From NCBI RefSeq assembly GCF_044324875.1, contig NZ_CP172185.1: a stretch of 64,000 bases of DNA; one strand, given 5' to 3'. The notes beneath the pieces were generated by a model. That model was not told the origin of the DNA and made no database searches. It worked only from the letters and a program-made list of their open reading frames with translations. The position numbers and the translations under genes were made by a program. Below, one piece after another: positions 1-64,000 of this stretch; positions within the stretch are counted from its first letter, which is position 1; each line of letters opens with the position of its first letter. This DNA comes from Escherichia coli. GTDB taxonomy: Bacteria; Pseudomonadota; Gammaproteobacteria; Enterobacterales; Enterobacteriaceae.

Positions 1-384
1 GGACAAAAGAAACGCGTCTTTCTGGCGAGAGCGATTGCACAGCAGGGTGATGTGATCCTGCTGGATGAACCTTTTACCGGCGTTGATGTGAAAACCGAAG
101 CCAAAATCATCAGCCTGTTGAGGGAGTTACGCGCGGAAGGCAAAACGATGCTTGTCTCAACGCACAATCTCGGATCCGTCACGACATTTTGCGATTATAC
201 GGTCATGGTCAAAGGCACCGTCCTGGCAAGCGGGCCGACAGACACCACTTTTACAGCCGAGAACCTGGAGCTGGCTTTTAGCGGCGTACTACGCCATGTC
301 ACACTTAAAGGCTCGGAAGAAAGCATTATTACTGACGATGAACGCCCCTTTGTGGCTTATCGACCATCAGCGGTGCAGAGGTAA
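1..384 (+). CDS. sitB: SitB, Mn/Fe ABC transporter ATP-binding protein (3' fragment; 5' end lies outside window)
   Basis: In-frame from base 1; translation carries ABC signature/Walker B region ([11 protein letters not shown]...TMLVSTHNL); followed by two permease genes in sitABCD order. Confidence 0.85.
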
Positions 385-389
385 GAAAG

Positions 390-1247
390 ATGAACGTGCT
401 ACTGGAACCCTTCAGCTATGAATATATGCTCAATGCGATGTGGGTCGCGGCGATGGTCGGCGGTCTCTGCGCTTTCCTGTCATGCTATCTGATGCTAAAA
501 GGCTGGTCGCTGATTGGCGATGCGCTGTCGCACTCTATCGTCCCGGGTGTTGCGGGGGCATATATGCTGGGGCTTCCGTTTTCTCTGGGGGCCTTCTTTT
601 CCGGTGGACTGGCTGCGGGCAGCATGCTGTTTCTTAACCAACGCACTCGCTTAAAAGAAGATGCCATCATCGGCCTGATCTTCTCGTCCTTTTTTGGCCT
701 GGGGCTGTTTATGGTGTCATTAAACCCGACATCCGTAAATATTCAGACCATCGTCCTGGGCAATATTCTGGCAATCGCTCCGGCGGATATCCTGCAACTC
801 ACTATCATTGGCATTGTCTCAGTCATAGTGCTCTTTTTCAAATGGAAAGATCTTATGGTGACCTTTTTCGACGAGAATCACGCCCGTGCTATTGGATTAT
901 ATCCAGGAAGATTAAAAATCCTCTTCTTCACACTGCTGGCGGTATCGACCGTTGCAGCATTGCAAACGGTTGGGGCTTTTCTGGTGATCTGTCTGGTAGT
1001 GACCCCTGGCGCAACAGCATGGTTGTTAACCGATCGTTTTCCCCGCCTGCTCGTGATTGCTGTAACTATTGGCAGTGTAACCAGTTTCCTCGGCGCGTGG
1101 GTCAGTTACTTTCTGGACGGAGCGACAGGTGGAATCATCGTGGTGGCGCAGACACTGCTGTTTCTTTTAGCATTTGTCTTTGCACCCACCCATGGGCTTT
1201 TGGCAAATCGTCAGCGTGCGCATAAGGCGCTGGAGGATCGCTCATGA
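390..1247 (+). CDS. sitC: SitC, Mn/Fe ABC transporter permease
   Basis: 285 aa polytopic membrane protein typical of metal ABC permeases; starts 6 bp after sitB stop. Confidence 0.9.
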   Translation: MNVLLEPFSYEYMLNAMWVAAMVGGLCAFLSCYLMLKGWSLIGDALSHSIVPGVAGAYMLGLPFSLGAFFSGGLAAGSMLFLNQRTRLKEDAIIGLIFSSFFGLGLFMVSLNPTSVNIQTIVLGNILAIAPADILQLTIIGIVSVIVLFFKWKDLMVTFFDENHARAIGLYPGRLKILFFTLLAVSTVAALQTVGAFLVICLVVTPGATAWLLTDRFPRLLVIAVTIGSVTSFLGAWVSYFLDGATGGIIVVAQTLLFLLAFVFAPTHGLLANRQRAHKALEDRS

Positions 1248-2122
1248 TGGCATTATTACTGGAGCCACTGCAGTTCACCTTTATGAGTCACGCACTGCTG
1301 ATTTCACTGGTAGTTTCCATACCCTGTGCGCTGCTGTCGGTCTTTCTGGTCCTGAAAGGTTGGGCACTGATGGGAGACGCGATGAGTCATGCGGTTTTTC
1401 CTGGTATCGTGCTTGCGTGGATACTGGGTTTTCCTCTGGCGGGAGGAGCATTCGTCGCCGGAGTATTCTGCGCGGTGGCGACGGGATACCTGAAAGACAA
1501 CAGCCGAATCAAGCAAGATACAGTGATGGGGATTGTTTTTTCTGGCATGTTTGCCGCAGGTCTGATCTTGTATATTGCAGTCAAACCCGACGTACATCTT
1601 GACCATATTCTTTTCGGCGACATGCTCGGGGTAACCATCGGCGATATAATCCAGACGGTGATTATTGCCGGGCTGGTTACACTTGTTATTAGCGTAAAAT
1701 GGCGGGATTTTTTGCTGTTCAGCTTTGATTATCAACAGGCGCAGGTAAGCGGTTTGCATACGAGATGGCTGCATTATGGGCTGCTGTGCATGGTCTCTCT
1801 GACCATTGTGGCGACGCTGAAAGCGGTAGGTATCATTCTCTCCATTTCTCTGCTCATTGCGCCTGGCGCCATTGCGGTACTCCTGACGCAACGCTTTCAT
1901 ATTGCGCTCCTGCTGGCGCTCGGTATATCGGTAATGGTCTCAATGACTGGTGTATGGCTCTCCTTTTTTATAGACAGCGCACCAGCACCAACGATTGTTA
2001 TCTTATTCACGGTTGTATTCATCCTGACGTTTACCGCTTCCAGCATCAATGCTCACGCGAAGGAAAATGTCGATCCACAGGATCTCCCGACTAGTACAAC
2101 AACCAGAGAGCAACATCTGTAG
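1244..2122 (+). CDS. sitD: SitD, Mn/Fe ABC transporter permease
   Basis: 292 aa permease paralogous to the preceding ORF; 4-bp overlap with sitC. Confidence 0.9.
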   Translation: MMALLLEPLQFTFMSHALLISLVVSIPCALLSVFLVLKGWALMGDAMSHAVFPGIVLAWILGFPLAGGAFVAGVFCAVATGYLKDNSRIKQDTVMGIVFSGMFAAGLILYIAVKPDVHLDHILFGDMLGVTIGDIIQTVIIAGLVTLVISVKWRDFLLFSFDYQQAQVSGLHTRWLHYGLLCMVSLTIVATLKAVGIILSISLLIAPGAIAVLLTQRFHIALLLALGISVMVSMTGVWLSFFIDSAPAPTIVILFTVVFILTFTASSINAHAKENVDPQDLPTSTTTREQHL

Positions 2123-2469
2123 GCACATAGCAGTCATGGAGACAATCTTGTGAAGTCATAGAGTGTCGGGGGAAGGTATTGAAAGTCCCCGACCTCCGAA
2201 GAAAATATGGGCGGCATGATCAGGAAAACACCGTCAGCTCCTGTATAAAGTTATTTGTTGCCACCGTTGCCCAAATCACTCATATCAACAAACGGAATAT
2301 TCAGTTTGAATCCACATTCCATTGTGGGCGTACGAATAGCATCAAGTTTTGCTGTATTGTCAACAACGGATGAAAAGTGGCACTTCCTTGGATTTACCTC
2401 TATATTTCCAGACATCTGTTATCACTTAACCTGTTACTGTCCTTCAACTGCAGGTGATTCAGGGGGGCC

Positions 2470-3115
2470 AGTCTAACCGTTAAGAACACGTTCCCGAGAT
2501 GAGCGTTTCCGTTGTCGCTCATGTAAAACATGTTTTCCAGCTCACTTACTCTTGGTGAAGTCAGGAAACCCGGCGTTAAGGAGCAGATCGTTGAAATGGC
2601 ACATAACGGCGCAGGTGTCCGTGATACCCATGAACACTGAAAATCGGCATCAATACCGTCATACGGACATTAAAAATGTTTTCGCCCCGGCGGATAACAT
2701 CTACGCCAGTCGTTCACGCTGATGTTGCCCTTATCTTTGAAACTTGATGAGCAGTTAAATTTCGTTGGCAGCAAGGCGCAACAACACTGGTCTGCTTACA
2801 ACACTAAATTGCGGTGTGTTGGCTTATTCTTTCGGGCCACGGAATGATGAGACCTGTCGGGAACTGTTAGCCCTGTTGACTTCGTTCTATATCGGCATAG
2901 TGACCAGCAATGACAGGGGCTGCAACGTCAGAGAAGTGACGAAGGAGAAATACCTGACCGGTAAAATATTCACGCAACCTATTGAACTTAACAACCTGCC
3001 CCTCCGCACCCGCATCAAGCGGCTGGCACGTAAAACAATCTGCTTCTCGCGTTCCGTGAAAATCAACGAAAAAGTCATCGGTTCCGTCATTGAAAAGAAC
3101 ATGTTCTACTGATTG
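2470..3115 (+). mobile_element. Degenerate IS1-family element remnant
   Basis: 2765..3112 translation aligns to the C-terminal half of IS1 InsB (...RLARKTICFSRSVKINEKVIGSVIEKNMFY); upstream frame has InsA-like Cys-rich remnants broken by stops. Confidence 0.5.
2765..3112 (+). pseudogene. IS1-family InsB-like transposase, C-terminal fragment
   Basis: Motif-level similarity to IS1 InsB C-terminus; N-terminal half missing. Confidence 0.5.
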
Positions 3116-3411
3116 GAAGCACTACCACATTTTTCATAGAATACCCAAGATCTTAGCGCAGATCAGTTGAAATGTTGGCACCTATGTTACCAATACTACT
3201 CAATGGCTACTACGGCAGTAGGTTTTCGCTTACCTTTTCATACGGGCAATGAAATGAGGATATGCGATAAATTTCAGTCAAAGATACATAAAACAGGCAT
3301 AATGTTATTCAGTGGTGAGCAGTCCGTTCCGGAGACGGAATATCTTTTTAAGGCCGTATATCAGGGTTTTCCCTTGTTATGGTGGCTGAAGGCATGATGA
3401 TGGTGTTTTAA

Positions 3412-4646
3412 TTGCCAAAGGTCACCGCCATGGACGAAAGGTCCCTCTACGCTCATATTATCAACATGACCGCTCCATGGCAGGTTAAATATCTTTCTCT
3501 CGATGAAAACGCCGGTTCTGTTACCGTCACAGTTGGAATCGCTAAAAATGCCCGGTTAGCCTGTCCGACCTGCGGTAAATCCTGTTCTGTTCACGATCAC
3601 CGTCATCGTAAATGGCGTCATCTTGATATCTGCCAGTTCACCACTATTGTCGAAGCCGATGTGCCCCGCATTATGTGCCCGGAGCATGGCTGCCAGACGT
3701 TGCTAGTTCCCTGGGCTGGCCCCGGAAGGCGGTATACGCTGCTGTTCGACTCGTTCTCTCATGGCTGAAAATCAGCACTGTTGATGCTGTAAGGAAACAA
3801 CTTAAGCTCAGCTGGAATGCGGTTGACGGCATTATGACCCGGGCAGTTAAGCGAGGTCTTGCCCGGATAAAAAAGCCATTATCCGCCCGTCATATGAATG
3901 TGGATGAGGTCGCCTTTAAAAAAGGACATTGTTATATAACTGTGATCTCCGATCGCGATGGTCGTGCACTGGCCTTAACGGACGATCGTGGCACAGAGAG
4001 CCTCGCCGGCTATCTTCGCACGCTTACTGACGGGCAGTTGCTGGCTATCAAAACGCTCTCAATGGACATGAATGCAGGCTGTATAAGAGCAGCGCGTATC
4101 CACTTACCCTGTGCGGTTGAGAAAATCGCCTTCGACCGCTTCCATGTAGCAAAGCAACTTGGTGAAGTGGTTGATAAAATCCGTCAGGATGAACATCCAC
4201 ACCTCCCTGTTGAAAGTCGGCGTCAGGCAAAGGGGACCCGCTTCCTGTGGCAGTACAACGATAAATGGATGACCGAATCCAGGCAGGAAAAGCTGATATG
4301 GCTGCGTGCACAGATGAAGCTGACAAGCCTGTGCTGGGCGCTGAAAGAGCTGGCAAAGAATATCTGGAACAGGCCATGAAGTGAGGAAAGACGTAATGAG
4401 TGGGAGAGATTGCTGGCTCTGGCGGCCAACAGTGACATTACTATGATGAAAAACGCCACGAAAACGATAGGAAAAAGGCTGTATGGGATCCTGAATGCCA
4501 TGCGACACCGTGTCTCAAACGGAAACGCGGAGGCGCTTAACAGTAAGCTCAGGCTGCTGAGGATAAAAGCTAGGGGATACCGCAATCGGGAACGCTTTAA
4601 GCTGGGCGTGATGTTCCACTACGGGAAACTGAATATGGCGTTTTGA
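3412..4646 (+). pseudogene. ISL3-family transposase, split into three frames
   Basis: ORFs 3412..3768, 3675..4379, 4410..4646 together give N-terminal zinc finger (CPTCGK...CPEHGC), DDE core (MNVDEVAFKKGHCYITVISD...DRFHVAKQL) and typical C-terminus. Confidence 0.8.
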
Positions 4647-4710
4647 GCCTTCCCACCATGATCAGGGAAGGCCCTTATATCAACATACCTTTGTTTCCAA
4701 AGAATTCCTG

Positions 4711-6912
4711 TCAGAATAATACTGAGTAACTCAGACCAAAGGTGCGGCCCCTGCCTTTGTAGCCGTACAGTGAAGCAGGGCCGTAACCCGGGCTGTAGTA
4801 CAGTGGCGCACGCTGCCCCCAGACAGTGGTGTAGTCACGGTCGAAGAGGTTTTCAATGCTGAAGCTGAGTGTACCCACCGGAAGCTGATAACTGCCAAGC
4901 AAATCGACGATGGTATAGCCATCGACCTTGTAGCCCTGCGCGTCGCTCACGTCAAAGGAGGTGGTGCTCTGCACTCGCAGACTCCACGGGTCCGGTGCCC
5001 AGCCAATGTAGGCTGTCGCTTTTGATGGGCTTGCTGTCTTCACATCGTATTTCTGCCAGGTACCGTTCACTTTCGACTCAGTTTTCAGCACGTTGAAGTT
5101 CACTCCGGTACTCCAGTCAGTATCAGGAATCAGGTAGTCCACCGCACCTTCCACGCCGTAAATACGGCGTTTGTCGTCCACCACACTGATGGTCAGATCT
5201 TTATTCGCCACCACGCTCTTATCAGAAATCGAATAGTAGGCCGCGATTTGGGTGCGCAGATTATTGCCAGTAAAGCGCCAGCCCAGCTCATAAGAATCGA
5301 CTTTCACGCCTTCCAGCTTGCTGTCGCTGACGTTCACACTCTTTGTTAGAGGAAGATGGCCGTTCACTGCAGCACCATAGATGCCGCGACCATAGTATTT
5401 ACCCGGGTCCGGCAGCTCCACGCCCTGGGAGAAGTTGAGCCATGCCTGCTGGCGTTCGGTGATATGCATCAGCAGACCAGCGTTGAACAGGAAGTTGTCG
5501 TAATCGACTGAGCCGCCAGGAATGGCGTCGGCGGATGTAGCCTTCCCGGCGGCAATCTGCCGTTGCTGCGCGTAGCCGATGAAATCATCAATCTTGTTTT
5601 CAGTGTACTGATAGCGTACGCCACCGTTGAGGGTAAAGAGATTATTGATGTCATAGCCTGATTGCAGGAAGACCGCCAGGTTGGTGATGTCATACGACGG
5701 ATAGCGCCCGGTGGTGTAAATCTTCTTGTTGTTCAGCCCTCCGGAAGCGCTTGCTTGAGCCAGGTCGAAGAACATCTGGTTGGAGGTAAAGCGCTCATGA
5801 TCAGCATCCAGCCCCCAGGTGATTTGCCAGCCGTCCATCGGTTTGCTGTTCAGAGTCAGTTTCATGCCGTACTGGTCGGTGTCCTGCTGTGACGAAGAGA
5901 AAGCCGTCACCTGTTTGTTCGCATTTACCGTCGGGAACGGGTAGAATCGCAACGACTCATCGCGGTAGTAAACCTGACCGACCAGCTCCTGTCCCAGGAA
6001 AGCGCTGTCAGAGTACTGCAGGCTGATCAAATGCCGCTCAGTGCCGGGAATACGGTCGGAATTCAGCCCGTTACTGACGAAGGGCGTGCTGGTCCCTCTG
6101 ATGGCAGAGAAGCCTTTCCCGAGATTAAGCCCGTAATCGTCGTCGCCCTGGCTTTTATAGTACTGTGTGATCAACTGAAGCTGCCGGGATTCATCGATGT
6201 TCAACGTTCCAGTTCCCATGATGTCCAGCCGATCGGAGTACTGCAGGCCGGTCTGGGTGTTATCAAGCAGGGTGGCATCGCCGTTACCGTCAAACCAGCC
6301 GCCAAATTTCTGATATGCCACGGAAAGACGTCCGGAGATATGCTCATTTCCGCCGGAGACAGCTCCGGCAATGCGTTCATCGTGATCTTTACTGCTGCTA
6401 AAGCCACTTTTGGTGCCAGCCTCAAACTCCTTCATGGTTTCCGGCTGGCCTTTTTTGCTCACGATGTTGATCAGGCCACCGGTACTGCCGCCGCCATACA
6501 GGGACGTCGCACCGGAGATCACTTCAATATGGTCGATATTAAAAGGATCTATAGAGTCCAGTTGTCGGCTGTCGGTACGTGAAGAGTTGAGACGCACGCC
6601 GTCAACCAGCACGACCAGCGGGCGGCCACGCACATTCATACCGTAGTTGGTGCGGCTCCGGCTGCTGACGTCAAGGCCAGGGATCAGCTGAGCCAGTGCG
6701 TCCTTAAGCTCTTTGCCGCCCTGAATCTGCTGTTCCAGTTCGGCGTTTTCGATAACCCAGGTGGTTTGTGCCATCTCCGCTACGGTGCGATTGCTGCGGT
6801 TGGCAGACACCACGAACGTTTCATCATCGGTTTGTTGAGCGACTGCTGGCGCCATCATGGTAAGAAGCAGTGGGTTGAGAGCCCAAAGCGTATACTTTTT
6901 GCTTATCATCAT
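4711..6912 (-). CDS. iutA: IutA, TonB-dependent ferric aerobactin receptor
   Basis: 733 aa with signal peptide, TonB box region, plug and beta-barrel ending in aromatic residue (…SYSVLF); sits immediately downstream of iucD. Confidence 0.93.
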   Translation of the reverse strand: MMISKKYTLWALNPLLLTMMAPAVAQQTDDETFVVSANRSNRTVAEMAQTTWVIENAELEQQIQGGKELKDALAQLIPGLDVSSRSRTNYGMNVRGRPLVVLVDGVRLNSSRTDSRQLDSIDPFNIDHIEVISGATSLYGGGSTGGLINIVSKKGQPETMKEFEAGTKSGFSSSKDHDERIAGAVSGGNEHISGRLSVAYQKFGGWFDGNGDATLLDNTQTGLQYSDRLDIMGTGTLNIDESRQLQLITQYYKSQGDDDYGLNLGKGFSAIRGTSTPFVSNGLNSDRIPGTERHLISLQYSDSAFLGQELVGQVYYRDESLRFYPFPTVNANKQVTAFSSSQQDTDQYGMKLTLNSKPMDGWQITWGLDADHERFTSNQMFFDLAQASASGGLNNKKIYTTGRYPSYDITNLAVFLQSGYDINNLFTLNGGVRYQYTENKIDDFIGYAQQRQIAAGKATSADAIPGGSVDYDNFLFNAGLLMHITERQQAWLNFSQGVELPDPGKYYGRGIYGAAVNGHLPLTKSVNVSDSKLEGVKVDSYELGWRFTGNNLRTQIAAYYSISDKSVVANKDLTISVVDDKRRIYGVEGAVDYLIPDTDWSTGVNFNVLKTESKVNGTWQKYDVKTASPSKATAYIGWAPDPWSLRVQSTTSFDVSDAQGYKVDGYTIVDLLGSYQLPVGTLSFSIENLFDRDYTTVWGQRAPLYYSPGYGPASLYGYKGRGRTFGLSYSVLF

Positions 6913-6993
6913 TATTCCTCCACACGGGCGGAAAAAATCAGCCCAAAGATGCTGTGTAGCGAGTTAAAGAAGCAGCCTCCGGCTGCGTTTTCC

Positions 6994-8271
6994 CTAGGTG
7001 CCGCTGCGCCACTGAATCAGGGCGGGCGGCATACTGAGATCGAATAAATCACGTCCCATTACACGATTAAGAATACGTGCAGATCTCCATGCCATCAGGC
7101 TGAGCTGAGGTTCGGCGATGCCATGGGTTTGCATACTGGCGTTGACCACGAAGATGTTGTTCTCTTTCGGGCCACTCCATTCCAGAGTGAAGTCATCACG
7201 CACTTTAAAGGTGTTCTTATCGTGCATGGTGATCAGCGGCATCAGTGAGGGAAGTATTTGTGGCAACGCAGAACGGTAACCTGTGGCGAAAATCACCACA
7301 TCACTTTCCAGGCTCTCCCTGCCCTGATCCAGATGATGCTCCATCAGCAACTTCCAGCCAGGACCACTACTTTCCAGAGTTGTTACCGAGCGGCTAGGTA
7401 GCAGACGGATATTTCTTGGTTTTCTCAGAACTTCAAAACGGTGGTACAACTCACGATAAATGGTCAGTAAAGAATCGGCAGTGATGCCATCCGATGTCAT
7501 TTTCTGCTCATCCAGTAACTGATGGCGAATATCTTCCTCCAGTCCGGAGAAGCCTGAAATATATTCAGGTGTAAAATACTCATCAGCAAAAGCAGCCTCA
7601 TCCAGTGCGTTAAAATTATTCCGCCGGGAGATCCAGTTTATTTCCGCCGCTTCTCCCCATTCCCCGCGTAATGCATTAAGGAACAGGTCTGCACCACTCT
7701 GTCCTCCACCAACCACGGTTACCCGTTTTTCACTAAGGTCCGGCCGACGAAGATTCATTTCACTGGCATGGAAACAGGATTGTGTCATATGCTTCACACA
7801 GGGTGGTAAATAAGGTTGTTTTCCTGTACCAAGGCAGATATTGTGGGCAAAATATTCTCCCCGGCTGGTTTGCACCAGAAACAATCGACGTTTTTTATCG
7901 AAATCAATGTTTTCAACGGTATGACTGAAATACAGGTTATTCATATCTTCAGCAGCCCAGCGGAGGTAGTCAGAAAACTCTTCACGGGATACTGTACGTA
8001 GTCTGCTTGTAAGGAAGCGATAGAACTTTTTGTGCTTCACCAGATAGTTAACAAAGCTGTAGGGATTTGTAGGTGCAACAGCACTGACCAGATCTTTCAG
8101 AAAGACGGTCTGCATATGACAATCCGGTACCAGCATACCCGGATGCCAGGAAAAATGAGGATGTTCATCAAAGAAGAGACAGTCCAGTTCTTCGATCTGA
8201 TGTGACAACGCAGCAATGCTGAGATTAAATGGCCCTGTCCCTACACCAATAAAATCGACACTTTTTTTCAT
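6994..8271 (-). CDS. iucD: IucD, L-lysine N6-monooxygenase
   Basis: 425 aa; FAD GxGxxG motif near N-terminus (FIGVGTGPFNLS) and second dinucleotide motif (VVGGGQSGAD); position in operon. Confidence 0.93.
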   Translation of the reverse strand: MKKSVDFIGVGTGPFNLSIAALSHQIEELDCLFFDEHPHFSWHPGMLVPDCHMQTVFLKDLVSAVAPTNPYSFVNYLVKHKKFYRFLTSRLRTVSREEFSDYLRWAAEDMNNLYFSHTVENIDFDKKRRLFLVQTSRGEYFAHNICLGTGKQPYLPPCVKHMTQSCFHASEMNLRRPDLSEKRVTVVGGGQSGADLFLNALRGEWGEAAEINWISRRNNFNALDEAAFADEYFTPEYISGFSGLEEDIRHQLLDEQKMTSDGITADSLLTIYRELYHRFEVLRKPRNIRLLPSRSVTTLESSGPGWKLLMEHHLDQGRESLESDVVIFATGYRSALPQILPSLMPLITMHDKNTFKVRDDFTLEWSGPKENNIFVVNASMQTHGIAEPQLSLMAWRSARILNRVMGRDLFDLSMPPALIQWRSGT

Positions 8272-10010
8272 GATTCATATTCCTGAGTTACCAGCCACAG
8301 CGGATTTTGCAGATCCTCAAGGTAATTCGGCAGCATGCGGCTGCCGCCATCCAGATCAGGCCAGGTCAGTTTTACCGGGTTCAGCACCACGCGAATGATT
8401 TGTGGCCTGAAAAGTGAGAAAAGCGCAAAACGCTCTGACATTTGTGGATGTTTTTTCATGTAATCACTCAACACTGCTGCCAGCAGTTGATAAAATCGCC
8501 GTTCAGGTACGCCAAGACGAACCATCAGTGGCGAAATAAAACGCAGTACTGTCACGAAGTGACCCGTCTGCAAATCATGGATTAAGTAGTCCGCACTCAG
8601 GCGGGATGTAACATCACGAACCTCCTGAGGCAAAGAGTCCATTTCGGGGAACTCTTCTTTCACCAGCCGCATATCGCCCTGGAAGTCTTTCAGCAGAACA
8701 CGCTGTGGAACCCCCTTTTTCATGGCGAGCGTTATATTTTGTCCATGTGCAATAAGCGCGACACCGTAGCGGCAAAGCAGGTGATACAGAGGAACCACGA
8801 CCACCCGGAACAGTTGCGTAAGCCAGGTTTCAGCGTCCAGCCCGGAGCGGTCTATATATGCGCCTGCCAGCGGCTGATCGTTTTCGTCGCACTCCATCAG
8901 TGTTGCCATCAGAACCGGACTTTCATCCGGTTTCAGCCAGCGGCACGGATTCTCCCGCCAGATAACACCAAGCATTTCCTGGTAGCGATAGGGAGCCCGG
9001 GCAAGCGCGGCATAGCCTTCATGGGAGACATAGCCTGCAGCCGGTTCACCAAGGATCACTGCACCGCTTTGCACCAGGGTAGCGTCGGTCGCAAAAACCT
9101 GTTGTAGCCAGCGTGAAGCCAGTGGTCCGGCAGCGATGTATCTGCCAGGAATCCCCCGGTAGCATGAGGTGTTGTAGATGGTCAGCGGCAGCTTGATATC
9201 CAGCCCACCCCGGCGACTGGCGTTGGTCAGGGTACGCAGCGACTGCTGGGCGAGCCACTGGTCGCCAAACTCGCCGAGAGACACCATCCTGCCTTCGGCA
9301 AAATCAGCGATGAAGTCGGTGGCGATTTTTTGCTGCCACTGCCACGGATGTACAGGCAGCGGCAGCCAGTTATGATCCAGTCCGTTTTCCTGCCAGACCT
9401 GACTGAAGCGGGCAAACTCCTGCGGATCCATTGCGGCCGTCAACAACTGATGAATATCCATCTCGTTATCACAGCGCCAGATCATATGTTCACGTTTTAC
9501 CGCCAGCCAGTGCAGTCTAAAGGTGTTGGCATACTCTGGCGCATATCGTTCCAGCGCCTCTTTACCCCAGCCACGGCGACCTTTATTAAAAACGAATTTA
9601 GGATGACCGCTCAGCAGGCATTGCAGGCGGTCGGCACTAAGATTAATCAGGTCACTGGCGCTCAGCCCGCGACGGGCTTTCAGCAGTTGCAGGTCGCCCA
9701 GCAGCGTGGAATACAAATCCTGCATATGCTCAGCAACGGTTGCATCGCTCATTGACAGTACCTGCTTTAGCTGCATCAGCAGCGTCTGAGCCAGTACTGG
9801 CTCGTCCGCGCAGCGCAGAGTTTGAGCATCAATCCAGAGCCAGCCCCAGATACCACGTTCAGCGATGAAGCGCCATTGTGCTCCCGGCAGGTTAATGCAG
9901 TAGCGGTCATCGCCCTGAGATTCCGCGTGGAAAACCTGCTCATACTCCAGCTCAGACAACATTTTTGCCACCAAGCGGCGGTTGACCAAATCCCAGTCTT
10001 TGTGATTCAT
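8268..10010 (-). CDS. iucC: IucC, aerobactin synthase (IucA/IucC family)
   Basis: 580 aa NRPS-independent siderophore synthetase; 4-bp overlap with iucD. Confidence 0.93.
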   Translation of the reverse strand: MNHKDWDLVNRRLVAKMLSELEYEQVFHAESQGDDRYCINLPGAQWRFIAERGIWGWLWIDAQTLRCADEPVLAQTLLMQLKQVLSMSDATVAEHMQDLYSTLLGDLQLLKARRGLSASDLINLSADRLQCLLSGHPKFVFNKGRRGWGKEALERYAPEYANTFRLHWLAVKREHMIWRCDNEMDIHQLLTAAMDPQEFARFSQVWQENGLDHNWLPLPVHPWQWQQKIATDFIADFAEGRMVSLGEFGDQWLAQQSLRTLTNASRRGGLDIKLPLTIYNTSCYRGIPGRYIAAGPLASRWLQQVFATDATLVQSGAVILGEPAAGYVSHEGYAALARAPYRYQEMLGVIWRENPCRWLKPDESPVLMATLMECDENDQPLAGAYIDRSGLDAETWLTQLFRVVVVPLYHLLCRYGVALIAHGQNITLAMKKGVPQRVLLKDFQGDMRLVKEEFPEMDSLPQEVRDVTSRLSADYLIHDLQTGHFVTVLRFISPLMVRLGVPERRFYQLLAAVLSDYMKKHPQMSERFALFSLFRPQIIRVVLNPVKLTWPDLDGGSRMLPNYLEDLQNPLWLVTQEYES

Positions 10011-10957
10011 TACAGACCGACCTCCGTGAAGAAGTGATGACGATCCGCCATCACCATGCGCGAGCGTTTATGTGGGAAGTCGAACTCTTTAATTGTCCGG
10101 TATCCCGCAGGCTCAAGATGGCGGAACAGGCGCTGGTTATCGGTGCGTGGCTCCAGTACTGTGCGCTGCGTACGTGGCTCATTCAGCAGCAGGTAATGTG
10201 TCACCCCGCGCAGCCAGCTTTGCACATAGTGGGCTCCGCGCCATTGCTGTTCACCAACCAGCAGATGCAGGCCACGGTCAAAGGGCTGCCACGAATAGTG
10301 GCGACCAATGCGGTCTTCCGCCGCCCAGTAGATTTCGAAATAACTGAACGGCCGATCGTCGAAACAACCAATCAGCGGGAATGCATGTTTACTGGTGAGC
10401 TGGCGTTCCAGATAGGCGATCTGTACCTCCAGTGAGCCACTTTGCTCCCAGAAATACTCAACGCGCGGATCGTTCATCCAGCGAGTGAAACGTTCTGCAT
10501 CAGAAACGGGATCGGCAATGCGGAAACTCAGCATCCTGCGAATGCGTGGATCGTAACGACGATAAACTTCACCCTGCGGACGGGGGGGGCGCTGCGGGAA
10601 ATAAATCTCACGCTCTGCATCAAAAACCATTTCACCGGAGGCCCGGTTTGCCGGAGAACTCAGCCATAACGGTAACTGCCAGAAAGCGGAACGATGGATA
10701 ATGTCGCTTTGTACCTGTCCGAAAAGCGTCAGCGCCTGTGGCTCCTCACACCATTCGGACCAGGGAAGAACCACTGCTGAAAGTTGTGGTGCGGCGATAA
10801 ATATCTGATCCAGCGCGTCGCACAGCCATCCTGTTGGCAGCTCCCCGGGCCAGTGCAACACCGCGCTATTGTCCAGCCCCCAGCCAAGATTCAGAGGCTT
10901 GTCGAGTTTTTCACAGCGCAGTCCATATCCGCTGTGAACAATGTTTGCCCCAGACAT
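10010..10957 (-). CDS. iucB: IucB, N6-hydroxylysine O-acetyltransferase
   Basis: 315 aa acetyltransferase between iucA and iucC. Confidence 0.92.
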   Translation of the reverse strand: MSGANIVHSGYGLRCEKLDKPLNLGWGLDNSAVLHWPGELPTGWLCDALDQIFIAAPQLSAVVLPWSEWCEEPQALTLFGQVQSDIIHRSAFWQLPLWLSSPANRASGEMVFDAEREIYFPQRPPRPQGEVYRRYDPRIRRMLSFRIADPVSDAERFTRWMNDPRVEYFWEQSGSLEVQIAYLERQLTSKHAFPLIGCFDDRPFSYFEIYWAAEDRIGRHYSWQPFDRGLHLLVGEQQWRGAHYVQSWLRGVTHYLLLNEPRTQRTVLEPRTDNQRLFRHLEPAGYRTIKEFDFPHKRSRMVMADRHHFFTEVGL

Positions 10958-32431: not shown

Positions 32432-33079
32432 TCAGCGACCAATCACCACAACCCGGACGCCATCCCCCTCATCCGCTGTGCTGATCTCCTGCGAAATTAC
32501 CAGTGACCCCACGCGCATTTCACCGTACAGAACGGGCAGAGCATTCCCCTGGGCAACCATGTTTTCCAGTGAGGAGAAATAGGTGTTCTGTTTGCCGTTA
32601 TCCGTGGCTGATACTCCGGGCATTCTGGCTTTCGGTGCCAGCATCTGCGCCACACCACCGAGCACCATACTGGCCCCTGCCGCATACATGCCCGATAAAG
32701 CCGCAGCCCCCAGCCAGCCTGCAGGGTTCCACCATGCCACCGCAATCAGCGCCGCGCCCAGCACTGCCTGAAACACACCACCACGTTTGGCTCCCGCCAG
32801 ACGCGGCACGATGTGGATCACGGCACCATTTGCCAGCGGTTCATTAAGACGGGCTGATAATTCGTTTTCGCCTGTATCACGCCCGGCAATACGCACCTGA
32901 TACCAGCCGTCGCTCAGTTTCTGACGAAACGCAGGGAGCTGCGTGGCCAGCGCCCGGATGGCTTCGGCTCCCGTTTTCACACGAAGGTCGATGCGGCGGC
33001 CAAATCGTTGCAAATCCCCGTAAAGGCAGATGCGTGCCATGCCCGGTGACGCCAGAGGGAGTGTGTGCGTCGCTGCCAT
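32432..33079 (-). CDS. Tail assembly protein (lambda gpI-like)
   Basis: 215 aa immediately upstream of J in lambda gene order. Confidence 0.8.
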   Translation of the reverse strand: MAATHTLPLASPGMARICLYGDLQRFGRRIDLRVKTGAEAIRALATQLPAFRQKLSDGWYQVRIAGRDTGENELSARLNEPLANGAVIHIVPRLAGAKRGGVFQAVLGAALIAVAWWNPAGWLGAAALSGMYAAGASMVLGGVAQMLAPKARMPGVSATDNGKQNTYFSSLENMVAQGNALPVLYGEMRVGSLVISQEISTADEGDGVRVVVIGR

Positions 33080-33720
33080 TTGTCGGTATACCTCTCTCGT
33101 TTGCTCAGTTGTTCAGGAATATGGTGCAGCAGCCCGCCGTCGCCGCAGTAAATGGCGGCATGATTCGGCACCGATGAACCAAAACAGCACAGCAGCACGT
33201 CGCCGGGCTGCGCCTCTGTCAGTGCGACACGGTAAAAACCAGTCGCCTCCATATTGTCAAGATAGAGATTCTGACCTGATTTCCACCAGTCATCATGTCG
33301 GTAAAAATCCGGCAAATCGATACCTGCAAGATGATAGGCATCGCGGAACAGCGTGTAACAGTCCGTCACCCCGTGCTCAAAGCGCCGCCCGGTGAGATGC
33401 GGCACACAGCGGAACTTGTGAATCGTCCCCCGGCAGACCAGCCACCACGGCAAATCACTCTGCACCTGCAGCCGCCGGTCGGCCTCACTCAGCCAGGGCA
33501 GACCACCGGGGTGGCTGTGGACCAGCGCCACAATCTCACCCTGCATTTCTGCCTGCAGCCAGTCCTCCGGCGACATCCGGAAATACGCCTCCGGCTCACC
33601 GGAGATATTCACGCAGGGAAAATATCTTTCCCCCTCCGGCGTTCTCACCACGAAGCCGCACGACTCCGCTGGCGCACATCGCCGGGCGTGCGCCAGAATC
33701 GCTGATTCTGTCTCTGTCAT
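32977..33720 (-). CDS. Tail assembly protein (lambda gpK-like, NlpC/P60 + JAB/MPN)
   Basis: Start refined to MTETESAIL...; HSHPGG motif; conserved position. Confidence 0.75.
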   Translation of the reverse strand: MTETESAILAHARRCAPAESCGFVVRTPEGERYFPCVNISGEPEAYFRMSPEDWLQAEMQGEIVALVHSHPGGLPWLSEADRRLQVQSDLPWWLVCRGTIHKFRCVPHLTGRRFEHGVTDCYTLFRDAYHLAGIDLPDFYRHDDWWKSGQNLYLDNMEATGFYRVALTEAQPGDVLLCCFGSSVPNHAAIYCGDGGLLHHIPEQLSKRERYTDKWQRRTHSLWRHRAWHASAFTGICNDLAAASTFV

Positions 33721-33724
33721 GGAA

Positions 33725-34423
33725 TTACTGCGAAAGTTTGTGAATGGAAAGAAAACCGCCAAAGTTGCCGACGTTATTGCGGAACTTACAGCCACTCAGG
33801 CATTTGCTGCATTTATCCTTCGTGATATCGGACGTCGGCTGGTCATATTCATCCGCGACCGCCGGACCGCTATAACCGCACTCATCGCCGCGATAGGTCC
33901 AGGTGCAGGTGTTGGCCAGCATAATACGTCCCGGAAAAACAGCGCCGTCCGTTTCCGTCGGCGTGGCCAGTACAAAGGTCGCGCTGACCGCTGTCAAATC
34001 ACTGCACTGCTCGATGCGCCAGCGGCTGATCACCTCCTGCTCCGGATCGGCGTCACGGTTTCCGTTGACGAAGTTCACCGCATCCAGAAAACGGGCATAA
34101 ACTTTACGCCGGACCACCGTTCCGCCGACCAGACTCTGCATATCTTCCACCATACCGGTGACCATACCGTACAGGTTAGAAACCGTCAGCGTGGGGCGCG
34201 TACTGGTGCCTTTGCCATTCAGTTCAAAACCACTCCCCTGAATGGGATACGGCTGATACTGTCGCCTCTGCCAGGTGACCGGCTCACCTTTTTCGTTCTG
34301 CTCATTACAGAAAAAATAACGTTCTCCACCGACCTCTGTCAGATCGATTTCCCAGAGCACCACGCTGGCCGACTGCTCCGCACGGGTGCATTCATTCAGT
34401 GTTTCCTGCCGGATATCCTGCAT
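33725..34423 (-). CDS. Minor tail protein (lambda gpL-like)
   Basis: 232 aa, same length and position as lambda L. Confidence 0.85.
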   Translation of the reverse strand: MQDIRQETLNECTRAEQSASVVLWEIDLTEVGGERYFFCNEQNEKGEPVTWQRRQYQPYPIQGSGFELNGKGTSTRPTLTVSNLYGMVTGMVEDMQSLVGGTVVRRKVYARFLDAVNFVNGNRDADPEQEVISRWRIEQCSDLTAVSATFVLATPTETDGAVFPGRIMLANTCTWTYRGDECGYSGPAVADEYDQPTSDITKDKCSKCLSGCKFRNNVGNFGGFLSIHKLSQ

Positions 34424-34752
34424 CAGTTCACCACCTGTTCAAACTCTGCGCTGAACTCAACACGCAGCATACTGACCCGCGACGACCATTTTGCGCAGGT
34501 CACCTTTATCTGCCGCCACTCATAAGGCGGCGTCCACAGAAAGGCCTTCCAGCCCCCGTGCTCAGCCAGAAACGACTCCAGCGCCGTGGCCTCCTCACGG
34601 GGGACAGAAAGCGTCACGCTGTACGTTTTCAGGTCGGCATTCAGCCCGGCAGGCGCTCGCTGGGAATGGCCATCACCAAAGCGCACTTTCCTGACGGAAG
34701 GGGCCGAAGCCACATCCATACCGGGTTTCACTTTCCAGCGGAAGGTCTTCAT
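34423..34752 (-). CDS. Minor tail protein (lambda gpM-like)
   Basis: 109 aa, same length and position as lambda M. Confidence 0.85.
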   Translation of the reverse strand: MKTFRWKVKPGMDVASAPSVRKVRFGDGHSQRAPAGLNADLKTYSVTLSVPREEATALESFLAEHGGWKAFLWTPPYEWRQIKVTCAKWSSRVSMLRVEFSAEFEQVVN

Positions 34753-37310
34753 CGTCCACCTCCGGAGAACAGACCACCATCGCGCATCTGTGCCTGAATT
34801 TCATCACGGGCACCCTTGCGGGCCATGTCATACACAGCCTTCAGCGCCTGTGGTCCAATCTGCCCGTTCGTGCCGTCGTTGTTAATCACCACATGGTTAT
34901 TCTGCTCAAACGTCCCGGACGCCTGCGACCGGCTGTCTGCCATGCTGCCCGGTGTACCGACATAACCACCAGTGGCATAGCCGCGCATCAGCCGGTAGAG
35001 ATTCCCCACGCCAATCCGGCTGGTTGCCTCCTTCGTGAAGACAAACTCACCACGGTGAACAATCCCCGCTGGCTCATATTTGCCGCCGGTTCCTGTGAAT
35101 CCTCCGGTTGAAAAATGGAATTTCGCCGCAGCGGCCTGAATGGCTGTACCGCCTGACACTGATGCGCCACCACCGGCAGCACCGCCAATGGCGCTGCCGA
35201 TACTCCCGACAATCCCCACCATTGCCTGCTTAAGCAGAATTTCTGTCATCATGGACAGCACGGAACGGGTGAAGCTGCGCCAGTTCTGCTCACTGCCGGT
35301 CAGCATCGCCGCCATATTCTGTGCAATTCCATCAAAGGTCTGCGTGGCTGCACTTTTTACCTGCGACATACTGTCCGTGGCGCTCTCTTCCCACTCACTC
35401 CAGCCGGACCTGAGGCCAGCCATCCAGCTCCCGCGAAGCAGGTCTTCAGCCGCCCAGGTCTTTTTCTGCTCTGACATGACGTTATTCAGCGCCAGCGGAT
35501 TATCGCCATACTGTTCCTTCAGGCGCTGTTCCGTGGCTTCCCGCGCTGCCTGCCGGTCAGTCAGCCCCCGGCTTTTCGCATCAATGGCGGCCCGTTTTGC
35601 CCGTTGCTGCTGTGCGAATTTCTCCGCCTGCTGTACCAGTTCGTTCAGCCGTTTCTGGTGTTCAATCTTATCGCCAAGTTCCGCCAGCTGGCGTTTGTAC
35701 TCCAGCGTCTCATCTTTATGCGCCAGCAGGGATTTCTCCTGTGCAGACAGCTGGCGACGTTGCGCCGCCTCCTCCAGTACCGCGAACTGACTCTCCGCCT
35801 TCCACAAATCCCGGCGCTGCTGGCTGATTTTCTCATTCGCTCCGGCATGCTTCTCCAGCATCCGGAGTTCTGCCTGAAGCGTCAGCAGGGCCGCATGAGC
35901 ACTGTCTTCCTGACGATCTCCCGCAGACACCTTCACGCCGGACTGTTTCGGCTTTTTCAGCGTCGCTTCATAATCCTTTTTCGCCGCCGCCATCAGCGTG
36001 TTGTAATCTGCCTGCAGGATTTTCCCGTCTTTCAGTGCCTTGTTCAGTTCTTCCTGACGGGCGGTATATTTCTCCAGCGGTGTCTGCAGCCGTTCGTAAG
36101 CCTTCTGCGCCTCTTCGGTATATTTCAGCCGTGACGCTTCGGTATCGCTCTGCTGCTGCGCATTTTTGTCCTGTTGACTCAGCTGCTCAGCCTTCTTTCG
36201 GGCGGCTTCAAGCGCAAGACGGGCCTTTTCACGATCATCCCAGTAACGCGCCCGCGCTTCATCGTTAACAAAATAATCATCCTTGCGCAGATTCCAGATG
36301 TCGTCCGCTTTCTTAAACGCAGCCTCTGCCTTAATCAGTATCTCCTGCGCGGTATCAGGACGACCAATATCCAGCACCGAATCCCACATGGATTTGAATG
36401 CCCGCGCTGTCCTGTCTGCCCAGGTCTCCAGCGTGCCCATGTTCTCTTTCAGGCGGCGGGTCTGGTCATCAAACCCTTTCGTCGCGGCCTCGTTCGCCGC
36501 CTGCAATGCCCCGGCTTCATCGCCGGAACGCTGCAACTGAGCAACATACGCAATCTGCTCCGCCGTCACGTTATGGAACTGGCGTGCCATCGCTGTCAGC
36601 CCTGACGTCGGGTCTGTGGTCAGCTTCCCGAAGGCTTCAGCGACCTTGTCCACCTCCACGCCGGATGCAGAGGAGAAACGCGCCACACTCTGGCTGATGG
36701 ATGCAATCTGAGCCTCACCGCTTACTCCCGCCTTAACCAGTGCGCTGAGTGACTCGCTGGTCTGGTTAAACGTCAGCCCTGCCGCCTGCCCGGCTCTGGA
36801 CAGGACCAGCATGCGATCTGCCGTCAGACCCGACTGATTGCCGGAAAGGACCAGCGTTTTGTTGAAATCGGACAGGGTTGAGTTGCCCTGATACCAGGCA
36901 TACGCCAGCGCACCGGTCGCCACCGCCAGCGAGGTGGCCCCGACCATCGGCAGGGTGATCGCACCGGCAAGCCCCCTGAACATGGGGATCATCCCGCCGA
37001 AGGAGTCCTTAACCTGCCCCCCCTGTTGCAGCAGGATCAGCCACGGACTTTGCCCGCCTGCAAGCTGCGTGGCCACGTCGGTGAACTGTGCAGGAAGCAT
37101 ACGCATGGCGGCTTTATACTGTCCGACGGAAATCCCCGCTTTCTGTGCAGCCAGCGCCTGCCGGTTCATTGACTGTTCAACGACTGCCGCTGTTTTTTTC
37201 GCATCACTTTCCGTACCGGAAAAATGACGCCTGACTCTGGCCATCTGCTCGTCAAATCTGGCCGCATCCAGACTCAAATCAACGACCAGATCGCCTACCG
37301 GTTCAGCCAT
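34749..37310 (-). CDS. Tail tape measure protein (lambda gpH-like)
   Basis: 853 aa (same as lambda H), coiled-coil rich, Gly-rich C-terminus. Confidence 0.9.
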   Translation of the reverse strand: MAEPVGDLVVDLSLDAARFDEQMARVRRHFSGTESDAKKTAAVVEQSMNRQALAAQKAGISVGQYKAAMRMLPAQFTDVATQLAGGQSPWLILLQQGGQVKDSFGGMIPMFRGLAGAITLPMVGATSLAVATGALAYAWYQGNSTLSDFNKTLVLSGNQSGLTADRMLVLSRAGQAAGLTFNQTSESLSALVKAGVSGEAQIASISQSVARFSSASGVEVDKVAEAFGKLTTDPTSGLTAMARQFHNVTAEQIAYVAQLQRSGDEAGALQAANEAATKGFDDQTRRLKENMGTLETWADRTARAFKSMWDSVLDIGRPDTAQEILIKAEAAFKKADDIWNLRKDDYFVNDEARARYWDDREKARLALEAARKKAEQLSQQDKNAQQQSDTEASRLKYTEEAQKAYERLQTPLEKYTARQEELNKALKDGKILQADYNTLMAAAKKDYEATLKKPKQSGVKVSAGDRQEDSAHAALLTLQAELRMLEKHAGANEKISQQRRDLWKAESQFAVLEEAAQRRQLSAQEKSLLAHKDETLEYKRQLAELGDKIEHQKRLNELVQQAEKFAQQQRAKRAAIDAKSRGLTDRQAAREATEQRLKEQYGDNPLALNNVMSEQKKTWAAEDLLRGSWMAGLRSGWSEWEESATDSMSQVKSAATQTFDGIAQNMAAMLTGSEQNWRSFTRSVLSMMTEILLKQAMVGIVGSIGSAIGGAAGGGASVSGGTAIQAAAAKFHFSTGGFTGTGGKYEPAGIVHRGEFVFTKEATSRIGVGNLYRLMRGYATGGYVGTPGSMADSRSQASGTFEQNNHVVINNDGTNGQIGPQALKAVYDMARKGARDEIQAQMRDGGLFSGGGR

Positions 37311-37737
37311 ACCGGACTCCTCCTGCGATCCCTTCTGATACTGTCATCAGCATTACGTCATCCTCCGTCATGTCCGCCACATCCGGGGAAGCGGGGATAA
37401 CTTCATTCCCGTCCGGGCCAAAGCGGACACCTCCGGCAAGCCCTGCCGCTTTCTGCATCAGCACATCATCTTCAGGCTCTTCGTCAGCCTCGCGCCGGTT
37501 CAGCAAACTGAAATCCAGCGGATGCATATCCGGATCGCTGAAAAACAGGCTGAGCACGGTGTACGTCAGCCCGGAAAAATGCATATCCAGCAGAACATCA
37601 TGAAAATAATGGGTACTGTAAAAGCGGTGCCAGTCGGCATACTCCGTGGATGACATCCCGGCAAGCATGGCGCGCCAGTCGGGTCGCCCCATCTCGCGCG
37701 CCAGTTTCAGGGCAAAACTCAGCTCACCGTCGAACAC
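37303..37737 (-). CDS. Tail assembly chaperone T segment (made as G-T fusion by -1 frameshift)
   Basis: 144 aa in the -1 frame overlapping the 3' end of G, as in lambda. Confidence 0.85.
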   Translation of the reverse strand: MFDGELSFALKLAREMGRPDWRAMLAGMSSTEYADWHRFYSTHYFHDVLLDMHFSGLTYTVLSLFFSDPDMHPLDFSLLNRREADEEPEDDVLMQKAAGLAGGVRFGPDGNEVIPASPDVADMTEDDVMLMTVSEGIAGGVRYG

Positions 37738-38141
37738 TTTCCCGCAGAAACAGGCTCTGCAGGCCCGGCGTCCTCTGCCTGGTCAGGGGCATCATTCACC
37801 ACAAACTCAGACATTCCGGACAGACGTAACACCACGTTTTCAGCATGCGAAATTGCCTCCGTGGGCCAGGTGGTAAGCACTTCCTGCTCAATCTGCGTAA
37901 TGGCTTCATTCATGGACAGCAGCTTTGTCTTCTGCGGATGGTTATGCCACAGAGACATCGCCACCAGAAACGCCCCGCCTCTGATAAGATCCTCTACAGA
38001 CACCTGCAGGTTGCCACTGGATTCAGCCTTTTTTTCCTGCTCTTTCAACCAGGCAAGATGCTCAATACGCTGCAGGGCTGACAGTTCAGAAAGCGTGACG
38101 GTCACGCCGTTATGTTCAAATGATTCGGTTTTCAGGAACAT
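37719..38141 (-). CDS. Tail assembly chaperone G (lambda gpG-like)
   Basis: 140 aa, same length and position as lambda G. Confidence 0.85.
   Translation of the reverse strand: MFLKTESFEHNGVTVTLSELSALQRIEHLAWLKEQEKKAESSGNLQVSVEDLIRGGAFLVAMSLWHNHPQKTKLLSMNEAITQIEQEVLTTWPTEAISHAENVVLRLSGMSEFVVNDAPDQAEDAGPAEPVSAGKCSTVS
37737..37743 (-). promoter_or_regulatory. Programmed -1 ribosomal frameshift slippery heptamer GGGAAAG (G/GT)
   Basis: Minus strand reads ...CTGCGGGAAAGTG... at the G/T overlap. Confidence 0.75.
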
Positions 38142-38156
38142 CGCTGACTCTCCGGA

Positions 38157-38897
38157 TTAACTGGCGGTGACGTTGATTTCTGCAACCGCAGCAAGTTCAC
38201 CATTACCGGATACGACCGGAATGTTGACCCTGCCTGCAGCAACGCCCTTCACGGTGATGGTCATACCACTGACCGACACGGTGGCTTTTGTTTTATCCGC
38301 AGACACCGCACGGAAGCTCTTGTCGGTTGCGCCTTCCGGCTGGAATGCCACGGTCAGCGTGGTGCTCTGCCCTTTCACCACCGAGGTGCTGGCAGGCGTC
38401 ACGGTCATGCCGGTTGCCGCTGTTAGCGTGCTGCGATCTTCTGCCATCGACGGACGTCCCACGTTGGTGACTTTCACCGTGCGGGTGATCACTTCCTTCG
38501 CTGTCACCGCCTTACCGATGCTGCTGACCCAGCCGCGGAACACATCGACCGTGCCGTTCGGGAAGCGGATTTTATAGGCACGGGTATCACCTTCATTAAA
38601 CCACGCCAGCAGCGCCTGCTGCCCCTGCTCTCCGGGCATCCACGCCAGCGTGAAGCTGGTATCTCCGGCGGATTTCTGCCCCTGTCCGGTCGCGGCCCAG
38701 TCCGAATCTTCATCATCGAGATAACTGTCGTCATAGGGCTCAGCGGTCAGTTCGCCGGGCGTCAGGTCTTTAACTTTTGCCAGACGCGACCAGTCAACGT
38801 CTGAAAGCGGGTTCGCATAAGGGTCACCGTTCCCCTTATAAACCCACAGGGTGGTCCCGGCCCCTTTCACCGGTGCCAGAGGATTTGGTGTTGGCAT
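38157..38897 (-). CDS. Major tail protein (lambda gpV-like) with C-terminal Ig-like domain
   Basis: Start refined to [22 protein letters not shown] (246 aa); matches lambda V. Confidence 0.9.
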
Positions 38898-38904
38898 ATC
38901 GTCC

Positions 38905-39300
38905 TCACATTTCATAGGTAATGACATAAGTCAGATCGGCTGAACTCCACAGGCCCGCATCATCGTCGCGCCGGTAGTCATAGCCACTGGCCACCATACT
39001 GGTGATCAAATCTGACAGTGCCGGGATATCGCTCATCACCGGATAAATCCGGGACTCCATCCACGAATCCAGCTCTGAATCCGGCACCTGAGCAGGCAGG
39101 AAAACTTCAATATGCAGCTCCGCCTGCCAGGTATCGCTGTCCAGCTCTTCGCCCGTGTATTCAGCGCCGGTGAGATAAACGGCAACTGCCGGAAAATCCG
39201 CCTCATCAAAAACAGCGGGGCGACCATCAAAAAACGTCGCCCCGGTTTCATGCTTCTCCAGTGCATCCAGTACGGCTGTACGGATATCAGTATTTTTCAT
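38905..39300 (-). CDS. Tail terminator protein (lambda gpU-like)
   Basis: 131 aa, same length and position as lambda U. Confidence 0.88.
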
Positions 39301-39872
39301 CGCTTTATCACAATCCTCAGTTGTTGTTTCAGCGCATAGCTCAGTTCTTTTGGCAGACGTTCGCGTCGGATACGGTTAACGTTCTCATCAAAAGCCTGTT
39401 TCAGTGGGGCCGACATCGGAATTTTCACCACCTGAATGGGAAGACGATTACGCTTTTTCCTTCCCTTATCGTCATTGCCCTTCGCATACCTGGCTTCTGG
39501 CAGACGTTGCATAACATGCCAGCGCCCATTATTCAGTCGCTGGATAAATGCCCGCTGATAACGATGCTGACCGGCTTTGAGTATGCTGTTCGGGCGACGT
39601 CCCAGCATCCTGATCCCCAGCTTAATCACAGGAAGATCGCCGCGGTTAACGATAATTTTTGCGTTCGGATTTCTGACCGTAGCCCGTTTCAGTCTGGATC
39701 GCTCTTTAACAAGTTTTCTCGGCACCCGGGTTTCACGGGCGACCTGAGACGAAGACTGATTAATCGCCGTTGTGGCCACGCGGTTAATGGCCATTGCTGA
39801 CGCACCGGGCACCGCCGTTCTGCTGATACGGCTGAGGTTTTCAACGGCCTGCTCAAGACCCTGTATGGCCAT
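39297..39872 (-). CDS. Tail completion protein (lambda gpZ-like)
   Basis: 191 aa in lambda Z position. Confidence 0.85.
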   Translation of the reverse strand: MAIQGLEQAVENLSRISRTAVPGASAMAINRVATTAINQSSSQVARETRVPRKLVKERSRLKRATVRNPNAKIIVNRGDLPVIKLGIRMLGRRPNSILKAGQHRYQRAFIQRLNNGRWHVMQRLPEARYAKGNDDKGRKKRNRLPIQVVKIPMSAPLKQAFDENVNRIRRERLPKELSYALKQQLRIVIKR

Positions 39873-39883
39873 ACATCCCCCTT

Positions 39884-40246
39884 TCAGCGGCGACGATTAA
39901 CGGCAGGCGGTACGCCCCGCCCAAGCCAGAGATGACAGCTTCCGCCATCATCCGGCGAAACCCGGTCTATCCAGAAGTTTTCCTCACCGATGGTCAGCGT
40001 GTCTCCACGCCGCAGTTGCCGCACATCATCAGTCCGGACAAACAGAGACGGGCTGGAGCCTTCAACGCGCACGCCCTGTCCGGCATAGCTGATATTTTCA
40101 GGGTCATCAAAAACACCACGTATTACTGCGCCGGGCTGCTCACCGGATGTAATGGTGGCTGACGTTCCCATATGCCCGCGTATCGTTTCATCAGCCCGGG
40201 CAATGGCTGTATCAAAACCGTTATCCCTGATATTAATAACTTTCAT
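39884..40246 (-). CDS. Head-tail connector protein (lambda gpFII-like)
   Basis: Start refined to internal Met (MKVINIRDNGFDTAIARADETIRG...); matches lambda FII. Confidence 0.85.
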   Translation of the reverse strand: MKVINIRDNGFDTAIARADETIRGHMGTSATITSGEQPGAVIRGVFDDPENISYAGQGVRVEGSSPSLFVRTDDVRQLRRGDTLTIGEENFWIDRVSPDDGGSCHLWLGRGVPPAVNRRR

Positions 40247-40595
40247 CTGTAACAAGCCCCTCCAGGACAAGTTCCGCAACATTCACTGGATCAACTCTGA
40301 CAGTCATACCTGTAACAACAATCTCCATATCACTGTCATCATGCGGATGTTTTCCCGCCACATGCAGGGTTTTGAGTACACGAACAGTGCTCATTTCATC
40401 CCCGCCAGTGGAGTAGCTATACGTCATCAAATGCCTTTCGTTCTCATCACTCTCCTGGTTTTTGTCCTCTGCTTCCTCTTCCCATTCCGCCACCCGCTGC
40501 GCTATCTCTGCGGCACTCCCGGATATATCCGGCTCACGCCCCAGAATCCGGGCCAGTTCATCAAGCCGTTTCAGATTTTGCTCTTTCGTTGCCAT
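40233..40595 (-). CDS. DNA packaging protein (lambda gpFI-like); start uncertain
   Basis: Acidic ~120-136 aa ORF between E and FII. Confidence 0.7.
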   Translation of the reverse strand: MATKEQNLKRLDELARILGREPDISGSAAEIAQRVAEWEEEAEDKNQESDENERHLMTYSYSTGGDEMSTVRVLKTLHVAGKHPHDDSDMEIVVTGMTVRVDPVNVAELVLEGLVTDESY

Positions 40596-40646
40596 ATCAG
40601 GCCTCTGTGAAAAAAGACACGGGGGCATTTCGCCCCCGCTCACGGA

Positions 40647-41675
40647 TTATTTCACCTGTACCACCACAAACTCATCCGGGTCCGGCAACACCATCAGCGG
40701 CGCGGACTGCGTCATGGTAAATTCACGGGCGGGATCCCCCACCGTCAGCCAGTGTTTCGGATAACGGGAAGAGGCCACCACGCCTTCAGACAACGCCTGT
40801 GCATCCTGAATGGCACCGTAACAACGGATCCCATCTGCAGCAGTATTCCCCAGGACCAGCGTGCCGTCTGGCAGATAACGTTTTTCGGTACCGTCCTCTG
40901 CCACATAAGACGTTTTCGCCACCACAATGGCCAGATCACCGTAATACCCTTTGAAAGACACCACCGCCCCCAGGTCTTTCACTGCCGTTTCGAGTTGCGA
41001 ATTTGAACCGCGACGGGTATCCAGTTTTTCGCGGAACAGCTTAAAACCATTCAGCAGACGCCAGACGGTACCGTCCATAATGGCAATATTCACAAGGCCG
41101 CTGGCCTGGTCGCAGTAGAGGTCAATATCATGCGCAGGATCGAACGTGTCACGATCGTGCTCAGACCATTTTTTACCACTGGCCTGCGTAATGTTATTCG
41201 CCGGCGATCTGCCAAAATCGACCTCAATTTTCTCGAACTGGTCTCCTTCCATGGTGTATTTGCCATACAGCACGGCATTTACCGCCTGCATTTCTTCCAC
41301 CTGGACAATCGCGTACTCTTCCTGTTTGAGGTTATCGGTAATGATACGCAGACGGCGGTAAGCCGGATCGTTCAGTTGAGCCGGATCTTCACCAGGAAGG
41401 CGCTCAACCGCCTGCCGGGAATTAAATTCGTGTTTCGGCTTGACGTAGCCCGGACGCAAGACGCGGGTTTCACCACCACGATGACGCAGCACTTTTCCTT
41501 CAACAACCGGGGAGACATAGGCCGCCACCGGCGTTTTTCCGGTAATTTTGTCCAGCATCACCTCTTCGGTATGGAAATTCACCGTACGACGGAAAAACAG
41601 CTCCAGAAACAGCGCACGAAATTTCACTTTTTGTTCGGTATAACCGAGTAACTGGCGGGTCGTAAACAATCCCAT
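40647..41675 (-). CDS. Major capsid protein (lambda gpE-like)
   Basis: 342 aa; conserved blocks such as GSNSQLETAVKDLG and TGDPAREFTM match lambda E. Confidence 0.92.
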   Translation of the reverse strand: MGLFTTRQLLGYTEQKVKFRALFLELFFRRTVNFHTEEVMLDKITGKTPVAAYVSPVVEGKVLRHRGGETRVLRPGYVKPKHEFNSRQAVERLPGEDPAQLNDPAYRRLRIITDNLKQEEYAIVQVEEMQAVNAVLYGKYTMEGDQFEKIEVDFGRSPANNITQASGKKWSEHDRDTFDPAHDIDLYCDQASGLVNIAIMDGTVWRLLNGFKLFREKLDTRRGSNSQLETAVKDLGAVVSFKGYYGDLAIVVAKTSYVAEDGTEKRYLPDGTLVLGNTAADGIRCYGAIQDAQALSEGVVASSRYPKHWLTVGDPAREFTMTQSAPLMVLPDPDEFVVVQVK

Positions 41676-41732
41676 AAATCAGTTCCTTTCATTCTGAAAT
41701 CAGTCAGGCCACCGCGGTGGCCTGATAACGTG

Positions 41733-42080
41733 TTACGGCAGCGCCGCGTGACTCAGGGCACTCCCGGCAAAGGCGTTGGCCTTTTTGTGTTCATCCACAC
41801 TGTCAGGCCAGCGGATTGCCTCCGTCGCAAAAGTCCCCGACTTGTAATACGTCAGCACCGTCTCTGTGCCTTCAAGCGGCAGTACCAGTATGCCAACCGC
41901 ACCTCCGGCTTTCTGTCCGTCCCAGACCACCAGTTTCCCGGTGGCTTCATCCAGCATCAGGGGCGTCAGTGCCGGTGTTGCCGAGGAAATCCCGCTGCTG
42001 CCTGTGGCGGTGTGAGCCGGATCATTACCGGCAAAAATACGTACTTCCGCACGCTGTTCAGTGATGGTTTTCGTTACCAT
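41733..42080 (-). CDS. Capsid decoration protein (lambda gpD-like)
   Basis: 115 aa; DPAHTAT...TPLMLD...YKSGTF motifs. Confidence 0.9.
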   Translation of the reverse strand: MVTKTITEQRAEVRIFAGNDPAHTATGSSGISSATPALTPLMLDEATGKLVVWDGQKAGGAVGILVLPLEGTETVLTYYKSGTFATEAIRWPDSVDEHKKANAFAGSALSHAALP

Positions 42081-42116
42081 ATTGTCAAAACCTCATATTG
42101 ATGGTCAGCACTGACT

Positions 42117-43622
42117 TCATGGCATGGCCATGAGCATTTTCACGTCCGCATCACCGTCTGCTGACGTCTGTGGCACGCCACCCTGTACCGCTGCCGGTGA
42201 ATGGTTCGCCATGAAATGTTCAAACATGGCGGTTGTGGATGCAGAGACCGGTTCTGCCTTACCTGATCCCGCAGCCAGCACAGCCCGGGCGTTCTCCACG
42301 GTCATTCCCGGGCAGGCAGCCAGCTGTTCAGCCTGCGCCTCAGCCCCTTTTGCCTCATCCAGGGCCATGATCTGATCACGGAGTGATGGTCCGGCATCCG
42401 CCTGCGGTGAAGCTGCCAGGATCGGGCGGGCTTTTTCCACCGTCATCTCCGGCATCGCCGCCAGCGTTGCCGCCAGTTGTTCACGACCTTTCGCCTCTTC
42501 ACACGCCATAATGCGATCGGCTTCACTCTGCGCGGATGCCACCGGCTGCTGTGGTGCCGCCGCGGCCAGGATCTCCCGGGCCTGTTCAACGCTCATGCCC
42601 TGTTGTCCCGCCAGCATCGTGGCAAGCTGTTCACGTCCTTTCGCTTCCTTACTCGTCAGGATCCCCATCACTCGCTGGTTCTCCTGCGCGGCGGCTTCCG
42701 TTGCAGTTAATTGCGGCATAGTGCCTCCTGTATCATGTGTGTACAGCGCCGTGGTCATCACACTGATGGCATCCGACGCATTGACTAATTCATCCGCCAG
42801 CCCGGCCTCAATGCCGGACTGACCTTCAAAAACGGCGGCCTCTGTTCCCGTGACCACATCCACAGACAGCCCGGTATACATCGCCACTTTTTCGGCAAAC
42901 ATCCGGTGTGCCGCATCAATGCGCTGCTGCATGTCCTGACGCACCTCTTCCGGTAAGGCTTCAAACTGATTGCCATCCACCTTGTGCGCCCCGGCATAAA
43001 TCAGCGTGATATCCACACCGGCCTGCGCCAGATGACCGGCATAGCTGAGATGGCTCATCATCACGCCAATGGAGCCGATACGGGATGTCTGGGTAACCAG
43101 CCGTCGGGAGCAGGCCGACGCCAGCAGCATGGCTGCAGAACAGGCCGTGTCATTGCACACTGCCCAGACCGGCTTCTGCTGACGGAGGCGGTAAATCATG
43201 TCAGCGCAGTCAAACGCGCCTGCGGCCTGCCCGCCCGGACTGTCAATGTCCAGCAGTACGCCCCGGACAGCGGTGTCCGCCATTGCCTGCTGAAGACAGG
43301 CGACAATGCCGTCATAGCCTGTCATTCCGGAAAATGGCCGCATACCACCCAGCCGGTGCACCAGCATGCCGGTCACCGGCAGTACAGCAATACCGTTCAC
43401 CACCCGGTAAACACGGGCCGGTCGTTTACCTCCGGCCATGTACTCGTCCGTTTCAGCCAGCATTCCGGGAGCATCAAGCTGTACCTGCTGTTGTGGTACC
43501 GAAAGACTTGCTGCCCCCATCTCGCGCCCGAGCGCGCAAAAGAAAACCCGCGCATAGGCGGGCTCCAGAAGCAGCGGTTCATTGAATGCTGCGGCAATAA
43601 TGTGTGAAAGATTACGTCTCAC
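42117..43622 (-). CDS. Head maturation protease/scaffold (lambda gpC with nested Nu3-like region)
   Basis: 501 aa; S49-type protease N-terminus and Ala/Glu-rich C-terminal part with three EAKGxE repeats. Confidence 0.85.
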   Translation of the reverse strand: MRRNLSHIIAAAFNEPLLLEPAYARVFFCALGREMGAASLSVPQQQVQLDAPGMLAETDEYMAGGKRPARVYRVVNGIAVLPVTGMLVHRLGGMRPFSGMTGYDGIVACLQQAMADTAVRGVLLDIDSPGGQAAGAFDCADMIYRLRQQKPVWAVCNDTACSAAMLLASACSRRLVTQTSRIGSIGVMMSHLSYAGHLAQAGVDITLIYAGAHKVDGNQFEALPEEVRQDMQQRIDAAHRMFAEKVAMYTGLSVDVVTGTEAAVFEGQSGIEAGLADELVNASDAISVMTTALYTHDTGGTMPQLTATEAAAQENQRVMGILTSKEAKGREQLATMLAGQQGMSVEQAREILAAAAPQQPVASAQSEADRIMACEEAKGREQLAATLAAMPEMTVEKARPILAASPQADAGPSLRDQIMALDEAKGAEAQAEQLAACPGMTVENARAVLAAGSGKAEPVSASTTAMFEHFMANHSPAAVQGGVPQTSADGDADVKMLMAMP

Positions 43623-45204
43623 GTGGTGTTGTCTCCTCTTCCGGCCTGCGACTCGCCGCTATCTGCTGCTGATACGCCTGCGCTATCCACACCGGACGTG
43701 AGAGTCCGGCTTTTTCCCGCTCTGCAGATTCCCTGACCTGCTGGCGGAAAATGTCCTGATAATCCTCACCCATCAGCGCCAGCTCTTTCTCATACGTGCT
43801 CAGTCCGGCCTCAATGCGCATCACCGATTCCTGGACCTCCTTGAGCCCGTCAATGGCCATTCTTCCGGCTCCAATCCACTCTGCCCGTGACCAGGATGAA
43901 CGCGCCTGATAAAAATCAAAACGCGCCCGTGGCGGACGAATAATCCCCCGCAGAAGAGCCTCTTCCAGCCAGCAGGAAAACATCTGCGTGGCCAGCCGGG
44001 CCGCAATAAATTTTCGCCGCCCCATAAAATAGCGCCACGACTCATTGGCGGAGGCGCGGGCACTTGAATAACTGACCTTCGAGTAATCACGGGACAACTG
44101 TTCGTAGGAAACGCCAAGACCGGCGGCGATATACCGCAGCAGCGCCTGTTCAAGCGCAGAAAATCCATTGTCTGAATCCTGCGCAGTCTGTAGTTTCAGA
44201 TCATCACCGGGGAAAAGGTGCGGAATTTTGACACCGCCCAGTGTCACGTTATTCGTGTCATACCAGCTGGAGAACTTCTCCAGAATATTAATAAGCGGAT
44301 TATCCTTCTGCCCCTCCGGCGCACCGGCGATATATTCAAAGGCCTTTTCGGTATCAAGTTCACTTTCAATCGTCGCTGCATACATCGCCTTCACTATGGC
44401 TGACTGAAGCTGTGTTGCCTGCAGGGAATCGAGCATTTTCAGCCGTTCCATGACGCTGTAAAACTGATTAGCCCCACGGGTCTGCCCGTCCTCAACCGGC
44501 TCGAAAATATGCAGCATGGCCGGACGCCCGGTGGGAAGTTCACGCGGGATCCGTTCCCATCGTCCACTACCAGAGAGCGGAAAATCATCCTCACAGATAT
44601 GGTACGCAACGGCCCGTCCATGCCGATCGACCTCCACCCCGGCCCGCAGAAAGCGGTTCCCCAAACCGTATCCTGGCGTGTCCACCCGTTTCGGACTCAC
44701 GGCTTTAAAACGCGTACGAAACAGCTGCGTAGTCTCCGCATCCCAGACCGGCTGCACAAAGATTTCGCCGTTAAACGCATGAACGCCCACGCCTTCCCGG
44801 ATAAATTCCGTGAACGTGCGTTTTCCTTCCACGTCGATCTCGCCAGACATCCCTTCGGCGTATTCCGACCAGGCCGCCTCCACCTCATCGACAAAGCTTT
44901 TTGCTGCGGTCTCCCGCATCCCCAGCCAGCGCCAGTTCGGACGGTAGCTGATCAGAAACATATGCCCGACTATGTGATCCTTATGCAGGGCCACCGCATT
45001 AGCCGCTATTCCGTTATTGCGCACCAGATCATCTGCCCGGGCATTCCCCAGACGCAACGCGGGCAGCAGGGCCGCATCGACACTCTGCGCCGGTGGCAAC
45101 CACTCCGCCATTTGCCCGCCAAATCCTGCGCCGCCCCCGTTGTAGCTGAGACTCTCACGAAGCGGAACGCCGTTCACATCAATCAGGACAGGCGTTCTTT
45201 TCAT
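43612..45204 (-). CDS. Portal protein (lambda gpB-like)
   Basis: 530 aa in lambda B position between W and C. Confidence 0.9.
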   Translation of the reverse strand: MKRTPVLIDVNGVPLRESLSYNGGGAGFGGQMAEWLPPAQSVDAALLPALRLGNARADDLVRNNGIAANAVALHKDHIVGHMFLISYRPNWRWLGMRETAAKSFVDEVEAAWSEYAEGMSGEIDVEGKRTFTEFIREGVGVHAFNGEIFVQPVWDAETTQLFRTRFKAVSPKRVDTPGYGLGNRFLRAGVEVDRHGRAVAYHICEDDFPLSGSGRWERIPRELPTGRPAMLHIFEPVEDGQTRGANQFYSVMERLKMLDSLQATQLQSAIVKAMYAATIESELDTEKAFEYIAGAPEGQKDNPLINILEKFSSWYDTNNVTLGGVKIPHLFPGDDLKLQTAQDSDNGFSALEQALLRYIAAGLGVSYEQLSRDYSKVSYSSARASANESWRYFMGRRKFIAARLATQMFSCWLEEALLRGIIRPPRARFDFYQARSSWSRAEWIGAGRMAIDGLKEVQESVMRIEAGLSTYEKELALMGEDYQDIFRQQVRESAEREKAGLSRPVWIAQAYQQQIAASRRPEEETTPRET

Positions 45205-45407
45205 AACCTCACTCCCAGCGGACGACGGCGACGTCGGGTTGTCCCCAGTACCGACTCCGCATCATTGATCGCCCGGTTAAGCTCATCCAGAGAAGCCGCC
45301 GTATATTCAATTCTGCGACCATCTTTCTGGACAGACACCACCCGTTTACCGGTTAATAAATCAAGGCGCGCCTGACGCAGCGCCTGCAGTTCAGCGACTG
45401 TAACCAT
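45201..45407 (-). CDS. Head-tail joining protein (lambda gpW-like)
   Basis: 68 aa, same length as lambda W. Confidence 0.85.
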   Translation of the reverse strand: MVTVAELQALRQARLDLLTGKRVVSVQKDGRRIEYTAASLDELNRAINDAESVLGTTRRRRRPLGVRL

Positions 45408-47319
45408 TCACTCCTCCGGACAGCTTCGCTGCCAGTTCTTTAAGGGTTGGCCGGGTCGTCTCTTCTTCCCGGGATTTTGCCAGTACAGCCAGATCAAGCT
45501 GCCAGCGTTGCACGGACACACGTAATGCCGCGTAGGCATACACCAGGCAGTCCAGCGCTTCGTTACGCCGCTTTTTGTTATCCCACAGCAGACGCATCTT
45601 TCCTTTTTCCCACTTCTCCACAAGCTCTTCCGCGACCAGTTGCTGCGCCTCTGTCTGCGAAAAAATCTCCGGATCATCAGGAAAACGGATAGCATACGAC
45701 GTGGATTCATCCGCAGGCGTGGGAGCGGCTTTCATACGGGCATAGAGAATTTCTTTTGCGGTGTCTGTCCCCACTTCACACAGATACACGCCCCGCTGAT
45801 TGCGGGTTTTTGGCATGGTGATCACCGGCTTGCCATAGACAGATGCGCCTTTTACCGGCAGCACCCGGAAAACACCGTGTTTTTTTGACCTCTGATAAAC
45901 GATTTCTCCATCGATCCCCCCGATGTCCCAGCAGACACGGGAAATGGTCATTTCGGTTCCGTCTGCATGGCAGTATTTTTTGTTGATCGCTGCATCCACA
46001 CGTAACAGCGTCTCTTCCTCATCGGGACGCCCCATAATAATGATTTTATCCACCAGAAAGGCTTCCTCTCCCGGAGCCCATCCCCAGACATACATCTCAA
46101 AACGGTTTCGCTGCGAGTCAATGCCCGCCGTCAGATAAACCACCCGGGCAGGCACCGCCGCCGTGTAACGCACAACCTTATCCATCAGTACCTGGTGATC
46201 GAGTTTTTCGCCCACGGCCTCTTCCCAGGTCTCGCCCAGCGTGGTGTTCACAAAGGTTTTCAGGCCGTTGGGATCTTTCAGTGCATCCAGCCAGTCATAG
46301 ACTATCTGTACCCAGGTGGTGAACGGACTGTACGCCGTCCAGATATGGAAAGTGATGGAGCGCGGCGGCGGAATTTCATCACCCCGGGCGCTGAAAAACA
46401 TCAGGCCGTCACGGGTCCACATCCCCGTGTTTTCACAGATCCACCGCCCGTTACTCTGGTCAAGCTCAGACTGATGGATCACACAGCCATGATGCTCACA
46501 AAGGTAGAAAACGCTTTCGGGGCTGTCCTTCTCCCATTTAAGGCCAAAAGGCGTGGATTCATCGCCAAATTTCAGATACTGCGCCTCCCCACAGTGCGGG
46601 CAGGGCACATAAAAACGCATGAAATGTGCCGACTCGTTAGCGGCTTTTTCGATCTGGCAGGAGCCTTTGATTTTAGGCGTCGAGCCGCGAATGGATTTTG
46701 GCCATACAGAGCCCTCAATACGCTTATCCCCCAGCAGGGTTGGCGAGCCCTCTTTTTCAACATCAGGTTCAAACGATGAGAGTTCGTCATAGCAGACCAC
46801 GTCCACGGATTTTTCACGGTAGTTTTTTGCTGCCGCACCACCCAGGCACCAGAAGCCCACACCCGATGAAAAGCGTTTCAGCGTGAGAGTATTGTCACGA
46901 TGTTTACGCCCCAGCCATGGAGAAAGGTCTTTCAGACATGACACATCCCGAATCGTCGCCTCCACGTGAGACTTCATAAAATCTTCAGCGGCAGAATCCG
47001 TGGGCTGAAAAAGCAGACTGTTTCGGGATTTATGCTCAATAAAATACCCGACCACCCCCAGCAACATCTTTGTATAACCAATACGGGCAGATTTAATCAG
47101 GTTAACAGTGCGAATCAGATCGTTGCCCATACAGTTCATGATGGCGATCTGGAACGGCAGCGTTTTCCATTCTCCCTCACCATATGAAGATTCTTTAGGC
47201 AGATAATAATTTTGATCAGCCCATTCAACTGCCGTCACCGGCAATGCCCTTATCAGGGGCTGTAATGCTGTTGTGACAGCACTCATCATATTATTCAGTT
47301 GTTGCTCTGATATATTCAT
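45391..47319 (-). CDS. Terminase large subunit (lambda gpA-like)
   Basis: Start refined to MNISEQQL (642 aa); conserved blocks match lambda A. Confidence 0.92.
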   Translation of the reverse strand: MNISEQQLNNMMSAVTTALQPLIRALPVTAVEWADQNYYLPKESSYGEGEWKTLPFQIAIMNCMGNDLIRTVNLIKSARIGYTKMLLGVVGYFIEHKSRNSLLFQPTDSAAEDFMKSHVEATIRDVSCLKDLSPWLGRKHRDNTLTLKRFSSGVGFWCLGGAAAKNYREKSVDVVCYDELSSFEPDVEKEGSPTLLGDKRIEGSVWPKSIRGSTPKIKGSCQIEKAANESAHFMRFYVPCPHCGEAQYLKFGDESTPFGLKWEKDSPESVFYLCEHHGCVIHQSELDQSNGRWICENTGMWTRDGLMFFSARGDEIPPPRSITFHIWTAYSPFTTWVQIVYDWLDALKDPNGLKTFVNTTLGETWEEAVGEKLDHQVLMDKVVRYTAAVPARVVYLTAGIDSQRNRFEMYVWGWAPGEEAFLVDKIIIMGRPDEEETLLRVDAAINKKYCHADGTEMTISRVCWDIGGIDGEIVYQRSKKHGVFRVLPVKGASVYGKPVITMPKTRNQRGVYLCEVGTDTAKEILYARMKAAPTPADESTSYAIRFPDDPEIFSQTEAQQLVAEELVEKWEKGKMRLLWDNKKRRNEALDCLVYAYAALRVSVQRWQLDLAVLAKSREEETTRPTLKELAAKLSGGVNGYSR

Positions 47320-47800
47320 CGAGTAAATCCGGTAATTTATCCCCTGCCCGCGCACACTGATTTGCCCCCTTCGCAATAAGGGTTTTCAGATGGTCAAGAT
47401 GGCGCGGTGTTAAATCAGGAAACTGTCGTTGCATGGATAAAGGGATGGAATCAAGCGTACTGGATAACGCCATTGCCAGCTTGCTGAGGGCAAAAATACA
47501 GAATCCGGTGTCAATAAGTTTTCCTTTTGACACCTCATTTTTTAACTGCTGTGTAACAGCCTGTTCTGCTGTCAGTTCCCATCTGGCAATAAGCAATTTC
47601 TCCTCATAGTCGTCTTCGCTATCGCCATCAGGCACATCGTTTTTACTTCTTCTCAGATACGATATGTAAAAATCACGCCAGGCATCCAGATCCAGTTGCC
47701 CTCGCTTATTCGATATCGGGGCACCCGGCAATTTCTGCAGTCTGCGAAGCTGGCGATCGGTCAGACTCAAATGCCTGGCAACTTCAGTCTGCGTAGCCAC
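47291..47800 (-). CDS. Terminase small subunit (lambda Nu1-like)
   Basis: 169 aa; winged-HTH N-terminus; overlaps the start of A as in lambda. Confidence 0.88.
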   Translation of the reverse strand: MATQTEVARHLSLTDRQLRRLQKLPGAPISNKRGQLDLDAWRDFYISYLRRSKNDVPDGDSEDDYEEKLLIARWELTAEQAVTQQLKNEVSKGKLIDTGFCIFALSKLAMALSSTLDSIPLSMQRQFPDLTPRHLDHLKTLIAKGANQCARAGDKLPDLLDEYIRATTE

Positions 47801-47999
47801 TGTTCACCTCGCAAAAAATCTCCCCTCATGCGTTTTAAACATGCATCTTGCGAGCAACTTTATGCAAACGCACGCATATGTCCGGTTTGTTTGTACATTT
47901 TTTGCACATGTCCGGTTCGCAGAAAGCATGTTTTTATATTTTTCATATAGTTAACTTGCAGAGAAACCGGACATGGATCCCGGAAAATTTTCATAAATA

Positions 48000-48035
48000 G
48001 CGAAAACGCGCGAGGTCGACGCCCCGTAACGGGCC
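48000..48035 (-). other. cos site (cosN cohesive-end sequence GGGCGTCGACCT at 48013..48024, with cosB-like flank)
   Basis: Minus strand reads ttacggggcgtcgacctcgcgcgttttcgctatttatgaaaattttccgg, near-identical to the lambda cos region; 224 bp upstream of Nu1. Confidence 0.8.
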
Positions 48036-48174
48036 GGATTGCCGGAAAGGACCCGAAAAAACGAGAATAATTATCACTTACAGCAAGAATCGAATCTGAT
48101 CTATTCTGATGCTTGCTATTATGTGCCGGCACAAGTGCGTCGTTTACCGTCATTTCACACAGAGGCATCATCAA

Positions 48175-48426
48175 ATGAAAATCAGAAATATTCTCGCTAT
48201 CTCCCTTGCAACATCATCCTTCAGTTGCCTGGCATTTAAACCCTCGCCCAATGTGCTACCAGGACCAACGAATCAACTAACTGCGGTAGAAAGTAAAATT
48301 ATCGGACATTTTTATGCCCCACACAGTGCATTACCCGGAACAACCATCACAGGGACATGTGACGCCTCCCCCATTCCGGGATGCACCTGTCCGTTTTGTA
48401 CTATGCTGCGTAGCCAAAACCGATAA
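48175..48426 (+). CDS. Small secreted Cys-rich protein (signal peptide MKIRNILAISLATSSFSCLA)
   Basis: ATG with GAGG-type RBS; hydrophobic leader; opposite strand to the phage late operon. Confidence 0.4.
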   Translation: MKIRNILAISLATSSFSCLAFKPSPNVLPGPTNQLTAVESKIIGHFYAPHSALPGTTITGTCDASPIPGCTCPFCTMLRSQNR

Positions 48427-48790
48427 CATCCGCATTTACCTGGTATTCCATGATGAGTTCACGCAGCGACTGATAGAGGAAGGAAAGATGGTTAGCAAAA
48501 GCAAAGGCGCATTGCCGCCGCATGCTGCAGGCATTGCAACAGACGAGAGCAGATATTTTTGACCAGTTGGAAAACTGCCAGCATACTTTGCCCGAGCATA
48601 TCGCCATCTCATCGGAAACCAGTGCAACTCTTATTCATCGGGTTACACCAGAGAAAAAGAAGAAATGAACAGTGAGGCGTTGTGTGGCATACAACGCCTT
48701 CTTCCATCATTTCTCGTCAGCCATGACAAAAATATAACCGCTGGCTCTTTCATTTTTCTCCTGCTTCCAGCCCCTCTCTACCTGGAAGCA

Positions 48791-49117
48791 TCAGGGACGT
48801 GATGGCGTAAAGATAAATTGTCTCTTCACTCCCTGACGGGGACTATTCTTTTCAAATCTCCATTTCGCCATGGCCTTCACCACTTCATCACGAAACAAAT
48901 TATGAGGCTCTGAGCGGAGAAAAACGATCCGTGTCACAGTCCCGTCAGCACCAATATCGAACTTAACCTCAACCAGCCCCTTGATATAATTTGCTGCAGC
49001 ATATTCCGGATATCGTGGATACACCGTCACTAATTGCCGGGGCTCATCAGCTTTTTGCTGCGAGCATCCCACTGCCAGGGCAGATAACAGAAAAAGTAGT
49101 GAAAGGCGTCTTTTCAT
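48791..49117 (-). CDS. Lipoprotein with TonB C-terminal-like domain
   Basis: Signal peptide plus Cys (MKRRLSLLFLLSALAVGC); C-terminal 75 aa align motif-by-motif with the E. coli TonB C-terminal domain. Confidence 0.6.
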   Translation of the reverse strand: MKRRLSLLFLLSALAVGCSQQKADEPRQLVTVYPRYPEYAAANYIKGLVEVKFDIGADGTVTRIVFLRSEPHNLFRDEVVKAMAKWRFEKNSPRQGVKRQFIFTPSRP

Positions 49118-49548
49118 TTTTATTCCTACGGGTCTTATTCTGACAATATATCCTGTGTTCCAGACTGCCACATCACCACATCCTGTGCCATTATCTGACT
49201 CACATTACATACATCGCATCAGGATACAGTAGTAGCACTTTCTGTAATACAGCTTCCGGTTTCTTCCACCATCGCACCGGACAGGCGACTATGAGGGATA
49301 AACCCGCGAATCATTAACGCGGTAAAAACCCGGTGTACATCGTTTTTGATTATTCCCGCACACTCGCGCAGAAGGAGTTCCCCGTCGGGCTACGGTTTCT
49401 GTTCATACGGGAATACGGCGACTATATAGCGAATGATGTGTCAGGCTTGAATACCTTTATCCGTTAAAAGGGATATCAATTAAGTTATCCCGTACAGGGT
49501 ATAAGCCATTATCAAAGCCACTCTGTAGCGAATGGCTTTTGTAATGGA

Positions 49549-49998
49549 CTATTTAATTAGTGATGCTGCGTATTCGATTAGATATAACTTAGGTGCCAGC
49601 CAGATTTTTAACCATGTCATATTGGTTACTGCACAAATAATAAAAATCCCCCACATAGTCAAAACTCCAACCAATGGCACGATAAGAAGATTAATATCAC
49701 CTTTGCTATCCCAAACCATTGTCGGCCTGTATTTGGGATTTCCCTTCTCCCATGAATATCCTTCATCACCGATTTTACCTGTCTCAACTCTTTGGCACTG
49801 CTTCTTCATAAACCAGAAAACCAGAGGGATTGTTGAAATGGCTATTAATGTTTTAATCAGGCTATCAACCATATTCCATACCAGCAACTGATGAACAACA
49901 TCCGGAATCTGAGCCTGACTGAATGCAATGGCGGAATCAATTCCATCGCTGGCCTTCTTCAATAAATCAACAAGAATTTTATTTGCTTCTTCTTGCAT
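49549..49998 (-). CDS. Small inner-membrane protein encoded in AT-rich DNA (start at internal Met MQEEANKIL)
   Basis: Two or three predicted TM helices; sharp drop in GC at about 50000; upstream part of the 209-aa ORF is a different, GC-rich reading context. Confidence 0.45.
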   Translation of the reverse strand: MQEEANKILVDLLKKASDGIDSAIAFSQAQIPDVVHQLLVWNMVDSLIKTLIAISTIPLVFWFMKKQCQRVETGKIGDEGYSWEKGNPKYRPTMVWDSKGDINLLIVPLVGVLTMWGIFIICAVTNMTWLKIWLAPKLYLIEYAASLIK

Positions 49999-50174
49999 GT
50001 TTATATCCTGTAAGTTGTAAACCGGTTCGAACAAATAAGTTACCAAGAGAGACAAAGATACCGAGCAACCACGGTCGCACACGATGTTTATCGCAGTAAC
50101 CAGAACTGTCTGTGATTGTACCTGCGCATCCACGCTTACGGCAGGCACGTGGGATTCGTGATGGCATAAATACC

Positions 50175-50375
50175 TCACACCCTGTTCAGTTGAATGACGG
50201 GCTGATTCTCGATATGTTCTGCTGTCAGTCTGAAAGTCACAGTGACTGTTGGTGGCTCGCCTCCGCGTGACTCTGTCCTGGCGGAAAGCTGCCCCTCCAG
50301 TAACTCACCATTAACTGCAATCCCATACCCTGCGAAATGTTTACCGCGATAAAGTTTTGCCAGTTGGTAATTCAT
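50175..50375 (-). CDS. Hypothetical small protein
   Basis: 66 aa ORF translationally coupled (ATGA overlap) to the upstream small ORF. Confidence 0.4.
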   Translation of the reverse strand: MNYQLAKLYRGKHFAGYGIAVNGELLEGQLSARTESRGGEPPTVTVTFRLTAEHIENQPVIQLNRV

Positions 50376-50629
50376 TTGCCTGCATCCTCCAGCGACAACC
50401 CAATTCGCCCATGAAGCAATGTGGCCGATACAATCCCGGCATTACACTCAACGATTATATCTTCATCCGTGGCATCCACTTCATATATTCGTGAATAACA
50501 TTCCGTGCATTTACCACTGAATGTACCTTCAGCCAGAACACGACCACGCTGTAAAATCCGGAACGGGATTCTTCCATTAAAGAGCTTTGCGGTTACCAGT
50601 AATTTCTTCATACATTCTCCTGATAACAA
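50372..50629 (-). CDS. Hypothetical small protein with CxxC pair
   Basis: 85 aa ORF starting 6 bp after Rz stop. Confidence 0.4.
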   Translation of the reverse strand: MLSGECMKKLLVTAKLFNGRIPFRILQRGRVLAEGTFSGKCTECYSRIYEVDATDEDIIVECNAGIVSATLLHGRIGLSLEDAGK

Positions 50630-50634
50630 AAAGG

Positions 50635-51117
50635 CTACTTAATGCACTGAGTGCGGATATACTCCTGTGCCCCTTCCAGTTGCTTCTGCATCGTCATCAA
50701 CCGTTCTCTGAGGGTGAAATAATCCCGTTCAGCGGTGTCTGCCAGTCGGGGGCTGGTTGCATTATCCACGCTGGTGGGTCCGGTGGCTTCACGCACGGCT
50801 TCGGAGCAACTGGCATTGACCCGCAGGCGCTTACGGCCAGCGGCAACATCAGCGCGCAGAGTTTCATTTTCAGCTTTCGCATTGGCTAATTCTCTCGAGT
50901 ACTTTGCATCGAGCGCAGCAACATCACGCTGACGCTGCTGCATGTCAGTAATGGTGGCGGTCGCCTGCTTCAGTTCACTGACTTTTTTATCACGCTGTTC
51001 TTTGTAGGCTATGGCGTTATCACGGTAATGATTGACCGCCAACGACAGGCAGACGATGATGCAGATAACCAGAGCATAAATAATCGCGGCGACTCTGCTC
51101 ACTGATCTATCCCCCAA
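50635..51117 (-). CDS. Rz i-spanin
   Basis: 160 aa with N-terminal TM and coiled-coil; near-identical blocks to lambda Rz. Confidence 0.92.
50697..50882 (-). CDS. Rz1 o-spanin lipoprotein, embedded in Rz in +1 frame
   Basis: 61 aa with lipobox and proline-rich core (…[30 protein letters not shown]). Confidence 0.9.
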
Positions 51118-51632
51118 CAGGCTAATGCGCTTTCCTGGTCACGACGAATAACCTGTCCATAGCAGTTATTTGAACGTATGCGGCAATCGCGCCCACCATC
51201 TTTTATCCACCAGCGAATCGCCTCGCATGCGCCCTTACGATCACCGGCATTCAGCCGCTTATAAAACGTCGACGGGAAACACTTACCGGGGCCAATGTTA
51301 TAGGGACAGAATGACGCAATACCCGCTTTCTGTGCTTCGGTCAGTGGAACTTTAATATTGCGCTCCACCCATGCCAGCGCCTTATCACGCTCAATGGCAT
51401 TAACCTGAGCGCATTTTTCCTTCGACAGCTTCATTCCGGGAAAAACGTGTTTTCCATCCACCACCGTGGCACCGCGGCAGATGGTCCATATGCCAGAACC
51501 ATCGCGGTATGCCGTTGTGTGGTTACCCTCTTTTTCGTCCAGAAACTGATCAAGTATCTGAGGAGCAGATGCGCCAGCACCAATCAGCGCCAGAACGGCA
51601 GCCGACAGGCCGTATCTGATTTTTGCGTTCAT
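51099..51632 (-). CDS. SAR endolysin (phage 21-type lysozyme)
   Basis: 177 aa with weakly hydrophobic N-terminal signal-anchor ([16 protein letters not shown]) and lysozyme-like body. Confidence 0.85.
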
Positions 51633-51755
51633 GTATATTTATCAGGATCTAAAGGTTTATAATCCTGGATATATCAGGTATATAATCCAGTACCAGCATG
51701 TCTCATAAACATACCCGTTCAGGAAAACCAAACGACAACAGATGAGGCTTCAGAA

Positions 51756-52133
51756 ATGAACAGTAAAGAAAATTTGCGCAGTAGATTTTTGCAACTAATG
51801 ACAGAAAAAGTTAAATCAGCGCTACTTCCACTTATGGTGGATAATAACGAAGCAACGAGCAGCATCCTTGCAGACCCTTACGGTAAACTCTCGCATAAAA
51901 CGCTGGATATTATTATGAGTGCATTAACACCCCATATGCTTCAACACCTGAAACAAGATATTAACGCATGGGTGAATGAAGAATTGAGCCCCCCCTGTTC
52001 ATGGGACAGACATTATGCATGGCAGCAAAAAATGAGGATTTTCAATTCATTATCACTAAAGTTCAGAGAACCGAAACAGCGTCCCTTCCCTCTGGAATCA
52101 GACAAAAAACAACCTGATCCCACAGGCCCGTAA
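51756..52133 (+). CDS. Hypothetical protein inserted between holin and endolysin on the opposite strand
   Basis: 125 aa ORF with AT-rich upstream region and a downstream hairpin; no recognisable domain. Confidence 0.5.
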   Translation: MNSKENLRSRFLQLMTEKVKSALLPLMVDNNEATSSILADPYGKLSHKTLDIIMSALTPHMLQHLKQDINAWVNEELSPPCSWDRHYAWQQKMRIFNSLSLKFREPKQRPFPLESDKKQPDPTGP

Positions 52134-52213
52134 TATTTTGAATACCGTGATTATTGATATCACAATGAAAGCTATTCCGCACAGTTATGCCCTGCTCCCC
52201 ACGGGGCATGTCT

Positions 52214-52238
52214 CATGAAACGTTCCGGGCGTTTCATG
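52214..52238. terminator. Hairpin between convergent genes (catgaaacg-ttccggg-cgtttcatg)
   Basis: Perfect 9-bp inverted repeat between the 3' ends of the plus-strand ORF and the holin. Confidence 0.4.
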
Positions 52239-52289
52239 TTCCCGGATTTTGTTAAAAGGTATATTATCCCCTCACTCCCGGGATATTCG

Positions 52290-52562
52290 TCATATTTCTT
52301 TTGGTGCCTTTTTCGCAATCTCAGCCACAGCATGTGCCGTAGCCGGAACATTACCGGCATTAGTTCGTTCCAGAATTTCGAGCAATATGCGGGTTCGTTT
52401 TTCCTGCTCCCGTTTGTTAAGGCGATAAGTAAGAACGCCAAGAATGATACTGAACGCCACGCCGATAATAAATCCCCAATCCTGCAGTGACAGGCTGGCA
52501 AAGAACGCAACAAGTCCTGCGCTGCCGTATGCAGCGTTACTGTATCGTTCGTCCATTCTCAT
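52290..52562 (-). CDS. Holin (class II, phage 21 S-like)
   Basis: 90 aa with two TM segments and charged C-terminus, upstream of the endolysin. Confidence 0.7.
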   Translation of the reverse strand: MRMDERYSNAAYGSAGLVAFFASLSLQDWGFIIGVAFSIILGVLTYRLNKREQEKRTRILLEILERTNAGNVPATAHAVAEIAKKAPKEI

Positions 52563-52977
52563 AGTCCCTCACCTCCGCCATCCGACATTACGGACGGCAG
52601 CAAGTCAGAATCTCGTTATAAAAAAGCCGCACGAAGAGGCTGTTTGTTCAGGTATTTTATCCAGTGCGCCGTAAAACCCCGACCTTCAGGGTGTGGAGGA
52701 TGTCAACATCAATAACTGACATTCTGCCCAAAGCTCCCGAAGATTCCCTTTGCACAATTTCACTGACCGGATCTCAGCACAAGCCACAGGGAATGGTCAG
52801 TGTGACGCTCTCTGTGGCCCCTCCTGAAAAGCCCTGTGGTTTAATCGCGACGGACCTGGCGCGGATATGAAGCAGGCCGTGAGCACGAGCCTGGAAATTT
52901 AGTGCCGACTACCGGAATTGAAGTGGTGGCCTGATGGTTACAACTAAACTGTTCTGCCGACTGAGGTAAGTCGGCGC

Positions 52978-53054
52978 TGGACCGCCACCGGGGACTCGAA
53001 CCCCGCACAGTCAGCTTAGAAGGCTGATGCTCTCTCATGATGAGCTAGTGGCGG
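52978..53054 (-). tRNA. tRNA-Arg (anticodon UCU)
   Basis: Folds by eye: 7-bp acceptor (CCGCCAC/GTGGCGG), D arm, anticodon loop CTTCTAA, T arm CGGGG-TTCGAGT-CCCCG. Confidence 0.7.
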
Positions 53055-53055
53055 T

Positions 53056-53131
53056 TGGTGGCCCTTGCTGGATTTGAACCAGCGACCTGGCGATTATGAG
53101 TCGCTCGCTCTCACCACTGAGCTAAAGGGCC
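53056..53131 (-). tRNA. tRNA-Ile2 (anticodon CAU), ileX/ileZ-like
   Basis: GGCCCTTTAGCTCAGTGGTGAGAGCGAGCGACTCATAATCGCCAGGTCGCTGGTTCAAATCCAGCAAGGGCCACCA; very close to E. coli ileX. Confidence 0.8.
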
Positions 53132-53253
53132 GTATGCGGAATAATACTTATGCCAGTTTTGCTCTGCAATACCCTTCCCTGATTAAATCCTGCATATTGG
53201 CCTACACATGGTAAAAGAATTTGAGCGGTCAACAGAAAATTACTCAGGCAATA

Positions 53254-53967
53254 TTAACGCACTCTGACTACATTAATTTCGAAGTCATCAATCTGCCCGC
53301 TATTAAGTATAACGAATGTAGAACTCCCATTACTGTACGATTTCGACAACACCAGCCTGTCATCATAGCGTGCAAGAACATAATACCAGACACTATCATA
53401 GTGGAGCATCTGATATTCCTTCTTAAACTGGGGTTTGTACCAACCGGCAATAAGTGAAAATCCCCAGAAATAGATCATGAATTCGACCATCATACACTCA
53501 ATCCAGTGATGACGAATAAAAGACATTTCCGAAAAACATTTGACTGAAATAAGTCTTCTTCCTGACCTGACAAAAACCGTAATTATTAAGGCAGCAATAA
53601 CGCATAAAACCAATGCATCTAGCGCAACGCGTCGATGAATTACTGAAAACTCCAGAGCAGGCGGAACAAAAAGCAACAATATCGCCAGAAAAAGTCTGAT
53701 AAAACTCAGATCCTGCACATTATTTTTTTGTTTGATCCCCAGGAAGAAAACAACACCGACTCCCCACCCAATCAGGAATATAACAATGACTGTAACGGCA
53801 TAAAAAAGGCTTCTGGCCACATCATCGACACCAGCCCCAACCACCCACCATGGGAAACCATAATAAAAGGATGTACCCCAGCCATAAAAGTAAGCGCTTC
53901 CCCACCCAAGACATCCCATATAAGCAACAAAAAGTGAAGAGTACCTGAGCAGAGTACTGTCATCCAT
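53254..53967 (-). CDS. Aromatic-rich polytopic membrane protein of unknown function (AT-rich cargo)
   Basis: 237 aa with several TM segments and soluble C-terminal domain; lies between Q-like gene and tRNAs. Confidence 0.55.
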   Translation of the reverse strand: MDDSTLLRYSSLFVAYMGCLGWGSAYFYGWGTSFYYGFPWWVVGAGVDDVARSLFYAVTVIVIFLIGWGVGVVFFLGIKQKNNVQDLSFIRLFLAILLLFVPPALEFSVIHRRVALDALVLCVIAALIITVFVRSGRRLISVKCFSEMSFIRHHWIECMMVEFMIYFWGFSLIAGWYKPQFKKEYQMLHYDSVWYYVLARYDDRLVLSKSYSNGSSTFVILNSGQIDDFEINVVRVR

Positions 53968-54103
53968 AGCAACACCATTAACAACTCAAAAACATAACAA
54001 TATATTGCATAACAAATGGAGCTCCATGTAGTCAAGAAGCTTCATAGCAGGAAAAACTCATAGCACAATAGCTATCACATTTAATGTTCTGTGTCTTTTT
54101 CAG

Positions 54104-54134
54104 GTATAAAAAAACCCACTCGGCGGCGGGTTTT
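54104..54134 (-). terminator. Intrinsic terminator downstream of the Q-like gene (candidate tR' of the late promoter)
   Basis: Minus strand AAAACCC-GCCGCCGAGU-GGGUUUU followed by a U-run. Confidence 0.5.
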
Positions 54135-54217
54135 GCTTGATTTGCCATTACGTACAAAATCGGCAGAATATCAAATTCACACGAAATATATGCCTTTTAA
54201 TCTACTTTTGCAATACT

Positions 54218-54892
54218 TTACTGTGAAAATGCCGCCTTTTGTTTTGAACGTGTTCTCGTCACAAACAATAAAGCCTCACTATCCAGCCGGTGAAAAATGT
54301 GTTTCATTGCAATCCAGTGACCAGTAAATGTTTTGGACCAGTTTTTGGCTGTCACTCCCGCCAGTAATGCCAGATCCTGGTATTCGTAACCTTCCTTACC
54401 AAAAATTTCTGCTTTTACTGCCTGCGCCGCCAGCCAGATTAATTTTTTCAGGCGTTCCCGTGTTTTCTCTGCAATTTTCCTGTTGCCACAATGGGCCTTA
54501 AACTCTTCCCATGCCCAGTGGGTTATAGTGACCTGATACTCCCAGCAAATACTCCCGCTGTAACACCACAACAACCAGGCTTTCTGATGTTCTTCAATAG
54601 ACAGAACCGCCCGCCGCCATGATGATGTCGAAAACTCAACCGGGCTGACCAGGGCAATTGATGAGCCTTTCGCCAGCGATTGTTTTCCCGGGATTGGTGG
54701 ATTATCCCGCGTTATCATTTTTCCAGTCACTTCATCGCGGTACCGGATTTTTTTACGCCTGTAACGCCCTGTATCGAACATGGCATTCTCCTGCCAGGCT
54801 TCAAGCTGACCTTTTGTTGCCCCACTCAAATCAGCGGTGGCGATAATGAGCTGCTCACGCACAAACTGTAAATACTGGTTATTCATGCGCAC
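54218..54892 (-). CDS. Late-gene antiterminator Q-like protein (Qin QuuQ-type)
   Basis: 224 aa directly downstream of rusA and upstream of the terminator/lysis region; call is by position and size. Confidence 0.5.
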   Translation of the reverse strand: MRMNNQYLQFVREQLIIATADLSGATKGQLEAWQENAMFDTGRYRRKKIRYRDEVTGKMITRDNPPIPGKQSLAKGSSIALVSPVEFSTSSWRRAVLSIEEHQKAWLLWCYSGSICWEYQVTITHWAWEEFKAHCGNRKIAEKTRERLKKLIWLAAQAVKAEIFGKEGYEYQDLALLAGVTAKNWSKTFTGHWIAMKHIFHRLDSEALLFVTRTRSKQKAAFSQ

Positions 54893-55248
54893 TCCAGTTC
54901 TGTGATTTTTATCCCCAGCCGCCCACCAGGAACGGGCTGACCGCGCACAATATTAATTTCATCAAACTGCTCGTCGTCTATGAATAGTCCGGCATGCGTC
55001 AGTGCATCCAGTGGTGCCTTCAGGATATTGTCCAGGTCGCGGCGGCGCTTATCCGGTGGCTCTGCAATAATTTTTATTGCCAGCCTTCCGGACAGGTTTA
55101 ATTTCAACCGCTGTTGGCGAACAATTAACGCCACATCCCGGCGATAACGTTCACCGACTTTTGATACAAAATATGTGCTGCCACGACGTCGCCAGTAAGT
55201 ATTCACCGTTGGCGGGTAAGGCAAAACAAATTCTATGTGTTCAGTCAT
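54883..55248 (-). CDS. rusA: RusA Holliday-junction resolvase
   Basis: 121 aa; RRRDLDN motif and overall match to RusA. Confidence 0.85.
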   Translation of the reverse strand: MTEHIEFVLPYPPTVNTYWRRRGSTYFVSKVGERYRRDVALIVRQQRLKLNLSGRLAIKIIAEPPDKRRRDLDNILKAPLDALTHAGLFIDDEQFDEINIVRGQPVPGGRLGIKITELECA

Positions 55249-56397
55249 TTATGCATTCCACTTCAGGACGCCCGAATTTTTCGCGTGCATTAAAAAACAA
55301 ATCAACAACAACAGCTGGCTGCCGTGTTTTTCTTCAAATTCTTTTACCCCGGCATGCAGTTCGTTGTGGCATTTACGACACAGCGGAATAACAAATAAAT
55401 CGTCAGCCTTTGTTCCCATCCCTCCCAGTCCATGACCAATGATGTGATGCGGATCATCTGCCTGATTGCCACACGTCATGCATTTCTGCGTTTTTACCCA
55501 GCGCGTGTATACGGGCATCTCTTCCCGTTGTGGTTTCTGGCGCCGGAGATACTGAGCCGGAGAATCGGGATCAACGGTAAGGGTGACCACCTTATTTTCC
55601 TGTGGTCGGTTCTGTTGCTGGTGGGTCGGCAGCACAAGATTTTTTGTGCGCTGTTTCAGTATGCTGGTGGCGGTCTTTTCTCCTGGTATGATGTCGCTTT
55701 CGCGGTATACAGAGCGTATTTTTTCCGCAGGTAATCCCATCGAACGACTCAATACTGTCTCGGGTAGTGCATCCGTCACCTGATTGCACACCGCCCACCA
55801 GCATAATTCAGCCAGCGATAATTCCCGCTCCTGCGTGCCGTTCATTGCATGGCGTATGACGTCAATCATCCATTCTGCCTGGTTTTGTTGAGCAAGTTGC
55901 TCAAGTGATTCGGATGTCTGGTCACGCAGCTGGTTGTCGCAGTGCCAGCACAACACCATCGCTCCGGTACCGTAACGATGTATGACGGTTTCACTGTGAT
56001 GATAGTCACCATGAGGCCACTGGCAGGATTTGACATGACGCAACAGCCAGTCAGACAGTGCACCAGCGCCGCCGGCAGCACGAATCACACGCTCATTGCT
56101 GAAAAATGGGAGTAATGATTTATCTTCCGCCAACGGCTGGCGAACGGCAGGAACGACTCCGGACGGCAGACCGCGCATGCTTTTCGGTTCAGGCTCCACC
56201 AGCACACGCCCCTGCATAAACAAAGGCATCGCATCAGGACCGGGTCTGAAAAGTACAATCCCCAGACGGTGAGCAATTTCAGGTGTCACTAATACCCTCA
56301 CGTTACCTCCAGATCCGTTGCTGGTACGTGCGGGATGGACGCGGTGGGCGTTCGGAATAAGGGAGCCTGACGGAGATGATCCAGTACAGGCGGTCAA
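55249..56397 (-). CDS. DUF968-type protein with C-terminal HNH-like zinc motif (YdfU-like); start uncertain
   Basis: C-terminal CxxC...HHIIGHGLGGMGTKADDLFVIPLCRKCHNELH. Confidence 0.6.
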   Translation of the reverse strand: MTACTGSSPSGSLIPNAHRVHPARTSNGSGGNVRVLVTPEIAHRLGIVLFRPGPDAMPLFMQGRVLVEPEPKSMRGLPSGVVPAVRQPLAEDKSLLPFFSNERVIRAAGGAGALSDWLLRHVKSCQWPHGDYHHSETVIHRYGTGAMVLCWHCDNQLRDQTSESLEQLAQQNQAEWMIDVIRHAMNGTQERELSLAELCWWAVCNQVTDALPETVLSRSMGLPAEKIRSVYRESDIIPGEKTATSILKQRTKNLVLPTHQQQNRPQENKVVTLTVDPDSPAQYLRRQKPQREEMPVYTRWVKTQKCMTCGNQADDPHHIIGHGLGGMGTKADDLFVIPLCRKCHNELHAGVKEFEEKHGSQLLLLICFLMHAKNSGVLKWNA

Positions 56398-56635
56398 GAC
56401 TTAGGTCTTTCTGAAACTCGTAACCACGTCTGCGGTAGTTCTGAATTAGCCACTCTGCCTGTTCTTCAGTACATGGATCATGCCGGAACCAGTCAGATTT
56501 GAATGCGTGTGAATGCCGCCCGTGCCTGCTGGCAAAGACGGCGAGATTATCAGAATTGTGTAATCTGGTATCGTGCGCCATCCGTTGTCTCTGCTGGCGC
56601 AGCAGGTGCCAGTTGTTCAGGCTGGCTGGAGGCAA
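56303..56635 (-). CDS. Hypothetical nin-region protein
   Basis: 110 aa ORF; overlaps the extended start of the next gene so one of the two starts is wrong. Confidence 0.4.
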   Translation of the reverse strand: MPPASLNNWHLLRQQRQRMAHDTRLHNSDNLAVFASRHGRHSHAFKSDWFRHDPCTEEQAEWLIQNYRRRGYEFQKDLSLDRLYWIISVRLPYSERPPRPSRTYQQRIWR

Positions 56636-56716
56636 TATTGTCTCTGATTTCTGTTGTCGTCAACAGGCAGCGTGCTATCATCGAATGGTGTTCTATCCTA
56701 CTCCGTGAGGTTTACC

Positions 56717-56974
56717 ATGCGTACAACCCAACAATTCAGTATTACATTAACTAACGAGATGGCTGACATGGTGCGCTCCCGTGTGGCTTCCGGTGCCTAT
56801 GCTTCAGAAAGCGAGGTCATTCGTGAAGGGCTTCGCGCACTGAATGAGCGCGATAAAGCAATCGAAGCGTGGTTAACGCATTCAGTCGCCCCCTCTCTTG
56901 ATTCTATCCGCGAAAACCCAAACAACGGACGCTCCATTTCACAGGTTCGCGCCGCGATTAGATCCGGGAAGTAG
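56717..56974 (+). CDS. ParD-like type II antitoxin (ribbon-helix-helix)
   Basis: Start at internal Met (MRTTQQFSITLTNEMADMVRSRVASGAYASESEVIREGLRAL); 6 bp before the toxin gene. Confidence 0.7.
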   Translation: MRTTQQFSITLTNEMADMVRSRVASGAYASESEVIREGLRALNERDKAIEAWLTHSVAPSLDSIRENPNNGRSISQVRAAIRSGK

Positions 56975-56979
56975 TCTGC

Positions 56980-57279
56980 ATGACATTTGAAGTCATCATT
57001 ACCCCCGAGGCCGAACAGCAGATAATAAACCTGCACAGATATATAACGGAGAAAGCAGGAGGCGTCATTGCTGACAATTATGCCAATGCGCTTCTTGATT
57101 ATCTTGATGGGTTTTCTGCATTTCCGCATCGGGGCAATAAACGCGATGATATTCGCCAGGGGATGCGGGTAACTCATTTCCGCCACAGAACGATTATTGC
57201 TTTTGCCGTTGATGACAATAAAGTCTTTATCGCAGGTGTTTATCATGGCGGACAAAGTTATGAAACCGATTTCTTATAA
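56980..57279 (+). CDS. ParE/RelE-family toxin
   Basis: 99 aa basic protein immediately downstream of the antitoxin. Confidence 0.7.
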   Translation: MTFEVIITPEAEQQIINLHRYITEKAGGVIADNYANALLDYLDGFSAFPHRGNKRDDIRQGMRVTHFRHRTIIAFAVDDNKVFIAGVYHGGQSYETDFL

Positions 57280-57361
57280 ACTTGTCCCCACAGAATTCCG
57301 GTGTTAGAATAAAATGTCCGCCCGCTCTCTTGCTGGCGGATTCGTAAGCCATATAAATCAA

Positions 57362-57397
57362 AGCTCCCGACTCATGTTTGTGTCGGGAGCTTTTTTC
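57362..57397 (+). terminator. Intrinsic terminator after the toxin gene
   Basis: agctcccgac-loop-gtcgggagc followed by six T. Confidence 0.65.
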
Positions 57398-57483
57398 AAC
57401 GATTTATCCCCAACCGCAAATAGAATACATCACCAGCGCCTCCGCCATTGCAATTCCTGCCGTTGTGAATGCTTCAGGCCAGG

Positions 57484-59926
<2,443 letters not shown>

Positions 59927-59954
59927 TCATGCCCTTCCTGATAATTAATCTCGC

Positions 59955-60131
59955 TCATTCATCGCCCCACTCATCACAATATGCTTCGACCGGAGTTTTT
60001 CCTGCTTCGTAGTCATCACGCCAGGCTTCAGCATCAGCAGCACTTCCACCACGTAACTCTGCATAATCCATTAACAGTTCATGCCATTCTTCAAAACTGA
60101 CGTTGTATTTAGTTGAACCAAAACCAGCCAT
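59955..60131 (-). CDS. Hypothetical small acidic protein (58 aa)
   Basis: Hand-translated ORF below the ORF-track cutoff; its ATG lies 20 nt before the stop of the upstream ORF. Confidence 0.3.
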   Translation of the reverse strand: MAGFGSTKYNVSFEEWHELLMDYAELRGGSAADAEAWRDDYEAGKTPVEAYCDEWGDE

Positions 60132-60306
60132 TTTGTTCTTCCTCTTCGTCTTTTATTTCGTGATATGAGTAATTGCAGTAGTTAAAGAAAATTTCTTTTG
60201 CTTCGTCATGAATTTCATCAGGTGTTGCGTCATCGTCCACTTCGAATACATCCTCAAAATCTCCACCAGCTATTCCAGTTTCAATAATTATTTTGAACTT
60301 TCGCAT
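60109..60306 (-). CDS. Hypothetical small acidic protein (65 aa)
   Basis: ORF in phage early-right region. Confidence 0.35.
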   Translation of the reverse strand: MRKFKIIIETGIAGGDFEDVFEVDDDATPDEIHDEAKEIFFNYCNYSYHEIKDEEEEQNGWFWFN

Positions 60307-60399
60307 TTCACTACCGCCCTTTCGGGTGGCCTCCTGCTGTTCTGAAGGTGCAGAAATCCCTCCGGTTAAGGATTAAATTTTTAACAGTGCTAAATTTAA

Positions 60400-60756
60400 T
60401 TATTCAGTTCTGGATTTTGTCACCCTGCGTATCCGCGCTTTCGCGTTACGCTCAATCTGAATTAGCTTTTCTATATTTTTTCGCCTTTCCCGTTCCTCCT
60501 GGCGCAAGAGCCTTACATCATCTGCCAGTCTGGTTTCTCTTTTCGCCACAGAGAGCATCCAGTCAAATGGCTCCACAACTGCACCGCAGATTTTACAGCG
60601 GACCTGACGCTCTTTTTCGTCAACCCGGACAGAGGCGTGATGACAATATGGTCTTTCCGATGGCTCATAAAGAAAATTAACCTGATTACGTGGGTCATCC
60701 TCTTTTACCGGAAATAAAACAATATTACTTAACTCATCTTCTGCTTTTATTTCCAT
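60400..60756 (-). CDS. Hypothetical zinc-ribbon protein
   Basis: 118 aa with CHH...CxxC motif and basic C-terminus. Confidence 0.45.
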   Translation of the reverse strand: MEIKAEDELSNIVLFPVKEDDPRNQVNFLYEPSERPYCHHASVRVDEKERQVRCKICGAVVEPFDWMLSVAKRETRLADDVRLLRQEERERRKNIEKLIQIERNAKARIRRVTKSRTE

Positions 60757-60809
60757 GCTCCTCTCCTTTGATGCGAATGCCAGCGATAATTGAAGCCTGA
60801 TAGCTAATT

Positions 60810-61265
60810 TTACTCACAGCCCCCCTGATAATTTCCCTGATAAAACGCCAGCACGCGCTGCATAACTTCGCTCTTCCTGCACTCGCAACAGATTATGTTC
60901 TGACGCCTGTCGTAGCGGCGTATTTCTCCGTCTGGTAATGACCAGATAAGGTCAGGATCAACCACAACCGGTTTTTTCACCTTTTCCCTTGATAGTTTTT
61001 TGCGGGCGTTTTGCCAGTCTTTACGCGCCTGCTCAGACGGGAATAATCCGTAGCCTGAATTGTATACATCACCACTGGCAACCAGCTCTCTGGCAAGAAC
61101 GCTCAGCAGATATCTTGTCGCACCTGTTTTCGCTTCCAGTTGTCGTAACGTCTCGCGCCCGCTCTGTCGCACGAGTTCGACAACCTGCCTCTTAATTTTT
61201 TCCCGCTCTTCCTGTGTAAATACTTTTTTCACAAGTCCTCCTGAAAAATCTCCTTCACAATTCAT
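60810..61265 (-). CDS. Hypothetical nin-region protein
   Basis: 151 aa ORF with 4-bp overlap to the P-like gene. Confidence 0.45.
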   Translation of the reverse strand: MNCEGDFSGGLVKKVFTQEEREKIKRQVVELVRQSGRETLRQLEAKTGATRYLLSVLARELVASGDVYNSGYGLFPSEQARKDWQNARKKLSREKVKKPVVVDPDLIWSLPDGEIRRYDRRQNIICCECRKSEVMQRVLAFYQGNYQGGCE

Positions 61266-61725
61266 ACAAAACCAGCCGCTTTCCGGCGTTCATACTCCTG
61301 TTTCAGCAACTCAATTGGCGTTGGTCCCGACGGGCGTTTGGGGGCCGCCAGTTGTCGCCGGACTGGCGGAACGCTGAGGCCCATACCAACATGCTTTGAC
61401 CATTTCGTCAGTTGCCGTTCTGCAAACCGTTTTAACTCCCCTTCGGTCATCTGGCGTTCAATCCCCTTTGAACGCATCTCGAGGCATATGTGATACAGCA
61501 CAGGCTGAGACCACGGGTATTTATCGCTTCCGTCGTATCGCCAGGACTCATTGCGCCAGCGTCGGTACTCCTCCATCACAGCACCCACCGTCAGACCGAA
61601 TGGATTGGCCCCGCTTTCCGGAATCAGTGCCACAAACTCAGCCAGGTCAGGAGGCCATGTTTCACCCGCCCGGCAGCGGTCCATGCACTGGCGGCAGACC
61701 TGCCGGATTTGCTGCTCAGTCATCG
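61262..61725 (-). CDS. Replication protein P-like (helicase loader); start uncertain, ORF could extend to 61927
   Basis: C-terminal region resembles lambda P (YPWSQPVLYHICLEMRSKG...); start set to the Met overlapping the upstream stop. Confidence 0.55.
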
Positions 61726-62726
61726 CGCCAATCTGTGCAATCCAGAGCTTCGAAGGTGCGGCCCCGTTCTTCCGGGTCCAGCGGTCCGAATAAACCTCCC
61801 CCATGAGTTCCCACAGCTTCCAGGCTGTTTCCGTCGCTGATAAATCCGTTTTCACGTTCCCACTGCTCACGTGCTGCCCGAATTTCCTGAACTGCCCGTG
61901 ATGCGGTGCCACCTGGTGCTGCTGCATGGTTCACCCCCTTGCTGACTGGTTTAACCTGCGCCCTGACGTGATTTACGTGACGGGCGAATTTCTGCTCCCA
62001 CTGAACCTGTGTGAACACTTTCCCCTCCGCCATCCAGTAATCCCGGAAGGCGGCAAGTTCAGCAGGTGTAAATTCCGGTTCCGGCAAAGCCGCTCCCCAC
62101 AACGCAGCCCGCCGTCGAAAATCCAGCGACGGATGCCAGCCATCGGCCATCGGAAATTTCCCGATGGGTTCACTCATGCCGTCCAGATATCCGGGCTCCG
62201 TTGCCTGCGATGGCGTACCGTTCGACTCACTGGTCGGAGCACTCTCGCGCACGCGCGCGTTATGTGTGGGGTTTAATTCTTTATCTGTATCTTTATTAGT
62301 TGCCTTTGTGTTTGCGTCATGTTCAAACACCACACCAATATTTGTTTGAACACCTGTTAAATCTCTCTCTTGTTTTGTTTGAACATCTGCTTCCTTTCTG
62401 CTTCTTCTGGCCTGAACAGATGCTTTTCCGGCGGCTGATTTTTTGGTTAATTTTTCCCTGACTGATGCCAGATCTTCCTCAATCCGAAGATGCACCCATT
62501 CATCGCCGTTATCGTGAAAAAACTCCCGCAAGGATGGCTCCACATCAGCCCATCGCTCATTAGTCAGACGGGCAATTTTTGCCAGCCTGTTTTTAGGTAT
62601 TGGCTTTCCTGTTTGCCAGTAATTGAACATCAGCAACAAATATGCACCGTGCTCCTCTGCTGATAAATGCATGGTGTCAGCCAGGTAATCAGCGATGTAC
62701 AGTTGCATGTATGGTAATGCGGCCAT
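61716..62726 (-). CDS. Replication initiation protein (DUF1376/YdaU-like N-terminal domain, O-analogue)
   Basis: N-terminus YMQLYIADYLADTMHLSAEEHGAYLLLMFNYWQTGKPIP typical of DUF1376. Confidence 0.65.
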   Translation of the reverse strand: MAALPYMQLYIADYLADTMHLSAEEHGAYLLLMFNYWQTGKPIPKNRLAKIARLTNERWADVEPSLREFFHDNGDEWVHLRIEEDLASVREKLTKKSAAGKASVQARRSRKEADVQTKQERDLTGVQTNIGVVFEHDANTKATNKDTDKELNPTHNARVRESAPTSESNGTPSQATEPGYLDGMSEPIGKFPMADGWHPSLDFRRRAALWGAALPEPEFTPAELAAFRDYWMAEGKVFTQVQWEQKFARHVNHVRAQVKPVSKGVNHAAAPGGTASRAVQEIRAAREQWERENGFISDGNSLEAVGTHGGGLFGPLDPEERGRTFEALDCTDWRDD

Positions 62727-62796
62727 AATTGCCTCTTCTGATACCGAATTCCTTAATCACGTACTACCGAAAGCGATCCGGTATAACTATTGCCAG

Positions 62797-63222
62797 TCAG
62801 TGCATCACCACAGCATTACCCGCCGGGCCACCACGATTCATCTGATTGAAACCGGCGATTGCCACTGCGATAAAATCATCAGCGTCTCTCACCAGCCGTT
62901 CTCGTGTCTCCAGCAGCTCCCTGAAATAGGCTGAGCTGTGGCTACGCATTCTGGCCACCAGCAAAGGCGGCATTGCCTTTTCGATCGCTGGTAGTAACGC
63001 CTGAATTTTTACAACCGCATCAGGGGTGTCTTTCTCCACCCAGCGGAAAATTTTCTGGGTATTACGGGCCAGGGCTTCGGGATGGCTGTCGTCATACAGT
63101 TCCGGGAACGTCATACCCAGCTCAAAATAAGCCCGGGTTATTTCAGCTGCCGGAACTTTTTCGCCATCAGGACGCGCCCAGGCATTCATCGCCATGCGGA
63201 TGTGTTCATGCTTGATTTTCAT
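62797..63222 (-). CDS. YdaT-like regulator (CII-analogue of Rac-type prophages)
   Basis: 141 aa beginning MKIKHEHI, downstream of the Cro-like gene. Confidence 0.55.
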   Translation of the reverse strand: MKIKHEHIRMAMNAWARPDGEKVPAAEITRAYFELGMTFPELYDDSHPEALARNTQKIFRWVEKDTPDAVVKIQALLPAIEKAMPPLLVARMRSHSSAYFRELLETRERLVRDADDFIAVAIAGFNQMNRGGPAGNAVVMH

Positions 63223-63487
63223 GAATCAAGCTCCTAGTAAGTGGTTGTGTTAACGTTTTGGTATCTTCCAGCTCGGGCCAAATATTCATCCAATCAAAAG
63301 GCCTTAGTTGCTGACGTGTAACTTCACCATTACTGGCTCGCTCAATAAGGACACATAACGATGCCCCTAACATTTGACCTTTACTCAATGCCTTTCTTAG
63401 ATAACCGATGCTAGTACCACACTCACATGCAAACATACGCTGTTCATCTGACGAAAGAGAATTGAGAAATATTCTTAATTCTTCCAT
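63206..63487 (-). CDS. Cro-like HTH regulator (YdaS-like)
   Basis: 93 aa; C-terminal segment ...CVLIERASNGEVTRQQLRPFDW resembles YdaS. Confidence 0.6.
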   Translation of the reverse strand: MEELRIFLNSLSSDEQRMFACECGTSIGYLRKALSKGQMLGASLCVLIERASNGEVTRQQLRPFDWMNIWPELEDTKTLTQPLTRSLIHENQA

Positions 63488-63588
63488 AGCTACTCCTTAG
63501 TAAACACAGCAAAAGAATACCCATAGGTAAACAAAAGTCAATACCCTTGGGTTGTTTACCTTGCGGTAATCGCATCTATTATTTACCT
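63488..63588. promoter_or_regulatory. Divergent promoter/operator region with three copies of an AGGTAAACA-type site
   Basis: cataggtaaaca, ggttgtttacctt and atttacctatgg between divergent regulator genes. Confidence 0.5.
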
Positions 63589-64000
63589 ATGGACAAATAT
63601 GAATTTAGACGACAACAACTCATCAAAATTCGTGATGAGAAATGCGATGGTAAAGCGGTTAACGTGGCCAGAAAGATCGGTCGCGAGCCTTCTTATGTAT
63701 CAAGAATGTTGTACCCAGAGGGGAAAAAAGGAAAAAAACGGATCGCTGATGATATGGTGGAGATTATAGAAGAGTCCTTTGGGTTACCCCGGGGATGGAT
63801 GGATGGTATCGTTTCATCATCAACGAACACAGCCTCCAATTATGAAACAAGGGTTCTAACGCCACGACAACGTATTTTTTTAGATCTCTTAGACGAACTG
63901 CCTGAAAGTGAAGCGGATAACTTATTAAAAACTCTTGAAGAGAAAAAACAGTATTACAATATGATCTACGAAGAAATCCGTAAAAAGAAAGCACAAAACG
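63589..64000 (+). CDS. Putative prophage repressor (HTH), 5' part; continues beyond window end
   Basis: Open frame from ATG 63589 to window edge, divergent from the Cro-like gene; HTH-like segment AVNVARKIGREPSYVSRML. Confidence 0.5.
   Translation, partial: MDKYEFRRQQLIKIRDEKCDGKAVNVARKIGREPSYVSRMLYPEGKKGKKRIADDMVEIIEESFGLPRGWMDGIVSSSTNTASNYETRVLTPRQRIFLDLLDELPESEADNLLKTLEEKKQYYNMIYEEIRKKKAQN

Follow-up and report, generated by a model that had tools for sequence, protein, structure and literature searches.

The stretch of Escherichia coli DNA analyzed here (64,000 nucleotides, hereafter the window) contains a lambdoid prophage with no stx gene, in which a short array of tRNA genes lies on the minus strand between the late-gene activator Q and the lysis genes. 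We consider it very likely, with a probability of about 85%, that this is the late-region array of a non-stx lambdoid phage, composed of a live tRNA-Ile2(CAU) gene, a live tRNA-Arg(UCU) gene and a dead tRNA-Thr gene of the thrU type, and from which a Gly gene is missing. As such, the feature is of an ordinary and already understood kind. tRNA arrays downstream of Q are a textbook trait of lambdoid and Stx phages, and the Q-to-lysis interval is a conserved slot, which in Stx phages holds ileZ-argN-argO and stx. In SfI, Sf6, ST64T, PS3 and phage 21, tRNA genes that include a Thr(UGU) gene are also located downstream of Q (PMC3636060).

The position of the array with respect to Q, as given in the original prediction, was confirmed by the analysis of the neighbouring genes. 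The open reading frame at 54218-54892 (minus strand) matches the Pfam family PF06323, Phage_antiter_Q, with 303.6 bits (E = 1e-90), and at the same site of NZ_CP080260, a genome 99.8% identical to the window, PGAP places a "bacteriophage antitermination protein Q". A RusA gene lies upstream of Q. Between Q and the tRNAs, the list of open reading frames contains a 237-aa ORF (53254-53967, minus strand), for which no match was found in Pfam and whose counterpart, found at the same position in loci L004 and L007, is annotated as a hypothetical protein. About 340 nt downstream of the array, the lysis cassette starts with a holin-like gene (52290-52562, minus strand), whose Pfam holin matches are weak and below the curated cut-offs, and whose counterpart in identical genomes is labelled "phage holin family protein" by PGAP; a lysozyme gene follows (51099-51632; PF00959, 87 bits). 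An E. coli chromosome 99.8% identical to the window, annotated by PGAP, shows an identical gene order, with the tRNA-Ile and tRNA-Arg genes labelled and the third element unlabelled. As a side observation on codon content, based on crude ORF calls and with no host baseline, ATA, AGA and ACA are commoner in the ORFs of the 48-64 kb region than in those of the 32-48 kb region.

When the whole window was searched with ARAGORN, two tRNA genes were called, both on the minus strand, and no functional third tRNA. The first gene (53056-53131), with anticodon CAT in the ARAGORN call, scored 72.5 bits with the Rfam tRNA model RF00005, whose cut-off is 29 bits (E = 6e-14 over the 64-kb window). Both ileZ of Stx2a_F349 and the gene carried by the UPEC 26-1 prophage are 100% identical to it, and 68 out of 76 positions are identical to K-12 ileX. 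In genomes 99.8% identical to the window, the same sequence is labelled tRNA-Ile by PGAP. On the strength of its identity to ileZ and its relationship to ileX, the gene is to be read, by kinship, as an ileZ-type tRNA-Ile2 rather than as an elongator or initiator tRNA-Met, in agreement with what had been predicted. In tRNA-Ile2, C34 of the anticodon is converted into lysidine by TilS, after which the tRNA decodes AUA.

The second gene (52978-53054), predicted to be a tRNA-Arg(UCU), was called by ARAGORN as Arg with anticodon TCT and scored 53.8 bits with RF00005 (E = 9e-9 over the 64-kb window). Its minimum-energy fold is the cloverleaf, with -33 kcal/mol. The scaffold is of the argN type, being homologous to argN of the Stx phages 933W and Stx2a_F349, where the anticodon is TCG; only 54 out of 77 positions are identical to host argU. 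A tRNA-Arg with anticodon UCU decodes AGA and AGG. The conserved G18-G19 of the D-loop, which in tRNAs makes the elbow contact with the T-loop, is absent from this gene, because its D-loop AUCAUGAGA reads U18-G19 as the result of a private change of G18 to U at window position 53037; loci L004 and L130 have AUCAGGAGA and keep the GG.

The third element occupies positions 52900-52975 of the minus strand, with a body of 73 nt (52903-52975) followed by CTA (52900-52902) instead of CCA. The tRNA-like sequence had been placed at 52903-52977; the part 52903-52975 holds, whereas the last two positions, 52976-52977, correspond to the 2-nt spacer that separates it from the CCA of tRNA-Arg. As originally described, the element retains an acceptor stem of 7 perfect pairs, GCCGACT (52975-52969) with AGTCGGC (52910-52904), and a TTCAATT T-loop, while its D and T stems are disrupted; to these the anticodon stem has to be added, 3 of whose 5 pairs are broken. 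ARAGORN made no call for this element at the default threshold or with thresholds lowered down to 85%. A call obtained at 80% lends no support to function: it is in a shifted register with a 3-pair anticodon stem, and appeared beside spurious overlapping calls on the plus strand. The RF00005 score was 19.8 bits (E = 0.29), which is below the cut-off of 29 bits and far under that of every functional tRNA examined here, as compared to 73.8 bits for thrU-identical copies. The element carries no PGAP annotation in identical sequences. On the strand opposite to the tRNAs, the Rfam model "Plastid-ycf2" gave matches below its cut-off, which are antisense-tRNA artefacts.

The comparison with thrU locates the damage. 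Substitutions are found at positions 10, 17, 20, 24, 27, 28, 30, 32, 39, 42, 43, 47, 53 and 57; 9 of these 14 affect paired positions, and pair 27-43 alone is compensated. As a result, 7 of the 21 cloverleaf pairs are broken (6 of them newly) with respect to 1 in thrU, and the broken ones include 10-25, 11-24, 28-42, 30-40, 31-39 and 53-61. The anticodon stem is left with 27-43 and 29-41 only, the D stem is down to 2 pairs and the T stem, where 53-61 is lost, to 3. Position 32 is occupied by G. G53-C61 is a near-universal tRNA pair, and an encoded 3' CCA is the norm in E. coli. The energy of the cloverleaf pairs that remain is -5.6 kcal/mol, as compared to -21.5 kcal/mol for thrU, and the minimum-energy fold is not the cloverleaf, since the 5' acceptor strand pairs with the mutated D-loop. 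In fact, the D-loop has changed from AGTAGGT to AGTCGGC, which is now the same as the 3' acceptor strand. Both D-loop changes raise the complementarity to the 5' acceptor strand and give rise to the competing hairpin. A single template switch that made the D-loop a perfect complement of the 5' acceptor strand would be an attractive origin for them; T20C, however, is found also alone in other alleles. What is intact, besides the acceptor stem, is the UGU anticodon with U33 and A37, as well as G1-C72, C2-G71, G35 and U36, which we take to be the identity elements for ThrRS.

Altogether, the score of 19.8 bits, the 7 broken pairs out of 21 and the lack of an ARAGORN call down to 85% bear out the proposal of a tRNA pseudogene. 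Divergence from thrU alone is no proof of death, given that functional tRNA-Thr genes of T4-type phages are also only 81-84% identical to thrU. It is the structural damage that predicts that the element, which we call the relic, would not be functional in ACA decoding or in rescue from the P2-OLD nuclease, discussed below.

As for its origin, blastn of the relic against K-12 thrU gave 81% identity over 74 nt (E = 9e-16), and the relic lies where related prophage arrays have their tRNA-Thr gene, aligning to the tRNA-Thr of PhiR47_1, 606R7 and UPEC 26-1. The thrU match, together with the position in the array, means that the likeness to a tRNA is not due to chance. As judged from these alignments, the relic is a descendant of the thrU-type tRNA-Thr(UGU) gene that comes third in the Ile-Lys/Arg-Thr-Gly arrays of non-Stx lambdoid prophages. 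With E. coli thrU (b3976) it has 59 out of 73 positions in common, among which are the anticodon, all of the acceptor stem and the T arm in its 3' half, whereas it differs in the 14 substitutions, the change of CCA to CTA, the 6 further broken pairs and its location inside a prophage. UPEC 26-1, IHE3034, PhiR47_1 and vB_EcoM-606R7 are the closest relatives of the whole 52902-54130 segment, with 86% identity. All four have Ile-Lys-Thr-Gly arrays, which in PhiR47_1, 606R7 and UPEC 26-1 were seen as CAT-TTT-TGT-TCC at the same place. They share with the window the first tRNA, the scaffold on which the second is built and the 237-aa ORF. Unlike in the window, the Thr gene of these arrays is intact and 100% identical to K-12 thrU, a Gly gene, also intact, is present and 100% identical to K-12 glyT, the second tRNA has the anticodon UUU instead of UCU, and the lysis cassette is a different one.

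Several other origins were considered and rejected. Descent from a tRNA-Thr of the phage 21/SfI type does not fit, since the relic is identical to SfI tRNA-Thr at only 47 out of 76 positions, which marks a separate lineage. A low-threshold ARAGORN call, "Asn(GTT)", was compared with the SfI tRNA-Asn, found identical to the relic at 39 positions, and discarded. A chimera of thrU and argO is contradicted by the fact that only 3 of the 14 departures of the relic from thrU match argO, and by the lack of any blastn alignment to argO.

That the relic is a decayed argO is suggested by its position, in the slot that argO occupies in Stx phages, and by the alignment to argO and argN of 933W proposed as a check in the original prediction. 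In 933W (NC_000924) and Stx2a_F349, ileZ-argN-argO is found in the same place as the array of the window, after Q and ahead of the lysis genes; ileZ is 100% identical to our first tRNA, and argN provides the scaffold of our second. The original prediction placed the pair where Stx phages carry ileZ-argN-argO, and indeed the two genes align to ileZ-argN of 933W and Stx2a_F349 at 86-93%. The flanks correspond as well. Upstream, a pT-like sigma-70 promoter candidate (53141-53169, minus strand; TTGCAG, a 17-nt spacer and TATTAT) ends 9 nt upstream of G1 of the first tRNA and aligns to the element annotated in 933W as "pT; putative tRNA promoter", with both hexamers conserved; a simple consensus promoter scan did not flag 53141-53169. 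Promoter-like hexamers are also present at the end of Q. Downstream, the flank at 52842-52898 (minus strand) is homologous to the argO-stxA2 spacer of 933W, with a local alignment score of 34 as compared to 13.5 ± 2.1 for shuffled sequences, none of which reached 34 in 1000 shuffles. Within this flank, a hairpin at 52873-52893 is the counterpart of the 933W terminator, annotated there as a [quoted passage not shown]; its U-run is lost in the window, and a terminator scan found nothing at 52842-52898. With both flanks in common with 933W, pT upstream and the argO-stxA2 spacer downstream, the assignment to the ileZ-argN-argO slot is well supported.

The slot and the flank that follows argO are what an argO origin has in its favour. 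The sequence of the relic itself says otherwise: with blastn at word size 7, it gave no alignment to argO of 933W or Stx2a_F349, in contrast to E = 9e-16 with thrU; its acceptor stem is that of thrU and not GCGTTGT as in argO, and its anticodon is TGT. With no more than those 3 of 14 departures from thrU matching argO, the chance that the relic derives from argO is practically negligible, and the thrU-type origin stands. The differences between the two clusters (argN with UCG as compared to UCU, argO as compared to a dead tRNA-Thr, stx as compared to none) are such that, on present alignments, the array of the window is a relative of the ileZ-argN-argO cluster and not a member of it. In the literature searched, nothing was found on ileZ, argN and argO.

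The borders of the relic coincide with changes in homology. The window is homologous to UPEC 26-1 from 54130 to 52902, a limit that coincides exactly with the 3' end of the relic; there the homology switches partner, and the flank that follows is of the type found in Stx phages. Downstream of the relic no glyT remnant was found, since Smith-Waterman comparisons with glyT, and with glyT plus its flank, scored no better than shuffled sequences, and a weak MAFFT alignment was all that such a remnant had in its favour. With respect to strain LH50-c, the window shows 20 differences over 1632 nt, 17 of which are inside the first and second tRNAs, and recombination therefore joins arrays at the tRNA borders. 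The same degenerate Thr allele is found behind three alleles of the second tRNA, one of the Arg-UCU type and two of the Lys-UUU type, and in one genome behind an IS421 insertion. In all, this rare allele was found in 22 copies, all identical over 73 nt, which are distributed over 19 genomes out of 5426 complete ones of E. coli, and also in one IMG/VR contig.

The 14 substitutions are unevenly distributed. All of them fall in the 48 nt from position 10 to position 57 (Fisher p = 0.0015). The other 25 positions, which belong to the acceptor stem, to the T arm on its 3' side, to the discriminator and to positions 8-9, carry none. This clustering is not predicted by plain neutral decay. Adenine-directed mutagenesis, of the type produced by diversity-generating retroelements, was rejected as a cause, because each of the four bases is found among those substituted. 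In E. coli, tRNAs that lie close together in a transcript are separated by RNase P, and one explanation of the clustering is that the third element, although it yields no tRNA any more, has been retained as a tRNA-like processing signal. RNase P would be guided by the intact acceptor stem and part of the T arm to a site 2 nt beyond the CCA of tRNA-Arg, and cleavage there would release tRNA-Arg at its 3' end and detach the lysis mRNA from the array. The untouched 25 positions, the spacer of only 2 nt between the element and tRNA-Arg, and the identity of 22 copies out of 22 speak for such a signal. The predicted fold, however, locks the 5' acceptor strand in the hairpin with the mutated D-loop, and the T stem, with G53-C61 broken, has only 3 pairs. 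Moreover, the 22 copies are too recent for their identity to say anything on selection, and the conserved ends coincide with recombination joints, as seen from the three alleles of the second tRNA and from the switch of partner at the 3' end. Recombination joints at the borders of the relic are alone able to explain why its ends match thrU. We consider retention as a processing signal unlikely. Stated in general terms, the clustered changes would reflect either selection for a mimic of the acceptor and T arms or recombination joints at both borders that refreshed the ends, and the evidence from the borders leans towards the latter.

Among 114 IMG/VR arrays sampled irrespective of their Thr sequence, the Thr gene was identical to thrU in 86, carried 1-5 substitutions in 27 and 14 substitutions in one. 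The RF00005 score decreased with the substitutions, from 73.8 bits (none) to 63.6 (G42U/U43C), 54.8 (G42U/U43C with G24A) and 19.8 (14 substitutions). The allele of locus L129 has 3 substitutions, all of which are in common with the allele of the window. Alleles with 6-13 substitutions were found neither among phage records nor in E. coli genomes or IMG/VR, so that the path of decay is documented only in part; phage records, E. coli genomes and three pattern scans of IMG/VR gave no closer relative of the central 48 nt. The change G42U/U43C or G42C/U43C recurs in four other alleles (L017/L027, L129, L136 and L074), and ARAGORN called a tRNA-Thr in 4 of these 5 loci (L017, L027, L129 and L074). 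Going by the tRNA models, the G42U/U43C alleles still look functional. The anticodon stem holds 8 of the 30 substitutions of the variant alleles, a mild excess over an expected 13.7% (p = 0.044, with alleles that are not independent of each other).

These changes touch the determinants of recently described nucleases. P2-OLD kills lambda-infected cells by cutting the host tRNA-ThrU after the C of paired CNG motifs in the anticodon stem, and the cells are rescued by phage tRNA-Thr(UGU) genes, that of phage 21 among them, because the CNG motifs are altered and the stem is shortened (PMC12445682). tRNA-Thr(UGU) is likewise a target of AriB of the PARIS system, which cleaves it between positions 40 and 41 (PMC12409363). 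In the relic, the 10 nt of the anticodon stem account for 6 of the 14 changes and both CNG motifs are erased, C28-U29-G30 of thrU being changed to UUU and C40-A41-G42 to CAU; U39, which belongs to the UAAU context recognised by AriB (PMC12409363), is also changed. The relic thus displays both resistance traits described by Govande et al. 2025 (PMC12445682), namely a shorter anticodon stem and changed CNG motifs. It has these traits and the anticodon in common with tRNA-Thr6, tRNA-Thr21 (phage 21) and the tRNA-Thr of T5, and the tRNA-Thr gene of phage 21/SfI is located downstream of Q as well. In contrast to the relic, which lacks a full cloverleaf, tRNA-Thr6, tRNA-Thr21 and T5 tRNA-Thr have one, and their function has been shown.

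It may be asked, then, whether the third element still works as a tRNA-Thr(UGU) of extreme nuclease resistance, or acts as a decoy to which tRNA nucleases bind; its scrambled anticodon stem would then be an adaptation against Toprim nucleases such as P2-OLD and PARIS AriB. The loss of both CNG motifs and of U39, the intact anticodon, U33, A37 and acceptor identity pairs, and the recurrence of the changes at 42 and 43 in alleles most of which are still called by ARAGORN count in its favour. Damage extends, however, beyond the anticodon stem, with the D stem reduced to 2 pairs, G53-C61 lost, a G at position 32 and CTA in place of CCA, and the score is far below those of functional tRNAs. In addition, the rescuing tRNA-Thr species have a normal cloverleaf, and according to the authors resistance is probably not caused by competitive inhibition (PMC12445682). 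We therefore regard a working tRNA or a decoy as highly improbable, even more so than a processing signal. A broader version, in which the relic is the end-state of an arms race that began with G42U/U43C, by which a CNG motif is altered and the stem shortened, and was kept as an uncleavable minimal tRNA-Thr, as a nuclease decoy or as a handle for RNase P, is also unlikely.

The G42U/U43C alleles fit the published two-factor pattern of resistance, and these first changes of the lineage were probably selected for nuclease evasion before the death of the gene. Considering that the CNG motifs are erased in the relic and that the milder alleles look functional, the relic may be a dead end of a nuclease-evading lineage.

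According to the reading that we prefer, the array would be transcribed both from the pT-like promoter and from the Q-dependent late promoter, and RNase P and RNase E would excise the tRNAs. The live tRNAs, specific for AUA and for AGA and AGG, would supplement the decoding of rare codons during late gene expression, while the relic would yield no usable tRNA. Such a loss would cost little, because host thrU supplies an identical species. Phage tRNA-Thr(UGU) genes would in general serve as nuclease-resistant replacements for the host tRNA-ThrU, as can be gathered from the P2-OLD and PARIS papers.

On its own, the feature has little importance, since annotations of both tRNA genes exist in identical genomes. 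What is gained is, in the first place, the assignment of an unannotated relic to a tRNA-Thr of the thrU type rather than to argO. Secondly, the arrays behave as cassettes that are swapped exactly at the tRNA borders, within a conserved frame that goes from the pT promoter to the terminator. Finally, the prophage tRNA-Thr genes form a graded series, from thrU-identical through G42U/U43C to dead, which parallels the anticodon-stem determinants reported in 2025 for P2-OLD and PARIS, and which offers natural alleles for testing how nuclease-resistant tRNAs evolve in temperate phages.

The homologues of the second array gene of the window, tRNA-Arg(UCU) (52978-53054, minus strand), were compared in strain LH50-c (L005), in the UPEC 26-1 prophage (L007), in loci L001, L003 and L208, and in about 116 IMG/VR loci (L009-L205). 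The anticodon carried by this scaffold varies between prophages, being UCU in the window, UCG in argN and UUU elsewhere. The UUU version, which is annotated as tRNA-Lys and shows an unusual C33, was found in approximately 88 of 116 arrays. In 26/116 arrays the gene is of a short-arm subtype, whose CAAC/GTTG stem is constant and whose loop, only 5-6 nt long, occurs as 10 different sequences; ARAGORN forces these genes into calls of Phe, Leu, Ser, stop or "???". The anticodon loop borne on this conserved prophage tRNA scaffold is hypervariable and non-canonical.

The copy in the window also carries a private substitution at the conserved G18 of the D-loop (position 53037, minus strand), so that the loop reads AUCAUGAGA and not AUCAGGAGA. 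The GG is kept in the tRNA-Arg of the 99.8% identical E. coli genome (L004) and in that of the IMG/VR contig L130, and the tRNA model score is 53.8 bits for the window gene as compared to 56.7 bits for the GG version. The second gene of the array, tRNA-Arg(UCU), may itself be impaired.

When the window was compared with LH50-c, 17 of the 20 differences observed over 1632 nt were located within tRNAs 1 and 2. The same tRNA-Thr relic sequence (52903-52975 in the window) lies behind three different second-tRNA alleles, as seen by comparing window positions 52978-53131 with LH50-c, GF4 (L207) and TUM9803 (L006); in TUM9803, the second tRNA is split by an IS421 element. The tRNA genes of the array are swapped as cassettes, with joints at the gene borders.

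Other features of the prophage were recorded around the array. In the spacer that separates the array from the holin-like gene, two overlapping features lie at 52653-52708 and 52620-52692 (minus strand). They are a stretch of 40-55 nt with 89-100% identity to many E. coli plasmids and to some phage tail genes, and a weak Rfam isrK match (16 bits, with a cut-off of 50); comparable weak isrK matches were obtained in the IMG/VR loci L129 and L027. A 237-aa ORF (53254-53967, minus strand), without any Pfam match, lies upstream of the pT-like promoter in the interval from Q to the tRNA array, and is conserved at the same place in strain 135 and the UPEC 26-1 prophage. The prophage early region includes a toxin-antitoxin pair, ParD (antitoxin) with ParE/RelE (toxin), at 56654-57279 on the plus strand, as read from the ORF list and from what PGAP annotates in the 99.8% identical genome. 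In crude ORF-based counts, ATA, AGA and ACA codons reached 11.8, 10.6 and 17.3 per thousand in the regulatory/lysis part (48000-64000) and were rarer, at 5.6, 3.1 and 9.4 per thousand, in the structural-gene part (32000-48000), a comparison made within the prophage.

Substitutions at positions 42-43 of the anticodon stem are recurrent in prophage tRNA-Thr genes that are otherwise thrU-like: G42U/U43C in the IMG/VR loci L017, L027, L129 and L136, and G42C/U43C in L074. ARAGORN still calls tRNA-Thr in L017, L027, L129 and L074. With these changes one CNG motif is altered and two basal pairs of the stem are lost, as in the published pattern of P2-OLD resistance (PMC12445682).

In related prophage arrays (L001 3921-4074 and L007 2921-3074), tRNA-Thr(UGU) and tRNA-Gly(UCC) show 100% identity to their host counterparts, thrU and glyT of K-12 (L008 389-748), where the two genes belong to a single operon with tyrU between them. 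This complete identity suggests that the prophage Thr and Gly genes were captured recently from the host, or that gene conversion with the host is ongoing.

Follow-up and report, generated by a model that had tools for sequence, protein, structure and literature searches.

Does the AT-rich membrane protein gene behind Q in this Escherichia coli prophage stand in for stx, and what might its product do? An earlier note had placed the gene at the stx position of Shiga toxin phages, had read the order of Q, cargo, tRNAs, and lysis genes as the “Stx-phage layout”, and had pointed out that the cargo here is a membrane protein. The window in which the gene lies is the whole stretch of DNA that was analyzed (64,000 nucleotides of contig NZ_CP172185.1), and the features on which the argument rests are the following, listed from upstream to downstream:

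54218..54892, minus strand: late antiterminator Q (Q82 type), the immediately upstream gene (PHROG 304, E 9e-106)
54185..54213, minus strand: pR'-like late promoter, TTGCAA-17 nt-TATATT (consensus scan; putative function)
~54104..54134, minus strand: tR'-like intrinsic terminator with 9-bp stem, 6-nt loop, and U-run (sequence and MFE fold)
54006..54035, minus strand: conserved non-coding island, TTGACT ... TGT TATGCA, 70-40 nt upstream of the ATG
53254..53967, minus strand: 237-aa inner-membrane protein (predicted) of the TfpB/STM1630 family (ORF, PHROG 1521, PF27470, AF2, dN/dS)
53056..53131, minus strand: tRNA with anticodon CAT, ileZ-like tRNA-Ile2 (ARAGORN; Rfam tRNA 72.5 bits)
52978..53054, minus strand: tRNA-Arg (UCU), argN-like (ARAGORN; Rfam 53.8 bits)
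52903..52975, minus strand: degenerate third tRNA, a Thr-like remnant (Rfam 19.8 bits, below the gathering score of 29)
52563..52902, minus strand: tRNA-to-holin stretch, the empty positional equivalent of the stx slot (ORF list versus Stx2a_F349 layout)
52290..52562, minus strand: holin, 90 aa (PHROG 1350, E 3e-29)
51099..51632, minus strand: endolysin (PHROG 7, E 5.5e-62; RefSeq “lysozyme”)
50635..51117, minus strand: Rz-like spanin (PHROG 13, E 2e-76)

The ORF in question opens with an ATG in the ORF list and encodes 237 residues; RefSeq annotates the identical 714-nt CDS in near-identical genomes and holds a near-identical protein under the name “hypothetical protein”. Isolates from chickens are the closest relatives of the window. 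Its polytopic product is rich in aromatic residues (F+W+Y = 19%), and the GC content over positions 53200–54250 amounts to 0.36–0.45 versus approximately 0.50–0.56 on either flank, which agrees with what the note had read from the letters. Among 80 related prophage loci from IMG/VR, an intact ORF of 237 or 238 codons is present in 79, and the dN/dS ratio across these loci is about 0.15 overall, with 0.03 for residues 1–60 and about 0.21–0.22 for the remainder. The ORF is a real gene under strong purifying selection, far beyond chance. The idea that the ORF is decaying or selfish and has no function, for which one could cite the bare annotation as “hypothetical” and the numerous truncated copies in databases and in UPEC-type islands, stands next to no chance as an explanation: It is already contradicted by the selection analysis, by the near-complete set of intact loci, and by an architecture that is kept down to 15–25% identity in the family alignment.

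Profile and sequence comparisons assign the protein to a family that carries several names. It matches PHROG 1521 with an E-value of 5.3e-89 over residues 17–237, and all four of its PHROG matches are of unknown function; Pfam PF27470 “TfpB” is precomputed on a 99%-identical homologue and on every homologue listed, and RefSeq calls the relatives “STM1630 family protein”. Both name-givers are homologous over their full length: Salmonella STM1630, whose identity we confirmed against the published deletion primer and gene table, shares 47% identity at 100% coverage (E 1.4e-68), and Moraxella bovis TfpB shares 27% identity over 235 residues (BLASTP E 3e-23; hhalign 99.6%). The proteins have a common architecture of about 240 residues with five helices, an aromatic motif, and a C-terminal five-strand domain. 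Membership in PF27470/PHROG 1521/STM1630 family, as an assignment of identity and position, is hardly open to doubt. The Pfam name presumably derives from the M. bovis ORF, to judge by its locus and the older literature. In the open literature, “TfpB” mostly has unrelated meanings, among them an Acinetobacter motor ATPase and acronyms from chemistry; literature searches on PF27470 and the Salmonella locus-tag synonyms returned nothing useful, and no published function was found for Moraxella TfpB.

The check for remote homology that the note had proposed returned this catalogued, uncharacterized family, of which the ORF is an ordinary member, and no housekeeping or phage structural family; as a match of the latter kind was what the note itself would have held against its reading, that objection falls away. 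When 1.84 billion representatives were searched with the profile, 71 matches resulted. Foldseek against AFDB50 retrieved family members with TM-scores up to 0.90 as well as remote “uncharacterized” and DUF1616-type membrane proteins, none of them of known function, and among all searches no defense, Sie, enzyme, or solved-fold match for the protein was found. NCBIfam release 20, which holds no model for the family, gave no match, and a Cerato-platanin hit (E 0.31) from a Pfam-A library without PF27470 was dismissed as a chance match.

Topology prediction, likewise suggested by the note, confirmed a polytopic protein with a predicted cytoplasmic N-terminus (N-in), five transmembrane helices, and a small periplasmic β-barrel. 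The distribution of positive charges across the family is as follows: The mean number of K+R is 1.7 at the N-terminus, 2.5 in loop 2, and 3.5 in loop 4, versus 0.3 and 0.4 in loops 1 and 3. AF2 models consist of five long helices and a five-strand barrel of 55 residues at the C-terminus, with a pLDDT of 73.5 for the full-length model and of 85.3 for the domain model. Paired cysteines occur in the C-terminal domain of four family members, and the pattern AY.YGWG-x5-G[F/Y]PWW is matched at 92 of 99 loci.

We then considered the DNA upstream of the gene. Q in the window shares 76% identity with its Q82-like counterpart in phage 434 and is named “bacteriophage antitermination protein Q” in RefSeq. 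In APEC O1 and phage 434, the DNA that follows Q aligns with the pR'-like stretch, and the tR'-like hairpin appears in the minimum-free-energy fold, has a stem and T-run that are conserved across 53 unique upstream regions, and coincides in place with an annotated terminator of phage 434. A Q-like gene followed by a terminator, as the note had it, is thus found upstream of the ORF, given the PHROG 304 match and the hairpin with its U-run. Since the ORF lies directly behind Q and the pR'- and tR'-like sites, and is co-oriented with the late operon, it is reasonable to expect from the sequence that Q-antiterminated read-through from pR' would place it, on induction, in the first message of the late operon. 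Between the hairpin and the ATG, the island at 54006..54035 shows a column conservation of at least 95% over the 53 unique sequences, which include alleles of only 59% protein identity. It is possibly the gene's own promoter, and the TTGACT...TGTTATG elements 40–70 nt upstream may add Q-independent expression in the lysogen. The consensus scan did not flag the island because its −10 element is imperfect; this poor putative −10 runs counter to the host-benefit reading set out below.

With respect to stx, the layout of Stx2a_F349 served as the reference: Its gene order is Q, ileZ, argN, argO, stx2A, stx2B, nanS-p, and holin, so that stx2 follows the tRNAs, whereas the ORF in the window precedes them. 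We therefore rejected the gene as cargo of the stx slot, that is, of the interval between ileZ-argN(-argO) and nanS-p or the lysis genes, and the order Q, cargo, tRNAs, lysis genes is not that of this Stx2 phage. The tRNA pair in the window shares 92.9% identity with ileZ-argN of Stx2 phages; its CAT tRNA is named tRNA-Met by ARAGORN and tRNA-Ile by PGAP. The third tRNA stretch aligns to tRNA-Thr of related phages, and ARAGORN makes no call there. No large ORF is listed within 52563–52902, the equivalent of the stx slot, and a terminator sought between the tRNAs and holin found no support (z-score +0.34).

Comparison of the locus across the 80 related prophage loci, another check named in the note, revealed a conserved slot upstream of tRNA/stx. 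Two Stx2 prophages in this set, L028 and L058, carry Q, a TfpB/STM1630-family gene, ileZ-argN-argO, and then stx2AB (97–99% identity to Stx2A), and in L077 the family gene directly follows stxB of a stx1-like operon. This co-occurrence excludes that the gene and stx are mutually exclusive alternatives. The slot of the TfpB/STM1630 family is a separate, widespread cargo slot that adjoins the stx slot and is not a stx replacement. Consequently, the note's description of the ORF and its neighbors stands together with the idea of cargo at the head of the late operon, whereas the “Stx-phage layout”, the stx slot, and the alternative to stx have to be given up. What the gene shares with stx is the status of non-essential cargo, with Q/pR'/tR' on one side and the lysis genes on the other, and the late-operon transcription expected from that place. 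It differs in its position before instead of after ileZ-argN(-argO) and in encoding a predicted membrane protein instead of a secreted toxin.

Nor is the gene unusual: A blastn match is present in 1196 of 5426 complete E. coli genomes (~22%), including O157:H7 EDL933, and phage 434 carries a relative. According to counts from the IMG/VR locus table, the upstream gene is a Q82-family Q in 47 of the 80 loci, and the next feature downstream is tRNA-Ile2 in 32 and a DUF3927 gene in 17; in L028 the upstream Q is of a different, zinc-finger type, and the lysis cassettes downstream vary among the loci. Only 3 of 50,697 phage records match the protein. Beyond phages, S. enterica subsp. enterica, arizonae, and diarizonae have intact syntenic copies without phage genes, C. 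rodentium has a copy at the same frmR/adhC neighborhood, and single-gene copies lie amid housekeeping genes in Neisseria, Gallibacterium, Pasteurella, and others. Such intact copies in chromosomes without phage genes were counted against a phage function. A Klebsiella subfamily adjoins SRAP/umuDC and RT/resolvase genes.

The closest comparisons are with phage 434 CPT_434_68 (“putative membrane protein”, gp68; 59% identical), phage 2B8 gp58, and WP_001302581.1 from an EDL933 prophage. These genes likewise come immediately behind a Q82-type Q and its terminator, in the same slot, and share the conserved upstream island; however, a DUF3927 (TciB-like) gene, a small membrane protein, and a SASA/nanS-p esterase follow downstream instead of tRNAs. 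An operon-named pair of TciB (DUF3927) and the gene in the window was considered and dropped, as the phage-related TciA/TciB literature that was found concerns P1-like and D6-like phage-plasmids; tciA and tciB we take to be phage P1 gene names. STM1630 (SL1344_1560) is similar in size (238 aa) and architecture and is an AT-rich, horizontally acquired, H-NS-bound gene. In contrast to the gene in the window, which belongs to an apparently complete late region behind Q and has non-homologous upstream DNA, it is chromosomal, is flanked by the effector genes steB and sseJ in surroundings free of phage genes, has its own mapped promoter, and is induced under SPI-2 conditions and in macrophages. TfpB of Moraxella bovis and M. 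lacunata shows end-to-end homology, including the YGWG-x5-G[FY]PWW motif and the C-terminal β-domain, but lies in an invertible pilin cassette next to piv, whereas pilin genes are absent near the gene in the window.

From these observations we propose, with a probability of roughly one half, that the protein is an accessory, host-benefiting envelope protein (moron) of lambdoid prophages. It would be a stand-alone inner-membrane protein of about 240 residues, carried by Enterobacterales lambdoid prophages as non-essential cargo in the first of the slots that follow Q, pR', and tR'. N-in insertion of five transmembrane helices would place the aromatic/glycine motif AY.YGWG-x5-G[F/Y]PWW, which is conserved to an extreme degree, and the 55-residue barrel on the periplasmic side. 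As the family as a whole conserves neither an acidic residue nor a histidine, the protein would probably bind a membrane-embedded or periplasmic partner rather than catalyze a reaction, and any specific molecular partner that one might name would have a low chance of being the right one. The benefit would fall to the bacterial host via an envelope or host-interaction phenotype and not to phage morphogenesis or lysis.

A host-interaction phenotype finds its precedent in STM1630, which is bound by H-NS and expressed in macrophages and SPI-2-inducing medium; its signature-tagged mutants are attenuated in calves and chickens, and its deletion alters intramacrophage replication and leaves growth in LB, tested in D23580, unaffected (PMC6785131 Text S1). 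The gene is included in a list of genes co-regulated with SPI-2 (PMC2639726) and its deletion mutant is hypermotile (PMC4219756); this deletion is not among the mutants that a follow-up study selected for closer analysis (PMC4534456). The phenotypes of STM1630 are modest and partly unreproduced, and since it is only 47% identical, its role may not transfer to the protein in the window. Other observations also run counter to a benefit for the host: In dozens of mosaic prophages the gene keeps its fixed place as the first of the late operon, which might just as well reflect a function in lytic growth, and the pilin cassette of Moraxella as well as the SRAP/umuDC and RT/resolvase contexts of Klebsiella point elsewhere.

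A single-gene, polytopic membrane protein that is borne by a prophage in AT-rich, moron-like DNA also fits superinfection exclusion or anti-phage defense, in which an inner-membrane protein made in the lysogen or late would block DNA entry or trigger membrane failure on infection by another phage. The possible promoter of its own, being conserved, would permit expression in the lysogen, the gene moves horizontally as a single unit, and the Klebsiella subfamily resides in a variable accessory region beside a resolvase, with a reverse transcriptase adjoining in one locus. We nevertheless consider exclusion unlikely: PADLOC-DB 2.0 gave no match at E ≤ 1, hhalign assigned probabilities of 0.4% and 0.2% to a relation with P22 SieA and with SieB, respectively, the PHROG family is one of unknown function, and stand-alone copies lie outside defense-gene neighborhoods. 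Moreover, the long vertical retention in Salmonella subspecies and the infection-model phenotypes fit host interaction at least as well. Of the roles that the note had named (exclusion, abortive infection, virulence), a contribution to virulence or fitness is compatible with the STM1630 literature, whereas exclusion and abortive infection are unsupported by the PADLOC and SieA/SieB comparisons.

The same position at the head of the late operon raises the question of a lytic-cycle accessory, which would tune holin or spanin action or the envelope before lysis, or shield progeny from debris. Its place between Q/tR' and the lysis cassette is invariant in most prophage loci, it is co-oriented with the late genes with no strong terminator before holin, and it is predicted to be a membrane protein with a periplasmic domain like spanins and antiholins. 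However, at least three holin/endolysin types and different Q families are linked to the gene, which argues against a co-evolving lysis partner, and the gene is absent from most lambdoid phages, including lambda-like and most sequenced Stx phages, in line with the few matching phage records. As copies also persist intact in chromosomes without any lysis genes, this explanation is quite improbable, and a holin, antiholin, or spanin proper was rejected on the same grounds of three holin types and lysis-free copies together with the lack of a lysis-family PHROG match. We rate as still less probable a pilin or pseudopilin accessory that would bind the N-terminal membrane helix of pilins or pseudopilins (PpdD/HCP pilus, T2SS) and alter filament assembly. 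The name-giving member does belong to the pilin inversion cassette of Moraxella, where it immediately follows the expressed pilin gene, and the family is concentrated in Moraxella, Neisseriaceae, and Pasteurellaceae, which are lineages that make type IV pili. Its polytopic N-terminal part and periplasmic β-domain also recall the TfpY/FimB-like proteins of Pseudomonas, Dichelobacter, and Neisseria, accessory proteins that interact with pilins (PMC11841053) and are of similar size, with an N-terminal membrane part, a β-rich periplasmic C-terminus, and no catalytic motif. Compared by description, however, the architectures differ: TfpY-like proteins have three transmembrane helices and a larger two-sheet domain composed of a mixed β-sheet, a helix, and an antiparallel sheet (PMC11841053), as against five helices and one small barrel in our model. 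TfpY/FimB-like proteins are always encoded beside a pilin gene, which in the TfpB/STM1630 family holds for the Moraxella members only and not for the window, Neisseria, Pasteurella, Gallibacterium, and other loci. In the profile search, no relation to TfpY/FimB was detected among the nameable matches, and no Pseudomonas or Dichelobacter relatives occur among the matches with a readable source. Finally, the copies of M. lacunata, M. equi, and M. oblonga are truncated, and the gene is therefore not needed for piliation there.

The family already has Pfam, PHROG, and RefSeq names, and the locus on its own is ordinary. The useful result is a correction, namely a separate slot instead of a stx substitute, and the link of this gene to STM1630 and Moraxella tfpB. 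In some Stx2 prophages the gene should share a Q-dependent transcript with the toxin, to judge from the order of the genes. A bolder and, in our estimate, improbable view is that TfpB/STM1630 represents a new class of phage-spread single-gene inner-membrane factor, whose conserved aromatic motif on the periplasmic side would hold on to some universal partner anchored in the membrane (for example a pilin-like helix, a lipid-linked glycan, or a DNA-entry channel) and thereby alter either susceptibility to other phages or animal-host colonization, and which in some STEC would share its late transcript with Shiga toxin. If true, this would join three unconnected orphans: tfpB of Moraxella, STM1630 of Salmonella, and the post-Q gene of lambdoid and Stx prophages. 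A conserved envelope protein that has a match in about a fifth of complete E. coli genomes, O157:H7 among them, is a reasonable target for study.

The gene under study lies where the earlier note had placed it, at 53254-53967 on the minus strand; it begins with ATG and encodes 237 amino acids. In genomes with 99.6-99.8% identity over its 1.4-kb region, many of them chicken isolates, RefSeq labels the same 714-nt CDS 'hypothetical protein'. Phenylalanine, tryptophan and tyrosine make up 19% of the protein, which contains several long hydrophobic stretches, and the GC content over 53200-54250 is 0.36-0.45 as opposed to ~0.50-0.56 on either side. The description as an aromatic-rich polytopic membrane protein encoded in AT-rich DNA is borne out by these values and by the five helices of an AF2 model. 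The surrounding features are, in the order of transcription:

55249-56397 (-), DUF968/HNH protein
54883-55248 (-), RusA
54218-54892 (-), Q (PHROG 304, E 9e-106; 76% identity to the Q82-like Q of phage 434)
54213-54185 (-), promoter-like site TTGCAA-17-TATATT
~54134-54104 (-), 9-bp hairpin with U-run
53254-53967 (-), the ORF
53056-53131 (-), tRNA with anticodon CAT (Met according to ARAGORN, Ile according to PGAP)
52978-53054 (-), tRNA-Arg(UCU)
52290-52562 (-), holin of 90 aa (PHROG 1350, E 3e-29; 'hypothetical protein' in the RefSeq record of a near-identical genome)
51099-51632 (-), lysozyme
50635-51117 (-), Rz

With ileZ-argN of Stx2 phages, the two tRNAs share 92.9% identity. Directly 3' of tRNA-Arg, a third, degenerate tRNA at 52903-52975 (-) scores 19.8 bits with the Rfam tRNA model, below the gathering score of 29, and is called by neither ARAGORN nor PGAP; the stretch can be aligned with the tRNA-Thr found in related phages and is probably what is left of one tRNA of the phage array.

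The ORF is a real gene. Relatives are encoded by 181 viral contigs in IMG/VR, of which 80 were retrieved and analyzed: An intact frame of 237 or 238 codons is present in 79 of the 80 loci, and pairwise dN/dS against the window allele is 0.12-0.23 at dS values of up to 1.45. Median dN/dS is 0.03 for residues 1-60 and ~0.21-0.22 for the remainder; because the N-terminus is conserved, the annotated ATG is the true start rather than Met17, where the PHROG profile begins. A non-functional ORF, contradicted by this selection, is hardly credible.

We then considered the position of the gene relative to stx. The earlier note had read the order Q, terminator, cargo, tRNAs, lysis genes as the layout of Stx phages with the ORF in place of stx; the order itself, including a terminator-like hairpin, is present, whereas the equation with the stx slot does not hold. 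The Stx2a phage Stx2a_F349 has the order Q, ileZ, argN, argO, stx2A, stx2B, nanS-p, holin: stx follows the tRNAs and the ORF precedes them, which places it outside the stx slot. The equivalent of that slot in the window (52563-52902) contains no large ORF. The comparison across related prophages, performed on 80 loci annotated with reference proteins and ARAGORN, likewise speaks against a replacement, as the gene co-exists with stx in three of them. Locus L028 comprises RusA, a zinc-finger-type Q, the family gene (4001-4714), ileZ-argN-argO (4837-5086), stx2A (from 5142/5178) and stx2B; locus L058 comprises a Q82-type Q, the family gene, a gap, ileZ-argN-argO (5962-6213), stx2AB (98.7% identity to Stx2A) and a holin. 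In L077 (IMG/VR contig 2859677112_000002), where tRNAs are absent, an stx1-like operon (54-56% identity to Stx2A/B) has a family gene 71% identical to that of the window no more than 240 bp downstream, with lysozyme after it. A 71%-identical database protein (P0026) is from Enterobacter cloacae, and L077 may be an Enterobacter Stx1-type prophage. Among the 80 loci, 47 have a Q82-family Q as the upstream gene, the next feature downstream is tRNA-Ile2 in 32 and a DUF3927 (TciB-like) gene in 17, and at least three types of lysis cassette occur. Right at the head of the late operon, the family gene occupies a cargo slot of its own.

Between the Q stop codon and the hairpin, the sequence can be aligned with those of phage 434 and APEC O1, and phage 434 has an annotated terminator at the matching place; Q-dependent read-through from pR' would therefore be the expected route of expression. 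Moreover, among 53 unique upstream sequences, including those of 434-type alleles with only 59% protein identity, conservation reaches at least 95% in a 30-nt island at 54035-54006 (-), located 40-70 nt before the ATG (TTGACT-N15-TGT-TATGCA), and is lower in the intergenic DNA around it. The island resembles a -35 element with an extended, imperfect -10 and may be the gene's own promoter or a binding site, although it went unflagged in a promoter consensus scan. Rfam also gives a match below threshold to the enterobacterial sRNA STnc370 at 54072-54142 (+; 31.5 bits, gathering score 54, E 0.09), opposite the tR'-like hairpin; this is probably that hairpin read backwards.

Several further features of the prophage were observed. 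Overlapping ORFs of 340 and 260 aa at 57999-59800 (+) resemble an IS21-type istA/istB pair, with an HTH at the N-terminus and the Walker-type motif GPSGVGKT; they sit in the early region, and the corresponding stretch of strain 135, the closest genome used for comparison of RefSeq annotation, is free of such an element. At 56654-57279 (+), on the opposite strand between the replication/nin region and DUF968, a ParD-like antitoxin ORF (106 aa) accompanies a RelE/ParE-like toxin ORF (99 aa), in agreement with RefSeq in strain 135. The gap of 650 bp between holin and endolysin is unusual in a lysis cassette; it holds an antisense ORF of 125 aa at 51756-52133 (+), and RefSeq annotates an incomplete pseudogene of different span in the equivalent stretch of strain 135. 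Downstream of the lysis cassette, a small TonB-family gene (48791-49171, -) and a gene for a PHROG 3054 protein of unknown function (49549-50178, -) are candidates for further cargo.

The ORF protein falls into a family that is already catalogued, though with no function assigned, and that occurs commonly in E. coli prophages. It matches PHROG 1521 (function unknown, E 5e-89), and every homologue carries a precomputed match to PF27470, named 'TfpB' in genome-context data; NCBIfam 20, PADLOC and a Pfam-A copy without PF27470 returned no family match, and one copy in one recent RefSeq record is labeled 'STM1630 family protein'. CPT_434_68 of phage 434 ('putative membrane protein') and gp58 of phage 2B8 are 59% identical to the ORF protein and occupy the same slot, 3' of the terminator that follows a Q82-like Q, and next come DUF3927, a small membrane protein, a SASA esterase and a pinholin; the context of an O157:H7 EDL933 prophage gene is as in phage 434. 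STM1630 of S. Typhimurium (P0069) is 47% identical over the full length, its identity being confirmed by a published gene table (717 bp, adjoining sseJ) and a deletion primer encoding NSSMLLAYLGGLGWG. When one genome per species was scanned for a DNA motif, the Moraxella matches were M. bovis, M. lacunata, M. equi and M. oblonga; M. bovis TfpB, a 261-aa ORF flanked by two inverted pilin 3' segments, aligns end to end with the ORF protein (27% identity, E 3e-23; hhalign 99.6%). The family is small (71 clusters at 50% identity among 1.84 billion representatives) and confined to Enterobacterales, Pasteurellaceae, Neisseriaceae and Moraxella. By blastn, 1196 of 5426 complete E. coli genomes have a match, 459 of which cover at least 80% of the gene, and only three phage records in INPHARED carry it. 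A divergent Klebsiella subfamily is flanked by an SRAP gene and umuDC, with resolvase, RT and SASA genes in the vicinity; there the cargo character holds but the linkage to Q does not. Aggregatibacter actinomycetemcomitans has two copies per genome (L107/L108, L116/L117); Escherichia-like copies on two short contigs binned as Veillonella and Lachnospiraceae (MAGs) are probably mis-binned.

The AF2 model (pLDDT 73.5) contains five long helices (3-36, 47-78, 89-111, 116-135, 155-181) followed by five strands at 184-235, which recur when the C-terminal 60 residues are modeled alone (pLDDT 85.3). In 23 diverse members, mean Lys+Arg counts are 1.7 at the N-terminus, 2.5 in loop 2 and 3.5 in loop 4, but 0.3 and 0.4 in loops 1 and 3. 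By the positive-inside rule, the topology prediction that the earlier note had suggested therefore gives N-in, C-out and a periplasmic β-domain, which fits a cysteine pair in the β4-β5 hairpin of four members. The putative functional core is the motif AY.YGWG-x5-G[F/Y]PWW, located where helix 1 is predicted to reach the periplasm; in most members (I/V)ARSL comes next. Since the family alignment contains no family-wide conserved Asp, Glu or His, we infer binding rather than catalysis.

The strongest argument on function is the survival of intact copies without a phage. In S. enterica subsp. enterica, arizonae and diarizonae a syntenic copy lies beside sseJ with no phage genes nearby, and C. rodentium has one in the same frmR/adhC neighborhood beside lpxR; Neisseria, Gallibacterium, Pasteurella and further relatives have single copies among housekeeping genes with no conserved neighbor. 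The left neighbor at the frmR/adhC-trg site is sseJ in Salmonella and lpxR in C. rodentium, and lpxR is also next to Q in phage 434 and in several prophages. The site has the appearance of an old lambdoid prophage of which only the cargo remains. Such lasting retention of a solitary gene implies a benefit to the cell and no need for a partner from the phage. The published data on STM1630, whose function is unknown, agree weakly with a host-serving role: It is H-NS-bound, expressed in SPI-2-inducing medium and in macrophages, attenuated as signature-tagged mutants in calves and chickens, and inactivated at its promoter in ST313, and its deletion in strain 4/74 raises intramacrophage replication (PMC6785131 Text S1). 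It is among the SPI-2 co-regulated genes (PMC2639726); the deletion was reported as hypermotile (PMC4219756) and was not among the mutants picked for detailed analysis in the follow-up (PMC4534456).

Because of these phage-free copies, the STM1630 data and the company of host-interaction cargo with which the phage-borne gene travels (LpxR, nanS-p esterases, tRNAs, stx), we favor, at a probability of about 0.5, a lysogenic-conversion-type envelope protein that would bind a membrane or periplasmic partner. Superinfection exclusion or defense is unlikely; at the sequence level, similarity to PADLOC entries, SieA or SieB is absent. An accessory role in the lytic cycle is quite improbable given the variable lysis partners and, again, the phage-free copies. 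The sole support for a pilin or pseudopilin accessory comes from Moraxella, where tfpB of M. lacunata has a piv-like recombinase with a pilin fragment on one side and a complete type IV pilin gene on the other; however, the architecture differs from that of TfpY/FimB proteins (PMC11841053) and several Moraxella copies are truncated, which makes this role more improbable still.

What is worth keeping is a separate cargo slot beside stx, the co-transcription of stx2 and the family gene that is expected in some prophages, and a family that ties together Moraxella tfpB, Salmonella STM1630 and the gene that follows Q in lambdoid phages.

Follow-up and report, generated by a model that had tools for sequence, protein, structure and literature searches.

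In a 64,000-nucleotide stretch of Escherichia coli DNA (hereafter, the window), we identified a series of minus-strand genes in which the gene for a Q antiterminator is followed by a hairpin with a U run, a gene for a membrane protein, two tRNA genes and a set of lysis genes (Table 1). The Q gene begins with an ATG at 54886, which overlaps the stop codon of the RusA gene located 5' of it (54883–55248, minus strand), and ends with a TAA codon at 54220–54218. Beyond the lysis genes, large minus-strand ORFs continue to ~25 kb in the position of late-operon and virion genes; of the late genes, only the lysis genes were identified. A search of NCBIfam returned no name for Q, the membrane protein or the holin.

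Several other elements were noted in the same part of the window. A 125-aa ORF lies on the plus strand between the holin and lysozyme genes (51756–52133), and the region matching it is annotated as an incomplete pseudogene in a near-identical genome. Among the large ORFs past the lysis genes, a strong terminator-like hairpin is found on the minus strand (40610–40645; −17.7 kcal/mol, T6), the kind of site that a Q-modified polymerase would need to read through. On the plus strand, the nin region contains a ParD/ParE toxin–antitoxin pair (56654–57279), opposite to the direction of early and late transcription, and an IS21-family element (57913–59866), which encodes IstA with an rve domain and the IstB ATPase and is located within a hypothetical gene.

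Table 1. Genes and predicted regulatory elements around the Q gene of the window, in the order of minus-strand transcription.
Feature	Position	Strand	Details
Q antiterminator gene, Q82 family, 222 aa	54218–54886	−	Pfam PF06323
Predicted pR' −35 hexamer, TTGCAA	54208–54213	−	Invariant in 21 distinct E. coli variants; present in X92588
Promoter spacer AAGTAGATTAAAAGGCA, candidate Q-binding element (QBE)	54191–54207	−	17 nt; putative assignment
Predicted pR' −10 hexamer, TATATT	54185–54190	−	Entropy 0.14 bit across variants
Predicted transcription start, G54178 (+1) or A54177	54177–54178	−	7th nt past the −10 hexamer
Predicted terminated leader RNA, ~68–72 nt	54108–54178	−	From start and terminator coordinates
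Predicted sigma-70-dependent pause element	54153–54173	−	Match by position to the 82 pR' descriptors
Predicted tR'-equivalent intrinsic terminator	54108–54134	−	9-bp stem, 6-nt loop, U7 tract
Candidate own promoter of the membrane-protein gene, TTGACT-18-(TG)TATGCA	54006–54035	−	Kept in phage 434 and in E. coli CNREC_004-43
Membrane-protein cargo gene, 237 aa	53254–53967	−	ORF; no Pfam or NCBIfam match
Predicted own promoter of the tRNA cassette, TTGCAG-17-TATTAT	53141–53169	−	9 nt before the tRNA
tRNA (CAU anticodon) and tRNA-Arg (UCU)	52978–53131	−	ARAGORN, Rfam
Lysis genes	50635–52562	−	Holin 52290–52562, lysozyme 51099–51632, Rz 50635–51117; Pfam

The gene that the initial annotation had called Q-like proved to be a genuine Q gene. 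Its product matches the Pfam family PF06323 (Phage_antiter_Q) with 303.6 bits (E = 1e-90) over 216 of the 220 profile positions, and with PF06323 as the only match it belongs to the Q82 family and not to the lambda type (Q-lambda, PF03589). PF06323 is the family of phage 82 Q, one of three unrelated Q families (PMC9388147). The window protein is ~75% identical to phage 82 Q in a global alignment (77.6% over the tblastn match), 87% identical to the Q of E. coli phage 606R7 and 61% identical to that of Gifsy-1. A sequence search of the PDB with Q yielded no meaningful relative among the solved chains, Q-lambda and Q21 included.

A CAA-to-TAA change ends the window Q seven codons before the usual stop of the family. 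In a survey of the stop codons of 88 sequences, 77 were full length, eight shared this TAA (the window and seven fetched loci), and three, including an stx2d prophage, carried an independent TAG one codon earlier. The premature stop (54218–54220, minus strand) can be compared with those of the fetched loci L008, L018 and L039. The DNA 3' of it is almost unchanged, which would fit a constraint imposed by the promoter and QBE rather than by coding. On the reverse strand of the pR' −35 region, phages 82, 434, 606R7 and R47_2 all carry TTGC-N6-TTGC, which the GenBank record of phage 434 labels as a CII binding site with the −35 element of paQ. The plus strand of the window reads TTGCAATACTTTAC at 54208–54221, where the second TTGC repeat has become TTAC through the C-to-T change that also gives rise to the Q stop codon.

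The hairpin and its U run are located ~85–110 nt past the Q stop codon. On the minus strand, the hairpin consists of the 5' arm AAAACCCGC (54134–54126), the loop CGCCGA (54125–54120) and the 3' arm GUGGGUUUU (54119–54111), and the run of seven U (54114–54108) is followed by AUAC up to 54104. Thus, the initial annotation, which had put a hairpin plus U run at 54104–54134 on the minus strand just 3' of the Q gene, was accurate as to the coordinates of stem, U7 and AUAC. The hairpin has a folding energy of −11.7 kcal/mol (mean of shuffled sequences −6.8, z = −2.4; three of 200 shuffles equal it). Its description as strong in the initial annotation is slightly generous: “moderately strong” is fairer because the core has only five G/C-type pairs, one of which is a G.U wobble. 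At that pair, most relatives have G-C.

A built-in terminator scan did not pick up the minus-strand hairpin, probably because pairing between the A run and the U run consumes the T tail. With our own criterion, a hairpin of −8 kcal/mol or lower abutting at least six T, a scan of both strands of the window showed this class of site to be rare, with only eight in 128 kb of strand, compared with 2.75 ± 1.6 in Markov-shuffled sequence, and the chance of such a site on the right strand no more than ~120 nt from the Q stop is <1%. Across the distinct E. coli variants, the entropy of the stem is 0.11–0.13 bit, compared with 0.96 bit for the loop. The covariation analysis (97% of the cells paired, with shuffles equally good) is uninformative rather than negative because the stem hardly varies. 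Terminators occur at comparable distances in eight other members of the Q82 family, and the window has, as a module of the phage 82 type should, a predicted intrinsic terminator shortly 3' of the predicted pause site. Weak Rfam matches to Phe, Trp and Leu leaders (14–18 bits) were rejected as terminator look-alikes.

Between Q and the hairpin, we identified a putative sigma-70 promoter, TTGCAA-17-TATATT (54213–54185), which falls inside the interval given in the initial annotation (54100–54217), begins 4 nt past the Q stop of the window and lies within the ORF of the full-length relatives, that is, at or overlapping the 3' end of Q. In this AT-rich region, the hexamer match alone (9 of 12) does not exceed chance expectation, as 14 promoter-like sites were found in 8 kb where 10.6 are expected; the support for the promoter comes from homology and conservation, not from the hexamer match itself. 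In phage 82, the QBE lies between the −35 and −10 elements, and the segment from −31 to +30 suffices for the action of Q82 (PMC4914094). The spacer of the window is identical to the 82-like spacer at 13 of 17 positions, with the QBE itself known by location (PMC4914094); it is near-invariant in the Q clade of the window, the four remaining positions differing in the 82/434 clade, and in the relatives the same stretch also codes for the C-terminus of Q.

Downstream of the predicted start, the window closely follows the pausing signals described for phage 82. In the 82 pR', a −10-like element that induces pausing and has an extended −10 motif starts at +9; GCC occupies +15 to +17, positions +18 to +25 are AT-rich, U stands at +25, and the polymerase pauses at +25/+26 (PMC5001585). 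With +1 set at 54178, the window contains TG at +6/+7, the −10-like hexamer TATTCT at +9 to +14, GCC at +15 to +17, the AT-rich stretch GATTTTGT at +18 to +25 and U at +25. Thus, all published descriptors of the 82 pR' pause are present at their published positions, and a pause at U+25/A+26 is predicted for the window. The −10-like hexamer is TATTCT in the window as against the TATTTT usual in its clade. At the predicted start, the relatives have AAA and the window has G; the AAA start would be consistent with the slippage reported for the 82 late promoter.

The predicted leader RNA (3' ends at ~+68 to +72) forms an inner hairpin (+14 to +36) as well as the terminator, with a folding energy of −17.6 kcal/mol, which is not better than for shuffled sequences (z = −1.5). 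In the inner hairpin, UGCC...GGCA (54143–54165, minus strand), the GCC of the pause element pairs with a 3' GGC. This hairpin is kept in most of the E. coli relatives and is longer in phage R47_2; a deletion removes it from phage 434, and single changes break it in a few loci. An outer stem, pairing +4 to +9 with +38 to +43, is specific to the window and absent from the relatives.

The arrangement is widely conserved. A scan of viral contigs gave 80 loci with a Q 85–100% identical to that of the window, to which loci from phages and genomes were added, and the module is present in all 85 relatives with sequence long enough to judge. It is kept with Q in every relative examined, with variable sequence past the U run. 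Across 21 distinct E. coli variants, the −35 hexamer does not vary, and the −10 hexamer, the pause element and both arms of the stem show 0.11–0.16 bit per site, with the exception of the GCC triplet (0.43); the variable parts are the loop (0.96 bit), the linker between pause element and hairpin (0.62) and the sequence past the U run (1.16). In a genome search, part of the module was matched in 1,106 of 5,426 complete E. coli genomes. The matches in phage records and E. coli genomes commonly stop at ~54109, right after the U run, and at least eight different sequences were found 3' of the terminator.

The conservation extends to other genera, with four of the five phages checked carrying the module. 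The phages of Klebsiella, Enterobacter, Cronobacter and Salmonella with a Q of the Q82 family invariably combine a promoter at the Q stop with a terminator, the U run of which starts 61–110 nt past that stop; a TGATAT-type element a few bases inside the transcript is present in all of them except Gifsy-1. In phage R47_2 and in a Klebsiella phage, an unrelated terminator is found at the same place, which is a functional replacement.

The closest known system is the late promoter of phage 82. The record of this phage (X92588) stops at the Q stop codon, its final sequence being ...TTGCAAAACTGGATTAA, and shows the same −35 hexamer TTGCAA at the same place relative to Q as in the window. A full-text literature search for the exact 82 pR' sequence returned only unrelated papers. 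The comparison was therefore made via phage R47_2 (97% identity between its Q and Q82) and the positional descriptors in PMC5001585. Past Q, R47_2 reads TATATT as the −10 hexamer and then AAATCTGATATTTTGCC...GT, with which the window aligns base for base to about +32. The window and the phage 82 type share a PF06323 Q (~75% identical), a TTGCAA-17-TATATT promoter, the layout of TG, −10-like hexamer, GCC, AT-rich stretch and U+25, and a short terminated leader, which is predicted for the window. They differ at the four spacer positions, in the start (AAA in the 82-like sequence, G in the window), in the −10-like hexamer (TATTTT versus TATTCT) and in the C-terminus of Q, which is seven residues shorter in the window; furthermore, the terminator hairpins of R47_2 and the window have unrelated sequences. 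Phage 434 (OL657226), by contrast, carries a homologous hairpin (AAACCCGCTGCCGAGTGGGTTTTTTTT) with the same G.U wobble, which the curated record annotates as a terminator, and it has the same promoter as the window and a homologous membrane-protein gene that follows, although its leader is 19 nt shorter, its pause region is more divergent (TGGTATGTTGTA) and its Q is full length and 73% identical.

More distant systems resemble the window in layout or in working. The pR'/6S/tR' system of lambda works in the same manner as predicted for the window module, but its Q belongs to a different, unrelated family (PF03589), and its pause at +16/17 and leader of ~194 nt contrast with the predicted +25 and ~70 nt of the window. 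For IsrK (RF01394), the layout is that of the window, from a promoter that overlaps the stop of a Q82-family gene to a first intrinsic terminator ~75 nt on. In Gifsy-1 (3176–3287 of the fetched locus L006), TTGACA-18-TATATT overlaps the Q stop, and the predicted +1 is the first base of the isrK match (79.3 bits), and IsrK is thereby the late-promoter leader RNA of Gifsy-1. The isrK match is followed there by a c4 antisense RNA with a1/b1 targets, a c4-type antisense/antirepressor module that is absent from the window. We rejected isrK as a homologue of the window leader because the window RNA scores only 11.3 bits with the IsrK covariance model, against a gathering threshold of 50. StxS of Stx1 and Stx2a phages is likewise made by termination at the tR' of a late promoter in lysogens, followed by processing by RNase E. 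It is associated with a Q type of 144 aa and a pR'–tR' interval of 258 nt (PMC7547250), whereas the window has a Q of 222 aa from PF06323 and a predicted interval of ~70 nt, and it does not belong to the StxS group. By position, the predicted window leader is the counterpart of lambda 6S RNA, the short RNA of phage 82 and IsrK.

Taken together, the sequence comparisons indicate that the window very probably contains a phage 82-type module that regulates the late genes of a lambdoid prophage. The initial annotation had proposed that a late promoter modified by Q, giving a short terminated leader, lies right after the Q gene, and this proposal is upheld by the Q82-family Q, the 82 pR' pause features, the conservation of the elements and the terminator annotation of phage 434. 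We observed the sequence elements at these positions, found them conserved and linked to a Q82-family gene, and from them propose the following course of events, in which the start site, pausing, Q binding, termination and read-through at this locus are predicted from work on phage 82. Host sigma-70 RNA polymerase would start constitutively from TTGCAA-17-TATATT, which abuts the 3' end of Q, with +1 at ~54178 on the minus strand. Sigma-70 would then re-bind the −10-like repeat TG-A-TATTCT (+6 to +14) in the early transcribed DNA, and this repeat, together with GCC (+15 to +17), would hold the polymerase at about +25/+26. If Q is absent, the polymerase is expected to resume and to stop at the hairpin and U7, releasing the ~70-nt leader with a 3' end near 54111–54107. 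After induction, accumulated Q would bind the element between −35 and −10 and load onto the paused polymerase, which would then ignore the hairpin and later terminators, with stimulation by NusA as in the phage 82 type, and go on to transcribe the membrane-protein gene, the two tRNAs, the lysis genes and the virion genes.

The membrane-protein cargo and the tRNAs had been assigned to Q control in the initial annotation. This holds insofar as both are co-oriented within the unit predicted to be Q-antiterminated, but the tRNA cassette has a conserved promoter of its own, and the membrane-protein gene has a candidate one. Therefore, these genes are likely to be expressed in the lysogen independently of Q as well. 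An equivalent promoter, TTGCAA-17-TATTAT, is found directly upstream of the tRNA in most relatives (consensus TTGCAR), and in many of them, for example loci L053 and L002, the tRNA-cassette promoter lies directly 3' of the terminator. In the PGAP annotation of a near-identical genome (L007), the tRNA with the CAU anticodon is tRNA-Ile. Homologues of the membrane protein are encoded 3' of the terminator in phage 434, in O157:H7 and in an stx2d prophage, and the homologue in E. coli CNREC_004-43 (locus L008) is named “STM1630 family protein”. In this strain, the Q/promoter/terminator/membrane-protein module (2915–7352 of the locus) is located ~2.5 kb upstream of stx2d, with an HTH protein and three tRNAs between the module and stx2d.

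Three other readings of the locus were weighed against this late-gene module. The module might be a relic, in which Q is truncated and/or not expressed from the early promoter and the hairpin merely keeps the late genes silent. The window Q indeed lacks the last seven residues that are present in 77 of the 88 family members, and the IS21-family element (1,954 bp; 5-bp target duplication) separates the replication genes from Q within the nin region and is absent from a 99.8% identical prophage (strain ECCNB12-2). However, truncation recurs in the family, the shared stop being found in eight of the 88 sequences and the independent TAG in three others, one of them the stx2d prophage, which suggests that the tail of Q is dispensable. 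Moreover, the remainder of Q is intact, as are the pause element, the terminator and the promoter. Large minus-strand ORFs occupy the late-operon position, although only the lysis genes among them were identified, and N-type antitermination, as in lambda, usually reads through IS insertions. We consider a relic unlikely, although the truncated Q or the IS21-family element may weaken the switch in this particular prophage. Far less credible is that the hairpin mainly serves as a bidirectional terminator or insulator, which ends the early/Q transcript or a plus-strand RNA, with the promoter hexamers being fortuitous. The A run and U run that flank the stem make it terminator-like on the plus strand too, the best promoter-like score of the region falls on the plus strand (53978–54006), and there is a plus-strand match at 54072–54142 to STnc370, a Salmonella sRNA family of Rfam. 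Nevertheless, the plus-strand tail is merely UUUUGCUU. The top-scoring promoter-like site, which is not kept in phage 434, was dismissed as a probable chance occurrence in AT-rich DNA, and the STnc370 match, below threshold at 31.5 versus 54 bits and almost wholly confined to the terminator, was rejected as the terminator read on the other strand. Such a role would also leave unexplained why an 82-type pause element is kept base for base across genera at the correct distance from the promoter.

The third reading would add to the late-gene module rather than replace it: the ~70-nt leader could be a regulatory small RNA in the lysogen, acting either in trans or on the long transcript to which it belongs, as StxS and IsrK do. 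Short RNAs from pR' can indeed work in this way, given that StxS binds Hfq and activates RpoS, and IsrK has been named as a similar case (PMC7547250). The start of the Gifsy-1 isrK match at the predicted +1 of a promoter at the end of a Q82 gene makes IsrK the positional counterpart of the window leader, which itself has an inner hairpin and a terminator with a U7 tail after an A-rich single-stranded stretch; furthermore, the module is partly matched in the 1,106 genomes mentioned above. On the other hand, the leader shows no similarity to isrK in sequence or structure, and the fold of the whole leader is no better than that of shuffles. The linker from the pause element to the terminator is the most variable of the transcribed parts (entropy 0.62), with 19 nt deleted in phage 434 and a replacement in R47_2, which argues against a conserved seed region. 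On balance, a regulatory role of the leader appears quite improbable. If it does exist, the leader would be an Hfq-associated or cis-acting small RNA similar to StxS and IsrK, with part of the module in about one-fifth of complete E. coli genomes and located upstream of stx2d in some strains.

To conclude, the late-gene module identified here represents an element of a known kind, present as a common allele, and does not alter any open question. Its value lies in fixing the predicted start of the late transcription unit of the prophage and, with it, the genes that would be raised on induction, namely the membrane protein, two rare-codon tRNAs, the lysis genes and the genes that lie downstream in this orientation. 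Toxin output is known to be determined in part by the Q/late-promoter type, and the same Q/pR' allele group is located upstream of stx2d in at least one clinical isolate. Thus, the correct annotation of this module helps the typing of Stx and other lambdoid prophages.

Follow-up and report, generated by a model that had tools for sequence, protein, structure and literature searches.

The 64,000-nucleotide stretch of Escherichia coli DNA analysed here (the window) carries, within a lambda-like prophage, a self-contained and reverse-facing cassette of two genes, parD and parE, which is an ordinary and already annotated toxin-antitoxin (TA) pair. The preferred reading, which is considered likely, is that the cassette works as a type II ParD-ParE operon complete in itself, which the prophage carries in its nin region as a moron. 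The pair stands far beyond chance, as can be seen from its profile matches, from the purifying selection on the genes and from its conservation in 331 E. coli genomes. The identity of the pair was already known: its identification is not new because RefSeq and PHROGs already name the proteins ParD, RelE/ParE, toxin or antitoxin.

Layout of the cassette and its own signals

The region 56717-57397 contains two intact open reading frames on the plus strand (Table 1), sited as the first-pass annotation had placed them. All the neighbouring genes lie on the minus strand, so the pair is opposed to phage transcription, as had been proposed. The ATG of parD is separated by 6 nt from its Shine-Dalgarno sequence (GAGG, 56707-56710). 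The two genes are separated by 5 nt (TCTGC, 56975-56979), a correction to the 6-bp spacing that had been claimed. As for a third gene, only chance ORFs were found between parE and the terminator in the window. The wider gene order was taken from E. coli ECCNB12-2, which contains a 100% identical copy of the cassette: terminase, lysis genes, tRNAs, Q, RusA, DUF968, a hypothetical gene and the ParD-ParE pair, followed by hypothetical genes, ead/Ea22, DUF1627, P, an O-like gene and the repressor region. The cassette thus has the replication genes on one side and Q on the other, which places it in the nin region, and this part of the earlier description stands as well.

Table 1. Coordinates of the parDE cassette, its putative signals and the genes around it (positions in the window)
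Feature	Position	Strand	Description
Q	54218-54892	-	Antiterminator; neighbour of parDE
rusA	54883-55248	-	Neighbour of parDE
DUF968/HNH gene	55249-56301	-	Neighbour of parDE
92-aa ORF	56303-56581	-	Neighbour of parDE
Leftward isrK-type promoter (predicted)	56634-56663	-	-35 TTGACG (56663 to 56658), 18-nt spacer, -10 AATATT (56639 to 56634)
Palindrome	56651-56666		CTGTTG-TCGT-CAACAG, read from the sequence; the -35 elements of the two divergent promoters both overlap it
parDE promoter-like site	56654-56681	+	-35 TTGTCG, 16-nt spacer, extended -10 TGcTATCAT; consensus scan
5' leader	56683-56710	+	Conserved block GAATGGTGTTCTATCCTACT and Shine-Dalgarno GAGG; candidate ParD operator
parD	56717-56974	+	ATG 56717, TAG 56972-56974; 85 aa; ribbon-helix-helix antitoxin
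parE	56980-57279	+	ATG 56980, TAA 57277-57279; 99 aa; ParE-fold toxin
parE 3' UTR	57280-57359	+	Promoter-like site and hairpin 1
Intrinsic terminator of parDE	57360-57396		12 + 2 bp G+C-rich stem (57360-57393), then U6
phrog_660 gene	ends at 57484	-	Neighbour of parDE on the other side

The promoter-like site upstream of parD matches the consensus at 9 of 12 positions, a score that alone is not above chance (3 sites found, 1.4 +/- 1.2 expected). Related to this, the element TGCTA(T/A)nnT, which forms its extended -10, is kept in the E. coli, Yersinia, Salmonella and Enterobacter copies of the cassette. Immediately downstream, the 20-nt leader block at 56683-56702 is near-invariant in nine aligned loci from four genera, despite the saturated synonymous divergence within the parDE genes, and on this pattern of conservation it may be regarded as a putative operator for ParD. 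With a promoter of its own directed against the phage operons, the expression of the cassette in the lysogen should be independent of the phage repressor.

The operon has an intrinsic terminator of its own, as the first-pass annotation had suggested. On the plus strand, the terminator together with the hairpin upstream of it folds with -37.8 kcal/mol (z = -7.4, with 0 of 200 shuffled sequences as good), and the pairing of the stem is preserved through a compensatory double change from C:G to A:U between the window and four relatives. A simple consensus terminator scan missed this site; the sequence at 56627-56646, which the scan did flag, was discarded as a terminator, being actually a palindrome around the leftward -10 element. 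The minus strand of the terminator also folds (-24.5 kcal/mol, z = -6.6) and UUUGAUUUAUAU comes next, so the terminator may be bidirectional. By analogy with the terminators of the lambda nin region, it may also impede unmodified rightward phage transcription.

The parE 3' UTR shows a further promoter-like site (TTGTCC-17-TGtTAGAAT, 57282-57310) and hairpin 1 at 57317-57340. From its sequence, the two-hairpin RNA of about 80 nt at 57317-57396 could be an independent prophage sRNA. This two-hairpin element is found only in the E. coli and ArgO145 copies; those from Salmonella, Yersinia and Enterobacter have other short 3' ends, each lineage its own, with a hairpin. No Rfam family was found above its gathering score for the element. 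A PyrG-leader match obtained with the element and its flanks was rejected (26.5 bits, the gathering score being 65), as it is carried by the terminator hairpin. The published lambdoid-prophage sRNA svsR was also discarded as a counterpart: its place is the 3' end of cI, and it resembles co293.

Family and fold of ParD and ParE

Profile searches were run with the two proteins and both of them match ParD/ParE profiles. The antitoxin scores 55.8 bits with TIGR02606 ('type II toxin-antitoxin system ParD family antitoxin'), above the curated cutoff of 46.2. It also matches PF03693 (Pfam ParD_antitoxin) over residues 6-51 with an i-E of 7.1e-8, and the PHROGs family phrog_6494 ('antitoxin') at 3.5e-55. 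In a phmmer comparison with the PDB, the chains recovered over residues 3-51 were 3kxe_C, 7b22_A, 7ycv_A, 6x0a_a, 5ceg_A and 8c24_C, and the ribbon-helix-helix (RHH) domains of NikR ranked next after the ParD chains. The closest solved relatives are ParD1 from Caulobacter, ParD2 from Vibrio, ParD3 from Mesorhizobium and ParD1 from M. tuberculosis, all of them related through the ribbon-helix-helix half. Besides, the antitoxin gene lies directly upstream of the toxin gene and in the same orientation, a layout common to all the relatives. The ribbon-helix-helix, ParD-like antitoxin proposed in the first-pass annotation is therefore confirmed by the curated model, the Pfam match and the closest solved chains.

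The toxin matches the full PF05016 domain (Pfam ParE_toxin; i-E 9.2e-10, model positions 1-89 of 89) and phrog_5232 ('toxin', 2.2e-40), and RefSeq names it 'RelE/ParE family toxin'. No NCBIfam model was found for it at E <= 0.01, which leaves it outside any curated model of that library; this is a library gap and no argument against membership. Since PF05016 also holds RelE-like RNases, the branch of the family to which the toxin belongs was tested. An exhaustive search gave 1,084 relatives (a word-index search recovered 31 close relatives only), and a profile was built from 82 of the 1,084. In the PDB, this profile matched ten toxin chains, every one from a ParE-type system: 6x0a (3.7e-12), 8c24, 7ycs, 5ceg, 3kxe, 6xrw, 5cw7, 5czf, 7etr and 7r5a. 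Among them, 7etr (ParE_SO, 9.8e-5) was deposited as 'RelE/StbE family'. No named E. coli RelE, YoeB or HigB chain was matched in the PDB at E <= 1.

The fold leads to the same branch. The AlphaFold2 model of ParE (pLDDT 91.5) consists of a strand (4-7), two helices (9-26 and 28-46) and three further strands (62-67, 71-78 and 81-89), which is the expected arrangement of a strand, a two-helix hairpin and a three-stranded sheet. In the Foldseek search, ranks 1-22 were occupied by ParE-type toxins (TM 0.75-0.84), with RelBE2 at rank 23 (TM 0.64) and YoeB at rank 25 (TM 0.60). The parE product is thus nearer to the ParE-type toxins than to the ribosome-dependent RNases RelE, YoeB and HigB that share the fold; the toxin of ParE/RelE fold that had been proposed is borne out, and within that fold it is placed in the ParE branch. 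Its identity to the biochemically studied ParE proteins is only 12-23%.

The best matches of the pair, both by sequence profile and by fold, are the solved chromosomal ParDE complexes. It resembles ParDE3 from Mesorhizobium opportunistum (5CEG, 6X0A), ParDE1 from Caulobacter (3KXE), ParDE1 from M. tuberculosis (8C24), ParDE2 from Vibrio cholerae (7R5A, 7B22) and ParDE1 from P. aeruginosa (6XRW) in being a two-gene operon with the antitoxin first and in combining an antitoxin with an RHH N-terminal half and a toxin with the ParE fold. It differs from all these systems in its low toxin identity and in being a reverse-oriented moron of lambdoid prophages.

Three prophage-borne systems are closer in setting. 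ParE_SO/CopA_SO from the CP4So prophage of Shewanella oneidensis (7ETR; PMC8706911) likewise consists of a ParE-family toxin and a DNA-binding antitoxin; however, the fold match is weaker (TM 0.61), its antitoxin is of the CopA type and not a TIGR02606 ParD, and both the phage type and the host are different. PaaR2-PaaA2-ParE2, from E. coli O157:H7 prophages (5CW7, 5CZF), also places a ParE toxin in an E. coli lambdoid prophage (TM ~0.79), but it is a three-component system, in which a small antitoxin that is not an RHH protein is accompanied by a separate regulator; the present antitoxin is a ParD of the RHH type, and parE is not followed by a third ORF in the window. A three-component PaaR-PaaA-ParE organisation was rejected on these grounds, there being no regulator gene after parE. 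Finally, PfiT/PfiA from the filamentous Pseudomonas prophage Pf4 (9W3A) is also a prophage-borne pair with a toxin of the ParE/RelE superfamily (fold rank 3, TM 0.82). PfiT/PfiA is reported to modulate phage production (PMC7264888, PMC13048266), which shows that the control of the phage life cycle can receive an input from ParE-like pairs of prophages. It differs from the present pair in belonging to a filamentous ssDNA phage, in an identity of 17% and in the C-terminal region of PfiT, which is described as distinct.

Distribution, selection and proposed role

The cassette was found in 331 of 5,426 complete E. coli genomes (6%), always on the chromosome, and the genome annotations name the pair 'ParD family antitoxin' and 'RelE/ParE family toxin'. 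It is opposite to its neighbours in five different contexts: i) the nin region in E. coli, ii) the early-left region of the Stx2a phage ArgO145, beside an anti-repressor, iii) the early-left region in prophages of Yersinia enterocolitica, flanked by recombination genes and sieB/cI, iv) Salmonella prophages, between Q and a Bro-N gene, and v) an IS-rich island in Enterobacter ludwigii. The parDE cassette is, in consequence, a mobile moron. One of the Salmonella loci (L011) contains an extra, weak HTH_3 ORF that overlaps the end of parE.

Both genes are under purifying selection. The ArgO145 copy is 92% identical to that of the window, with dN/dS values of 0.16 for parD and 0.19 for parE; compared with the window, the Yersinia, Salmonella and Enterobacter copies show pN values of 0.13-0.24 and pS values of 0.74-0.90, the latter being saturated. 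ParD residues 1-48, which form the DNA-binding half, are identical in the window and in the Salmonella locus L009, and the leader DNA is conserved along with them, while the C-terminal, toxin-binding half and ParE diverge together. At the sequence level, this pattern is consistent with what would be expected from a fixed operator specificity and a co-evolving toxin-binding interface.

In the literature consulted, no experimental work on this prophage ParDE subfamily was found. Prophage addiction and phage defence are proposed roles, and autoregulation and the poisoning of gyrase are inferred from the ParDE systems of RK2, Caulobacter, Vibrio, Mesorhizobium and Pseudomonas. By analogy with them, a ParD dimer would bind, through its ribbon-helix-helix N-terminal half, to an operator in the promoter/leader region and repress the operon, and its C-terminal half would wrap ParE and neutralise it. 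When ParD is degraded and not replenished, ParE would poison DNA gyrase, which would lead to DNA damage, SOS induction and growth arrest. Gyrase is not guaranteed as the target because some of the fold neighbours (PfiT, PrpT) are mainly known for what they do to phage production or to the replication of plasmids.

The most likely consequence would be addiction, by which the cells that lose or inactivate this segment of the prophage would be penalised. This would be comparable to ParE_SO/CopA_SO, which has been reported to be essential for maintaining the excised prophage CP4So (PMC8706911). A chromosomal prophage is rarely lost, and the benefit of addiction is therefore uncertain. Exclusion of other phages might be an additional role. 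The pair could also be a purely selfish passenger that offers no gain to phage or host and is kept only because its deletion is lethal, a view that we consider unlikely. The patchy distribution and the movement among unrelated contexts described above agree with it, and purifying selection on both genes is the pattern that an addictive module alone would give; nevertheless, it differs from the preferred reading of a functional moron operon only in the carrier's gain, and the two are inseparable by sequence alone.

It has also been considered that the selected function is anti-phage defence, through abortive infection or superinfection exclusion, which appears doubtful, if a little less so than the selfish passenger. 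An infecting phage that stops host transcription, or that triggers the loss of ParD, would free ParE, and ParE would then block the replication of both the invader and the cell. In relatives, the moron sites adjoin other genes of the exclusion or defence type (in Yersinia, SieB; in Salmonella, SocA_Panacea and Ail/Lom), the promoter-like site and the terminator of the cassette are independent, and TA systems are repeatedly described as defence systems in the literature. However, the argument from the neighbourhood is weak because all prophage morons cluster at the same few sites. Moreover, no defence model in PADLOC-DB 2.0 matched ParD or ParE at E <= 0.01, and the literature search found no paper that shows phage defence by a ParDE pair.

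Juxtaposition with an isrK-type promoter

In each of the nine aligned loci that carry the TA pair, the cassette directly adjoins the -35 box of an isrK-type promoter directed away from it, and the two -35 elements overlap. The core GTCGTCAA, which reads TTGACGAC on the minus strand, is invariant in 9/9 of these loci. Three of the contexts keep the IsrK-C4-anti-repressor module intact beside the cassette. Thus, in ArgO145, Yersinia and the Salmonella locus L010, TTGACG-18-TATATT/TATAGT lies 6-7 nt upstream of the 5' end of the Rfam IsrK match (RF01394; 53-74 bits, gathering score 50); IsrK is followed by the C4 antisense RNA (RF01695; 64-76 bits, gathering score 45) and then by the anti-repressor gene. 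According to Rfam, both RNAs are present in loci L002, L003, L005 and L010. The tRNA-like GGTTCGAATCC motifs upstream of the ArgO145 cassette were also inspected; ARAGORN found no tRNA there, and the motifs belong to the C4 and IsrK RNAs. The fusion of the cassette to this divergent promoter had been overlooked in the first-pass annotation.

In the window, the leftward site is a minus-strand match of the promoter consensus scan. It has the same -35, the same spacing and the same -10 position as the isrK promoter; the closest known counterparts are the isrK-orf45-anrP module of Salmonella Gifsy-1 and the C4 antisense RNA of the P1/P7 type (RF01394, RF01695; PMC4825925). In contrast to these, the window has neither IsrK nor C4: no match was found at gathering scores, and none at E <= 10 in 56300-57900. 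Only the isrK-type promoter and a leader of about 20 nt are kept, fused to the 92-aa ORF, DUF968/HNH, rusA and Q, at which the predicted promoter is aimed. The phage VT2-Sakai, which does not carry the TA pair, has the IsrK-C4-ant module in its nin region, with the TTGACG-18-TATATT/TATAGT arrangement and thus an identical -35, and its homology to the TA-bearing loci stops just past this -35 box.

The palindrome that overlaps both -35 elements (Table 1) is, from its sequence, a candidate shared operator of the divergent promoters. It also fits the motif CTGT-N8-ACAG, for which a LexA box was considered; however, its spacer is rich in G+C and ArgO145, Salmonella and Yersinia do not retain the arms, and a LexA box was left as no more than a candidate.

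This arrangement raises the possibility, which we regard as improbable, and more so than the other alternatives, that ParD, alone or together with ParE, also represses the back-to-back isrK-type promoter, the TA pair being then part of the induction circuitry. As an RHH protein, ParD would bind the palindrome common to the two overlapping -35 elements. Its loss would simultaneously free a gyrase poison, which is an SOS trigger, and open the leftward promoter, which drives IsrK, C4 and the anti-repressor in relatives and the nin/Q genes in the window; the pair would thereby sense stress and set off prophage induction, and would not be an addiction module only. A comparable layout is that of immI in P22, in which the ribbon-helix-helix repressor Mnt faces ant.

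The constant contact with the isrK -35 box, the IsrK and C4 RNAs directly beside the cassette in three contexts, the same module in the TA-less VT2-Sakai and the palindrome shared by the two -35 elements speak for such a circuit. Besides, the isrK promoter is known to matter for induction, given that in Gifsy-1 the anti-repressor AnrP is expressed from it and spontaneous induction requires it (PMC4825925). Nevertheless, the adjacency may be historical, that is, the result of one insertion that then spread together with its flank. Outside the E. coli nin-context copies, the outer arms of the palindrome are imperfect, the leftward -10 is decayed in the Salmonella loci L009 and L011 and in Enterobacter, and the TA-specific block that is better conserved (the leader block) is found past the parDE -10, on the side remote from the leftward promoter.

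As a TA pair, the cassette adds little to current knowledge, and its value for annotators is modest. As the toxin lacks an NCBIfam model, phage annotations can list ParD as an 'orphan antitoxin'; orphan ParD antitoxins have been reported in a paper on phages from EHEC. Only the unvarying position of the cassette next to the isrK promoter could be of greater importance. If ParD also controls this promoter, a widespread class of Stx and other lambdoid prophages would have a TA-gated input to induction and, if true, this would bear on the induction of Shiga-toxin phages.

Sequences flanking the toxin-antitoxin cassette

The parE toxin gene is followed by a promoter-like site and then by a sequence of about 80 nt, which starts with a hairpin, continues with an A/U-rich stretch as linker and closes with the parDE intrinsic terminator, an architecture shared with Hfq-type sRNAs. 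The hairpin arms and the -10 element are conserved in five copies of the cassette from E. coli and the Stx2a phage ArgO145; the element belongs to no Rfam family and is missing from the Salmonella, Yersinia and Enterobacter copies. On the other side of the cassette, a 92-aa ORF is joined to the surviving isrK-type promoter and leader hairpin. Only residues 27-92 of this ORF are covered by its PHROG family (phrog_1212, 66 aa), so the 26 N-terminal residues may be a fusion artefact or the result of a mis-called start.

Features of the prophage around and beyond the cassette
Feature	Position	Strand	Remarks
IS66-family element	22849-25520		after the putative tail-fibre repeat; 98.7% identity to the copy in E. 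coli ECCNB12-2
Two tRNA genes	52978-53131	minus	downstream of Q
isrK-type promoter and first leader hairpin	56608-56663		retained without the IsrK and C4 RNAs
Promoter-like site (TTGTCC-17-TGtTAGAAT) and ~80-nt sequence	within 57282-57396		parE stop to terminator
IS100	57913-59866	plus (istA/istB)	complete, 1,954 bp, IS21 family

IS100 and other features of the prophage

The phrog_660 gene, immediately to the right of the cassette, is the insertion site of IS100, which is flanked by the target duplication GTAAC (57908-57912 and 59867-59871) and is 99.9% identical to plasmid copies. The prophage of strain ECCNB12-2 lacks IS100 and is otherwise near-identical to the one described here. The insertion breaks the early-right operon, separating the replication genes from nin/Q, and lytic growth of the prophage may therefore be crippled.

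The region downstream of Q is the usual position for tRNA genes in Stx-type and related lambdoid phages. One of the two found here is a tRNA-Arg (TCT); the other carries a CAT anticodon and is assigned to Met by ARAGORN, whereas RefSeq annotates it as Ile in the identical prophage. In the tail-fibre region, many staggered self-similar BLAST matches (22002-22591), offset by about 45 nt, suggest that the tail-fibre gene contains a tandem repeat.

Relatives and possible relatives of the cassette in other phages

'Orphan' ParD-family antitoxins have been reported in phi346 and phi349, phages from clinical EHEC (PMC12502783). These could be copies of the present cassette in which ParE was left unnamed, because NCBIfam has no model for the ParE toxin found here; the cassette matches four phage records, and neither genome is one of them.

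One Salmonella copy, at prophage locus L011, includes a third ORF (6281-6568, 95 aa), which overlaps the end of parE, gives a weak HTH_3 match and recalls three-component ParE systems. At a distance of about 2.3 kb there is a gene with a SocA_Panacea domain; the window contains neither of these genes. At two further Salmonella prophage loci, L009 and L010, matches at the Rfam gathering level to sRNA-Xcc1 (80 bits) and STnc100 (77-78 bits) were found at L009 4154-4237, L009 1754-1951 and L010 2947-3130. They fall in the moron region of these prophages, between the cassette and the lysis genes, and show that such sites are densely populated by non-coding RNAs.

What the first reader, a model, noticed from the sequence alone, without database searches (positions are those of the whole stretch)
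59955..61265. Block of unannotatable early-right genes including a zinc-ribbon protein and two tiny acidic proteins
Four ORFs between the P-like gene and IS100 have no recognisable domains. Small acidic proteins and zinc-ribbon proteins in this part of lambdoid genomes include host-takeover and anti-defence factors, so these are candidates for new functions.
Basis: inference. Interest (0 to 1): 0.4.

Follow-up and report, generated by a model that had tools for sequence, protein, structure and literature searches.

The report
Ordinary prophage accessory genes, one Ren-like
The four small genes are real, conserved accessory genes of a lambda-like E. coli prophage; they are already catalogued in databases and present in about 15% of complete E. 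coli genomes, the first is a relative of phage lambda's Ren protein, and the other three still have no known function.

Summary
The four ORFs exist where stated, all on the minus strand, downstream of the cro/cII/O/P genes of a Rac-/lambda-like prophage. All four are under strong purifying selection (dN/dS 0.04-0.22).

"No recognisable domains" is wrong for two of them:
- ORF1 (60810-61232, 140 aa from a GTG start) is Pfam DUF977 and PHROG 142 "Ren-like exclusion protein". It aligns to lambda Ren (hhalign 95%, E 3.5e-8) and sits where ren sits, directly after P.
- ORF3 is Pfam DUF7167.

The other two descriptions hold:
- ORF2 has a CHCC zinc ribbon followed by a 55-residue helix. Residues 93-109 of that helix are invariant or nearly so across genera.
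- ORF4 is a confidently modelled acidic three-helix protein. Its family also occurs in virulent Ackermannviridae phages.

None of ORF2-4 matches a solved structure, NinB-NinH, TraR/Orf73, or a PADLOC or NCBIfam model.

At least 80% of the 1.5-kb query spanning the block is found in 821 of 5,426 complete E. coli genomes. ORF2-4 plus a ParDE pair recur at 93-97% amino-acid identity in the early-left region of Stx2a phages.

Verdict: ordinary, already catalogued accessory genes. An anti-defence role is possible but has no direct support.

The parts
60810..61232 (-). ORF1: Ren-like winged-helix protein (Pfam DUF977, PHROG 142), 140 aa from a GTG start. The longer ORF from the ATG at 61265 is probably not translated.
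   Evidence: Pfam DUF977 3.9e-30. PHROG 142 2.7e-45; lambda Ren hits the same PHROG at 1.6e-41. hhalign against lambda Ren: 95%, E 3.5e-8. Start site. dN/dS 0.07.
60400..60756 (-). ORF2: 118-aa CHCC zinc ribbon followed by a single long basic helix (phrog_1621, function unknown).
   Evidence: Invariant C37/H39/C53/C56, and residues 93-109 invariant or nearly invariant. AF2 pLDDT 77, hairpin 42-53, helix 62-116. Conservation is at protein level because synonymous sites vary. dN/dS 0.06-0.09.
60109..60306 (-). ORF3: acidic DUF7167 protein, 65 aa here and 60 aa in most relatives (phrog_1997).
   Evidence: Pfam DUF7167 2.8e-14. pI 4.06. Tail variant. Stand-alone homologues in Klebsiella phages, and weaker matches in Enterococcus phages. 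dN/dS 0.05.
59955..60131 (-). ORF4: 58-aa acidic three-helix protein (matches the C-terminal part of the phrog_519 profile).
   Evidence: phrog_519 1.8e-22. pI 4.08. AF2 pLDDT 88, pTM 0.72, three helices. 199 phage records, including Vi01 and CBA120. No fold match.
59867..59958 (-). 5' fragment (30 codons) of the fifth cassette gene (171 aa when intact, phrog_660), cut by IS100.
   Evidence: Collinear with L001 5577-6092. phrog_660 1.7e-73 for the intact copy. Reconstruction.
57913..59866 (+). IS100 (IS21 family; istA and istB), flanked by the 5-bp target duplication GTAAC.
   Evidence: Window 54001-57912 equals L001 2094-6005, and window 59867-63234 equals L001 6001-9367. 99.9% identical to annotated IS100. 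Ends and duplication shown.
57484..57912 (-). 3' fragment of the fifth cassette gene. It also carries a nonsense change (CAG to TAG) at codon 34.
   Evidence: The C-terminal 53 aa are 66% identical to ArgO145 gp10.
56717..57279 (+). ParD/ParE toxin-antitoxin pair, convergent with the operon. It travels with the cassette.
   Evidence: RefSeq annotation of the intact copy. 97% and 93% aa identity to Stx2a phage ArgO145 gp08 and gp09.
61262..61723 (-). Context: lambda P-like helicase loader, directly upstream of ORF1.
   Evidence: Pfam Phage_lambda_P 2.1e-14. RefSeq 'replication protein P' in the intact copy.

Best explanation
The block is a run of dispensable delayed-early accessory genes in the rightward (PR) operon of a lambdoid, Rac-like E. 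coli prophage. It is transcribed on the window's minus strand after cro, cII, O and P, and before Q.

ORF1 is the counterpart of lambda ren. It has a winged-helix protein with the Ren C-terminal motif N-x4-ECRxSxxMxRVLAxY, and it most likely acts at or with the phage replication complex. In lambda, Ren protects the phage from Rex-type abortive exclusion.

ORF2, ORF3 and ORF4 are three independent families of small non-enzymatic proteins that probably act by binding:
- ORF2 probably dimerises through its long helix. It would use the invariant basic stretch NIEKLIQIERNAKARIR, together with its zinc ribbon, to bind a conserved host or phage macromolecule (nucleic acid or protein).
- ORF3 and ORF4 are acidic mini-proteins that most likely bind and modulate protein partners.

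Together with a fifth gene and a ParDE pair they form a mosaic cassette that recombination moves between the nin-type region and the early-left exo-xis/Ea22 region of lambdoid phages.

Shown: the gene reality, the family memberships, the Ren homology, the predicted architectures and the mobility of the cassette. Inferred: all biochemical activities.
For: A PR-like promoter lies at 63541-63514, and no promoter-like site lies on the minus strand inside the block.

Purifying selection.

Ren homology. The winged-helix signal comes from PDB profile hits at E about 0.01 and from Kinch et al. 2009 (PMC2686095). Ren is called 'likely involved in DNA replication' and shows two-hybrid contacts with Rex proteins in bioRxiv 10.1101/2021.04.19.439022. 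ren and the nin genes are non-essential delayed-early genes (PMC10695390).

ORF2: architecture and protein-level invariance are shown. Its homologues sit in the nin region just upstream of Q in Serratia and Yersinia prophages.

Cassette mobility: ORF2, ORF3 and ORF4 are 97%, 97% and 93% identical, and ParD and ParE 97% and 93% identical, to genes in the early-left region of Stx2a phage ArgO145, between Ea22-like genes. Neighbours vary across 158 IMG/VR loci.

No enzymatic, defence or NCBIfam model hits any ORF.
Confidence: 0.7

Rival explanations
1. ORF2, ORF3 and/or ORF4 are counter-defence proteins. They would be small early inhibitors that bind and neutralise a host immune system such as restriction, CRISPR or abortive infection.
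For: They are small, acidic (pI about 4.1) and non-enzymatic. They lie in variable accessory regions next to an orphan DNA methyltransferase, an anti-repressor and a toxin-antitoxin pair in ArgO145. The ORF4 family is spread across temperate and virulent Enterobacterales phages (199 records). phrog_519 was called a candidate anti-CRISPR by two machine-learning predictors (bioRxiv 10.1101/2022.06.14.493971).
Against: No similarity of sequence or fold to any solved structure, and therefore to none of the known anti-defence proteins among them. The machine-learning calls are weak. In Ackermannviridae the ORF4 homologue lies just downstream of the major capsid gene, which is not an obviously early locus. 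The supplements of a 2024 anti-defence prediction study contain none of these families.
Confidence: 0.2
2. ORF2-4 modulate the lysis-lysogeny decision or host physiology, like the lambda/Stx-phage exo-xis genes (orf60a, orf61, orf63, orf73, ea8.5, ea22). They would tune prophage induction and host growth rather than immunity.
For: In Stx2a phages the same three genes lie inside the exo-xis region between two Ea22-like genes. The fifth cassette gene shares the Ea22-type N-terminus MSEI(N/D)YQ. Exo-xis genes are documented to affect lysogenisation and induction (PMC3824215 and PMC7093339, listed).
Against: No sequence relationship to lambda orf60a, orf61, orf63, ea8.5, ea22 or Orf73/TraR. The evidence is position only.
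Confidence: 0.25
3. The block encodes prophage-borne superinfection-exclusion or defence functions that are expressed in the lysogen for the benefit of the host.
For: PHROG 142 is filed under 'moron, auxiliary metabolic gene and host takeover'. A ParDE pair lies nearby.
Against: No PADLOC hit. No promoter-like site on the coding strand within the block. The genes overlap or abut within the PR operon, which the repressor keeps silent in a lysogen.
Confidence: 0.07
4. Some of the tiny ORFs are not genes, only chance open frames.
For: They are very short (58-65 aa). NCBIfam and PADLOC have no model for any of them, and ORF4 has no Pfam hit either.
Against: dN/dS is 0.04-0.22. PHROG hits range from 1e-22 to 1e-30. 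Homologues are conserved in distant phages. The AF2 model of ORF4 is confident.
Confidence: 0.01

Closest known systems
Bacteriophage lambda Ren (gene ren, NP_040633; PHROG 142)
   Same: ORF1 shares the PHROG (2.7e-45 against 1.6e-41 for Ren), an N-terminal winged-helix region and the C-terminal motif N-x4-ECRxSxxMxRVLAxY. It also shares the position immediately after the P helicase-loader gene in the PR operon.
   Different: ORF1 is 140 aa against 96 aa for Ren, with an inserted segment of about 45 residues (GxFPSE...W...) between the two conserved parts. It scores as Pfam DUF977, whereas lambda Ren does not reach DUF977 at E<=1. The intact copy of the prophage has no annotated rexAB. Function was not tested.
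Lambda nin-region genes (NinB-NinH) and Rac YdaW
   Same: Same kind of locus: non-essential delayed-early genes between the replication genes and Q. ORF2 homologues lie next to NinG/NinH or RusA and Q in Yersinia and Serratia prophages.
   Different: No sequence similarity to NinB-NinI. K-12 YdaW is HTH+DUF1627, not DUF977, and does not align to ORF1.
Exo-xis/Ea22 region genes of lambda and Stx phages
   Same: ORF2-4 occur at 93-97% aa identity between Ea22-like genes in Stx2a phage ArgO145. The fifth gene carries an Ea22-type N-terminus.
   Different: No homology to orf60a, orf61, orf63, ea8.5, ea22 or Orf73/TraR.
TFIIB-type zinc ribbon (Pfam PF08271) / S27e zinc ribbon
   Same: ORF2 residues 36-73 give weak hits (E 1.6e-4 and 0.049). 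The top Foldseek hit is the TFIIB N-terminal ribbon.
   Different: The score is below Pfam's cut-off (21.6 against 29 bits). The ligand set is CHCC rather than C4. It is followed by a 55-residue helix that those families lack.
phrog_519 proteins of Kuttervirus and other Ackermannviridae (for example Vi01_151c, CBA120 orf183)
   Same: ORF4 shares 55-60% identity and the motif GSAADAxAWxxDYxxGKTP...DEWG with them.
   Different: There the gene stands without DUF7167, downstream of the major capsid gene. Function is unknown in both settings.

Membership tests
Lambda Ren family (PHROG 142) | Significant match to the family profile that contains lambda Ren | tested here: met
   ORF1 2.7e-45; lambda Ren 1.6e-41 against the same profile.
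Lambda Ren family (PHROG 142) | Direct homology to lambda Ren, including the C-terminal motif | tested here: met
   hhalign of the DUF977 alignment against Ren: probability 95%, E 3.5e-8, 81 columns. All seven nearly invariant C-terminal residues (N, E, C, R, S, M, R) are kept in Ren.
Lambda Ren family (PHROG 142) | Gene lies immediately downstream of the helicase-loader gene in the PR operon | tested here: met
   P ends at 61262 and ORF1 starts at 61232. The lambda layout is shown.
Lambda Ren family (PHROG 142) | Confers resistance to Rex-dependent exclusion | not testable with these tools
   This is a genetic phenotype. The intact copy of the prophage has no annotated rexAB.
Pfam DUF977 (PF06163) | Score above the gathering threshold | tested here: met
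   105.1 bits against a cut-off of 22.1, covering 3-134 of 134 profile positions.
Pfam DUF7167 (PF23768) | Score above the gathering threshold | tested here: met
   ORF3 scores 53.4 bits against a cut-off of 24.4.
TFIIB-type zinc ribbon (PF08271) | Score above the gathering threshold | tested here: not met
   ORF2 scores 21.6 bits against a cut-off of 29.
Zinc ribbon (generic fold) | Four conserved metal ligands on two beta-hairpin knuckles | tested here: met
   C37, H39, C53 and C56 are invariant in 36 sequences. Strands 42-45 and 50-53 appear in the model. The top Foldseek hit is 1pft, at E 0.22 only.
Lambda NinB-NinI | Sequence similarity to any nin protein | tested here: not met
   BLASTP gives no hit better than E 0.07 for any ORF.
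DksA/TraR/lambda Orf73 | Homology to the TraR-type zinc finger with coiled coil | tested here: not met
   hhalign probability 3% against lambda Orf73. No PF01258 hit.
Rac YdaW (K-12) | Sequence similarity to YdaW | tested here: not met
   No BLASTP alignment. YdaW is HTH+DUF1627.
Known anti-phage defence systems (PADLOC) | Match to any defence-protein model | tested here: not met
   0 families at E<=1 for all ORFs.
PHROG 519 | Match to the family profile | tested here: met
   ORF4 1.8e-22, over profile positions 76-137 of 143. The Vi01 homologue covers the same part.
Anti-CRISPR or other anti-defence proteins | Inhibition of a defence system, or fold identity with a known inhibitor | tested here: inconclusive

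The most novel reading that the evidence does not exclude
ORF2 and/or ORF4 are inhibitors or effectors of a new kind that target a highly conserved Enterobacterales macromolecule. For ORF2 the active element would be the 17-residue stretch NIEKLIQIERNAKARIR, invariant or nearly so from Escherichia to Yersinia and Serratia, presented on a zinc-ribbon-anchored helix. For ORF4 it would be the Trp-rich acidic motif GSAADAxAWxxDYxxGKTP..DEWG, which is shared by temperate prophages and virulent Ackermannviridae. The target could be a defence system or a core host machine such as replication, transcription or translation.
Probability: 0.2. Interest if true: 0.5.

Novelty: already known. Interest (0 to 1): 0.15.

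Why it matters
As it stands, little. The genes are near-identical (99.9% nucleotide identity) to copies annotated in RefSeq as "DUF977 family protein", "hypothetical protein" and "DUF7167 family protein". They belong to catalogued Pfam or PHROG families, and at least 80% of the 1.5-kb query is found in about 15% of complete E. coli genomes.

The useful outputs are:
- a corrected annotation: ORF1 is Ren-like with a GTG start, ORF3 has a read-through variant, and a fifth gene was destroyed by IS100;
- the observation that the ORF2-4/ParDE cassette shuttles between the nin-type and exo-xis regions of lambdoid and Stx phages;
- two well-defined candidates for functional screening, ORF2 with its invariant helix and the widely distributed ORF4 family.

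If either proved to be a host take-over or counter-defence factor, the result would be relevant to Stx-phage biology, because the same genes sit in Stx2a-converting phages.

Tried and rejected
- PDB sequence searches with the four single proteins and two profiles gave nothing significant. The only exception was weak winged-helix hits for ORF1.
- NCBIfam and PADLOC gave no hits.
- ORF1 as Rac YdaW, which would have linked it to the retron-Sen2 'blocker' result of bioRxiv 10.1101/2020.06.22.160242: rejected. K-12 YdaW is HTH+DUF1627 and does not align.
- ORF2 as a TraR/Orf73-like RNA-polymerase secondary-channel factor: rejected (hhalign 3%).
- ORF2 related to the ECs_2282 zinc-binding protein of the same prophage: rejected (6%).
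- ORF2-4 homologous to lambda exo-xis, ral, gam or kil proteins: no hits.
- The conserved ORF2 helix as the reflection of a nucleotide-level element: rejected, because synonymous sites vary freely.
- ORF3 and ORF4 as an obligate pair. They are adjacent in 78/78 and 77/78 close relatives, but each stands alone in more distant phages, so the linkage is lineage-specific.
- An RNA structure in the ORF2-ORF3 spacer: not significant (z = -1.4).
- Literature searches for the PHROG ids, DUF names and WP accession returned only the Kuttervirus machine-learning anti-CRISPR mention.
- The search for related loci returned only close relatives, so those loci were used for a context census rather than for deeper alignments.

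Full report
**What is there**

All genes of the finding lie on the minus strand. Reading in the phage's rightward direction, the order is as follows:

| Position | Gene | Note |
|---|---|---|
| 63206-63487 | cro/YdaS-like | |
| 62797-63222 | cII/YdaT-like | |
| 61716-62726 | O-like initiator | DUF1376 + DnaT domains |
| ends at 61262 | lambda-P-like helicase loader | |
| 60810-61265 | ORF1 | 151 aa as listed |
| 60400-60756 | ORF2 | 118 aa |
| 60109-60306 | ORF3 | 65 aa |
| 59955-60131 | ORF4 | 58 aa |

A sigma-70-like promoter sits upstream of cro (63541-63514). No promoter-like site lies on the coding strand inside the block.

**Are they genes?**

Yes. At least 80% of the 1.5-kb query is found in 821 of 5,426 complete E. 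coli genomes, and the best matches are 99.9% identical. Against copies diverged by 4-11% (phage vB_EcoS-640R1 and Stx2a phage ArgO145), dN/dS is 0.07 for ORF1, 0.06-0.09 for ORF2, 0.05 for ORF3 and 0.04-0.22 for ORF4.

**The IS100 junction and a missed fifth gene**

Comparison with an uninterrupted copy (E. coli TUM9803, locus L001) shows window 54001-57912 collinear with L001 2094-6005, and window 59867-63234 collinear with L001 6001-9367. The inserted element is therefore 57913-59866, which is 1,954 bp. It is flanked by a 5-bp duplication, GTAAC, and is 99.9% identical to annotated IS100.

The insertion split a fifth gene of the same transcription unit. That gene is 171 aa in L001 and hits phrog_660 at 1.7e-73. 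Its two remnants are a 30-codon 5' stub (59867-59958) and a 3' part (57484-57912). The 3' part has also acquired a nonsense codon. The exact junction is absent from all 5,426 complete E. coli genomes searched.

**ORF1 is Ren-like**

ORF1 scores 105 bits on Pfam DUF977 (cut-off 22) and 2.7e-45 on PHROG 142, 'Ren-like exclusion protein'. Lambda Ren itself hits that PHROG at 1.6e-41.

A profile of 14 diverse DUF977 proteins aligns to lambda Ren with hhalign probability 95%, E 3.5e-8, over 81 columns. Every nearly invariant C-terminal residue of the family (N..ECRxSxxMxR) is present in Ren's NLVFKECRQSAAMKRVLAVY.

The N-terminal half gives borderline winged-helix hits (Z-alpha, MntR, AsnC; E about 0.01). 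This agrees with Kinch et al. 2009 (PMC2686095).

ORF1 also occupies ren's position, directly after P. Homologues align from residue 12-13. In relatives the corresponding codon is GTG or ATG, preceded by a conserved CAGGAGG, and similarity is lost further upstream. The real product is therefore 140 aa, from the GTG at 61232.

What is known of Ren is limited:
- It is non-essential (PMC10695390).
- It is described as 'likely involved in DNA replication'.
- It shows two-hybrid interactions with the Rex proteins (bioRxiv 10.1101/2021.04.19.439022).
- From my own knowledge (Toothman and Herskowitz 1980, not retrieved here), it protects lambda from Rex exclusion.

K-12 YdaW is not a relative. It is HTH+DUF1627 and does not align to ORF1. 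The retron-blocker result for ydaW therefore does not transfer.

**ORF2**

- *Family range.* 150 homologues, all from Enterobacterales and none with an informative name.
- *Conserved residues.* In 36 diverse members C37, H39, C53 and C56 are invariant. So is much of the C-terminal helix, and residues 93-109 (NIEKLIQIERNAKARIR) are invariant or nearly so in proteins that are otherwise about 50% identical. Codon comparison across Escherichia, Serratia, Yersinia and Salmonella shows freely varying synonymous sites, so the constraint is on the protein.
- *Predicted structure.* AlphaFold2 (pLDDT 77) gives a small beta-hairpin ribbon (42-53) and one 55-residue helix (62-116, pLDDT above 90).
- *Fold and family searches.* Foldseek against the PDB finds nothing at E<=0.001; the best hit is the TFIIB zinc ribbon at 0.22. 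The Pfam Zn_Ribbon_TF hit is below threshold. hhalign rejects a relationship with lambda Orf73/TraR and with the ECs_2282 zinc protein.
- *Genomic position elsewhere.* In Serratia and Yersinia prophages the gene lies in the nin region next to RusA or NinH, just before Q. In Salmonella it follows DUF1627-DUF977. In Stx2a phages it lies in the early-left region.

**ORF3**

ORF3 is Pfam DUF7167 (53 bits against a cut-off of 24) and phrog_1997, with pI 4.06. It is 60 aa in 154 of 160 relatives. The window's lineage has Trp in place of the stop codon, which adds WFWFN. Stand-alone homologues occur in Klebsiella phages, and weaker matches (39-42% identity, E 8e-4 to 6e-3) occur in Enterococcus phages.

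**ORF4**

ORF4 matches the C-terminal part of the phrog_519 profile (1.8e-22) and has pI 4.08. Relatives with the motif GSAADAxAWxxDYxxGKTP..DEWG occur in 199 phage records. These include virulent Ackermannviridae such as Vi01 and CBA120, where the gene lies downstream of the major capsid gene and no DUF7167 gene is nearby.

**Cassette behaviour**

In 158 IMG/VR loci ORF3 and ORF4 are adjacent and overlapping in 78/78 and 77/78 cases. ORF2 lies immediately upstream in 42/76, and the fifth gene lies downstream in 46/78. These loci are all close relatives, and at greater divergence each gene stands alone.

In Stx2a phage ArgO145 the same ORF2, ORF3 and ORF4 (97%, 97% and 93% aa identity) lie between two Ead/Ea22-like genes in the early-left exo-xis region. 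The same ParD/ParE pair (97% and 93%) lies nearby. The fifth gene begins with the Ea22-type N-terminus MSEI(N/D)YQ. The unit is thus a mosaic cassette that recombination moves between accessory regions of lambdoid phages.

**Interpretation**

The best-supported reading is ordinary accessory cargo: a Ren homologue followed by three independent small binding proteins of unknown function. No ORF has an enzymatic, defence (PADLOC) or NCBIfam signature.

I take protein or nucleic-acid binding to be the mode of action for ORF2-4, for three reasons:
- their size;
- their charge (one basic helix protein and two acidic mini-proteins);
- the all-round invariance of the ORF2 helix.

Which process they affect is not resolved by any result here. 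The candidates are counter-defence, the lysis-lysogeny decision and host physiology (as for the exo-xis genes), or replication.

**Novelty and score**

Every family is already catalogued and the sequence is near-identical to many annotated genomes, so I rate it 'already known' with low interest. The residual novel possibility is that ORF2's invariant helix or the widely spread ORF4 family targets a conserved host or defence component in a new way. I put this at about 0.2.

Noticed in passing
window 57484-59958: IS100 (57913-59866, duplication GTAAC) split a fifth cassette gene (171 aa, phrog_660). The 3' remnant also carries a nonsense change (CAG to TAG) at codon 34. The IS sits in the opposite orientation inside the PR operon, between the replication genes and Q, so it may be polar on late-gene expression. 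The junction is absent from 5,426 complete E. coli genomes.
   Followed up: partly
window 56717-57279 (+): A ParD/ParE toxin-antitoxin pair lies convergent with the operon. It is 97% and 93% identical to gp08 and gp09 of Stx2a phage ArgO145, so it travels with the ORF2-4 cassette between different regions of lambdoid phages.
   Followed up: partly
window 60109-60126: ORF3 normally ends after ...EEEEQNG (60 aa in 154 of 160 relatives). In this lineage the stop codon is a Trp codon, which adds WFWFN and lengthens the overlap with ORF4.
   Followed up: yes
window 60427-60477 (ORF2 residues 93-109): Seventeen consecutive residues (NIEKLIQIERNAKARIR) are invariant or nearly invariant across Escherichia, Salmonella, Serratia, Yersinia and Erwinia homologues that are otherwise about 50% identical, while synonymous sites vary. 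This is an unusually strong protein-level constraint with no known partner.
   Followed up: partly
window 4711-12745: An aerobactin cluster (IucA/IucC-family synthetase and a TonB-dependent receptor of IutA type) lies to the left of the prophage. It is followed by an MFS transporter and by ISL3- and Mutator-family transposases at 14.4-17.5 kb.
   Followed up: no
window 18373-19968 (-): A 531-aa ORF with a YadA-like membrane-anchor domain lies at the tail-fibre end of the prophage. It may be a trimeric-autotransporter-type moron.
   Followed up: no
phage record PP818812.1 (hit H12): 'Actinobacillus phage vB_Apl-pPE4' carries part of the cassette at 95% nucleotide identity to E. coli prophages. 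That is an odd match for a Pasteurellaceae host label.
   Followed up: no
L003 (K-12 Rac 4753-5313), L012/L013, IMG/VR loci: The slot right after the helicase-loader gene is regularly filled by winged-helix genes of different families (lambda Ren, DUF977, DUF1627/YdaW), sometimes by two in tandem (DUF1627 then DUF977). This suggests a conserved positional role linked to replication.
   Followed up: partly
window 61262-61927: The 221-aa ORF listed for P overlaps the 3' end of the O-like gene. RefSeq annotates P in the intact copy as 153 aa, which corresponds to window 61262-61723.
   Followed up: partly

What the first reader, a model, noticed from the sequence alone, without database searches (positions are those of the whole stretch)
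62797..64000. Rac-type immunity region with repeated operator half-sites
Divergent Cro-like (YdaS-like) and repressor genes flank a 100-bp region with three AGGTAAACA/TGTTTACCT motifs (about 63520, 63554, 63582). A YdaT-like gene and a DUF1376 O-analogue follow. The replication and immunity module is Rac-like while the structural module is lambda-like, so the prophage is a mosaic.
Basis: partly seen in the sequence, partly recalled or inferred. Interest (0 to 1): 0.4.

Follow-up and report, generated by a model that had tools for sequence, protein, structure and literature searches.

The report
Prophage lysis-lysogeny switch with palindromic operators
This is the on/off switch of an E. coli lambda-like prophage: its layout is a known kind, but its repressor and DNA target sites are uncharacterised and are not those of the Rac prophage.

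Summary
Divergent genes flank a 101-bp spacer (63488-63588) that carries AGGTAAACA twice exactly (63525-33 +, 63553-61 -) and once with one mismatch (63580-88 -).

The 9-mers are the outer arms of 14-bp palindromes, TTACC-N4-GGTAA, at 63517-63530 and 63556-63569. Arms, 39-40 bp spacing and distance to the repressor ATG are conserved next to homologous repressors in nine genera, including phage mEp043. The N4 core varies.

The plus-strand ORF is essentially complete: 139 aa, ending 8 nt past the window. It is not a RacR homologue. Its N-domain is a predicted XRE-type helix-turn-helix, 65-85% identical to the N-domains of S24-peptidase CI repressors. Its C-domain is DicA-like, with no peptidase.

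Promoter geometry predicts a leaderless repressor mRNA. The Cro analogue (YdaS family) travels with the repressor N-domain. The YdaT gene is about 90% identical to CP-933P YdaT, and its published site TTGATT-N6-AATCAA occurs once, exactly, at 63212-63229.

An otherwise 99%-identical prophage carries a different 0.87-kb immunity cassette between window 63234 and 64105.

Verdict: an ordinary lambdoid switch of the CP-933P layout with a new, unstudied immunity specificity. "Rac-type" is only partly right.

The parts
63589..64000 (+). Repressor gene (CI analogue). 137 of its 139 codons lie in the window; the stop is at window 64006-64008. N-domain (about residues 1-75) is a predicted XRE-type HTH, residues 76-87 are a disordered linker, and the C-domain (about 88-139) is a DicA-type helical hairpin. 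There is no S24 peptidase domain.
   Evidence: WP_000362152, 139 aa. N-domain 70-85% identical to 221-242-aa S24 repressors. Searches (NF007257 DicA, C-terminal part, E 2.5e-5; 33% over 46 aa to DicA, E 1e-7). AF2 pLDDT 84.6; best fold matches are phage Rep 5d50 and XRE HTH proteins.
63206..63487 (-). Cro analogue (YdaS-family HTH, 93 aa), first gene of the rightward-type early operon. It has a good Shine-Dalgarno sequence (AGGAG; plus-strand CTCCT at 63493-63497).
   Evidence: PF15943 at 25.9 bits, below the cutoff of 30; phrog_35. PDB 'Cro' 8c7k/8co2, E 1.5e-10; 60-69% identical to the Cro genes beside homologous repressors in six other genera.
62797..63222 (-). YdaT gene (CII functional analogue, 141 aa).
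   Evidence: PF06254; phrog_163, CII-like activator. PDB 3c4r E 5.9e-88 and 8bt1 (CP-933P YdaT) E 3.1e-79.
63212..63229 (.). YdaT operator O_M, TTGATTTTCATGAATCAA. It spans the Cro gene's 3' end and the ydaT start. A YdaT-activated P_RE-like promoter reading towards the repressor is inferred here.
   Evidence: the only match in 64 kb, with 0 mismatches. The consensus and its position at the ydaS/ydaT junction come from PMC9986795.
63517..63530 (.). Operator O_R-left, ATACCCATAGGTAA.
   Evidence: arms invariant in seven genera, N4 core variable, centre 65.5-68.5 bp upstream of the repressor ATG.
63541..63554 (.). Central weak site, ATACCCTTGGGTTG. The left arm CAATACC is invariant across genera. 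Its centre is 41.5 bp upstream of the repressor ATG, and it overlaps the Cro promoter -35.
   Evidence: invariant columns CAATACC....G; listed as a 2-mismatch site in L011 and L012.
63556..63569 (.). Operator O_R-right, TTACCTTGCGGTAA, a perfect palindrome. Its left arm lies within the -35 hexamer (TTTACC) of the repressor promoter.
   Evidence: centre 26.5-28.5 bp upstream of the ATG in all loci.
63583..63596 (.). It is present only in the E. coli version of the cassette, so its function is uncertain.
   Evidence: absent at this position in L003-L012.
63514..63541 (-). P_R-like promoter for cro-ydaT-replication genes: TTGACT, 16 nt, TATTCT.
   Evidence: 9 of 12 consensus matches. The TTGNNN -35 is conserved in the alignment.
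63555..63582 (+). P_RM-like promoter for the repressor: TTTACC, 16 nt, TATTAT. The -10 ends 6 nt before the ATG and there is no Shine-Dalgarno sequence, which predicts a leaderless mRNA.
   Evidence: the same geometry in 7 of 8 loci.
61716..62726 (-). Replication initiator analogue (DUF1376 plus DnaT domain, 336 aa). The N-terminal 151 aa are 94% identical to Rac YdaU; the C-terminus differs.
61262..61927 (-). Lambda-P-like helicase loader. The ORF is as listed by the ORF finder; RefSeq annotates a 153-aa product that would start at window 61723.
   Evidence: PF06992; phrog_109; annotation of L001.
63234..64000 (.). In-window part of the exchangeable immunity cassette (window 63234 to about 64105). 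It holds most of cro, O_R, the repressor gene and, just beyond the window, two O_L-like palindromes (window 64053-64066 and 64079-64092).
   Evidence: boundaries against L014; the downstream palindromes; the equivalent pair in phage mEp043.

Best explanation
The region is the immunity (lysis-lysogeny) switch of a lambdoid E. coli prophage. Its layout is the one worked out experimentally for the cryptic prophage CP-933P (repressor / YdaS / YdaT), but its specificity is different and unstudied.

Proposed mechanism:
1. A 139-aa CI analogue binds as a dimer or higher oligomer to 14-bp palindromes TTACC-N4-GGTAA.
2. Binding at O_R-left (63517-63530) occludes the spacer and -10 of the promoter that drives cro, ydaT and the replication genes.
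3. Binding at O_R-right (63556-63569) covers the -35 of the repressor's own promoter and gives negative autoregulation.
4. A weaker central site (63541-63554), centred 41.5 bp upstream of the predicted repressor transcript start, may allow positive autoregulation as OR2 does in lambda.
5. The repressor mRNA is predicted to be leaderless.
6. The Cro analogue, which is inherited together with the repressor N-domain and these operators, is inferred to bind the same sites and shut off repressor synthesis.
7. YdaT binds TTGATT-N6-AATCAA at 63212-63229 and is inferred to activate an establishment promoter reading into the repressor gene.
8. Two further palindromes about 45-85 bp past the repressor stop, outside the window, are inferred O_L operators. 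They may double as the repressor gene's terminator.
9. The repressor carries a DicA-type C-domain instead of an S24 peptidase, so it should not be cleaved with RecA. If the prophage is inducible at all, an antirepressor is the likely route.

Shown here: gene identities, homologies, motif conservation, promoter-like geometry and cassette boundaries. Inferred: all binding, regulation and induction steps.
For: - Gene identities.
- The repressor N-domain is shared with S24 CI repressors, whose C-domains match lambda CI (E 2.8e-31).
- Predicted HTH fold.
- C-domain homologous to DicA and to the alternative repressor in L014. An HMM of this domain finds 172 clusters at E <= 0.001. Most of the 150 listed are 115-185 aa with the domain at the extreme C-terminus. 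Of 90 of these scanned, 64 have an HTH_3 N-domain and others have YdaS-type or CI-type HTH domains.
- Operators: statistics. Arms, 39-40 bp spacing and distance to the ATG are conserved in E. coli, Salmonella, Pantoea, Klebsiella, Serratia, Yersinia, Edwardsiella and Citrobacter, with a variable N4 core, and in the isolated phage mEp043 including an O_L pair.
- Specificity control: the sites are absent from the heteroimmune cassette of L014 and from Rac.
- Promoters were found independently by the scan, and the leaderless geometry is conserved.
- Cro co-varies with the repressor N-domain.
- YdaT is about 90% identical to the solved CP-933P protein and its published site is present exactly once.
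- The CP-933P precedent covers a leaderless repressor without a peptidase, divergent P_R/P_RM in a 97-bp spacer, P_L and P_RE (PMC8630535).
Against: - No experiment on this cassette exists. Binding, transcript starts and regulation are all inferred.
- The repressor has no Pfam HTH hit and no significant PDB sequence hit.
- Foldseek E-values for the N-domain are marginal (1e-3 at best), although probabilities are near 1.
- The strongest palindrome sits over the repressor's own -35. That argues for repression of P_RM rather than activation, so a lambda-like positive loop is uncertain.
- The central site has 3 mismatches, and its conserved arm also overlaps the Cro promoter -35, which alone could explain its conservation.
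- The P_L-like promoter did not reach the scan threshold, and the downstream palindromes also score as an intrinsic terminator.
- No sigma-70 consensus promoter was found near the YdaT site. This is expected for an activator-dependent promoter, but it is not positive evidence.
- No antirepressor or convincing LexA box was identified.
Confidence: 0.8

Rival explanations
1. One reading: a Rac-type immunity region in which a RacR-like repressor acts on three 9-bp half-sites.
For: The gene order repressor / ydaS-like / ydaT-like / DUF1376 is as in Rac. The N-terminus of the DUF1376 protein is 94% identical to YdaU. YdaT is 33% and YdaS 39% identical to the Rac proteins.
Against: The repressor is unrelated to RacR. 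Rac's spacer has different repeats and no TTACC-N4-GGTAA site. YdaT is far closer to the CP-933P type. The helicase loader is lambda-P-like. The third half-site is not conserved in other genera, whereas the full palindromes are.
Confidence: 0.05
2. The ydaS-ydaT pair is a toxin-antitoxin or toxin module, as the Pfam names 'YdaS_toxin' and 'YdaT_toxin' suggest, with the upstream protein as its dedicated repressor rather than a phage switch.
For: Pfam family names. Two 2017 papers reported toxicity when Rac ydaS/ydaT are derepressed (PMC5700373 and PMC5700377, listed).
Against: The genetic context is a full lambdoid early region. CP-933P YdaS and YdaT were shown to act as Cro and CII analogues, and YdaT is a DNA-binding tetramer with a defined site (PMC8630535, PMC9986795). 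That site is present here.
Confidence: 0.03
3. The repeated motif is only promoter sequence (TTTACC as a -35-like hexamer) or a chance feature of an AT-rich spacer, not a protein-binding operator.
For: TTTACC at 63555-63560 is the predicted -35. The third motif is not conserved in other genera.
Against: Both arms of each palindrome are invariant while the 4-bp core varies across seven genera. The left operator lies in a promoter spacer where no promoter constraint is expected. The same palindrome recurs twice downstream of the repressor gene in L001, L015 and mEp043. Chance expectation is low.
Confidence: 0.05
4. The 139-aa protein is a decayed remnant of an S24-type CI repressor in a cryptic prophage and has no function.
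For: Its N-domain relatives are mostly 221-242-aa S24 proteins. The prophage carries an IS insertion.
Against: The C-terminal 55 aa form a distinct, confidently modelled helical domain homologous to DicA. That domain is conserved in 137-aa homologues from Serratia and Yersinia at 55-57% identity. The 90%-identity cluster holds 543 member sequences. At least 80% of the 1.3-kb query is present in 812 of 5426 complete E. coli genomes.
Confidence: 0.03

Closest known systems
CP-933P immunity region of E. coli O157:H7 (paaR2 / ydaS / ydaT; PMC8630535, PMC9986795)
   Same: Divergent repressor and Cro-analogue genes across a spacer of about 100 bp, with back-to-back promoters. A short repressor without an S24 peptidase and with a leaderless start. 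YdaT as the CII analogue (about 90% identical to PDB 8bt1), with its TTGATT-N6-AATCAA site at the ydaS/ydaT junction. Additional operators beyond the repressor operon.
   Different: PaaR2 starts MQKKE, whereas this repressor starts MDKYE. CP-933P operators are 18-bp palindromes with half-site GTTTAGTAA, whereas here they are TTACC-N4-GGTAA. No paaA2-parE2 genes follow the repressor in L001. I could not retrieve the PaaR2 sequence, so no direct alignment was made.
Coliphage mEp043 cI/cro region and related S24-type CI repressors of Salmonella, Pantoea, Klebsiella, Edwardsiella and Citrobacter prophages
   Same: Repressor N-domain 65-85% identical. Cro 60-69% identical in the six related loci (mEp043 Cro itself was not aligned). 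Same operator palindrome, same 39-40 bp spacing, same distance to the ATG and same promoter geometry. mEp043 also has a pair of O_L sites.
   Different: Those repressors carry a lambda-CI-like S24 autocleavage domain, whereas this one has a DicA-type helical C-domain. Their CII is lambda-type or another type, whereas here it is YdaT.
Rac prophage racR-ydaS-ydaT-ydaU of E. coli K-12
   Same: Gene order. YdaT family membership (33% identity). Local YdaS similarity. The YdaU N-terminal 151 aa are 94% identical.
   Different: RacR is unrelated. The operators differ. The DUF1376 C-terminus differs, and the next gene is a lambda-P-like loader, where Rac has ydaV (annotated as a putative ATP-binding protein).
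DicA/DicC of the Qin prophage
   Same: A short repressor of about 135-139 aa with a homologous C-terminal domain (33% over 46 aa; NF007257 partial hit).
   Different: The N-terminal HTH domains are not detectably similar. The NF007257 score of 24 is far below the cutoff of 101. DicC is not similar to this Cro (E 0.04).
Non-cleavable repressors inactivated by antirepressors (Gifsy GfoR/GtgR, PMC3121763; SPC32H Rep, PDB 5d50)
   Same: Short repressors lacking the peptidase domain. The best structural match of the model is Rep in the Rep-Ant complex. Lemire et al. place DicA and RacR in the family of Gifsy-repressor (gfoR/gtgR) homologues.
   Different: No antirepressor or LexA-controlled locus was identified here. 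Sequence similarity to these proteins was not shown.

Membership tests
Rac-type immunity module (racR-ydaS-ydaT-ydaU-ydaV) | Repressor homologous to RacR | tested here: not met
   BLASTP of the 139-aa protein against K-12 RacR: best E 2.3.
Rac-type immunity module (racR-ydaS-ydaT-ydaU-ydaV) | Rac operator repeats in the divergent spacer | tested here: not met
   The Rac spacer carries ATTAGGC/GCCTAAT repeats. There is no TTACC-N4-GGTAA site near racR-ydaS.
Rac-type immunity module (racR-ydaS-ydaT-ydaU-ydaV) | YdaS, YdaT and YdaU family genes in this order | tested here: met
   YdaS: 39% over 44 aa, E 9e-7, Pfam hit below cutoff. YdaT: 33% identity, PF06254 above cutoff. YdaU: N-terminal 151 aa 94% identical.
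Rac-type immunity module (racR-ydaS-ydaT-ydaU-ydaV) | A ydaV-type gene (annotated ATP-binding protein) after ydaU | tested here: not met
   The next gene is lambda-P-like (PF06992, phrog_109). No direct comparison with YdaV was run. An annotated ATP-binding protein does follow the same cassette in L015.
CP-933P-type switch (non-cleavable leaderless repressor / YdaS / YdaT) | YdaT orthologue with an O_M site TTGATT-N6-AATCAA at the ydaS/ydaT junction | tested here: met
   8bt1 E 3.1e-79. Exact single site at 63212-63229. Published site from PMC9986795.
CP-933P-type switch (non-cleavable leaderless repressor / YdaS / YdaT) | Leaderless repressor transcript from a P_RM-like promoter | tested here: inconclusive
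   The -10 ends 6 nt before the ATG, there is no Shine-Dalgarno sequence, and the geometry is conserved in 7 of 8 loci. No transcript data exist.
CP-933P-type switch (non-cleavable leaderless repressor / YdaS / YdaT) | PaaR2-type repressor and GTTTAGTAA operators, with paaA2-parE2 downstream | tested here: not met
   Different N-terminus and different operators. No toxin-antitoxin genes follow the repressor in L001.
Lambda CI / LexA-like S24 repressors | C-terminal S24 peptidase (autocleavage) domain | tested here: not met
   No PF00717 hit. The protein ends at residue 139 with a helical hairpin. Relatives sharing the N-domain do have the peptidase.
Lambda CI / LexA-like S24 repressors | N-terminal HTH DNA-binding domain shared with family members | tested here: met
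   65-85% identity to the N-domains of S24 repressors. The model has an XRE-like fold.
DicA (NCBIfam NF007257) | Full-length match above the curated cutoff | tested here: not met
   24.1 bits against a cutoff of 101. Only residues 84-136 match.
XRE-type helix-turn-helix DNA-binding domain | Sequence or structure match to the XRE/Cro-C1 HTH fold | tested here: met
   There is no Pfam HTH hit. The AF2 model (pLDDT about 90 over residues 1-75) matches phage Rep, C-proteins, HigA, SinR and ClgR at probability 0.97-1.0 and rmsd 2.6-3.4 A over about 70 columns; the best E-value is 1e-3.

The most novel reading that the evidence does not exclude
The same DNA-reading core (repressor N-domain, TTACC-N4-GGTAA operators at fixed spacing, partner Cro, leaderless promoter) exists in nature with two alternative C-terminal 'plugs'. 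One is an S24 autocleavage domain (mEp043 and the Salmonella, Pantoea and Citrobacter prophages). The other, here and in Serratia and Yersinia, is a DicA-type helical domain. That helical domain is itself portable: it sits behind many unrelated HTH domains, including the heteroimmune repressor that replaces this cassette in an otherwise identical prophage. If this shared C-domain is the surface that a trans-acting antirepressor recognises, one antirepressor could induce several heteroimmune E. coli prophages together, as reported for the Gifsy phages.
Probability: 0.2. Interest if true: 0.55.

Novelty: new member of a known kind. Interest (0 to 1): 0.3.

Why it matters
At least 80% of the 1.3-kb query that contains this cassette is present in 812 of 5426 complete E. 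coli genomes. Its repressor is annotated only as 'hypothetical protein'.

Defining the operator (TTACC-N4-GGTAA), the promoters and the cassette boundaries gives a usable annotation. It also gives directly testable predictions: footprints, a leaderless start, and no RecA cleavage.

The S24 versus DicA-type C-domain pair on one conserved DNA-binding core is a natural domain-swap series. It could be used to ask how prophage induction mode evolves independently of immunity specificity.

It also corrects the misleading 'Rac-type' and 'toxin' labels.

Tried and rejected
- Pfam, NCBIfam and PDB sequence searches gave no DNA-binding family for the repressor. The HTH assignment rests on homology to CI N-domains and on the predicted fold.
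- A word-index search with the C-domain alone returned only fragments and was uninformative. It was replaced by the full HMM search.
- A LexA-box search (CTGT-N8-ACAG) in L001 found one palindrome upstream of parD, with a 23% chance expectation. It is not a convincing SOS box, so no induction route was established.
- No sigma-70 consensus promoter was found around the YdaT site.
- The P_L-like promoter TTTACT-17-TATCCT that I read by eye did not pass the scan threshold. The same palindromes score as a terminator, so both readings are kept.
- I could not obtain the PaaR2 sequence, so PaaR2 was compared only through statements in the paper.
- DicC is not a homologue of this Cro.
- The toxin-antitoxin reading of ydaS/ydaT was considered and rejected on context and published work.
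Full report
OBSERVATION

The end of the window holds, on the minus strand:
- a 93-aa ORF (63206-63487);
- a 141-aa ORF (62797-63222);
- a 336-aa ORF (61716-62726);
- a P-like ORF (61262-61927).

On the plus strand an ORF starts at ATG 63589 and runs off the window. The divergent starts are 101 bp apart.

AGGTAAACA occurs exactly twice in the 64 kb, both times in this spacer (63525-33 +, 63553-61 -). A one-mismatch copy, AGGTAAATA, lies at 63580-88 on the minus strand. From the 16 other matches with at most one mismatch in the window, I estimate about 0.025 expected in 101 bp, so three is far beyond chance.

WHERE IT COMES FROM

The 1.3 kb at 62700-64000 is 99.9% identical to prophage DNA in several E. 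coli chromosomes. At least 80% of it is present in 812 of 5426 complete E. coli genomes.

In the annotated locus L001 the plus-strand ORF is a 139-aa 'hypothetical protein' (WP_000362152) that ends 8 nt beyond the window. Further right lie an ECs_2282-family zinc-binding protein gene, Rha, kil, an IS1, an exonuclease gene, xis and int, next to ompW. The repressor is thus essentially complete within the window.

THE GENES

- Cro analogue. Its Pfam hit to YdaS is below the cutoff. It is 39% identical to Rac YdaS over 44 aa and matches PDB 'Cro' entries 8c7k and 8co2 at E 1.5e-10.
- YdaT. It is 33% identical to Rac YdaT. It matches PDB 3c4r at E 5.9e-88 and 8bt1, the CP-933P YdaT, at E 3.1e-79.
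- DUF1376 protein. It is itself a chimera: the N-terminal 151 aa are 94% identical to Rac YdaU, and the C-terminus is different and carries a DnaT domain.
- Helicase loader. The DUF1376 gene is followed by a lambda-P-like loader.

The repressor has no similarity to RacR and no Pfam domain.
- Its first 75 residues or so are 70-85% identical to the N-domains of 221-242-aa LexA/S24-family phage repressors from Salmonella, Pantoea, Klebsiella, Edwardsiella and Citrobacter. They are 65% identical to cI of the isolated coliphage mEp043.
- The C-domains of those relatives match the lambda CI C-terminal domain at E 2.8e-31.
- Residues 84-136 of this repressor instead match the C-terminus of DicA (33% over 46 aa, E 1e-7).
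- An AlphaFold model (pLDDT 84.6) shows four helices in the N-domain, a disordered linker (residues 76-87) and a C-terminal helical hairpin.
- Foldseek places the N-domain among XRE-type HTH proteins. The best hit is the Rep repressor of a Salmonella phage in complex with its antirepressor. E-values are marginal but probabilities are about 1.

So the protein is a CI-type DNA-binding domain joined to a DicA-type C-domain, with no peptidase.

THE OPERATORS

I read the spacers upstream of the homologous repressors in eight independent loci. Each has two 14-bp palindromes TTACC-N4-GGTAA, centred 26.5-28.5 and 65.5-68.5 bp upstream of the repressor ATG and 39-40 bp apart.

In a seven-genus alignment the invariant columns are exactly the arms (TACCC..GGTA and TTTACC....GGTA), a central CAATACC....G, the TA of a -10 hexamer, and the ATG. 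The 4-bp cores vary. mEp043 has the same arrangement.

In the window the sites are:
- 63517-63530 (1 mismatch);
- 63556-63569 (perfect);
- a central weak site at 63541-63554 (found by eye; its conserved left arm is confirmed);
- 63583-63596 over the start codon (2 mismatches).

The third motif is specific to the E. coli cassette. The palindrome is absent from Rac and from the alternative cassette of L014.

PROMOTERS

The consensus scan finds two sites:
- TTGACT-16-TATTCT on the minus strand (63541-63514);
- TTTACC-16-TATTAT on the plus strand (63555-63582).

The left operator fills the spacer and -10 of the first promoter. The right operator covers the -35 and spacer of the second.

The plus-strand -10 ends 6 nt before the ATG and no Shine-Dalgarno sequence is present. 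The same geometry recurs in 7 of 8 loci. This predicts a leaderless repressor mRNA, as was shown experimentally for paaR2 of CP-933P and for lambda cI (PMC8630535).

The central site is centred 41.5 bp upstream of the predicted transcript start. From my own knowledge, lambda OR2 lies at about -42 relative to P_RM. That raises the possibility of positive autoregulation, but it is only an inference.

YdaT SITE

The published CP-933P YdaT operator, TTGATT-N6-AATCAA (PMC9986795), occurs once in the window with no mismatch, at 63212-63229. It lies across the end of cro and the start of ydaT, the same position as in CP-933P.

CASSETTE

L014 is 99% identical to the window from 38001 to 63234, apart from insertions in L014 and an IS element in the window. 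It carries a different Cro, spacer and repressor.

Similarity resumes at window 64105. Inside the swapped 0.87 kb, only the DNA encoding the repressor C-domain is similar (82% over 84 nt). L015, an O111 strain, has the same cassette in different flanks.

Just beyond the repressor stop, and still within the cassette, lie TTACCCATGGGTAT and ATACCCATGGGTAT, 26 bp apart. mEp043 has an equivalent pair 25 bp apart downstream of its cI operon. I read these as O_L operators, although they also score as an intrinsic terminator.

C-DOMAIN FAMILY

An HMM of the C-domain finds 172 clusters at E <= 0.001. Most of the 150 listed are 115-185 aa with the domain at the extreme C-terminus. Of 90 of these scanned, 64 have an HTH_3 N-domain, 12 a YdaS-type and 8 a CI-type. 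It is a portable module behind varied DNA-binding domains.

MECHANISM AND COMPARISON

The best-supported model is a lambda-like bistable switch of the CP-933P layout (PMC8630535), with its own operator specificity shared with the mEp043 group:
- the repressor blocks the Cro promoter at the left operator and limits its own promoter at the right operator;
- Cro competes at the same sites;
- YdaT drives establishment;
- no S24 domain implies no RecA-stimulated cleavage, and an antirepressor route is plausible by analogy with the Gifsy phages (PMC3121763), but nothing here shows it.

'Rac-type' holds for gene order and for the YdaU N-terminus only. The lambda-like structural module and the overall mosaicism are confirmed.

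VERDICT

This is a real, ordinary lambdoid immunity region. It is a new member (a new immunity specificity and domain combination) of a well-known kind. Interest is modest.

Noticed in passing
window 57913-59866: A 1954-bp IS21-family element (istA 57999-59021, istB 59018-59800; IS100-like by my recollection of that element's size). It is inserted relative to the otherwise 99%-identical prophage L014, with a 5-bp overlap at the junctions. It interrupts a 171-aa hypothetical gene.
   Followed up: partly
window 56653-57279: A ParD/ParE-type toxin-antitoxin pair lies in the nin-like region (parE at 56980-57279; parD within the ORF at 56654-56974). It is preceded by the palindrome CTGTTGTCGTCAACAG (56653-56668), which fits CTGT-N8-ACAG. 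This is more likely a ParD operator than a LexA box. CP-933P instead has its parDE-type pair directly behind the repressor.
   Followed up: partly
window 61716-62726: The DUF1376 replication protein is a chimera. Residues 1-151 are 94% identical to Rac YdaU. The rest is unrelated to YdaU and carries a DnaT DNA-binding domain, and a lambda-P-like loader follows. The replication module therefore has an internal recombination joint.
   Followed up: partly
L014 30148-30901 (the position corresponding to window 63234-64105): The alternative immunity cassette in an otherwise identical prophage encodes a repressor that is also 139 aa (WP_000233320). It has a different HTH_3-type N-domain but the same DicA-type C-domain. 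Its spacer and downstream region carry repeated AGTACAT/GTACTT motifs, presumably its own operators.
   Followed up: partly
window 1-2085: The first 2 kb are 95% identical to sitBCD (manganese transporter) genes. The same genes are annotated inside several 'Lambda_*' phage records in the phage collection.
   Followed up: no
window 63562-63574: The scan flags a small terminator-like hairpin, TGCGGTAATCGCA followed by a T-run, inside the divergent spacer. It overlaps the right operator and the repressor promoter spacer. It is probably a by-product of the palindromic operator.
   Followed up: no
L009 3648-4622, L010 4308-5126, L001 14340-15182: In the three loci with the short (no S24) repressor, a P63C, Bro-N or Rha-family gene lies downstream on the repressor strand. 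Such domains are often found in antirepressor-like proteins. The S24-type loci examined lacked such a gene there. The sample is small, so this may be coincidence.
   Followed up: no
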